A stretch of 34,536 bases of DNA from an uncultured virus (IMG/VR IMGVR_UViG_3300045004_000209) (lineage: Duplodnaviria; Heunggongvirae; Uroviricota; Caudoviricetes). The DNA lies in the IMG/VR virus record IMGVR_UViG_3300045004_000209; one strand, given 5' to 3'. This document shows, piece after piece, positions 1-34,536 of the stretch (within the stretch, counting starts at the first letter, position 1; every line of letters begins with the position of its first letter). Below the pieces are notes generated by a model, which had not been told where the DNA came from, ran no database searches, and saw nothing but the letters and a program-made list of their open reading frames with translations. The translations under genes were made by a program, and so were the position numbers.

Positions 1-1166
1 AAAAAAACATGGATAAATGCAGACTGATTCGCCTACAGACCAACTATAGAAGCACAGCAAGCATTACTGATCCTGCTTCCGCACTTATTGCCTATAATGG
101 CAACAGGCTCAATGAATTTATCAATCCTTACAGCAGTGATGGGTTGCCAATAAAAGTCTCAGTGCATATAGACAGAGAAGACGAAGCCCAAGAAATTTGC
201 AAGAAAATCAGGACTCTTGCTTCTTCTGGGGTGTCAATTAAGCGTATAGCTATCCTTTTTAGAATCAACAGTCAAAGCCGAGCTTTTGAGATGTGGTTGA
301 GAAATTTTTCTATACCTTACAAGTTGATTGGTGCATTCAAGTTTCTAGACCGAGAAGAGGTCAAAGATGTTTTGTCGATGCTCAAGTTTGCAGTAAACAA
401 TGTTGATTCAATTAGCTTCAGTCGGTTTGCAAACAAGCCCTCAAGGGGACTAGGTGCTTCCGCAGTTTCCATTCTTGCTCCACGACTTATCCTCGGCAAC
501 ATAAAAGCAGTAATAACTAGAGTTGAGGCTGATTCTGCTTTCTCTCCCAAGCAAAGGGATGCATTGGTGTCTGTTCTATCTGCTTTCGAAGGATTGTACC
601 CGAATAGCAACCCAGGTGAGGCAGCAGAACTTTTGGTTCAAAGGCTTGGCTATAAAAAGCATCTTGAGGCATCAACAAAAGAGAAGCACAAATCAGAAGA
701 AAAAATTGACAATGTAGACGAGTTAATAAAATATGCATACTCTTTTTTTGAGCAGGGTAAGGGTTCCTTGAGGGATTTTTGTGCGTCTCTTTCTTTATCT
801 GATGATGACAGGGACGAAGAAACAGATCAGTCAGTCAATCTGATGAGCATGCATGCTTCCAAAGGTCTAGAGTTTGACACTGTTTTTGTGGTTGGATGTG
901 AAGAGGGATCCATACCGCACGAGAGGTCGATAAAAGAGAATAGTCTAGCCAAGATTGAGGAAGAGAGAAGATTGATGTATGTGGCCATGACAAGAGCCGA
1001 GAAGAGGCTCAGTATGACTATGAGTCTTTTTGATGGTAAAAGCAGAAACAAAGTTGGTAGAGTTTTCATTAAGAGATACTCGCGTTTCTTGCAAGAGGCC
1101 GGATTGATGGATGCAGAAATTTTTTCTGAAAAAGTAGCCGAAATAAGAGCCTGTTTGAATGACTAA
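1..1166 (+). CDS. UvrD/PcrA/Rep superfamily 1 DNA helicase, C-terminal half (5' truncated by window edge)
   Basis: Motifs LQTNYRST, AILFRINSQSR, NKPSRGLG, LMSMHASKGLEFDTVFVVGCEEG and EEERRLMYVAMTRA are present. Walker A/B are absent and the frame is open back to the window start, so ATG at 9 is probably internal. Confidence 0.93.
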   Translation, partial: KNMDKCRLIRLQTNYRSTASITDPASALIAYNGNRLNEFINPYSSDGLPIKVSVHIDREDEAQEICKKIRTLASSGVSIKRIAILFRINSQSRAFEMWLRNFSIPYKLIGAFKFLDREEVKDVLSMLKFAVNNVDSISFSRFANKPSRGLGASAVSILAPRLILGNIKAVITRVEADSAFSPKQRDALVSVLSAFEGLYPNSNPGEAAELLVQRLGYKKHLEASTKEKHKSEEKIDNVDELIKYAYSFFEQGKGSLRDFCASLSLSDDDRDEETDQSVNLMSMHASKGLEFDTVFVVGCEEGSIPHERSIKENSLAKIEEERRLMYVAMTRAEKRLSMTMSLFDGKSRNKVGRVFIKRYSRFLQEAGLMDAEIFSEKVAEIRACLND

Positions 1167-1902
1167 CGCAAAGAAGATCGAGGAATTCTTTGGATGCCAT
1201 CAAGGTCAACCTGGTGTTGTCATGTGCTCTGGGCCGTCTCTGCTATCTGTTGATAAAGAAGAATTATATCGCTTCCCCACTGTAGCTGTCAATTCTTCTA
1301 TACTCCACTATCTAGATTGTAACTATTTTATATCTGATGACCAAGATTTGAAAAATTGGAGTTATTTTACAAAAGACTTGCCCCAGTCGCGATGTGTAAA
1401 ATTTCTGTTCGGTAAAAAATTAGGATTTGAAGCAAGAAGGTTTAGAGGTTCAGATGTGTGCTTGTTTGATCACACTTGGTGGTATGACCCATCAACTGGA
1501 AGAAAAAATGTAGATGGCATTGTTATGGAGAACAATAAGTCAGGTAAGTTGATTGGGGCAAGATCAAGCGCTGCAAGCGCAATACACCTTCTTTATCTGA
1601 TGGGTTGCTGCCCAATATTGATTGTTGGCATGGATGGGGGGCTTGTCAATGGCAAGAGATATTTTTGGGAGATGCATGATCAGCCAAAGGTCTGGAGGAA
1701 GTCAGGAGGATTGCCTCGCGGAGCTATGTCTATGATCATAGGCAAGAAGGAATTGAATGAGATTAATTCATATTGGAATGAGTTTTGCGAGGCTAATGAG
1801 TCGTGGGTGGGAAATATATGGAATTGTTGTACCACTTCTAATGTGAGAGCATTTAAGAAGATGTTTTGGAATGATGCCATTTCGCAACTAAAGATGAGGT
1901 AA
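1159..1902 (+). CDS. DUF115/MAF_flag10 (MptE-like)/Cst-like protein, putative nonulosonate glycosyltransferase
   Basis: VVMCSGPSL, TVAVN, YFISDD and SAASAIHLLYLMGCCPILIVGMD match the GxGPSL...A..lA..mG...I.lvG.D pattern. It lies directly upstream of neuA/neuB-like genes. Confidence 0.7.
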   Translation: MTNAKKIEEFFGCHQGQPGVVMCSGPSLLSVDKEELYRFPTVAVNSSILHYLDCNYFISDDQDLKNWSYFTKDLPQSRCVKFLFGKKLGFEARRFRGSDVCLFDHTWWYDPSTGRKNVDGIVMENNKSGKLIGARSSAASAIHLLYLMGCCPILIVGMDGGLVNGKRYFWEMHDQPKVWRKSGGLPRGAMSMIIGKKELNEINSYWNEFCEANESWVGNIWNCCTTSNVRAFKKMFWNDAISQLKMR

Positions 1903-1906
1903 TTAA

Positions 1907-2632
1907 ATGTCTGCTGTAGCAATAGTTCCGTGCCGAGCAGGATCGAAAGGTGTTATAGGAAAAAACAGAGCGGAGGTCAATTGTTTGCCTCTTTTCTTGT
2001 GGTCTGTTGCTGCTGCCCTAGAGTGTGAAGATGTAAGAACTGTTTGCGTAACAACCGATGATGAAGAAATACTGTCTTGGGGCAACTGGGCGTCGTCTAG
2101 GGATAATCGAATAACTTGCATATCTAGACCAAGTGAAATGGCTACAGACGAGTCCCTCACCGAGCCGTGTTTATTTCATGGATGTGATCAAATATCGGTT
2201 GGCAACCATGAGTATGTTTTACTTCTTCAACCAACATCCCCTTTTAGACATGGAGGCCTCATAAACAGATGCATGACGACAGCTAGAAATTCTGGATCTT
2301 CTTTTACCGCAATTTCTCTAGGTCATATAATGTGGCTTCATAGCGTGCATGCGTCGATGCCGCTTTATGATACGACAAAAAGACTGAGAAGACAAGACTC
2401 TTTACATTCGCCTGTCGTGGCTTTTGAAGACGGCAACATTTATTGCAGTTTGTATTATCAAATGAAAAATACCAAAACTAGGTTTGGAGATTCTCCAAAT
2501 TTGGTTCGTTCAAGTCCCATACACTCTGTTCAAATTGACAGCACTGAAGACCTAGATTTGGCGCGCGATTTGTCACAATGCAAGCAGGTTAATGAATGGA
2601 TGCAAAACGTACAAGTCTTGTTGCCGAAATAG
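1907..2632 (+). CDS. neuA: Acylneuraminate/nonulosonate cytidylyltransferase (CMP-sialic acid synthetase-like)
   Basis: AIVPCRAGSKGVIGKN (cf. PARGGSKG...KN), VTTDDEEI, RPSEMATD, LLQPTSPFR and QIDSTEDL. Confidence 0.9.
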   Translation: MSAVAIVPCRAGSKGVIGKNRAEVNCLPLFLWSVAAALECEDVRTVCVTTDDEEILSWGNWASSRDNRITCISRPSEMATDESLTEPCLFHGCDQISVGNHEYVLLLQPTSPFRHGGLINRCMTTARNSGSSFTAISLGHIMWLHSVHASMPLYDTTKRLRRQDSLHSPVVAFEDGNIYCSLYYQMKNTKTRFGDSPNLVRSSPIHSVQIDSTEDLDLARDLSQCKQVNEWMQNVQVLLPK

Positions 2633-3438
2633 GATGTGTTCACGGCGGCTCTCTCAGCCGTGCAGTTAAACTCATCGAGTTAGCGGCTTCCAACGGGGCA
2701 GATGCTGTAAAGTCTCAAAAGAGGAATCCATATGAGTCTGTTCCTGAGCACATGAAGGCATCTAAACATCCGAACCCAAATTTTTCATTTGGAAGTACCT
2801 ATCTAGATCATAGGCTGAAATTAGAGTTGAATGTTCGAGATCATCAAGACATGTGCAGTCATGCTCACATGCTAGGTATAATGTATGGATGTTCTGTCTG
2901 GGATTTTACATCAGCCCAAGAGATGTCTTCTGTATCTATAGATTTTGTAAAGATACCAAGCGCACTGTGTACCGATTTCAATCTACTAAATGAATGCATG
3001 AAAATATTTTCTTGTCCTGTGCATATTAGCACGGGTATGACCAATATGTTAGAAAGAGAAAGCCTATACAATTTTCTTAAGAGGTTTTCTCATAGATGCG
3101 TGGTTTATCACACAACATCAGAATATCCATGCCCTTTTTCAAGACTGTATCTGAAGGAGATACCAAACATAGTTTCTAAAGGTTTCCAGGCTGGATTCAG
3201 CAATCATGGATATGGCATAGCAGCCGACATAGCCGCCATGACTCTTGGAGCGACATGGATTGAGAGACATTTTGTGGACGACAGATCATACCCACACACT
3301 GATGCTGCTGCAAGTCTAGAGCCTTCAGGCTTGGCGACACTATCTCGTGATCTGCAGAATGTTTCTAAAAGTCTATGCTCTAGGCCAGAAAGCCCTACCG
3401 AAGAAGAAGTAAACCAAATTAGGAAATTAAGACCATGA
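2596..3438 (+). CDS. neuB: NeuB-family PEP-dependent nonulosonate(-9-phosphate) synthase, short form lacking the C-terminal antifreeze-like domain
   Basis: AEIGCVHGG, GADAVKSQKR, SVWD, KIPSA, ISTGM, HTTSEYP, GFSNH, GATWIERHF and DAAASLEP. Only 280 aa, ending soon after the TIM barrel. Confidence 0.92.
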   Translation: MDAKRTSLVAEIGCVHGGSLSRAVKLIELAASNGADAVKSQKRNPYESVPEHMKASKHPNPNFSFGSTYLDHRLKLELNVRDHQDMCSHAHMLGIMYGCSVWDFTSAQEMSSVSIDFVKIPSALCTDFNLLNECMKIFSCPVHISTGMTNMLERESLYNFLKRFSHRCVVYHTTSEYPCPFSRLYLKEIPNIVSKGFQAGFSNHGYGIAADIAAMTLGATWIERHFVDDRSYPHTDAAASLEPSGLATLSRDLQNVSKSLCSRPESPTEEEVNQIRKLRP

Positions 3439-3905
3439 CAGATGAGCAGATCAAAATAGTTTTTTGCGATATCGACGGAACTATCACTGACGGCATGTAT
3501 CACGTGGATGGATCTGGATCCGTATCTAAAAGTTTTCATACTCGAGACATTCATGCATTGCACTTGCTGTCGGAGAATTCAGAAATTTATGTTGCTGTTG
3601 TTACTGGCTCAGAAGATGAATGTAATAGAAAGAAATTTGAAGAACTAGACATACCTCTTTACGAAGCAGTAAGAGATAAGTTAGATTTTGTCAAATCTAT
3701 ATGCGCAAATATTGGATGCTCTCCATCCGAGTGCCTTTTTATAGGTGATGGTATCAATGACATGGAAGCCATGATAGAATGTGGATTGAAGGCATGTCCT
3801 GCCGATGCGTCTCCCGTAGTTCTTGCAATTGAGGGCATGATCATTTCAGAAAAAAATGGTGGATGCGGTGCAGTTGAAGACATAATTTTGAAAGTGTTAA
3901 AATAG
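3435..3905 (+). CDS. KdsC/KDN-9-phosphatase-like HAD phosphatase
   Basis: DIDGTITDG (HAD motif I), SKSFHTRD, VVTG, FIGDGINDM, CPADA and GGCGAV. Confidence 0.9.
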   Translation: MTDEQIKIVFCDIDGTITDGMYHVDGSGSVSKSFHTRDIHALHLLSENSEIYVAVVTGSEDECNRKKFEELDIPLYEAVRDKLDFVKSICANIGCSPSECLFIGDGINDMEAMIECGLKACPADASPVVLAIEGMIISEKNGGCGAVEDIILKVLK

Positions 3906-3906
3906 C

Positions 3907-5832
3907 ATGCATGTGCTTCATCTTTTTGATAGATTTGTAAATTCAGGAGCACACTCCTCAGCATCTGCAATAAGGAGTGCAATAAGCCTTTGCAGACCAG
4001 AGTGGACTCAGTCTGCCGTGGTTTTTGCTCCAGACTCTAAAAGCAAAAAGGTATGCCCTCCTTGGTTTTTCATGCAAGATGTTCCTGTTGGATTTGCTGC
4101 ACTTAAAAAAAATGCTAGGGAACGTCAATCAACTGTTGTTCTGCTTCACAGAACCATGAAAACCCCCGTTGAACACATGGCGGCTCATGTGTCTGCCACA
4201 GGGTGTCCATGCGTGGTGGTGTCACACACAATCTCTCCATCTGCATCTGCAAATAAGATGGGATCTAGTTCTGCAATTATAGCAGTGTCTAATAAAATGG
4301 CTGTAGCGCTTTCAGAGTGCAACAAAAGAAGGCCTGTACATGTCATACGTAATTTTTGCACCGACACACCTACGAGATGGTCTTATAGGCAATCAGACAG
4401 ACTGACACTAGGTCGTGTCAATTCCTTCAACGCGATAAAGCATTCTGATAAATTCATCTCATGGTTCAAAGGGTTTGATTTTGGCAAGCCCGCAATTTTG
4501 AGATATGTAGGCGCTGGCAAATTACTAGACTCTGCAAAATTAGCTTACAAAAATGCTGCGGGTAACAATATCATAGATTTTTTAGGATGGATTGAAAGCC
4601 GCGACAATGTGCTTAAAGAGATGTCTTATTGGGATGGCATGCTCTATCATATCAACGAGCCTGAGGGTACAAGCATGGCTATCATAGACGCCATGTGTAT
4701 GGGTATGCCAATAGTAACATCTAATTTTCCTGGCAATAATGAACTGATAGAGCATGGGGTTTCAGGCCTGTTGTTCTCTGATTTTTTTCAGGCTGGAGAT
4801 CAGTGCAAATCTTTGACAAATAAAGAAGTGGCGTTTTCGTTGTCAGAAAAAGCTAGATTGCGGTGGGAGTCTGAGTGCTCTTGTCTTGTAGGCGGAGAAA
4901 AATACTGTAATATTATAGAAAAATATTCTTCCCAGTCATCTACGGTGGCAACTGCTCGGGTTGGCCTCTATGGAGGATCAATTGTGTCTGCGCCCTTGGT
5001 TGCAAGCAGTTCCCTGTCTAAGTGTGAATCTTTTGCTCTCAGTAAGTCAAATTACATGAGGAGTAAACTTCCTCATTCAGATGAACATGTATGCTTGCTA
5101 GTCACCTGTAGAAATAAATCGGCAATGCTTGGTGACTGCCTAGAAAGCGTCGCTAATCAGACGCACCCAAATGTATCAGTAAACTTTGTAGACGATGCCT
5201 CATCGGATAAGTCTAAAGTGATTTGGCGTAAGTGGAAAGAAAGACTTGAGGCAAGAGGCTTCATTTGCAGAGAGCATTTTAATCACTCTTTACAGGGCTA
5301 TGCAAAATCGTTGTCAGTCGCCCTAGCCGTGGCGCCTCCAAGATGCATAGTTGCTATACTTGACGCAGATGATGCACTTTTGAAGCACTCATGCTCCATA
5401 CTTGCATCCGTGTATGAAATGGTTATTGATGCCACATTCGTTTGGACTCAGTTCATTTATTGTGATCCAAAACTTCAACCGCAAAGATTAGGATTTTCTT
5501 CTCAACCGTTGCTAGGGAAGTCTTTGCTAGACAGCGAATTGACTACCAAAAAGAAACATTGCTACAGCCATTGGCGTTCTTTTAGGCGTTTTTCTAATGA
5601 CGATGAGATTTTTAATACAGACGCTCCATCTGCTATAGATAAATTTATGGGCTATCGTCTTGAGGAGTTCGGCAAGGGTCATTTTGAGAACATGCCTCTT
5701 TACTTGTATAGAGAGCCAGGAAGCGGAACCATGACAGCTTCGGGAGGTCAAGCAAAAAGTTGGCGCAAAATTAGAGCCGAGGCAGAAAAGCGTCGAAAAA
5801 ATATTAACTGCATGTTGAGAGGATTTATCTGA
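3907..5832 (+). CDS. Bifunctional glycosyltransferase, N-terminal GT4 (GT-B) fused to C-terminal GT2 (GT-A)
   Basis: GT4 motif EGTSMAIIDAMCMGMPIVTS...ELIEHGVSGLLF. GT2 motifs LGDCLESVANQT, FVDDASSD and ILDADD. Confidence 0.85.
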   Translation: MHVLHLFDRFVNSGAHSSASAIRSAISLCRPEWTQSAVVFAPDSKSKKVCPPWFFMQDVPVGFAALKKNARERQSTVVLLHRTMKTPVEHMAAHVSATGCPCVVVSHTISPSASANKMGSSSAIIAVSNKMAVALSECNKRRPVHVIRNFCTDTPTRWSYRQSDRLTLGRVNSFNAIKHSDKFISWFKGFDFGKPAILRYVGAGKLLDSAKLAYKNAAGNNIIDFLGWIESRDNVLKEMSYWDGMLYHINEPEGTSMAIIDAMCMGMPIVTSNFPGNNELIEHGVSGLLFSDFFQAGDQCKSLTNKEVAFSLSEKARLRWESECSCLVGGEKYCNIIEKYSSQSSTVATARVGLYGGSIVSAPLVASSSLSKCESFALSKSNYMRSKLPHSDEHVCLLVTCRNKSAMLGDCLESVANQTHPNVSVNFVDDASSDKSKVIWRKWKERLEARGFICREHFNHSLQGYAKSLSVALAVAPPRCIVAILDADDALLKHSCSILASVYEMVIDATFVWTQFIYCDPKLQPQRLGFSSQPLLGKSLLDSELTTKKKHCYSHWRSFRRFSNDDEIFNTDAPSAIDKFMGYRLEEFGKGHFENMPLYLYREPGSGTMTASGGQAKSWRKIRAEAEKRRKNINCMLRGFI

Positions 5833-6170
5833 TGGCAAGAAAAAAAAGAGTAGTTCGTGTCTATCAAACCAAGACACCGCTTCCACTGCCAGAGGCTCTG
5901 AAGCATATCAGTTATGTACAACTGACAGGGAAGACTACGGTCTTTCTTGTTCAAGAAAGACATTCAAGTACAATAGAAAACCTGCTTAGGGATGCTAAGG
6001 TTGGATGGCATCGCAGAAGATTTGACGACGAGGTTCGCTTTGAATTGTTTTCAACAGCCGATCCAGACGCAGAAAGACCAGACAAGGTTATAGCATCGTT
6101 TTTAAAGTTTTTCAACATCAAGGAGGTAAAAAATGAAATCTCAAATCAAAGAAGCGAAGACATATGTTGA
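5832..6170 (+). CDS. Hypothetical protein
   Basis: 112 aa ORF with a TGATG overlap with the upstream gene. No recognised motif. Confidence 0.65.
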   Translation: MARKKRVVRVYQTKTPLPLPEALKHISYVQLTGKTTVFLVQERHSSTIENLLRDAKVGWHRRRFDDEVRFELFSTADPDAERPDKVIASFLKFFNIKEVKNEISNQRSEDIC

Positions 6171-6432
6171 CATACGCGGGATCATGATTGTGGCTTTGTC
6201 GCCTATTGGTTCCGAAAAGGCCGAACAGTTTTTTGGAGTCGCCAAGGTTGTCATGCCGATTGGCGGCGAGGAGATGAGATTCCCAATCCCGGCTGCTAAT
6301 TTAGAGGAGGCTTTTGACAACTACGACTCTGAACTAAAAAAATTCTCTGAAGAGTTTGAAAAGCAGATGAGGGAAAACGCAGCAAAAGAAAATTCAGAAA
6401 CTCAAGAGGTTGTAACAGAGCCTGTTGCATAA
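6133..6432 (+). CDS. Hypothetical protein, acidic helical C-terminus
   Basis: 99 aa. A strong SD sequence (AAGGAGG, about 6120-6126) precedes the ATG at 6133. Confidence 0.75.
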   Translation: MKSQIKEAKTYVDIRGIMIVALSPIGSEKAEQFFGVAKVVMPIGGEEMRFPIPAANLEEAFDNYDSELKKFSEEFEKQMRENAAKENSETQEVVTEPVA

Positions 6433-6440
6433 ACAAATGC

Positions 6441-7094
6441 ATGAGGATTGTTGTCTGTCCTAATCCGGCTCCTGATCTCAAAGAGATTGATGGCAAATAC
6501 GATTTGGCAATTGTGTGCGGAATTTGTCCGCTTTTTGACAATAGTTTGGTTACTTGGAATTTGGTGAATTCTATAAGTTGGATAAACAAAAAGTTCAATC
6601 CCTGGATAAAAAGTTTTGATGCGTCGGTAAAAATAATGACTCCATCACCGTATGATTTCGTTGCTGAGTTCTACGGTTCGCAACTCAACTATTACTTGGC
6701 AGGAGAATATTTGCAAGATGACACAGTTTCTTTCAGAGGCCTCAATATTTACGCAATGCCATGGTATATGTCGCATATGCCTCATGTGCCAAATCAAGGA
6801 GTTAGAGCTTTCAAAGCTCGTAACTCAGAATTGATGAATGTTGCAATAGATAGCATTCCCGATGAAACAGACATACTTATCTGCAATACACACGCACATA
6901 TGTGCAAAGGAGATGTACTGCCGTATTTTCACGGCGATTTGAGACTACTTGAACGATTAGATTCTTTGAAACGTTTAAAACTTTTCATTCACACAAACAT
7001 CGCCTGCGATTTTGACCAGGCACAGCAGAGAAAGTATTTAACATTATGCGCAAGTCACGAAACGATAGGCAAAAGCACCGTGGTCAACATGTAA
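6441..7094 (+). CDS. Calcineurin-like metallophosphoesterase homologue (MPPED/239FB-like), metal ligands degenerate
   Basis: YLQDDTVSFRGLNIYAMPW, IPDETDILI and GDLRLLERL...LKLFIH resemble the family scaffold. The DxH, GD, GNH and GHxH motifs are not intact. Confidence 0.6.
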   Translation: MRIVVCPNPAPDLKEIDGKYDLAIVCGICPLFDNSLVTWNLVNSISWINKKFNPWIKSFDASVKIMTPSPYDFVAEFYGSQLNYYLAGEYLQDDTVSFRGLNIYAMPWYMSHMPHVPNQGVRAFKARNSELMNVAIDSIPDETDILICNTHAHMCKGDVLPYFHGDLRLLERLDSLKRLKLFIHTNIACDFDQAQQRKYLTLCASHETIGKSTVVNM

Positions 7095-7468
7095 AAAACA
7101 CGGATGCTCGTTCTGTAGGAGAGCATATTTCTAATATTGTTTATGGAGATTGCGAGTTTTTTGACCAGCCAGCACGCAACGGTCATTTCGGAATATTAAT
7201 AATGACTGCGTATCTGATGCACGGAGTTGACAGCCTCGGTCAGATGTGTCGACATCTGAGGATACCGAATGATGATTTGATTGTCGCTTTTAACAATTTG
7301 AATTCAAGTGGACTTATTGGAGAAAATTCATGGCCAAATCGAAACAAGGAAAGCCTTCTGTCTCTGCAGCAAAATTACCAGTCAAAGAAGATAATGATAG
7401 ATTGGTGTCAAATAGCCGCAATCGCGTCAGGTTATCTAGGCGCTCTCAGGTCGACGCGAGGGATGTAG
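7046..7468 (+). CDS. Hypothetical protein
   Basis: 140 aa ORF filling the + strand gene array. Start uncertain. Confidence 0.6.
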   Translation: MRKSRNDRQKHRGQHVKNTDARSVGEHISNIVYGDCEFFDQPARNGHFGILIMTAYLMHGVDSLGQMCRHLRIPNDDLIVAFNNLNSSGLIGENSWPNRNKESLLSLQQNYQSKKIMIDWCQIAAIASGYLGALRSTRGM

Positions 7469-7494
7469 CAAGAGGGGTCGGTCGTTTTGCTCAT

Positions 7495-7911
7495 ATGTAC
7501 ATTCAGGCGAGTGCGTCCCAGAAGAGCATAAAAGGTTCTATCGCTGCATCGGGCAATATGGTTGGCAAGGTCGTAAATGACGATCAGCCTATGGCTAATG
7601 TAGCAGAGGCTTGGTCTCGAGCAATATCAGAGGTCATGTCTGCCCGCATGCCAGATATGATTAGTAATTACATTATCGATCTTGTTGTAGAAATGAGGCA
7701 GCATTTTTCTAAATTTTACTCATCGCGCGATTTGGCGAAAATAGCCAAATTTGTAAACAGCACCACGGGTGAAAAATTGATAGCAGATACTGAATTATCA
7801 ACTATACTAGCTGTGGCTCGAGAGCAACTCCATGTAAAAATAGTCTCCGCACTTCAAGACCCTGCTTGCTTCGAGTTGTTTAAAAAGCATATGAGATCAG
7901 TCGATGTATGA
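7495..7911 (+). CDS. Hypothetical protein with DUF2059-like segment
   Basis: HFSKFYSSRDLAKIAKFVNSTTGEKLI resembles the DUF2059 pattern (F/Y s.eEL..i..Fy.Sp.G.K). ATG 7495 was chosen to avoid the 139 nt overlap implied by the track start at 7330. Confidence 0.5.
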   Translation: MYIQASASQKSIKGSIAASGNMVGKVVNDDQPMANVAEAWSRAISEVMSARMPDMISNYIIDLVVEMRQHFSKFYSSRDLAKIAKFVNSTTGEKLIADTELSTILAVAREQLHVKIVSALQDPACFELFKKHMRSVDV

Positions 7912-8678
7912 ATGGTTTAGCAACTGTCAAGCACCTTTGCGGCACTGTCAATGTACGCGACATAGCCAAGAATCTGCACACAGATGGTCTTCCACTATCT
8001 TCTAGAGGCAAAGGAAAGATTCTTTTGCGCTCTGTGCTTCCTGTGCCAGTATCTGGCGATATAACTGTAAGTATCCCAAGATTTACATCTGATTGGGGCT
8101 CTGTTGGAGCTGCTGTGTTCGCTATGTGCAGTTCAAAAAAGTCTTCTATGATGCGTATTGAGTATGATCCGTTAGGTGGTCACTATGGTCTTGACCCGTG
8201 GACTGTGGCCATGAGGTGGTTAGCTGAGTACTGCGAAGACCTGTCGTCTAGACTTTGGAGTTGGAGGCCAATATCTCTGCCATGGGAGAGGCAGGCTCTA
8301 GATGATGCACAGTCAAGATTTTCATCATGCATGCAGCATTGGAGCAAGCATTCTCCTGCTCTTTTTAGGCTTGCTGAGCAGGTGTCTTCATCCGGCAACT
8401 ATCAGAAGTTGCGAGCTTTATCTCAAGCAGATGTTGTCCAAAAAAGTGCACCAAAAATGTTTCCCGAACAAGAATTGGCTGTTTGTCGTCTGTCGGAAAT
8501 TAATCTTTTGGTAAATCATTCTTCTCCACTCGCTTTGAAAAAGGTTTCTGGTCGTATACTTAACGACAGAGATGTAGACTCAGTGGCTGATGAGATCCTC
8601 AATACAAAACATGATGACATAAGGTCAGCAGCACTTTCAGCTGCTGAACTGCTAAAAATATTGAACGGGAAACGATGA
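7908..8678 (+). CDS. Hypothetical protein
   Basis: 256 aa, ATGA overlaps at both ends. No recognised motif. Confidence 0.7.
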   Translation: MNGLATVKHLCGTVNVRDIAKNLHTDGLPLSSRGKGKILLRSVLPVPVSGDITVSIPRFTSDWGSVGAAVFAMCSSKKSSMMRIEYDPLGGHYGLDPWTVAMRWLAEYCEDLSSRLWSWRPISLPWERQALDDAQSRFSSCMQHWSKHSPALFRLAEQVSSSGNYQKLRALSQADVVQKSAPKMFPEQELAVCRLSEINLLVNHSSPLALKKVSGRILNDRDVDSVADEILNTKHDDIRSAALSAAELLKILNGKR

Positions 8679-9112
8679 AGTCAGTTCCTAACGAATACAC
8701 CGAACTTTCTGACATGCGACAGCAAATGACTGAACTTGCTGATCGGTATCCGGATAAGTTTGACAGATTGCCAGACGACAGATTCAGGTGTTTTGCAATT
8801 GTAAACAATTCTAGATCTAGAAATAAAAACAAGGTATGGGAAATGTATCCAGTGCCCAAGCCAATCAACGATATTGTTGGCATAGATATGGCCGTGGTGG
8901 TTTACTTGGACGACTGGTCTTCCATGACTGACGGTCAGAGGTCTCTGCTGGTTGCAGACATACTTCTGTCGATAAAGTTGAAGGAAGGGAAACTTTCTTT
9001 CGTTGCTTTCGATGTACAAGATCATTCTGAAATGATCAGGAACTTTGGATTAGATTATTTGTCTAATCCAGACTCGCCAAATATCAACAATTTCAACCAC
9101 CTTTGGAGCTAA
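8675..9112 (+). CDS. Phage putative metallopeptidase-family homologue lacking HExxH
   Basis: DMAVVVYLDDWSSMTDGQRSLLVADILLSI...FDVQDHSEMIRNFG parallels the family pattern D.vI.i...W..l...qr.All.HEL.H...HDveeF..iv..yG. Confidence 0.6.
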   Translation: MKSVPNEYTELSDMRQQMTELADRYPDKFDRLPDDRFRCFAIVNNSRSRNKNKVWEMYPVPKPINDIVGIDMAVVVYLDDWSSMTDGQRSLLVADILLSIKLKEGKLSFVAFDVQDHSEMIRNFGLDYLSNPDSPNINNFNHLWS

Positions 9113-9113
9113 A

Positions 9114-9533
9114 ATGCAGACAGAAATATGGCTTATGGACGAATACGGTCAGGGAAGTATTTTGGGAAGGTTTTCCGATCCAAAATTTGCGATGGACAAG
9201 GCTCTTGCCCACCTGCATGCAGTGAACTGTGATAATGCCCTCACCCTTCAAGAGAGAATGAAGTCTTGGGAGTGTTACCTACCTGTTGTCATTACTGATG
9301 GTAAGCCAGACTTTTCCATGCTGTTTGATGAAAACAAGGTGGGCAGGAGTCCGAGATTCTTGCGGAATGATGGTTCGCATGTTTCTGCTTCTTCTTGTAA
9401 AATTATGATGCTTGGCAACAATCTAAAATGCGAGACTCCGTGGTTCATTCAGGATTTTAAAGGTAGGAACATATGCTCCCTTGAGGATGCATCTCTTCGC
9501 AATAAGGCTTTCATCAACTTCCGACAGTCATGA
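9114..9533 (+). CDS. Hypothetical protein
   Basis: 139 aa. GGAG lies upstream, and there is an ATGA overlap with the next gene. Confidence 0.7.
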   Translation: MQTEIWLMDEYGQGSILGRFSDPKFAMDKALAHLHAVNCDNALTLQERMKSWECYLPVVITDGKPDFSMLFDENKVGRSPRFLRNDGSHVSASSCKIMMLGNNLKCETPWFIQDFKGRNICSLEDASLRNKAFINFRQS

Positions 9534-10441
9534 ACAACCCACTGCTTGTAGCGATAGCCGGTCCCAAAGGAGCTGGCAAGACATCTCTGTGTCGTCTTCT
9601 TTCTGCTGTATATGCTAGAGCAAATGGTTTTTCCCCAAGAGAAGACCCGTATTCTGGGCAGTGGAATACAGATGGACTGCTCCAGAGCCATGGTCAGGCA
9701 CATGAGCGCGTCATTCTTGACTGCAAAGATGGTAACAAAATACATTTCAAAATAGAAAAAGAGATAGCACAGATAGTTAGTTTCGCTAGTCCTCTTAAAA
9801 GTATGGTTGAAACTGTACTTGGGTTAGATCCTTCGTCACTATATGGAGACGACTCGAGTAAATCTGAATTGACACAATATTATTGGGACAATAATCCAAT
9901 GTGGATCAGGTGGATAAATAGTAAGACAAGATCCATAAAAAGCGTAAACACCGATGTGTGTTTTGATGCTGAATCTGCTGTGGTCAAATTAATAAAATCT
10001 GAAGCGGATTTGTGGGCTTTATGCGCCTCTCGCGGCATGATCCCAAATAGCATGAGATCTGGACGCATGTCTGCAAGAGAAATATTGCAGGTGCTAGGCA
10101 CTGATATTTTCAGAAACATGTTCGATCAAAAAGTATGGGTCAATGCTCTTGTTTCTTATGTTAAATCTTGTGGATCGCAGTTGGTTCTTGTGGACGATGT
10201 GAGATTTGACGGGGAGTTGGAGGCTATTGCGGCTCTTGGCGGTGTTTTGATACGTTTTGAAGGGTGCGCCACAGGTGGACACGAGAGCGAGAGAGGCGTG
10301 TCTGACCATGCCATGAAGTTGTGCCGCAACTTCGTGTCTATTGCTCCAGGTGATCGTTCTGCTGCGGCTGTTCATGGCGTAATATTACTTCAGGAAATAC
10401 ACAGATGCAAACAGCCTCAGAAAAAGGAAATGCTGCTCTAG
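9530..10441 (+). CDS. Phage-type deoxynucleoside monophosphate kinase (T4 gp1/T5 Dnk-like)
   Basis: P-loop AIAGPKGAGKT, SFASPLK, AREILQVLGTDIFR, KVWV, VDDVRFDGE...GGVLIR and HESE. Confidence 0.85.
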   Translation: MNNPLLVAIAGPKGAGKTSLCRLLSAVYARANGFSPREDPYSGQWNTDGLLQSHGQAHERVILDCKDGNKIHFKIEKEIAQIVSFASPLKSMVETVLGLDPSSLYGDDSSKSELTQYYWDNNPMWIRWINSKTRSIKSVNTDVCFDAESAVVKLIKSEADLWALCASRGMIPNSMRSGRMSAREILQVLGTDIFRNMFDQKVWVNALVSYVKSCGSQLVLVDDVRFDGELEAIAALGGVLIRFEGCATGGHESERGVSDHAMKLCRNFVSIAPGDRSAAAVHGVILLQEIHRCKQPQKKEMLL

Positions 10442-11577
10442 CCAACAAATACCGACCTAGGAGACTAGTTGAGGTTGTTGGTCAAGAGATGGTGAAGCGC
10501 TACATGCTTAATGCCATAAATGGTGATAAGATCCATCACGCATATTTGTTTTCAGGTCCCTCAGGCACGGGCAAGACGACCTTGGCAAGAATATTTGCCT
10601 CATGCGTCAATGCAGATGGTAAGCCATCAATATCTCCAAGTCTAGAAGACGGTACCGTTTCTAGGCAGATAGTCGATGGGACATGTGTTGATGTTAAAGA
10701 ACTTGACGCTGCGTCAAATAGATCTATTGACGATATTAGGGAGATTAGACAAGAGATACAATATGCTCCTATGCGTGCTAGAAAAAGGTTTGTTATAATA
10801 GACGAGGCTCATGGTCTAACTGGAGCTGCTGCAGAAGCAGCTCTCAAAATGATTGAGGAGCCTCCCTCTCATACCATTTTTATACTTTGCACCACTGAGC
10901 CTGAAAAGTTGAAAGACACTGTTTTTGGCAGGTGCATATCTCTCAATTTTTTAAAGATCACTGATGACCAAATTGCTGCTAGGCTTACCCAAGTGTGTCA
11001 GATAGAAGAAATGTCTGTGGATGAAGATGCCATCTCTTATATCTCAAAATCTTCTGTTGGATGCATGCGGCTTGCACTGCAGAGTTTAGAAAAATGCTAC
11101 ATGTGCATACCATCTGCAAACACATCATTAAATCTTGATACATGTATTTCTGTCCTGCGAAGACCCGAGTCTATGCTTGCACTCAATATACTTGAGTCTA
11201 TAGTGGCTAAAGATGTTCAGGGAGCCATGCTTGCGGTCAATCGCGAGACCAATAGGGGAATTACTCCCGAAGCAATTGTAGCCACTCTCGTCGAACAACT
11301 GCGTAATGTGATGATTGCCAAGTCTTGTGCTAAACCTAGTAGCCTGCTTTCTGTAACAGGCTCAGAAAAAGAGGCGATAAAAAGACTGCTCCCCAAGATG
11401 TCTGTTGCAACGGTGCTAGACATTATTCAGGCTGCTGGAGAATTCAGCAGGGGTGCAGCGAGCGGCATGAATCCTGCTGCCTTGCTTGATGCTCTGGTGA
11501 TCAGGAGTATTGTAGTGAGCCATAGGAATTGCAATGTCGAAAAAGAAAAGTCTTCGGAAGGGAAGAAAGAATCATGA
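10405..11577 (+). CDS. dnaX: DNA polymerase III gamma/tau clamp-loader ATPase (gamma-length)
   Basis: LANKYRP, VVGQE, HAYLFSGPSGTGKTTLAR, ELDAASNRSIDDIR, IIDEAH, LKMIEEPP, FILCTTE and TVFGRC. Confidence 0.93.
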   Translation: MQTASEKGNAALANKYRPRRLVEVVGQEMVKRYMLNAINGDKIHHAYLFSGPSGTGKTTLARIFASCVNADGKPSISPSLEDGTVSRQIVDGTCVDVKELDAASNRSIDDIREIRQEIQYAPMRARKRFVIIDEAHGLTGAAAEAALKMIEEPPSHTIFILCTTEPEKLKDTVFGRCISLNFLKITDDQIAARLTQVCQIEEMSVDEDAISYISKSSVGCMRLALQSLEKCYMCIPSANTSLNLDTCISVLRRPESMLALNILESIVAKDVQGAMLAVNRETNRGITPEAIVATLVEQLRNVMIAKSCAKPSSLLSVTGSEKEAIKRLLPKMSVATVLDIIQAAGEFSRGAASGMNPAALLDALVIRSIVVSHRNCNVEKEKSSEGKKES

Positions 11578-12268
11578 TCTAGATCTAACTAAATTTGAAG
11601 TACCCAAGGGTACGGTTGCTGAATTAGTTCTCAAGATACAGGCTTCTAACTCCCAAGAGGAAAAAAGTCTATTATTCAATCAGATTATAGAACGCATAGA
11701 TCCACTTATAAAAAGAATAGTTGGCAGGTTTAATATACCTGGTTACGAGCAGGCTGACCTTTACCAAGAGGCACTATTGGCTTTGCGTTTTAAGGCAATA
11801 GAAGATTTTGATCCTGCGAGGTGCATAGGCGATGAAATGGTGGGTTTTGAAAAGTTTGCTGCTTTGTGTACCAAGAGGCATCTTAGCACTATCTTGAAAA
11901 CATCATTTCAAAACAAGCAGGCCACCCTAAACTTTAGTGTTTCTTTTTCTGCTCCTGCCAAAGACGATGAAGGCGTAGACATGTCTTCTCTTGTTACAGA
12001 CCAAACTTGCAGAGGAGATATATTTTCAACATGTTCAACCAATGAGGTTTTTCACGAACTTATGCAAGAATTATTTGCACACCTATCAGATTTTGAAAAA
12101 CTAGTTTTGGCCCTGTACTCTCAAAGAAATAGTTACGAAGAAATAGCTCAGTCTATCAATAAGCACAAGAAGGGGCGTAGAATTGGTATAAAGAGTGTTG
12201 ATAACGCCTTATCTAGAATTAAAGCCAAGGCTAAAACAATAATTCAAGAAAGAGGAATGGAAATATGA
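11534..12268 (+). CDS. Sigma-70 family RNA polymerase sigma factor, SigH (Spo0H)-like
   Basis: IPGYEQADLYQE, KAIEDFD, FAALCTKRHLSTILK...TLNFSVSF, LSDFEKLVL, SYEEIA and KSVDNALSRIKAK parallel Firmicute SigH (FAELCITRQI...; KSIDNALQRVKRK). Confidence 0.85.
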   Translation: MSKKKSLRKGRKNHDLDLTKFEVPKGTVAELVLKIQASNSQEEKSLLFNQIIERIDPLIKRIVGRFNIPGYEQADLYQEALLALRFKAIEDFDPARCIGDEMVGFEKFAALCTKRHLSTILKTSFQNKQATLNFSVSFSAPAKDDEGVDMSSLVTDQTCRGDIFSTCSTNEVFHELMQELFAHLSDFEKLVLALYSQRNSYEEIAQSINKHKKGRRIGIKSVDNALSRIKAKAKTIIQERGMEI

Positions 12269-13485
12269 CAATTGCCATGACAAACAAGTTTATAATCAGC
12301 AACTGCATCAGAAGTCACCTAGTGATTGGCACTAGGCATGTTCCGAAGGATGCATCTTTTTATGGTATGTGTCTGCTCAGTTCGGAGGATGGAAGTTTTT
12401 TTATCAGATCTAGTACTCCTACCATGGAAGCAATCACTACGCTTAATTCTGAGGATATGCTCATTGACGGTATCAAAGATGGCAGTGTAGTGTGCGCGAA
12501 TGCAAGTTCACTTTCGCGTGCAATAGATAGTTTTGAGACTGGGTCTAAGCTAGACATGTCGGTCTCTGAAGGAGGGACAAGCATGCTTGTCATGCTTGCT
12601 GGCAGCAACGACGACAGCCAGACAGTTCCTCTCGCTGGCTCTCAGTCTGTCCCGCCAACTGTGCAGATGCCTAGAAAGGGCATATCCTTCAAGTGCACCG
12701 TCGGAGTTTTATCTTCTGTCATTGGTCGAATCAGATTCGCTCTGCCAGTCTCTGACATGATCAGGCACTATACTTTTATAAAGTTACGTGTCTCCGATAA
12801 TTCCATGAAAGTGATAGCTGGTAATGGTGGTGTTTTTGCAAGAACACCATGCTTCATCAGCGACGTAAGGGGACTTGAAGGAGAAAAGACAATTTACATT
12901 CCGGCAAAAGAGATGCTCAAAGTCGTTGATTACCTATCAAACAATTTTGACGAAGACGATCATGTCCTTGTGGTTTTTGGTAAAGACCGCATCGGTTTTG
13001 AATGCGGAAATTTTTGCGCAGTTGTTAGTTCTGCGTGGGAAAATCAGCCTTGGCCTGACGAGAATGAAGTCCTTGCAAAAAACTATATGACTAAAATTTC
13101 TGCAGGTATAGCTGCTTGGAATTCTGTTCACAACGGGATCAGAGCAGTTTTTGAGCTAGAAAACGATCACAATAATTTATGCAAAACCAAGTTGGCCATA
13201 GACAAGAATGGCAACAAGGCTGTTATGGCGACAGGCTCAAGAAATGTGAGTAAGCGTACTTTGCAGATTTCTTCTGCATGCATGGTCGATAATTCTGCCC
13301 TGACTGCATCTTTTTCGAGCAGCATTTTCTGCGAAGTGATCAAGTCATCCAAGAGTGCTTCTAATATTGTCATGGAAATTGATTCGAGTAAGTTTAAGGA
13401 TGTTTCATCTCCAGTCATCATGCGGGCTTTCGATGATGGTTCGGAAAATCCATCTATTGAATTCTTTTTTGTGCAACTTTCGTGA
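12265..13485 (+). CDS. dnaN: DNA polymerase III beta sliding clamp, divergent
   Basis: 406 aa. RFAL...MIRHY...MKVIAGNGGVFA aligns with FA...R..L...VATDGHRL; also IYIPAKEML and WPDENEVL. Adjacent to dnaX and the holA-like gene. Confidence 0.72.
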   Translation: MTIAMTNKFIISNCIRSHLVIGTRHVPKDASFYGMCLLSSEDGSFFIRSSTPTMEAITTLNSEDMLIDGIKDGSVVCANASSLSRAIDSFETGSKLDMSVSEGGTSMLVMLAGSNDDSQTVPLAGSQSVPPTVQMPRKGISFKCTVGVLSSVIGRIRFALPVSDMIRHYTFIKLRVSDNSMKVIAGNGGVFARTPCFISDVRGLEGEKTIYIPAKEMLKVVDYLSNNFDEDDHVLVVFGKDRIGFECGNFCAVVSSAWENQPWPDENEVLAKNYMTKISAGIAAWNSVHNGIRAVFELENDHNNLCKTKLAIDKNGNKAVMATGSRNVSKRTLQISSACMVDNSALTASFSSSIFCEVIKSSKSASNIVMEIDSSKFKDVSSPVIMRAFDDGSENPSIEFFFVQLS

Positions 13486-14510
13486 TGAAGGTTAGTTGTC
13501 TCAACGGTCCTGCTTGGAGGATTCGTGCAGTTTTTAAGACTGCAGAAAGCAGTGGTATGATTGTTAGATGGTGCTCGGCGCCATCGGATAAGGGTGTGAT
13601 AGAAGAAGTAACCTCTTATGCTCTTGATCCTTTCTCTTCAGCCAAGGTCGTCATTTTTCTTGGTCGTGAGGCTGCTGAAACCAAGAGCATTTTGAATGCC
13701 CTCATCGATTTGGCAAAATTGTCAGAACGCGTGAGTATAATAGTTTTCAATTGTCCCAAATCTGCTGCTCCATCTCTCAGACGTGAATCTGACCAGTCAG
13801 GATCTACTCGGTCTTGGAATACCACGCTAAATGTTCACGAGTTGGCATCGGAAATTGATTCAGTTTTCGGCAAAAAGATGCCTGAGTCTGTTGCTAAAAG
13901 GCTTTCGTGGTGCGTGTCTTCTTCCTCTTGGTCTGAAGATGTAGATGCCGATGTGGCCAAAATGGAGTGCGAAAAGTTATTGACAATTTTTGGTTGCTCA
14001 GAGCCTTCTGAAGATGACATTACGATGGCATGTTTTAGGCAGCGTAGTGAAGCTATGAAATTTATTATGAATGGCATCGAAAGCGGCCAAGTCGATGATG
14101 TTGTTCGCGAGACATCAAGAGGCGAAAGGTTGCTTGGTGAGGCTTTCTTTGGACTTGCAATATCATCAATGATTCAACTTTGGAAGAGCTCAAAATTAGA
14201 TGCTATGCGCTCATCTGTTGGTTGGTCTCGTGAGGCGGCTATGGCTTTTGAAAAGAAGGACAAAGATGGATTGTATTCAGCCATGTTTAGTCCGATATCT
14301 GTTGACAGAATTCACAGATCTAGTCCAAAACCCCATGGTAGAAGCATGGCAACAGCCATGTTTTCATCCATATGCGTTGCCAATAGATTCGGCAACGATC
14401 TTCAGCAAGAAATGTGGAAAACGCGTTTTTATGCCACTGTATTGCTTGCATGCGGCTCTTTAAACCCCAAAGATGTTAATCTAATTTTCAAAGCAACGGA
14501 GTCACAATGA
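13482..14510 (+). CDS. DNA polymerase III delta subunit (HolA)-like, highly divergent
   Basis: 342 aa. DPFSSAKVVIF and KMECEKLLTIFGCSEPSEDDI resemble HolA .F...kvv.. and nEleKL......It.edI. Gene context supports this. Confidence 0.55.
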   Translation: MMKVSCLNGPAWRIRAVFKTAESSGMIVRWCSAPSDKGVIEEVTSYALDPFSSAKVVIFLGREAAETKSILNALIDLAKLSERVSIIVFNCPKSAAPSLRRESDQSGSTRSWNTTLNVHELASEIDSVFGKKMPESVAKRLSWCVSSSSWSEDVDADVAKMECEKLLTIFGCSEPSEDDITMACFRQRSEAMKFIMNGIESGQVDDVVRETSRGERLLGEAFFGLAISSMIQLWKSSKLDAMRSSVGWSREAAMAFEKKDKDGLYSAMFSPISVDRIHRSSPKPHGRSMATAMFSSICVANRFGNDLQQEMWKTRFYATVLLACGSLNPKDVNLIFKATESQ

Positions 14511-14770
14511 GCGAGGGTAGTTCTGATGATGCTGGTATCATGGCAGATTTGACGATTCAATTTTGTGACAAAATTGTTGAGCGTATGTGGTTGAAAGTCA
14601 TGTCAGAAACGCCGATGGAAATAGATGAAATTCTTAAATCAACTATGATAGTTGCCAATTGCGTCAGCATAGTCACCACAGTCATAGATAATGCAGATGA
14701 TCTTATGGACGATTCAGATGATGATTCCGATGACGAAGAATTAGAAGAAATGGATGATGGAGAAGACTGA
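14507..14770 (+). CDS. Small, very acidic hypothetical protein
   Basis: 87 aa with the tail DNADDLMDDSDDDSDDEELEEMDDGED. Overlaps both neighbours. Confidence 0.7.
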   Translation: MSEGSSDDAGIMADLTIQFCDKIVERMWLKVMSETPMEIDEILKSTMIVANCVSIVTTVIDNADDLMDDSDDDSDDEELEEMDDGED

Positions 14771-15717
14771 TGAAAATTATCGTTACAGGCGCAGCAGGTT
14801 TCATAGGTCGTCATGTTATGAGTCTTGCAGGGTCTCTTGGACATGTACCATTTGGGGTGGACTGGTCTGAGGAAAATGTAAATCGTTCTATATCTGAAGA
14901 CGGATACATCATAATATTGTCATCTTTTGATGACATAAAAATTTTGGATCAGGTGTCTTCTGGATTTTTCGACGCAGTTATTCACCTCGCTGCCACAGCG
15001 CGTGTGCCTGTGTCAATTGATCATCCTGTTGAAACCCACATCAACAATGTGGAAAGAACTTTGCGATTGCTAGATGCGTGCAGAGTATCTAATACTAGAT
15101 TTGTGTTTGCGGGTAGCAGCTCTGTTTACGGGAATGGAGCTTCCTTCCCGACTTGCGAGTTATCTAGTCCACAGCCATTGACTCCCTATGGCTTGCAAAA
15201 ATCAATAATTGATCAATATATACGGGTTTATAACGGTCTGTACGGAACTGACGCAGTATCTCTCAGATTCTTCAATGTATTTGGACCAGGTCAGTACCCG
15301 GGTGGTTCCTACCCAATGGCAGTTTCTGCATGGTCATGGGCTGTGGCGCATGGAGGTAGGGCAGAGTTGTACGGCGATGGTTCCATCCGAAGAGACTATA
15401 CTTACGTGGGCGATGTCAGCAGGGCTATATTGGCTGCTGCTATGAGGGAAGTTCCTTTTACTGGTCAATCGATAAACATATGCGCTGGATCACCCGTTGG
15501 TATGCTTGAGGTATGGGATGCAATCATAGGTGCTTCAAAAACCTCGGCTGTTTTGCACAGGATGCCACCCCGAGCCGGCGATCCTAAAATTACATGGGGT
15601 GATAATTCCCTAGCTCTCAAGGAATTGGGTTGGAAGCCTAGGGTGCTTTTCCATGAAGGTGTCGAAAAAACCTTGGAATGGGTAAGCTCAAAAGCAAAGT
15701 TGTCTTTGTCGGAATAG
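14770..15717 (+). CDS. NAD-dependent NDP-sugar epimerase/dehydratase (extended SDR)
   Basis: TGAAGFIG, HLAA, SSSVYG, YGLQK (YxxxK), RFFNVFGP, RDYTYVGD and ELGWKP. Confidence 0.92.
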   Translation: MKIIVTGAAGFIGRHVMSLAGSLGHVPFGVDWSEENVNRSISEDGYIIILSSFDDIKILDQVSSGFFDAVIHLAATARVPVSIDHPVETHINNVERTLRLLDACRVSNTRFVFAGSSSVYGNGASFPTCELSSPQPLTPYGLQKSIIDQYIRVYNGLYGTDAVSLRFFNVFGPGQYPGGSYPMAVSAWSWAVAHGGRAELYGDGSIRRDYTYVGDVSRAILAAAMREVPFTGQSINICAGSPVGMLEVWDAIIGASKTSAVLHRMPPRAGDPKITWGDNSLALKELGWKPRVLFHEGVEKTLEWVSSKAKLSLSE

Positions 15718-16214
15718 ATCCGGGAATAAACGGAGCAGTAGCAGCTATCCATAACGATGGGCGGTGTGAGGTTCACTCTGTTCCATTTGTTATCATTAAT
15801 GACAAAAAGAATTTCGATGCTGCAGGCATGGCTAAACTTATAAGGAGTTTCGGCAAAAATGTGATGATCTGTATCGAAGCCGTGCATGCCATGCCGGGCA
15901 ATGGCTCGGTAAGCATGTTCTTTTTTGGCAGGGGATTGGGTGTATGGGAGGGGGTGACGGGTGCTTTAGGTCACTCTATGCATCCAATACCTCCCCAAAC
16001 ATGGAAGAAGGGATTTTTACAATTAACTCCCAATAAGGGCGACAAAAGGCCGCGATCCGTCATAAAAGCTGAAGCAAAAAAGGCCGCACTTATCCTTGCT
16101 AGGGATATTTTTCCCTCCATGGCAGAAAACCTAAAAAGGTCAAAAGACGACGGTAAAGCGGAAGCTCTTTTGATGACTTTATTTTATGCAAGGCAGAATG
16201 GCAGTTGGGTTTAA
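15678..16214 (+). CDS. RuvC-fold Holliday junction resolvase (MOC1/phage type)
   Basis: VGIDPGINGA, IEAVHAMPGNG.VSMFFFG, PPQTWKK and DGKAEALL. Confidence 0.85.
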   Translation: MGKLKSKVVFVGIDPGINGAVAAIHNDGRCEVHSVPFVIINDKKNFDAAGMAKLIRSFGKNVMICIEAVHAMPGNGSVSMFFFGRGLGVWEGVTGALGHSMHPIPPQTWKKGFLQLTPNKGDKRPRSVIKAEAKKAALILARDIFPSMAENLKRSKDDGKAEALLMTLFYARQNGSWV

Positions 16215-16242
16215 ACAAACTATTGGAGGGCATATTCAAACC

Positions 16243-16539
16243 ATGCAGAAATCTACATTTGAGGAAAAAATGTTTCAAGACCAGTTTTACCTTGATGTTT
16301 TTATGTACCAGATATCTGTAGCAATCCGAGAGGTACAAGGGTGTCAGTCATGCGCTGTCAGGCGCATAAAGGATATTTTGTCAAAAATGTCACCTGAAGA
16401 CCCAGATATCTTTAGTAATTTAAGTAAAGCAGTCGATGTAGGCATGGATAGCCCAAGCAGATTTGCCCAATTTTGCCGCGTCGCCCTTGATAAGGTTGAA
16501 AAAAACTTAGATATTGCAAGGACGAAGAAAAATGTCTGA
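16243..16539 (+). CDS. Hypothetical protein with CxxC motif
   Basis: GCQSC motif. ATG at 16243 follows GGAGGG (the track start at 16186 overlaps the upstream gene). Confidence 0.6.
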   Translation: MQKSTFEEKMFQDQFYLDVFMYQISVAIREVQGCQSCAVRRIKDILSKMSPEDPDIFSNLSKAVDVGMDSPSRFAQFCRVALDKVEKNLDIARTKKNV

Positions 16540-17185
16540 CAAACTTGGTCGCAGACCCACTGCTGAAGAGATAAACACCATAGCCGAGTTGGCGGAGCAG
16601 AGTGCAAGCGCTCCAATAGTGAGATCAGGATGTAAATTATGCATGTCTAAGCATAGAAAAGAGGCTGAAGAGCTTTTTGCGCAGACGCAAAATGTGTCTG
16701 CTGTGCACAGACTTCTCAAATCTAAAGGTGAAGAAATATCGTATGAGTCAACTAACACACACCTTCGCAGGCATTATGCCAAGGTTCAGCAGCAAGAACT
16801 AGTCAAAAACCTGACCTCAGAACTAGCACGATGGAGGAGTAGCAATGTTGATGCAGAGTCTAGAACCTCTACCGTTCTTGCAATTCTTGAAAGAAGGATG
16901 ATAGACATAGCCGCACAGATAGACGGGTCTGGCACTCAAGATACTCTTAAGGCGACAGACATGTTGTGCAAGCTTGCCACTCAAATCCTTGTTTTGCAAA
17001 ATGATTTGGATAGCCGTAGAAAGCATAAGGATTCTGTGTCGCATTTTTTCAGTCAGTTCCAAAATTTGGTGAAGACGCACATAGACAACACCAAGAACGG
17101 CGAAGTAAAACGAGAGATTATAGATCTAATCAATTCAATTGAAACACAAATAGGAGGTATGTTGCCAGATGGAACGTCGGTCTGA
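16532..17185 (+). CDS. Putative Zn-binding DNA-binding protein (CxxC...HxxxH plus helical region), possibly terminase small subunit-like
   Basis: CKLC...ISYESTNTHLRRH followed by a helical/coiled-coil region. ATG 16532 overlaps the upstream stop. The function is a guess. Confidence 0.5.
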   Translation: MSDKLGRRPTAEEINTIAELAEQSASAPIVRSGCKLCMSKHRKEAEELFAQTQNVSAVHRLLKSKGEEISYESTNTHLRRHYAKVQQQELVKNLTSELARWRSSNVDAESRTSTVLAILERRMIDIAAQIDGSGTQDTLKATDMLCKLATQILVLQNDLDSRRKHKDSVSHFFSQFQNLVKTHIDNTKNGEVKREIIDLINSIETQIGGMLPDGTSV

Positions 17186-17369
17186 AAAATTCAACAATGT
17201 CGTTAGGGGGTCTCCGCCTATAAGTCGTCGAGTTATATCTCAGCCTCAGCCGCCAAGGGTGACGCAGAAAATGAACATCACCAATAAATCTCAACAGCAG
17301 AAGCCTCCAATTTCATCTCAAGTGGACAAGCCATCTGGGTGCGGCTGTTCCCGCAGGAAGCCATCCTAA
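17169..17369 (+). CDS. Small basic Pro/Gln-rich protein ending GCGCSRRKPS
   Basis: 66 aa ORF fills the gap between neighbours. GGAGG at about 17153-17157 lies upstream. Confidence 0.55.
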   Translation: MERRSEKFNNVVRGSPPISRRVISQPQPPRVTQKMNITNKSQQQKPPISSQVDKPSGCGCSRRKPS

Positions 17370-17370
17370 A

Positions 17371-18303
17371 ATGGACGACTTTCTTTCCATGATGAGATCC
17401 TGCGGAATGCGGAACGCCACTATGCGTGATGCTTCTGTTGTCATGTGCGCTGCCCAAAAAATGCCTGGACTTTGCAGTCAATTGTCTTTGGGCTATACCC
17501 AGTCTCTGCATCAACTGTTACGATGTTCACCCATAGCATCATGCGCATTTTTCCCAATGTCATTTATCAGGCTTTCTCAGTTACTGCACTCTGATGAATT
17601 TTATGCGTGCAGTCCAATGCCTTGTTGTTCTCTTGATGCAGCGAGAAACTGTGTTGATGCAGACATGTTCTTGGGCATTTTAGACCCTCATAACATAATT
17701 TGCAAGGTTGGCCCAGTCGGATTGTTTAGGGGTATGATGCCTCGGGTTAGGGATGCTATGTCGAGTGTCTTGGTTGCTAAACCTGAGCTTGCAGATCAGG
17801 TTATCAACTTGATGACCGATCACAATTTTGGGATACCAGTATCCCTAGATGACAGGATGAGAATGTCTAAATTCTCATCTTCAAAATCTGAATTTAGGGT
17901 GCACGTTCCAAGGTTTAATATAGATGGAGTGTACACAGGCGTCTCGTCTGAACATGCTTTGCAAAATGCCTTAGACGGCGCTTTTAATAATTCTAATTCA
18001 AAACATTATTATAGGAGAAAACCTAAGGAATTCACTGCTGCTTTTTACATGATGGATCCAGTGATAGCATCCACTGTTGTGCAGGCCATCACTGAAGAGA
18101 GTAAGACCGCTTTCACAAAAATGAATGTTGGAGACCTTGTTGAAACAGGCTCCACAAATGGTTTTTTTGGTGGGAAAAAAGGTAGGGTATGCGCAATCGG
18201 GAGCGGCAAATTGACAGTTCGTTTTTCCGATGGAAAAGAAGTGTCATATGACATGAACAGTCCCATGTTTTACGCGACTATAAAGCCGATTAGGAGGCTA
18301 TGA
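17371..18303 (+). CDS. Hypothetical protein with C-terminal KOW/SH3-like motif
   Basis: MNVGDLVETGSTNGFFGGKKGRVCAIGSGKLTVRFSDG resembles a KOW motif. The N-terminus is Cys/Met-rich. Confidence 0.55.
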   Translation: MDDFLSMMRSCGMRNATMRDASVVMCAAQKMPGLCSQLSLGYTQSLHQLLRCSPIASCAFFPMSFIRLSQLLHSDEFYACSPMPCCSLDAARNCVDADMFLGILDPHNIICKVGPVGLFRGMMPRVRDAMSSVLVAKPELADQVINLMTDHNFGIPVSLDDRMRMSKFSSSKSEFRVHVPRFNIDGVYTGVSSEHALQNALDGAFNNSNSKHYYRRKPKEFTAAFYMMDPVIASTVVQAITEESKTAFTKMNVGDLVETGSTNGFFGGKKGRVCAIGSGKLTVRFSDGKEVSYDMNSPMFYATIKPIRRL

Positions 18304-21300
18304 TTGAGCAAAGAGTCTGTGCCAACCTATTATCTAGATATAGCTGGCATAGCTACGGCTGGAGAAGCCGCCACCTACGCGGCTAGATCAATTGTCAATG
18401 TAAGACCTGGCACATCTATATCGGTGACATTTTGTAGTTTTGCTTCAAGCAATCCTGAGCGATTCTATATTGACATACTTGACAAGTCATCCGACATGTC
18501 TTTGTCTGGTACAAAATACAGTGGTAGATTTTGTTTGGATAAGAATTTTCCATTTGATGTTATTTTCCCAAGCAGATTTTCTAGAATGTCAGCTGATGCT
18601 GTAAGGGATTTAATATCTTACGATCCCAATAAAAACATATTGACAGCGAATCTCGCAGCCATATATTCTAGAGGTTTTTTTGATTTTGATCTCTTGTTGA
18701 GGATGTCTGATCCCGCAGTGTATCCTCTTAAAGTGTCTGAAAAAAAACCTATTTTGCGCGTTGCGGCTAACAAGATTGCAGAATCTCATTTTACATCTGT
18801 GTCTGTGCGTGTTGAGAGACCTTCAAATCCAGACATGCACAGACTAGTTATTTCAGAAGATGAGCGCGTGGAGGTTTTGGGACTTTACGACATCGAAACT
18901 GGTGCTGCAGGAGGCTGCGACGACAGACCATATAGCATGAAGACTGATGGTTTTGTCATACGTTCTGCTGCAGGCGTACAATCTCTTTCTGAAATAAGTT
19001 TTGATGGCTCATACATAGTTCCAGCAAACTTTCCGCTTTTTTATGTGAACGATCATTATAAACCTGAAATATTTAGATCTATCGTAGACTATCCAGGGGC
19101 GAATCCAAAAATACACTCATCCATTCGTCATATTTCTTATAATTTTGCAAATTCTGTTTACTTTTATGATCAGGTGGTTACAAGAAAACTACAGGGTGGT
19201 CGTGGCTATGCAGGCAATCATCCGCTTGTGCACATAGATGACATATTTAGGGGAATAGTTCCACACTCAGATCAAAAGCCCGTTGCCGAATTCAGAAGAG
19301 AATATGTTCCAGGAGAATTGTCTTCCGAGCAGGAGCGCTCTAGGAGGGACGCCAATTTCTTTTTTTACCTGAGTCCGCACACCATGCAGGCATCGTCAGG
19401 CGCTGCCCCCATCATGTCTTTACGACTTCGTCGCGGAGTGCCAAAGGACATCACCTGCACCCTAAAATGGTCACTCAATGGCAGAAAATTGATAAAGAAC
19501 AGGGAAGAGATCAAGATAGAGTGCACTACAGAATGGGGTGAAACATCTGGTGCAAAAAAGAAGAGAGTTAGAACGCTTCATATAAAGAGACATGTTGCTG
19601 ATGGACATCCTTGGTGTAAATATACCACATATGGAAGTGGTGATGCCAATCAGGCTGGCGGATACCCTCTTAAGGCTCTTACTGTCAAAGATTTTTTTGA
19701 CATATTAAGAATGAATGTCTGCGGCACTATAGACGGCTTCAACCCAAATGGGAACGGAGAAGGTGGATTGTTTCCAACTTTTGCAGACATCGATCAGAAA
19801 AATGTTAATCCAGACGATTCAATAGTTGAGATATCTACAAACAAAAACTATTTGGGATGTTATCTTCTGCCCGCTCATCGGCTTACCTTCGGTGAGGAAT
19901 TGCTTGCTGTTGGGGGAGAGGTAAATCAAATATCTTTTACCCACAAATCTGTTGAAATAATGTGTAAAGGCTTGGAAAAGGATGTGTCCATGTCAAACCT
20001 TTGCTGTCTGATGCCACTCAACAGGAAATTGGACTCAGCTGGGGTGCGAGGCGCAATCAAAACCTTCTCTCAGCATTTAGCTGATGGAGATTTTGATGTT
20101 GCAGGCAAGGCATACAGCAGATTTTATATGGACTGGACCATGCGTTCTGCATTGCATATTTTGAGAGAGGGAAGAGATTATTTTGCTGTTACAACTTCAA
20201 GACCTGCCGACCAAGTTCAAACATCTTATGGACATTCTCCTCCGCATGACAGGCGTGAAGCGGGTAAGAGGGCTATCTTGGTAGGAGCTGCTCATCTTGG
20301 TATTTCTGTTGCTATTTTGGACGAGGATTATATCGGTGGAGGTCAATTCTCCTCATCAGCTCCATCATACCTCATGTCTAGAATTGTTGCTGGAGAGCCA
20401 CGATCTGCACCGAGCCAATCTGCCCGAAGCAAGGTATATTCTGTCGATGCGGATGGGTTGACCTTAATGTATATGGACAGTCCAATGTTCAGAACCGTCA
20501 AAACTTCTTTGCTCAACTCTGTTGTGGAAACATCGGTAGATTTAGAAGCATATCCGCATGGTCGTGAGGGATCAATTTGGCAAGTTGTATATACATCGGG
20601 AGCTGGAGATGGTATTCCGTCAAGTCCGCATCTTGATGCGTCATATGTATCAGGGTCTCCTAATTTACTAGATCCTCGTCTGCACGGGTCTGAGTTTGGC
20701 ATCATGGCAGAAGGCGGAGTGCTAGAAGAATCGCTAAGAAAAATATCTGTCCACCCATGCTTCGACCTTCCTAAAGATCTTGCTCCAGATGCATCTATGA
20801 TTCTTAAAGATCTGTTAGATTTTGGATCAGCAACCAAACGATCTTCAGGAAATTATGCCAAGGTTTCATATGAAGAGTCTCCAACTCCATGTGCAGTCTC
20901 TGGCATGGGTAGAAAACATGCATCTGCCAAGTATTATATGAAATCGTCTATGTCATCTCCCAAATCTTCTTACCAAAACAACGAGCATGTTTCTTTTGGC
21001 ATGAAGTTCGGTGATTTTGAAGATGCAGTTTGGGCAGATTTTGGGTTCTTGTCAAAATTGCTTCCATTTTCTATAGTTTCTAGAGTTGAAACTATGCCAT
21101 GGATGGAGTTAGATTTTTATAAATATCATATAGATACTGGCTCTGAAGACATAGATGATCCATATTTAGATACTGGCTCTGAAGACATAGATGATTCAAA
21201 TTTAGGAATTTATGAACCGTATGCAGATCCAATTGATACATACAGTGTTGAAGTTCTGACGCCAGGAAATACGGGATTGAGGGGGTATGCTTTTATAGAT

Positions 21301-22152
21301 AAAAATCCAAGATCTGGGTTAAAAGTAAAATGGCGTAAACGAATACTTGAGCCAAGAACTTTCTCTTTTTATCTCAGAAACAGGCAACTTAGGTCTCTTG
21401 CTGATTTGAGAGATGATATTAACAGAAGGGTCGGTAGATATGGTATTCATGCCACTTCTCTTGTAAAAAATCCTGAATTGAGAGATCAGAGAACTTTGTC
21501 GGAGAGAGAAAAGACGAACATATTCAGGATTGTTGATTTATCTTCAACCGGAGTGGTAGAAGATCCTTATTTTGCAAGATACAGAGCCACAAATAGTGGC
21601 AATGACCCTTATTTTATAGGAGATCCATATATTGGCTCAACTCCAGCCGATAGTAGAAGCATAAAAAACCCTGCAGATTTGGTTGGCGAGATGGATTTGA
21701 CAGATGTCACGCCTGATGCTTCTGGTTCTGTTGTCGTGCACCTGAGGCCGTTCGGTGCAGTCAGGGAGCAGTTGCAGGTTGTAGAGCCCGTCAGTTCTCG
21801 CACCACGATAAGAGATCCTGCCATTTCTGTATCTCCCCCTTCAGGTTGGATGTGGTCTCAGTCAATAGTTGATGGTGTTATTGGCAGGGTTCTCCAACGC
21901 ACATCTTCTGAATCCACAACTGTTCCAGTGCTTCCTTATTTGGGCGGCATCTGGACATGGACGCAACTTAACACGAATGTGTGGGTTCCCAGAACATCTA
22001 ATGGGATGGTTGCCTATCCAGAGCCCCATCCTCAGCAGTCAAATTCAAGCTCAATTAATGTATCATCTGTAGGCTCATCATCTTCTCGTTTTTCTTCATC
22101 TAGTTCTTCAGAAATTGGCTTTCATTCTTCAACACCTTCAGCAGGAGCATGA
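18304..22152 (+). CDS. Large hypothetical protein (1282 aa), probable virion structural protein
   Basis: Long uninterrupted ORF with a TTG start directly after the upstream TGA and a Ser-rich C-terminal tail. The structural role is inferred from size and position only. Confidence 0.65.
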   Translation: MSKESVPTYYLDIAGIATAGEAATYAARSIVNVRPGTSISVTFCSFASSNPERFYIDILDKSSDMSLSGTKYSGRFCLDKNFPFDVIFPSRFSRMSADAVRDLISYDPNKNILTANLAAIYSRGFFDFDLLLRMSDPAVYPLKVSEKKPILRVAANKIAESHFTSVSVRVERPSNPDMHRLVISEDERVEVLGLYDIETGAAGGCDDRPYSMKTDGFVIRSAAGVQSLSEISFDGSYIVPANFPLFYVNDHYKPEIFRSIVDYPGANPKIHSSIRHISYNFANSVYFYDQVVTRKLQGGRGYAGNHPLVHIDDIFRGIVPHSDQKPVAEFRREYVPGELSSEQERSRRDANFFFYLSPHTMQASSGAAPIMSLRLRRGVPKDITCTLKWSLNGRKLIKNREEIKIECTTEWGETSGAKKKRVRTLHIKRHVADGHPWCKYTTYGSGDANQAGGYPLKALTVKDFFDILRMNVCGTIDGFNPNGNGEGGLFPTFADIDQKNVNPDDSIVEISTNKNYLGCYLLPAHRLTFGEELLAVGGEVNQISFTHKSVEIMCKGLEKDVSMSNLCCLMPLNRKLDSAGVRGAIKTFSQHLADGDFDVAGKAYSRFYMDWTMRSALHILREGRDYFAVTTSRPADQVQTSYGHSPPHDRREAGKRAILVGAAHLGISVAILDEDYIGGGQFSSSAPSYLMSRIVAGEPRSAPSQSARSKVYSVDADGLTLMYMDSPMFRTVKTSLLNSVVETSVDLEAYPHGREGSIWQVVYTSGAGDGIPSSPHLDASYVSGSPNLLDPRLHGSEFGIMAEGGVLEESLRKISVHPCFDLPKDLAPDASMILKDLLDFGSATKRSSGNYAKVSYEESPTPCAVSGMGRKHASAKYYMKSSMSSPKSSYQNNEHVSFGMKFGDFEDAVWADFGFLSKLLPFSIVSRVETMPWMELDFYKYHIDTGSEDIDDPYLDTGSEDIDDSNLGIYEPYADPIDTYSVEVLTPGNTGLRGYAFIDKNPRSGLKVKWRKRILEPRTFSFYLRNRQLRSLADLRDDINRRVGRYGIHATSLVKNPELRDQRTLSEREKTNIFRIVDLSSTGVVEDPYFARYRATNSGNDPYFIGDPYIGSTPADSRSIKNPADLVGEMDLTDVTPDASGSVVVHLRPFGAVREQLQVVEPVSSRTTIRDPAISVSPPSGWMWSQSIVDGVIGRVLQRTSSESTTVPVLPYLGGIWTWTQLNTNVWVPRTSNGMVAYPEPHPQQSNSSSINVSSVGSSSSRFSSSSSSEIGFHSSTPSAGA
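21131..21205 (+). repeat. 36-bp tandem duplication in frame (DTGSEDIDD x2)
   Basis: TAGATACTGGCTCTGAAGACATAGATGAT (29 nt identical) occurs at 21131 and 21167. Confidence 0.9.
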
Positions 22153-24069
22153 ATGTCAGATAATAAAAGACCTAGAGATTTGCCAGGAGTCATTGACTTG
22201 ATGCAGTTTACACCTGCTTTAAGGTCTAAACTATCTGACATTCAAAATCCTTCTATGGGCGCAATCGAAGACTCGGTTGGTTTAAAAGGATTGGCTTCTA
22301 ACTCAGACACCTTCCGTAGTTATCAGTCATTTTTGGCATCTAATTCTGGCGGTGGAATATTTCAGTCACTTCAGGTGGCTTTCGGTGGCGTTGTCGATGG
22401 AGAAAACCCGCAGCCAGATGAGTTGCCAAACACATTTTTAGATCCCGCATCTAATGTGTTCTCCACAGTAGAATTTAGCGTTGTGAATCATGAATCAATA
22501 ATACTTTTGGTTCGCGTTCTAGGTAACGATGGCAGATTCTATCCAAGGATAGGAGACGACCCAGATGCTATAATTCTATCGCTGAAGGCAGAATACGACA
22601 ATGGCGCGGAAACATTTTTTTCTGCACCGGTGCAGCCGGGTACGGCAACTGCAAATGCTAATTTTGTTCAGTCTGAAGATGTTGACCTTACAGATGGTGG
22701 CACAGAAGAAAGCCAATTCAAGCCACTTATTTTTATAGTCCCTTTGCGTTCTATAATTACCTTTGTAACTATACAGAGTGCGTCTTTTGGTCTTTCACTT
22801 TCTTTGCGAGTGCGGAGGAGCCCAGGAGAGTTGGATGAATTTGGGTTTTTGGCAGTGAATAGGAGCAGCAATATTTTCAGCATGAATGCAAGCAGAGTCG
22901 GGAAAAACTTTGGTCTTGTTTTTGATCAGGTTGGCGCATGGGATATTATTATATCTCCAGAAGCAACTTGCAAACAGGAGCAAAGTTTAGCCATTTCTAA
23001 TTTTACCTATTCGGGGAGAATATATTCTCGCACGCCAATAGATGTTGATGAGAACTTTGTGGTTGGCGTTGGAAATCCTGTTGTTAATTCTGACAATGAC
23101 ATCACATCATTTGACACTTCTTTTTTGCCACCTGAGGTTAGAAATGGCATATCCATCGTGCCAGTTTCTGGATATCCACGAGTTTGGGTTTTGCGCATAC
23201 AGCCAGCAGTCAGAGAGCATTTAATAGCACAACGTAGGATCGCTCCGCAGAATTCCCTTCAGGGTTGCTATGTAGATCTTCCCATATATGCAAGAGGTTC
23301 GCGCAGCTTGGCTGAAGGCAGGGGAAGTATAAGAATTTTTGCAGAGGTAAATTGCGTATTCGACTACACATTATGTGATTTTTATTGGAATCTTGGAACA
23401 CCATTGGCAAATGTGCCAGCCGTGGTGATAGAGAATCAACTAGAAATATCTTTTGAGGAGTTGATCGATTGCCAAACAGATGCTTCGCTTGACAGTTCAG
23501 GCAACATAGTCGCCACCTCTTTCTTCTTCGTTTCAGTGCGAAACATTCCAGCACTCGACACTGGGACTGCAATGCTTCTGATCAAAACTCCTGCACCTCC
23601 GCCATTTCTTGCACGGATATACAAGCCAAGTGCAGATGTTGCGGCAAGACTTAAGAGACTTCCTACCACCCAAAGTGCTCCGCCTTGGGTTTTTTCATGC
23701 CCCGCACTCACTCCACTTGAGATAAACACTGTCAACAAACTAAAACTTTATGTAGGTGGTTCGACATCTAACCCAATTACCCAACCCTTAGATATAGCAA
23801 ATAAATCTGCATCGGAATCAAGTGTACTTGTCGTACAGCCAAGGTTCAACTTCCCTCCAGGCGACGAAATCTCTCCAGATTCGCCAACAGAAAAAGTTAT
23901 TGCGAGCATGGGGTTCACATTTAGGAATTGGAGAAACAGTAATAATCTTCTTTTTGTAGAAACATTGTTGTTGGCAGCAGAATTTATATATCCGACAAAT
24001 GCATCTGTTGATCTGAAAATTCCACTTGTGGCAAAATTCTATTACAATGAAGACAGGAGGGTGATGTGA
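22153..24069 (+). CDS. Hypothetical protein (638 aa), probably beta-rich structural protein
   Basis: Long ORF abutting both neighbours, rich in V/I/F/P/S/N. No recognised family. Confidence 0.65.
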   Translation: MSDNKRPRDLPGVIDLMQFTPALRSKLSDIQNPSMGAIEDSVGLKGLASNSDTFRSYQSFLASNSGGGIFQSLQVAFGGVVDGENPQPDELPNTFLDPASNVFSTVEFSVVNHESIILLVRVLGNDGRFYPRIGDDPDAIILSLKAEYDNGAETFFSAPVQPGTATANANFVQSEDVDLTDGGTEESQFKPLIFIVPLRSIITFVTIQSASFGLSLSLRVRRSPGELDEFGFLAVNRSSNIFSMNASRVGKNFGLVFDQVGAWDIIISPEATCKQEQSLAISNFTYSGRIYSRTPIDVDENFVVGVGNPVVNSDNDITSFDTSFLPPEVRNGISIVPVSGYPRVWVLRIQPAVREHLIAQRRIAPQNSLQGCYVDLPIYARGSRSLAEGRGSIRIFAEVNCVFDYTLCDFYWNLGTPLANVPAVVIENQLEISFEELIDCQTDASLDSSGNIVATSFFFVSVRNIPALDTGTAMLLIKTPAPPPFLARIYKPSADVAARLKRLPTTQSAPPWVFSCPALTPLEINTVNKLKLYVGGSTSNPITQPLDIANKSASESSVLVVQPRFNFPPGDEISPDSPTEKVIASMGFTFRNWRNSNNLLFVETLLLAAEFIYPTNASVDLKIPLVAKFYYNEDRRVM

Positions 24070-27000
24070 CCATACGCATACAGCAGGCAGTCTGGTGGCA
24101 GGCAGCTGCCTACAGTCCCGCATCTTCGGGTGATGATTTTGATCCTACGCAGGCAGGCGGAATGTCTTCTTTGCGACTTGTTGTAGATGCAGGTACTGGG
24201 GTTGATGCTAGGTATTTTACATCTGACTCTGCTGGGGTGCTTGCAGGCAAGGCGTGCAGCGCACTCAGGTCTTTCACCCTGAACACAATAGACTCAAACA
24301 ACGATGGTCAAAATGATACTGTTGTAGATCAGCCAACCTTTGGTGTGAGACTTGGAGACCCATCTCTCGTCGATGGAAGGGTAATATTCAATCCAAATGC
24401 TCAAGAGGCTCTTGCTATATTTGGCGAGCCCAGACTCGTCATCAATTTGGAAGATTTTGTGGCCGCAAGGGTGCCGCTGTCTTTTATGTTGATGGCCGTA
24501 TACAATTCAGGATTGTCTCTATCTTGTTCTGACAGATCTCTGCCGAATGCATGGTTTAAGCACAGCGACATCCCAAGTGGAATTGTTGATCCAGTAAGTT
24601 CGGATGAACTTCGAGATGCGATGGAGCCTAAGCCGCAGACAACTTCTGATGGCTTGAACGCTGGCTTTTACGTGAAGTTTGATAGGCAGGCAGAAATAAC
24701 TCAAATTGGTTGCTGTGGTGTTTCAAGTGGTGGTGGTGGTGGTGGTGGTGGTGGTTCGTCATCAAGTTCTCAGGCTCCACCATCAGAATGCTCTAGTGGC
24801 CCGACATTGAGGTCTTACCAGCCTGCGCCTAACAAGACAAGAATTTGGGCTGTGCGCTCTGGTCTGCGCACATCTATAAATCCAAAGTTGTTAGGTTCTT
24901 TAGGAAATCCAGAATGGTCATGTTTTGGCCCAACTCCGCAAGAGTTGGTATATGCTGAATTTGATAATGAAGAAAAACTAGATACTAATCTAGATACATC
25001 AGTAATAACTTGGCATCATGCCGGATTCCTTGTTCTTGAGGATAATTACAACAGAATGTTTCCAATAGACTTCGCAGGGTCGTCCGAAAATAAATCGCCA
25101 TTCCTTGGCAGCATGTATGACACATTGCACAAATTGCCTGTTGATGTGGTTGACATAGCATGGGATGATCGTGGTTGGCTGTGGGCACTGTGCACAGGAC
25201 CCAGCCGTACCGAAGGAACCTCATCAGACTCTCCAGAGTCTACCGTTGACGGCATATACAGAGTGCTTCCCGGCGGATGGTCGTACCACATAGCTGATAC
25301 ATTCTCTTGGGGCGGCGGCACAACTCCCGACTCCGAGGTAACTGCCAAATTGGTTGCTAGTAAAGTTGGCAAGTACAAGAAGGTTGCCTGCAGTGGCAAC
25401 AGTGAAGGTCACTATACATTCTATCTGACCATCGATGGTAAGGTGGAGTATGTTCACTCTGCTTCCGTATCTCCAGTGTCTCCTCCTGCCGCTGTCTTTT
25501 CTTCTGACGCGGTCGTCATTGACATTTCAGCTGGAGAGTCACATGCATGCTGTGTCTTTGCAGACGGGAGTCTGCTTGCATGGGCAATGCAATCCGATTC
25601 GAATTCTGGCGCCAATCACAATCACATAGAAGGCCCCAACTCTTCAACCGGAACCTTCACAAAAGTCGCGTGCCGAGGCAAGCATACAGTGGCTTTGCGG
25701 TATGACGGTAAAATTTTTAGTTGGCTAGATGATGGAACTGTGCCCACCCCTGATGCGGCTGAAGGCGAGACCGTGGTGGACATCGGTTGTGGATCTGGTC
25801 ATGTTGCAGCCCTTTTTAACGATTCTGAATCAGGATCTAACAGGGTTGAGATCACGGGGACGTATGAAGACGGAAGTACCCCTAGAAATTTTTCAGACTG
25901 TGACAAATTTGCTTGCGGTTTAAACTGCACCATTGTTTGGCAGGACAGCACATTAATTTTTGATGGACCTGCAGATGATTATTTATCCAATCTGCCTGAT
26001 GTGACAACTGTCAAGCAGATCAGCATCGGAGACCTTCATGCAGTTCTTGTTACAGAGGATGGCTCCCTATGGTCGTGGGGACACTCGACATATGGAGTTG
26101 ACCATGGTGTCCCGCTAACATATAACAACAGCCCCCTATCTTTTGATGGTCAGATCGCAAAGTTTGAAAGCGTTTCATGCGGCATAAGGCACACATGCGT
26201 CATAACAGATGGCACATTCTATGAACCAAAATATTCTCCCGCCGTTGTTGCGTACAGGTCAAAAATAGAGATTGCATCAGGCATACTAATACCGGACGAG
26301 CCCGCAGCCGTCATGGTGAAATCTTCTCGAGACGGATCTCTTTCATCGGTTCGCTCGCACTATGATGGAACCACAATCTTGATTGGGCGCTCGGAATATA
26401 ATGGCAATCCCTTCGATTTCTCTGAGAAGAAAGATCTAAAAATATATGACGATGCGAACAAGACAATAAGAGTTCTTTCTGCAAATTGGAGACCTCTCAA
26501 GTCAATCGCTTCCGTGGAAGCAATTGAACTGCCGAAAACTTGCGGAGGTCAAATTCCTCACCCTTTAAGTTCTTCTCACAAAATTCTTCCTGTCACCCAT
26601 GATTTTTCTGAAAGCGATTGGACACAAACAGATGTTGACGGACTGACGGTTCTACAACTTCCTGAGTTTTCAGGTGTCATTCATGTAAATGAAGAATGGG
26701 AATCGGACCTTGCTAATTTTCCCCAAAAGATAATTGATTCCGCAGCCTTACAGCACTTCAGTCCAAATTACATAACGGCTAGCGATTATTTTGACATGGG
26801 GGTAATCCTATATAATAAATACAAATCTTTCCACACCGTAGCATCTTGCTTTTCTGATTCAGACTTTGTTCCAGGTAGCAGCGTGTTGCTGCCGATCAGT
26901 ACACAGTTTTTCTTTAATTATACAGGTGAAACGGACGTCTCTAATACTTGGGCAAAATTTCCTTCTATCATGATAGGTCAGTCTGCAAACAGTGATGTTT

Positions 27001-30000
27001 ACAAGTTTGAAAATAATAATCAATATTGTGGTTTTAATATTAGCACTATAGGACGTGAGTATCTTAGGTCACCATTTTTAAATAATAATGAAGAGATACC
27101 ATTTCTCCACGGTGGATGGCGTATGCGATCTGCTGCCGTCAAAATTCAGTACTTAAAATCTTCTCTACAACAAGAGACAGGTGGTGTTTTGATGCCGATT
27201 CTACACAACAACGACTCCGGCCAAACACAAGGTGTGACGAACGTGGTGCAAGTCGCGGCGGGCGGGTACCACACAGTTGCGGTGAAAGGGGACGGCACCG
27301 TCGTTGCGTGGGGTCGGAACGACGACGGCCAAGCGACTGTGCCAGCAGGTCTGACTGAGGTGACGCAAGTCGCGGCGGGCGGGTACCACACAGTTGCGGT
27401 GAAGGCGGACGGCACCGTCGTCGCGTGGGGGTACAACGGCTACGGCCAAACGAATGTGCCACAAGGACTGACTGGCGTGGCGCAAGTCGCGGCGGGCCTT
27501 CACCACACAGTTGCCCTAAAGTGGGACGGCACCGTCGTCGGGTGGGGGTCCAACTGGGCTGGCCAAACGAATGTGCCACCAAATCTGACTGACGTGGAGC
27601 AAGTCGCGGCGGGCGGGTACCACACAGTTGCGGTGAAGTTCGACGGCACCGTCGTCGCGTGGGGGAAAAACGGCAACGGCCAAGCGACTGTGCCAGCAGG
27701 TCTGACGGGCGTGGAGCAGGTCGCGGCGGGCGGGAGACACACAGTTGCGCTCAAGTCGGATGGCACCGTCGTCGCGTGGGGGTCCAACTACTACGGCCAA
27801 ACGAATGTGCCACAAGGTCTGACGGGCGTGACGCAAGTCGCGGCGGGCGGGTACCACACAGTTGCGGTGAAAGGGGACGGCACCGTCGTTGCGTGGGGTC
27901 GGAACGACGACGGCCAAGCGACTGTGCCAGCAGGTCTGACTGACGTGGAGCAAGTCGCGGCGGGCGAGTTACACACAGTTGCCCTAAAGTGGGACGGCAC
28001 CGTGGTCGCGTGGGGGGCGAACACAAGAAACGAAGATTTGGTTACATCACCCGTAGAATTTCAATTTATCTCAGATGGTGAAAGTATATATACAAATAGA
28101 GGAATTCTTGAAGGCAATAGTGGAAGAGACTACACAAATTATGCATTAGCTCAGTGTGGGTCTTGCGTTGTATTGATAGCAGGTAATAGAATTTGGAATG
28201 ACATTTGGCGATTTGGAGATACGAGTTTTACTGATTATCAGAATCAGATACCCTCATGTACCAATGGAAAGTATTTTATTGCAGCTGCCGCTAGAAATAA
28301 TACATCTCCCAATAACCTATTTCAGACTAAATATAAAGAAGCAAAAATGATAACTCAAACATTTAATTATGGTAATAATTGCGGTACGTATCCTTTCCAC
28401 GGTGTGGCAGGGTGCGATCTTGTCGCCACACAAGAAATATCAGATGGGAAGGTACATTCTTTTATAGCGTTAGGAAGTTCATATTTCCTTAATCAACAAT
28501 TAACATCAAAAATTTTTATAATTGAGTGTAGAATTCACGAAAAAGATGATGGGGATACAAACGTTTACGCGCGATCTGCTTATCAAATCACCGCCGAAAC
28601 AAATAGAAGTTCAGCACCTACAGGATTTGCTGCATCTTCTTGTGGTGTTATTGTGGGGATTTTCCAAAAAAAACCTCTTTCTTATCCTGGTACTAATAAA
28701 GGATTTATTGTTTATAGAAAAATAAATTCACAAATTAGCGAAGATCCTGATGATCTCAATCTAGTAAACCAGAATGGGGACATCCAAGAAATAACTACTA
28801 ACGGTAGCTTTAGATTATATCCTGTAGACATTTGTATTGCTGATGGGCAAAATCCGATGTGTGTTTTCCTTGTTGCGAGATCTGCGGTGGAGGTGAATCC
28901 TTTCGACCCTAGCCCTCTTGTTTATTATTCATTGTGTATGTTTACAGGCAGCTCAAGAATTTTTAACAACATTATCAGTCTTTTCAATAACAGAAATACG
29001 ATCCTAGAAGAAGATCAAACTCAATCGGAAGGTGGTTTGTATAGTCAAGATCGTTCAAGACTGTTCGGATGTGCTTTTGAAACGGAAGATGATTCTACTT
29101 CTATCAAATATGTTTGTTTACGTTGGAAAGACAACTTCCGTGTATATAAGAATGAAAATACAGCCAGTTGGACCGAACTTTTGAGATTACTCGTTGATGA
29201 TTCAAATCCCGCTTGGTTTGGATTCTGCAGGTCTGCAAACAATAAACTTTTGCTAGTTAAGTCATCTGGTAGTTTAGTAAATTTTTGGCTTTTGCAAGAC
29301 GGTCAATTGATTGATATACATTACAAACACTCTTTGCCAATTTCTTCTAAAACTATAGGTATTTCTCATTTCAAAAACAAGTTGTTTATTGTAAAAGAGT
29401 CTGCTAATTATGCCGATCCTACGGGAGAAACTCCTAACTTTACACTTGAAATCGGCAATGTGGAACAAACTGAATATAAGAATGGGGAGTTGAGATACAG
29501 CATGCTTGTTCACATGCATCCAACATGTAGTAGAACAATCATAAACGATGACCCAAATGAAGAACGCATCCCGTTTCTTTATGTTAACAACCAAAATTCA
29601 GAGCTTCGCTACTCTGAGAGCACCACCAATGATAATTTGGGCAGCTCTATGCCAAACGAAAAATATGGAGTGATATGCTCTGCACCTGCCGACTTCGGAT
29701 CAGCAGGTGTGAGGTATTTCTTCGAGAACACATCATCTGCATTCAGGGTTTATAAGTTGTCTTCTTCTGGTTTTGAATGCGTCACTAGAAATACTGGAAT
29801 AACGCAATTCAAGAATTTCGGCCACGGCGTTCTCAACGATTCTTACTCCTTGTCTAGATACCGTCCACTTCTTGAGATGCCTAAAAATGCCCCATGGGGT
29901 GAGATGTGGTCTCAAATCTCTGCAAACACAAATAGACTGAACACGACCACCAATAGATTCGTTGCGGTTGGTGCAAATGTTCATGTATTTTTGGAAAACT

Positions 30001-33000
30001 CAGATGATGTAAGCTCTAGTTTTGCGTCGAAAAACATTCCAATCAACCCGCCAATAACGTATCGCACATACATGAACGTTCGTTCTGCAATCGTGAAGGC
30101 CAATGGCGATTCTGTTTCTGCTTTGCGTAGCGAGTCTTCCCCTGGAGCTCTTCCATACCAGAGGGGCATGATCAGGTACTCCATCAATTCGACAATCACT
30201 GTTCCTTTTGGATCGGCTGAGCCCATCTCCATCAAGCCATCTACGTCAAGTTTGGACAGGCACAGTTGGATGTGGTGGGGTAAGTGGGTCTGGCAACTTA
30301 TTAATTCTGGACAAGTTCCCTCCATCAGTGACCCCATGTCACTTCTTGGCATCGAATCATGGTGGCACAGCACCGGAGGCGACCAAAGTGAAGTCGGAGC
30401 TTCTGACAGAAGCGACTTCTTGGATGGCTATGTAACCGCAGCCTCCTCTGCCTCTGCGCTCGTGGTGGGTAATTCCCGCTGCATCTCCTCTGAAGACGAT
30501 GTGACGATGCAGCTGAAGGTTTACAGATATAATGCAACCGGGCCAACTAATGGAACTTGGACATTGGCCACAACTGTCAACATCAATTCTGTGCAAGAGA
30601 TGGGAAACGACAATTTTGGGACAAAATATCACCCACACAGCTACTTGCCTCAGCGTCTTGTTCTCGCCGTGTCTGATGATGCCAACATAATATGCGTTGC
30701 AGGGCACACGTGGGGGTCGGGATCGATACCTGGAGTTCCCAAAAATACCATGGTAACCATACTGAAGCTGACGAACGGACAGTACAATGGGGTAACGAGC
30801 ATTGTGCCACCTGAAGATATTGACAATTATTTCGCCACCAAGATGGAGATTCAAGACAATCCAGGTGGCGGATACAGGCTCAACATCTTGTGCTCAACAG
30901 ACCCTGTTGCTGCAGGTCAGAACTTTTTTAGCTACCCTGCTTCCAACAAAACCCATTCTTACATCCTAGATACCCAAGGTACGCCCGCGAAGGTTGCTGA
31001 GTGCACTGATTTGCTGCCGCCTGCAGAAATTGGCTTCACCAACAGCGGTGCAGCCAATCTCAACCACTGGGTTGCAACGCCATCTCCTGCATACAACGGA
31101 AACCAGACGGCTACATGGGCTGGCAGCAGCCTTGTGATAACGACTCTCAACAGGATCATGTCTCTTCAGAGCAGCAGATTTGGATGGATGGTTCAGTCGC
31201 ACACCGATAGACCATTCAAGTTTTCAGATTGCAAAGTTCTTTCATCTGATTTCAACACCTACCAATCTCAATTCTCCTGCCCTCCAGATCAGTCGTTCTG
31301 CTCAAACTATACAGATGTGCCAAAGTTTCCATCGCCTGCTGCTGGAAACCAGATGTCCGATGGTCGTGTTCGGGCATCATTCTTCATACCGCAGACTGTT
31401 GGCTCGGAAAATGATTCAGGCTTCTACCAGGTTGATAATGCCAATTCAACGCAATCTGGCTGGTTCACTGCTGTAGGCAGCGACGCACAGACCCTCACTC
31501 TCCCCCACTTGGCCATCGGTAGAGCCCTAAACTCCACCATAAAGGATCCTCAACTGTCATCAGCAGATTTTGATCCTGGGGTGCAGGGCAGGATATTTAA
31601 GGTCATCATCGAAGGTAGCCAGGCCGGAGAATTTGTAGGCATGGCCGGAGACTTTGGCCTGGTCGTGAGGAGACCGCTGTTTGCATCTGTAAATGGCGTA
31701 TCCCGTCTTGATTGGCCATTCTCGGGCGCACTCACGGTTCTTCCCAAGCATTTCATAAGGTTTTCCGATGAGGCATCGGCGATAAGGAATACATCTGCCA
31801 ACTCTCTTGATATAATTGATGCTGGCGTCATCGCCCCGACATTCAACTCTGCGAATATTATTGTCTTGAAAGACGGTCTAGACAGAGCCGATCCAGGTGG
31901 TGTTGCGGTTGCCTACCTTGCTCCCAGCCAGTGGGCTGAGAAGAGTAAAAATGTCGTGCCTAGTGGTCAACTTGTGTCACTCAGGATATCCAACAGTCAG
32001 GTACAGCAGAGATCCGCAACAACTACCGGCATCTTTCCTGAAACTGGCTCTCAACGAGTTTCGACCACATCTCAATCATTTGGCATAGCATCGCCCATGG
32101 CAATAACCGTGGGCGGAGCTTCTGCCTGTGGCGCAGGAGCATTTGACATATCTAAGCCATGCCGCAGCCCTATCGCCCCGCTCGAGGGTCGGGCCTTCGG
32201 ATCTGGCTCTAGCCCCTGGATGGTGGTGGTCGAAAGGCACACTCTTGATTCCACCTACTTCTCCTACCAAGGTATTGATTTTGGCATACGAGGCATATCG
32301 GTAACCGATGCATCCCAATTGCGTATGGCTGAGCCGTTCTCCGTGTCGCCCCAGTCCCCCTTTGATCCTCTTGGGCACATGGGAAGGATGGGATGGTGCG
32401 CCAACCGGTCATACAAGGTTGCAGGCTGGTCTGTAGCCACAAAAGATGTGATTTTCGGTCACCTGCGCGACATTCTCGACCCCAAATTTGGAAATGTGTA
32501 CAATCGAGACATGATATGCCTAGCCAGTGCAGATGGGCTTGGCGACCCCGATGGCATAACTAGTTATGTATGGGCCTATCCAACCCCAGTTTCGGGGGTC
32601 ACAACCACGAAGAAGTGTGTATGCGAGTCGGACCCATACGGGGGCATATTGTGGCTCAAGCGCCTCATGTCTCTTCCGTACACGCCCAAGACATCGCACC
32701 TTGCCCTGCGTTGCCTCAACGGAACTGGAACCGTTCCAGACCAACAGGCGACCATGTACAGCCGCTTTGAAGCTGGTGCAAGCCCTCTCAAGGCTCTCGT
32801 TTTTATTCTGACTGCAGATATTCCGACTGCTAACGAAGGGATCACGGGTGCTAACATGGCCTCAACTGACGCACATATTAGAAAATCTTGGGCAGAAAGT
32901 GTAAATAATAACCTCAAATCTGCCGAAATATTAACTTCAGAAGGCGGCGTGCACTTTGTTGATCTTGTCAAGCGACCTTTGGAAGATACTTACAGGAGGG

Positions 33001-33074
33001 CTTGTGAGATCCTCGCAGAAGTGTCAGGAGGGAGTTACATCTCTCTCGGAAGACCTCTCTCGGAAAGCAGGTGA
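24066..33074 (+). CDS. Giant (3002 aa) multidomain protein with two RCC1/BLIP-II-like beta-propellers and a possible C-terminal vWA-like segment; candidate tail/receptor-binding protein
   Basis: GTG start in a GTGA overlap, a Gly/Ser linker, degenerate RCC1 blades at about 25370-26220, near-perfect RCC1 repeats at 27210-28022, and C-terminal LVFILTADIP...ILAEVSGGSYISL. Confidence 0.75.
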   Translation: MTIRIQQAVWWQAAAYSPASSGDDFDPTQAGGMSSLRLVVDAGTGVDARYFTSDSAGVLAGKACSALRSFTLNTIDSNNDGQNDTVVDQPTFGVRLGDPSLVDGRVIFNPNAQEALAIFGEPRLVINLEDFVAARVPLSFMLMAVYNSGLSLSCSDRSLPNAWFKHSDIPSGIVDPVSSDELRDAMEPKPQTTSDGLNAGFYVKFDRQAEITQIGCCGVSSGGGGGGGGGSSSSSQAPPSECSSGPTLRSYQPAPNKTRIWAVRSGLRTSINPKLLGSLGNPEWSCFGPTPQELVYAEFDNEEKLDTNLDTSVITWHHAGFLVLEDNYNRMFPIDFAGSSENKSPFLGSMYDTLHKLPVDVVDIAWDDRGWLWALCTGPSRTEGTSSDSPESTVDGIYRVLPGGWSYHIADTFSWGGGTTPDSEVTAKLVASKVGKYKKVACSGNSEGHYTFYLTIDGKVEYVHSASVSPVSPPAAVFSSDAVVIDISAGESHACCVFADGSLLAWAMQSDSNSGANHNHIEGPNSSTGTFTKVACRGKHTVALRYDGKIFSWLDDGTVPTPDAAEGETVVDIGCGSGHVAALFNDSESGSNRVEITGTYEDGSTPRNFSDCDKFACGLNCTIVWQDSTLIFDGPADDYLSNLPDVTTVKQISIGDLHAVLVTEDGSLWSWGHSTYGVDHGVPLTYNNSPLSFDGQIAKFESVSCGIRHTCVITDGTFYEPKYSPAVVAYRSKIEIASGILIPDEPAAVMVKSSRDGSLSSVRSHYDGTTILIGRSEYNGNPFDFSEKKDLKIYDDANKTIRVLSANWRPLKSIASVEAIELPKTCGGQIPHPLSSSHKILPVTHDFSESDWTQTDVDGLTVLQLPEFSGVIHVNEEWESDLANFPQKIIDSAALQHFSPNYITASDYFDMGVILYNKYKSFHTVASCFSDSDFVPGSSVLLPISTQFFFNYTGETDVSNTWAKFPSIMIGQSANSDVYKFENNNQYCGFNISTIGREYLRSPFLNNNEEIPFLHGGWRMRSAAVKIQYLKSSLQQETGGVLMPILHNNDSGQTQGVTNVVQVAAGGYHTVAVKGDGTVVAWGRNDDGQATVPAGLTEVTQVAAGGYHTVAVKADGTVVAWGYNGYGQTNVPQGLTGVAQVAAGLHHTVALKWDGTVVGWGSNWAGQTNVPPNLTDVEQVAAGGYHTVAVKFDGTVVAWGKNGNGQATVPAGLTGVEQVAAGGRHTVALKSDGTVVAWGSNYYGQTNVPQGLTGVTQVAAGGYHTVAVKGDGTVVAWGRNDDGQATVPAGLTDVEQVAAGELHTVALKWDGTVVAWGANTRNEDLVTSPVEFQFISDGESIYTNRGILEGNSGRDYTNYALAQCGSCVVLIAGNRIWNDIWRFGDTSFTDYQNQIPSCTNGKYFIAAAARNNTSPNNLFQTKYKEAKMITQTFNYGNNCGTYPFHGVAGCDLVATQEISDGKVHSFIALGSSYFLNQQLTSKIFIIECRIHEKDDGDTNVYARSAYQITAETNRSSAPTGFAASSCGVIVGIFQKKPLSYPGTNKGFIVYRKINSQISEDPDDLNLVNQNGDIQEITTNGSFRLYPVDICIADGQNPMCVFLVARSAVEVNPFDPSPLVYYSLCMFTGSSRIFNNIISLFNNRNTILEEDQTQSEGGLYSQDRSRLFGCAFETEDDSTSIKYVCLRWKDNFRVYKNENTASWTELLRLLVDDSNPAWFGFCRSANNKLLLVKSSGSLVNFWLLQDGQLIDIHYKHSLPISSKTIGISHFKNKLFIVKESANYADPTGETPNFTLEIGNVEQTEYKNGELRYSMLVHMHPTCSRTIINDDPNEERIPFLYVNNQNSELRYSESTTNDNLGSSMPNEKYGVICSAPADFGSAGVRYFFENTSSAFRVYKLSSSGFECVTRNTGITQFKNFGHGVLNDSYSLSRYRPLLEMPKNAPWGEMWSQISANTNRLNTTTNRFVAVGANVHVFLENSDDVSSSFASKNIPINPPITYRTYMNVRSAIVKANGDSVSALRSESSPGALPYQRGMIRYSINSTITVPFGSAEPISIKPSTSSLDRHSWMWWGKWVWQLINSGQVPSISDPMSLLGIESWWHSTGGDQSEVGASDRSDFLDGYVTAASSASALVVGNSRCISSEDDVTMQLKVYRYNATGPTNGTWTLATTVNINSVQEMGNDNFGTKYHPHSYLPQRLVLAVSDDANIICVAGHTWGSGSIPGVPKNTMVTILKLTNGQYNGVTSIVPPEDIDNYFATKMEIQDNPGGGYRLNILCSTDPVAAGQNFFSYPASNKTHSYILDTQGTPAKVAECTDLLPPAEIGFTNSGAANLNHWVATPSPAYNGNQTATWAGSSLVITTLNRIMSLQSSRFGWMVQSHTDRPFKFSDCKVLSSDFNTYQSQFSCPPDQSFCSNYTDVPKFPSPAAGNQMSDGRVRASFFIPQTVGSENDSGFYQVDNANSTQSGWFTAVGSDAQTLTLPHLAIGRALNSTIKDPQLSSADFDPGVQGRIFKVIIEGSQAGEFVGMAGDFGLVVRRPLFASVNGVSRLDWPFSGALTVLPKHFIRFSDEASAIRNTSANSLDIIDAGVIAPTFNSANIIVLKDGLDRADPGGVAVAYLAPSQWAEKSKNVVPSGQLVSLRISNSQVQQRSATTTGIFPETGSQRVSTTSQSFGIASPMAITVGGASACGAGAFDISKPCRSPIAPLEGRAFGSGSSPWMVVVERHTLDSTYFSYQGIDFGIRGISVTDASQLRMAEPFSVSPQSPFDPLGHMGRMGWCANRSYKVAGWSVATKDVIFGHLRDILDPKFGNVYNRDMICLASADGLGDPDGITSYVWAYPTPVSGVTTTKKCVCESDPYGGILWLKRLMSLPYTPKTSHLALRCLNGTGTVPDQQATMYSRFEAGASPLKALVFILTADIPTANEGITGANMASTDAHIRKSWAESVNNNLKSAEILTSEGGVHFVDLVKRPLEDTYRRACEILAEVSGGSYISLGRPLSESR
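24729..24755 (+). repeat. (GGT)9 microsatellite encoding a poly-Gly linker
   Basis: Nine perfect GGT codons within SSGGGGGGGGGSSSSS. Confidence 0.95.
25371..26220 (+). repeat. Seven degenerate RCC1-like blades (protein-level repeat)
   Basis: YKKVACS..., VIDISAGESHACCVFADGSLLAW, FTKVACRGKHTVALRYDGKIFSW, VVDIGCGSGHVAALF, CDKFACGLNCTIVW, VKQISIGDLHAVLVTEDGSLWSWG and FESVSCGIRHTCVITDG. Confidence 0.75.
27210..28022 (+). repeat. Seven-unit 117-bp (39 aa) tandem repeat encoding an RCC1/BLIP-II-type propeller
   Basis: CA[AG]GTCGCGGCGGGC recurs at 27249, 27366, 27483, 27600, 27717, 27834 and 27951. Consensus QVAAGxxHTVA[VL]KxDGTVVAWGxNxxGQxxVPxGLTxVx. Unit 1 is 78/117 GC (67%). Confidence 0.97.
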
Positions 33075-33098
33075 CTTCCGGCTGAAAATTGGTAAGCC

Positions 33099-34536
33099 AT
33101 GCCGAATCCATTTGACCAGACACAATACAGCGTTTCTGCAAAGATTGGGGGTACCTTTGACCCCAATCCGCTCTATTCTGGCGGTTTACCAGGTCTCATG
33201 GCGTCCCTCCGAGATGCAGTCAGGTTACGGCAGGAGGCAGTACGAATAGGATATCTAGATGGGCGTGGCTTAGGCCCCGTCCAGTCCCCCCTTCCTGATT
33301 TTCCCCTTGACACAGAATCATCCGTGGCTCAGGCTACGGTCATGATTGGATCTGCCATCAGGCAATTTTTTCAGGGTGACATATTTTATGAATTTTGGGC
33401 GAGGGGCAGGTGTGCAGCACCTGGACAGGAAGAGTATTTTGGTTTCTTCCGCACAGGATCCTCACCTTCAGAAACTTTTGTCAGATCTCCACAGGACGCA
33501 GGGGCGAGTCAGGGAGACCTTGATCGGGTTTATGCCGGCATATCATTTGGAGGAGACTTTTCTACATTTAAGACTGCCGTCATTGATTGGGCAATATCTT
33601 GCACCAAACTGATCAATGGTCTGACTCATGCCCACACTAGACTTGAGTATGGTCTGCCAAGCGTTACATGCGGCAGTGTCACTGGAGATTGTGGTGGGCC
33701 ATTTGTTTTTGCCCTTCCTGCAGGTGAGGTTGGTCCAATTGATTTTCTAATTGATGCCGCTGCAGCCGTTGTGTGCACAAGAGATGGTCAGCCATATGGA
33801 AATATATGCATACAGTTTTATGCAGGAAGAAGGCCAGGCAGGCTGATCATTACCAGAACAGCCGGAGACAATGCAGAAGATTCAGCCAAGGTTCGCCGAC
33901 CGCTTTGGGGTCTTTATCACATCGGAACAAGTTCATCAGTGAGGGCGTCTTGCCCAACTTCGGAGGGCGCTGGATATTGCAACCCTTACTCCTATGAGGC
34001 TTTGGTGCGGGCGGAGTCGCTCCTACCAATTACTTGGGTTCCTGACGACGATACCTCCTTAAATCCCATCCCTCCATACATGATATTGGCTGATTCAGGT
34101 TGCATCAGCACTGCTTTTGAAACGCCGCCAACACCTTGGAGGAATGGCAATGGAGATGCCGATTATGTTTGTCTTGAAGTCAAGCCTGAATATTTGGGTA
34201 TCAGCGATTTTGTGGGCGGTGATGTTGACAACCCCGAATGGATGTTTTCTGGCTTCGGCACGGGCACACCTTGCCCAGCCTGTGATGCTCTGGGTTATAG
34301 TTCAACATACTGCAATTGTGTAAAGCAGAATGTCTGGACTTCTGATTGCTGTGCTACCTGGACCCCTTCTGATTGTATAGTGGAAAAGTGCAACGGAATT
34401 TGTCCCACATGTCCTATCTACCAAGTTAAAATTGTATGTAAATTTAAGTGTGGATGCAATCCTGCTGGTTCAAGTTGCAACAGTTTTTTCAATGGATATG
34501 AAATTAAAACCTTAACTGGTGCAGTATTAGCCTCAG
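33099..34536 (+). CDS. Hypothetical protein with Cys-rich region, 3' truncated (absent from the supplied ORF track)
   Basis: Manual translation from ATG 33099 (MPNPFDQTQYSVSAKIGG...) is open for 479 codons to the window end, with 14 Cys in 34272-34478. Confidence 0.85.
   Translation, partial: MPNPFDQTQYSVSAKIGGTFDPNPLYSGGLPGLMASLRDAVRLRQEAVRIGYLDGRGLGPVQSPLPDFPLDTESSVAQATVMIGSAIRQFFQGDIFYEFWARGRCAAPGQEEYFGFFRTGSSPSETFVRSPQDAGASQGDLDRVYAGISFGGDFSTFKTAVIDWAISCTKLINGLTHAHTRLEYGLPSVTCGSVTGDCGGPFVFALPAGEVGPIDFLIDAAAAVVCTRDGQPYGNICIQFYAGRRPGRLIITRTAGDNAEDSAKVRRPLWGLYHIGTSSSVRASCPTSEGAGYCNPYSYEALVRAESLLPITWVPDDDTSLNPIPPYMILADSGCISTAFETPPTPWRNGNGDADYVCLEVKPEYLGISDFVGGDVDNPEWMFSGFGTGTPCPACDALGYSSTYCNCVKQNVWTSDCCATWTPSDCIVEKCNGICPTCPIYQVKIVCKFKCGCNPAGSSCNSFFNGYEIKTLTGAVLAS

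Follow-up and report, generated by a model that had tools for sequence, protein, structure and literature searches.

A GC-rich propeller cassette inserted in a giant phage protein, with probably recombining blades and a putative variable binding face

BLIP-II of Streptomyces exfoliatus (1jtd_B, 3qhy_B) is a seven-bladed propeller with three-stranded blades (PMC6121496). We observed a repeat cassette predicted to have the same plan in the window, the whole 34,536-nt stretch of DNA analysed here, which comes from an uncultured virus (Caudoviricetes; IMG/VR IMGVR_UViG_3300045004_000209). The two domains are alike in their seven blades, their units of ~39-40 residues and the three strands per blade, and the target contacts of BLIP-II fall in unit columns that are hypervariable in the window's domain. 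BLIP-II is secreted as a standalone protein of 28 kDa and its blades have diverged, whereas the window's domain is an insert whose median blade identity is 74% (range 67-83%; 21 unit pairs). The likeness implies no beta-lactamase link for the phage domain.

Beta-propellers are classed as highly repetitive when their median blade identity exceeds 60% over consecutive blades (Pereira and Lupas 2022; PMC9218822), and the cassette, at 74%, lies above this threshold. According to that survey, RCC1/BLIPII propellers make up 10% of the highly repetitive set and are mostly bacterial, with few viral members, and blade number can differ between paralogues that are otherwise 100% identical. The survey places most highly repetitive propellers at protein termini, whereas the cassette occupies aa 1049-1318 of a 3002-aa protein. 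The cassette also differs in being compositionally foreign and in belonging to a unit family that unrelated phages have in common in DNA.

The WD repeats of the fungal nwd/het-d/het-e genes are reported to be near-identical, to evolve in concert within and between loci and to vary in number, with diversifying selection on a handful of positions at the interaction surface of the propeller (Paoletti, Saupe and Clave 2007, PMC1805685; Dyrka et al. 2014, PMC4986451). The evolutionary mode of this family appears to be that of the phage cassette. The fungal repeats are WD40 blades of intracellular NLR immune receptors, with RIP as an extra source of mutation, whereas the phage blades are of the RCC1/BLIP-II type, and any exchange between loci would need to pass from one genome to another. 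A Pfam scan found no NTPase domain of an NLR/STAND architecture in the 3002-aa protein; the likeness to nwd is one of mechanism, not of family.

Point mutation, module swapping and retroelement mutagenesis are the known ways in which phages vary the proteins that recognise their hosts. The cassette suggests a further route, in which a whole binding domain of near-identical blades would be inserted into a giant protein and recombination among the blades would alter their number and shuffle loop variants on a BLIP-II-like face. Diversity-generating retroelements (DGRs) of the Bordetella phage BPP-1 Mtd type likewise place hypervariable residues on an otherwise constant scaffold, in a protein presumed to bind the host. 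The analogy extends only to the outcome: in the window, the cassette is accompanied by no reverse transcriptase (RT), template repeat or adenine-specific changes, and both the fold and the position in the protein differ.

RCC1 proteins of cultured phages were detected in 15 of 50,697 phage records (E <= 1e-10), and RCC1 phages include Marinobacter phage PS6, Synechococcus phages S-SRM01 and BUCT-ZZ01, Xanthomonas phage Xoo-sp13, Salicola phage SCTP-2 and Brevibacillus phage Jenst. These proteins (PHROGs 16766, 7220 and 4219) are at most 43% identical to the cassette, have no DNA similarity to it and bear no annotation other than 'regulator of chromosome condensation'. The literature searched contained no description of repeat-driven diversification of RCC1 propellers in phages; in one match from the prasinovirus literature, 'RCC1' denotes culture-collection strain numbers.

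The cassette is carried by a giant ORF with a GTG start (24066-33074; 3002 aa), which, like all features given below, lies on the + strand. Nine orthologues are 41-67% identical to the giant protein and, at 2704-2812 aa, 190-298 aa shorter. In the alignment consensus the orthologues are conserved over ~1040 aa at the N-terminus and ~1200 aa at the C-terminus, with a variable centre between them. We found no IMG/VR relatives of the giant protein with aa 1320-1819 or the orthologue alignment as query, and phage-record DNA gave no match to the cassette (blastn) or to positions 10000-24000 (megablast). The window contains no tRNA genes.

The giant protein has a second, native RCC1-like propeller region of ordinary composition at about 25356-26210 (about aa 431-715; limits approximate). 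RCC1/UVR8/RPGR matches fell at aa 484-552, 629-683 and 657-715, and the orthologue profile matched UVR8/HERC2/BLIP-II at profile positions 431-709. All orthologues have this region, and all nine carry PF13540; the native propeller is separate from the GC-rich cassette. At the left junction of the cassette (27195-27212) the native '...GVLMPILHN' is followed by the cassette's 'NDSGQ'. At the right junction (28017-28061) the cassette's '...VVAWGA' gives way to the native 'NTRNEDLVTSPVEF', which aligns with the orthologue 'xxSPVVADFRLDG'. Each of the five orthologues inspected at the junction has sequence aligning with the window's post-cassette part and no BLIP-II-type repeat there; 'GVLMPILH[N/G]' directly precedes the post-cassette sequence in three of them, and the other two are too diverged for the motif. 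Since the inspected orthologues cross the junction without it, the cassette is a lineage-specific in-frame domain insertion. A partial relative (P0132; 96.5% identical) carries the last cassette unit.

The cassette spans 27210-28019 and consists of seven units of the RCC1_2/BLIP-II beta-propeller type. Position 27210 is in frame with the ORF and all seven units start with Asn, which we number column 1. Unit 1 (27210-27317) has 108 nt, with its 9-nt gap best placed after codon 5, and units 2-7 have 117 nt each (starts 27318, 27435, 27552, 27669, 27786 and 27903), in agreement with the original prediction of seven in-register, Asn-starting units, the first shortened by 9 nt. Tandem Repeats Finder reported 27226-28016 (period 117, 6.8 copies, 81% matches, score 976), and the units are 77-93% identical at the DNA level. 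The 110-nt identity that had been noticed between units 1 and 6 proved to be an exact direct repeat of 111 nt, whose copies lie 585 nt (five units) apart. The first copy (27248-27358) joins the 3' part of unit 1 to the 5' part of unit 2, and the second (27833-27943) the 3' part of unit 6 to the 5' part of unit 7. In-register comparison at the remaining five offsets gave longest exact runs of 17-44 nt. All five sub-blocks said to recur among units were present; the unit numbers given for them are correct in their own blade register, which starts at the Gln of column 17, and are one below those of the Asn register. The framework had been described as almost invariant even at synonymous sites. 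This was somewhat overstated: of the 23 columns with an invariant residue, 15 use a single codon in all units and eight use two; the mean pairwise synonymous difference over the 23 columns was 0.19.

The composition of the cassette, which had been described as GC-rich, is foreign to the phage. GC reached 0.640 and 0.655 in the two 400-nt cassette bins compared to 0.370 and 0.367 in the adjoining bins, and GC3 was 0.73 compared to 0.21-0.45 in neighbouring 300-nt stretches of the same ORF. On composition and parsimony, the cassette was probably gained by this lineage rather than lost from the others. The proposal of a donor pool in a high-GC host was not supported: the conserved nucleotide pattern of the unit had no match among 185,579 bacterial and archaeal species genomes, and among the 80 closest bacterial loci the top unit-HMM score was 58 bits, compared to 92-105 bits for the phage loci.

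We assessed the fold of the cassette by profile search and structure prediction. Pfam matches were strong for RCC1_2 (PF13540; E 2.7e-83, 272 bits, cut-off 22, 9 stretches) and for WD40_RLD (PF25390; E 3e-76, 257.5 bits, cut-off 150), and the top PDB sequence match was 1jtd_B (E 2.2e-45). The AlphaFold model of the cassette had a pLDDT of 96-99 over model residues 31-280, with 21 strands (7 x 3), and a pLDDT below 50 in the native flanks. Foldseek returned the BLIP-II chains as top matches, 1jtd_B with E 2e-30, TM 0.84 and 41% identity. All four approaches agree with the BLIP-II/RCC1 propeller originally proposed, and the cassette is thus predicted to form a closed, seven-bladed, three-stranded propeller of the BLIP-II type.

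Six codon columns per unit are hypervariable: 2, 3, 22, 23, 30 and 39. By unit, columns 2-3 read (DS), DD, GY, WA, GN, YY, DD; columns 22-23 read GY, GY, LH, GY, GR, GY, EL; column 30 reads G, A, W, F, S, G, W; and column 39 reads R, Y, S, K, S, R, A. Every residue list of the original prediction was thereby reproduced in the Asn register, and Tyr, Trp, Asp, Arg and Gly are over-represented in the columns. We compared these columns with the beta-lactamase contact residues listed for BLIP-II in PMC10817188. Contacts were placed through the 1jtd_B alignment (offset 38; residue identities all agree), and all 21 placeable contact residues fell in columns 39, 1, 2, 3 (with one insertion after 3), 7, 22 and 23. 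Five of the six hypervariable columns (2, 3, 22, 23 and 39) are thus contact columns and lie on one face, the face that BLIP-II uses for its target. Column 30 is not a contact column and would lie on the other face by strand topology. The cassette is a clean natural case of propeller domain insertion, with a constant scaffold and about five variable positions per blade, and as such may interest binder designers.

We scanned 76 viral loci and six pattern loci with the unit HMM. The 117-nt unit family is also present in four other viral contigs and one metagenome contig, mostly as standalone genes: strong matches were restricted to L001, L078, L080, L081 and L082 (best scores 96.7-105.6 bits). 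The last of these, a 1108-nt contig, was the single hit of the metagenome pattern scan and has 940 nt identical to L081. The window has nothing else in common with the unit-bearing contigs in DNA or protein. Repeats in the related contigs have a GC of 0.56-0.61 in genomes of 0.44-0.50. The unit genes of L001, L078 and L080 encode 214-344 aa, have their own repeated upstream and terminator-like elements, and sit among genes without structural annotation. In four lake runs the summed word depth of cassette-like unitigs was 5-30x that of the flanks, which suggests that many related units are present in the community. At the nucleotide level, the GC-rich 117-nt blade family is common to unrelated lake phages, which makes the rate of array change and the movement of blades between genomes testable questions.

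The mosaic structure of the units, which had been described as patchwork sharing in conflicting patterns, was evident in a four-gamete test on units 2-7, where 57 of 91 pairs of informative biallelic sites showed all four combinations. We compared the window's protein with P0134, in which all 1042 pre-cassette residues and the last 1941 residues are identical and the assembled cassette has eight units instead of seven. The extra unit combines the 5' part of unit 2 with the 3' part of unit 1, apart from a single E-to-D change, and matches the product expected from an unequal crossover in the stretch common to units 1 and 2. L078 and L001 differ at eight positions over 6728 nt (99.88% identity), all of them within 81 nt of one unit. 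Seven lie in a 27-nt stretch that, by codon-table reading, agrees with sister units 4 and 7. The assembled L080 gene has five units compared to seven in its L001 orthologue. Framework identity among units was 0.90 within the window and 0.83-0.85 to the other loci. Recombination or gene conversion among blades, as originally proposed, is the best reading of the 111-nt repeat, the eight-unit variant, the mismatch cluster between L078 and L001 and the four-gamete conflicts.

Overall, our data suggest that the cassette is probably a horizontally gained and inserted propeller whose blades recombine and whose loop face is under diversifying selection, with no dedicated mutator. A complete, self-folding propeller of the BLIP-II/RCC1 type would have been gained horizontally and inserted in frame where the variable centre begins, in a giant protein that already had a native RCC1-like propeller. 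Unequal crossing-over, slippage and short-tract gene conversion would then add or remove units and copy patches between them; a DNA identity of 77-93% would make the units substrates for ordinary homologous recombination. The expected outcome is a homogeneous framework with a mosaic pattern. Loop residues at columns 2, 3, 22, 23 and 39 are replaced far faster than synonymous sites change. The loop residues may thus be under diversifying selection on a ligand-binding surface, most likely a host-contacting one.

It is also conceivable, although unlikely, that the propeller was recently amplified or homogenised by conversion, and that its 'hypervariable' columns are merely tolerant loops with no adaptive diversification. 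Highly repetitive RCC1/BLIP-II propellers are common (10% of 10,480 such domains; PMC9218822). The window's hypervariable columns are those marked 'x' in the consensus of 51 bacterial homologues, which suggests that structural tolerance accounts for part of the variability pattern, and the columns likewise lack conservation in highly repetitive bacterial loci such as L083, L086 and L091. We observed a pairwise pN of 0.56 in the six hypervariable columns compared to a pS of 0.19 and a pN of 0 in the 23 framework columns, a contrast that comes from seven non-independent units and in which gene conversion alone lowers the framework pS. A neutral column should nevertheless not outpace the synonymous rate, and here pN was about threefold the framework pS. 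Changes between the orthologous genes of L001 and L080 were concentrated in the same columns, with the amino acid altered at 18 of 36 hypervariable codons compared to 16 of 144 other codons (P = 1.2e-6, Fisher). The enrichment of these columns in Tyr, Trp, Asp, Arg and Gly, on a known binding face, also argues for selection on the loops. At the strain level, other parts of the protein vary more than the cassette: P0132 differed at 2 of 32 visible cassette residues compared to 20 of ~100 residues directly downstream.

The target of the variable face bears on a further alternative, that the propeller is no virion adhesin but acts inside the cell or after secretion, binding or inhibiting a host protein, and that its face tracks a host defence or envelope enzyme. 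We consider this quite improbable. BLIP-II, its closest solved relative, is a tight-binding enzyme inhibitor, and the units of L001, L078 and L080 form small standalone genes among structurally unannotated ones. The window's domain is instead embedded in a 3002-aa protein whose family is most variable at the centre. Conserved ends with a variable centre are the usual layout of host-recognition proteins. A propeller of 41% identity occurs in an uncultured-phage protein that bears the name 'Tail tubular protein Gp11', the repeats are matched by PHROG 13857 'tail protein', and most bacterial homologues are extracellular proteins of several domains, with Ig-like, PxKF or choice-of-anchor domains. 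The virion adhesin originally proposed is a candidate role, hinted at indirectly by the variable centre, PHROG 13857 and the Gp11-named protein. Outside its RCC1 parts the giant protein had no convincing match in Pfam, PHROGs, PDB or Atlas, and a PDB profile search with the orthologue alignment returned RCC1-type matches only. Among five segments searched against PHROGs, one gave a weak match to 'major head protein' (17.9 bits, E 0.002), which we rejected as too weak to identify the protein. An AlphaFold model of aa 1-440 (pLDDT 31.5) was discarded.

Diversifying selection on a recombining, inserted propeller leaves room for a broader and rather doubtful proposal, that the units form a community pool, with arrays of them carried by unrelated lake phages both as standalone genes and as the insert in the giant protein. 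Co-infecting phages would exchange or copy blades by homologous recombination, with concerted evolution between viral genomes. Either GC-biased conversion or selection for recombination homology would maintain the high GC and the frozen synonymous codons in genomes of 44-50% GC. Such a pool would supply ready-made loop variants for host-binding faces and would make the phages a parallel to the fungal nwd repertoire, with no dedicated enzyme. The high GC would then not stem from recent import out of a GC-rich bacterium.

The original prediction had gone further and named a candidate diversification system, and a dedicated system was not supported. A proposed search for an RT or recombinase gave no RT, recombinase or integrase match among the ORFs of the 34.5-kb window scanned with Pfam and PHROG profiles. 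The unit HMM found no copy outside 27210-28016 in the window, and silent-cassette antigenic variation was rejected. At most 42% of mismatches fell on A of any putative template in every ordered unit pair. Because no RT, template copy or adenine bias was found, we read the pattern as passive concerted evolution plus diversifying selection, with no dedicated system; both processes have precedents in highly repetitive RCC1/BLIP-II propellers and in the WD repeats of fungal NLRs. Rewriting of the loops by a diversity-generating retroelement, or by programmed exchange with silent donor copies in phage or host, is accordingly very unlikely. It would fit the whole-codon changes at fixed positions, the conflicting mosaic and the foreign composition; the window amounts to 34.5 kb, whereas the genome measures at least 158 kb, and the depth of cassette-like unitigs points to many related units in the community. 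Against it, the variable region is a mid-protein propeller and not a C-terminal C-type-lectin or Ig target, and the gained unit and the 27-nt sister-unit patch are products of plain homologous recombination.

We compared the locus with Logan contigs of four lake runs, in which uncovered bins carry no meaning. Inside the cassette the run sequences consisted only of 56-155-nt unitigs, and Pereira and Lupas warn of assembly errors in such repeats (PMC9218822). With unitigs this short and assembly-only data, the differences between seven and eight units and between five (L080) and seven (L001), as well as the L078/L001 patch, could be assembly errors. The left junction is bridged with 0 differences by contigs of runs X1 (26300-27277) and X7 (26597-27279), and the right junction by contigs of X1 (27974-28900), X7 (27994-28900) and X10 (27953-28088). 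An assembly chimera, in which a GC-rich stretch from another organism was misjoined into the phage contig, would explain the sharp composition steps at both cassette ends and the break-up of short-read assemblies at the repeat, but is extremely unlikely given these bridging contigs, a cassette exactly in frame within a 3002-aa open frame, and calls of the protein or its parts on other contigs (P0121 and P0131 on two each, P0134 and P0132 on one each).

The cassette is a real, well-defined feature of a giant open reading frame (ORF; 24066-33074, + strand, 3002 aa). Tandem Repeats Finder placed the repeat array at 27226-28016 (period 117, 6.8 copies, 81% matches). We observed the predicted seven in-register units (27210-28019), one of 108 nt followed by six of 117 nt, in the ORF frame and each starting with Asn. 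The 9-nt deletion of the first unit was recovered as a gap placed after codon 5 of unit 1, and the residue lists for the variable positions were all reproduced column by column. Identity between units was 77-93% for DNA, with a median of 74% for protein. The description of synonymous sites as frozen was mildly overstated: a single codon was used in 15 of 23 invariant-residue columns, and the mean pairwise synonymous difference in these columns was 0.19. GC content was 0.64-0.66 in the cassette vs 0.37 in adjoining bins, and GC3 was 0.73 vs 0.21-0.45 in neighbouring stretches of the same ORF. The cassette is best explained as a BLIP-II-type binding domain that the phage would have acquired and inserted in frame into the giant protein, where it would evolve by passive concerted evolution among units, with diversifying selection probably acting on the propeller's putative binding face.

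The BLIP-II/RCC1 propeller identity was borne out by both sequence and structure. Pfam matches were to RCC1_2 (E 2.7e-83) and an RCC1-like domain (E 3e-76), and the best solved relative by sequence was BLIP-II (PDB chain 1jtd_B, E 2.2e-45). An AlphaFold model, built with an alignment of 51 homologues, had pLDDT values of 96-99 over model residues 31-280 and comprised seven blades of three strands each; BLIP-II, too, is described as having seven blades, each three-stranded (PMC6121496). The native flanks were disordered in this model while the cassette was well modelled, indicating that the cassette folds independently. The top Foldseek matches were BLIP-II chains (E 2e-30, TM 0.84), then UVR8 and RCC1-like domains.

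The variable surface was mapped by homology. BLIP-II residues contacting TEM-1 and Bla-1, as listed in PMC10817188, were placed on the cassette-1jtd_B alignment with a numbering offset of 38, at which the residue identities all agreed. Counting the Asn as column 1, all 21 listed contacts inside the alignment fell in columns 39, 1, 2, 3 (plus one insertion after 3), 7, 22 and 23. The hypervariable columns of the cassette are 2, 3, 22, 23, 30 and 39, so that five of these six columns map to the face with which BLIP-II binds its targets. Column 30, in the hairpin joining strands 2 and 3, does not correspond to a BLIP-II contact, and strand topology places it on the reverse face. Frequent residues at the hypervariable columns are Gly, Tyr, Asp, Ser, Arg and Trp; pairwise pN there was 0.56 vs a framework pS of 0.19. 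The same columns are also unconserved across the whole bacterial family and in other highly repetitive bacterial examples, so structural tolerance explains part of the variability.

A search with residues 1320-3002 returned nine orthologues of the giant protein (2704-2812 aa, 41-67% identity). In the three closest, '...GVLMPILH(N/G)' joins directly to sequence aligning with 'TRNEDLVTSPVEF...' of the window (five orthologues read), and a BLIP-II-type repeat was absent from this place in all five. Removing the cassette leaves 3002 - 270 = 2732 aa, inside the length range of the orthologues. These comparisons indicate that the cassette is an inserted domain. P0132, a partial relative with 96.5% identity, has the cassette end; the insertion therefore predates the split from P0132 and postdates the 67% split. 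The consensus of the orthologue alignment shows ~1040 conserved N-terminal residues, and the cassette sits at their end, where the most variable stretch of these proteins starts. All orthologues also have, at ~residues 431-715, an RCC1-like propeller that is native, diverged and of ordinary composition. A chimera of this single assembly was ruled out: among four lake-water runs compared as Logan contigs, X1 and X7 had contigs crossing the left junction, and X1, X7 and X10 had contigs crossing the right one. A (GTG)x9.7 run (24727-24755) codes for a Gly/Ser linker that follows the conserved N-terminal part (~220 aa), and the linker varies in length and composition across orthologues.

The window appears to be a piece of a large phage genome, and the giant protein was also called on a 158,536-base contig. 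Every plausible gene is on the + strand, and the genes are closely packed. Pfam and PHROG matches identified a UvrD-type helicase, a clamp loader, a sliding-clamp-like protein, a dNMP kinase and a phage metallopeptidase; searches of phage records found no DNA similarity to catalogued phages. Outside its RCC1 parts, the giant protein had only a weak 17.9-bit PHROG match in PHROG, Atlas and PDB profile searches, and indirect hints are compatible with a tail role. One Foldseek match, 'Tail tubular protein Gp11' of an uncultured tailed phage (BFVD A0A6J5Q1M1, 477 aa), has a propeller that shares 41% identity with the cassette model (E 1.4e-30) and is the sole match whose name connects such propellers with a component of the tail. 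A sugar-nucleotide and glycosyltransferase block (1159-5832; Pfam/PHROG matches) encodes an MptE-like/'sialyltransferase' PHROG protein, a CMP-sugar cytidylyltransferase, NeuB (nonulosonic acid synthase, E 5e-54), a HAD phosphatase and a GT1-GT2 glycosyltransferase fusion of 641 aa. With an NAD-dependent epimerase gene at 14770-15717, these genes suggest that the phage may make or alter a sialic-acid-like sugar. A 1282-aa ORF (18304-22152) had no family match and contains a 36-nt tandem repeat (21131-21205, 2.1 copies, 94% matches).

Recombination or gene conversion among blades, as originally proposed, was supported by patterns within the cassette and by comparisons of near-identical genomes. 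Units 1 and 6 share an exact repeat of 111 nt (27248-27358 = 27833-27943), which spans a unit boundary; at the five remaining unit offsets, exact in-register runs were 17-44 nt at their longest. The conflicting sharing of sub-blocks is truly mosaic, since, of 91 informative site pairs (units 2-7), 57 showed all four combinations. Comparing near-identical sequences gave three lines of evidence for what is probably plain recombination. P0134, encoded on a different contig, matches the window protein exactly over all 1042 pre-cassette residues and the last 1941, and has eight units. In its extra unit, the 5' part is that of unit 2 and the 3' part that of unit 1, apart from a single E-to-D change; unequal crossover in the stretch common to units 1 and 2 would be expected to give this product. 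Two other viral contigs, L078 and L001, were 99.88% identical over 6728 nt, and all eight differences were inside 81 nt of one unit; seven were in a 27-nt stretch with the sequence of sister units 4 and 7, which is what conversion over a short tract would leave. Orthologous genes of L001 and a third viral contig, L080, were 97.4% identical in the DNA of the non-repeat tail, and residue-changing codons were concentrated in hypervariable positions (18/36 vs 16/144 elsewhere; P = 1.2e-6, Fisher). The L080 gene (5791-6432, reverse strand, 214 aa) has five units and the L001 gene (5875-6771, 298 aa) seven, reflecting either a real change in blade number or a collapsed assembly. Framework-site identity was 0.90 among window units vs 0.83-0.85 to units of other loci, which fits local homogenisation or amplification. 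The variant evidence all comes from short-read assemblies, the four runs yielding unitigs of only 56-155 nt inside the cassette, and Pereira and Lupas describe assemblies of near-identical blades as unreliable (PMC9218822). Between the window protein and P0132, 20 of 59 differences were in the ~100 residues past the cassette (28090-28400, aa 1342-1444), and the visible cassette part had fewer (2 in 32 residues). These ~100 residues are thus a hot spot of variation between strains that lies beyond the repeat.

On the evidence of the 34.5 kb of the window, the cassette is not a dedicated diversification system, contrary to the candidate reading of the original prediction. Among the scanned ORFs (34.5 kb of at least 158 kb), we found no reverse transcriptase, integrase or recombinase family, and a unit HMM found no template or silent unit copy elsewhere in these 34.5 kb. 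Mismatches on adenines were at most 42% for every ordered pair of units. A diversity-generating retroelement is thus unsupported in these 34.5 kb and was rejected.

As a member of the RCC1_2/BLIP-II propellers, the cassette domain qualifies as highly repetitive in the sense of Pereira and Lupas, whose criterion is 60% and whose set is 10% RCC1/BLIPII, a group with a few viral members (PMC9218822). Its mode of evolution appears to match that of fungal nwd/het-d/het-e WD repeats, for which PMC1805685 and PMC4986451 describe concerted evolution, variable repeat number and diversifying selection at a few surface positions per repeat; the fungal proteins are of the NLR type, whereas the cassette protein is not an NLR. 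RCC1 propellers occurred in 15 of 50,697 phage records, at no more than 43% identity and with no assigned function. The literature searched contained no account of cassette-type repeat-driven diversification in phage RCC1 propellers. The clean in-frame insertion and the foreign composition of the inserted propeller are new, as are the apparent recombination footprints between near-identical genomes and a unit family common at the DNA level to unrelated phages, for which no bacterial counterpart was found.

By protein sequence, the cassette falls in a very large bacterial family (>5320 relatives at E <= 1e-20 among 8000 candidates). The 120 relatives listed were 42-62% identical, and names and domain content suggest extracellular proteins built of several domains. 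The DNA did not share this bacterial affiliation: 20 fixed bases of the frozen codons, used as a pattern, matched none of 185,579 species genomes, and matched four further viral contigs and one metagenome contig. Full-length units of these loci scored 92-105 bits with the unit HMM, and the best of the 80 most similar bacterial loci scored 58 bits, on a 7-kb Planctomycetota MAG contig. The units of the other viral loci form small standalone genes (214-344 aa) with GC of 0.56-0.61 amid DNA of 0.44-0.50, and we found no further DNA or protein similarity between these loci and the window. Summed word depth of contigs on the cassette (27170-28040) was 5-30x the flank depth in X1, X7, X10 and X12 (in X1, up to 1898 vs 55). 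Loose ends of these contigs led to other unit variants and to gene starts resembling those of a viral contig (L081) and the 1108-nt metagenome contig (L082). In these communities, related units therefore far outnumber this phage and are carried by more abundant genomes of the same lakes. The proposed donor pool in a high-GC host was supported neither by the pattern search of the species genomes nor by the unit-HMM scores of the 80 bacterial loci, and no donor was identified.

The closest bacterial-labelled relative, on the 7-kb Planctomycetota-binned contig L083 (1501-2346), has a signal peptide and six to seven 39-aa units that closely resemble one another, are 66% identical to the cassette and vary at the same columns; this contig could itself be viral. 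In L001, the standalone propeller genes are preceded by a repeated ~184-nt element (5130-5313, 5796-5979 and 8030-8213), which translates to a recurring leader, 'IYIHRG..IGIPTTLSD.QNNIDLRKRTQ'. A repeated 78-nt hairpin-plus-T-run element follows propeller genes at 6797-6874 and 7979-8056. By their layout, the L001 propeller genes resemble a set of small, putatively independently transcribed cassettes.
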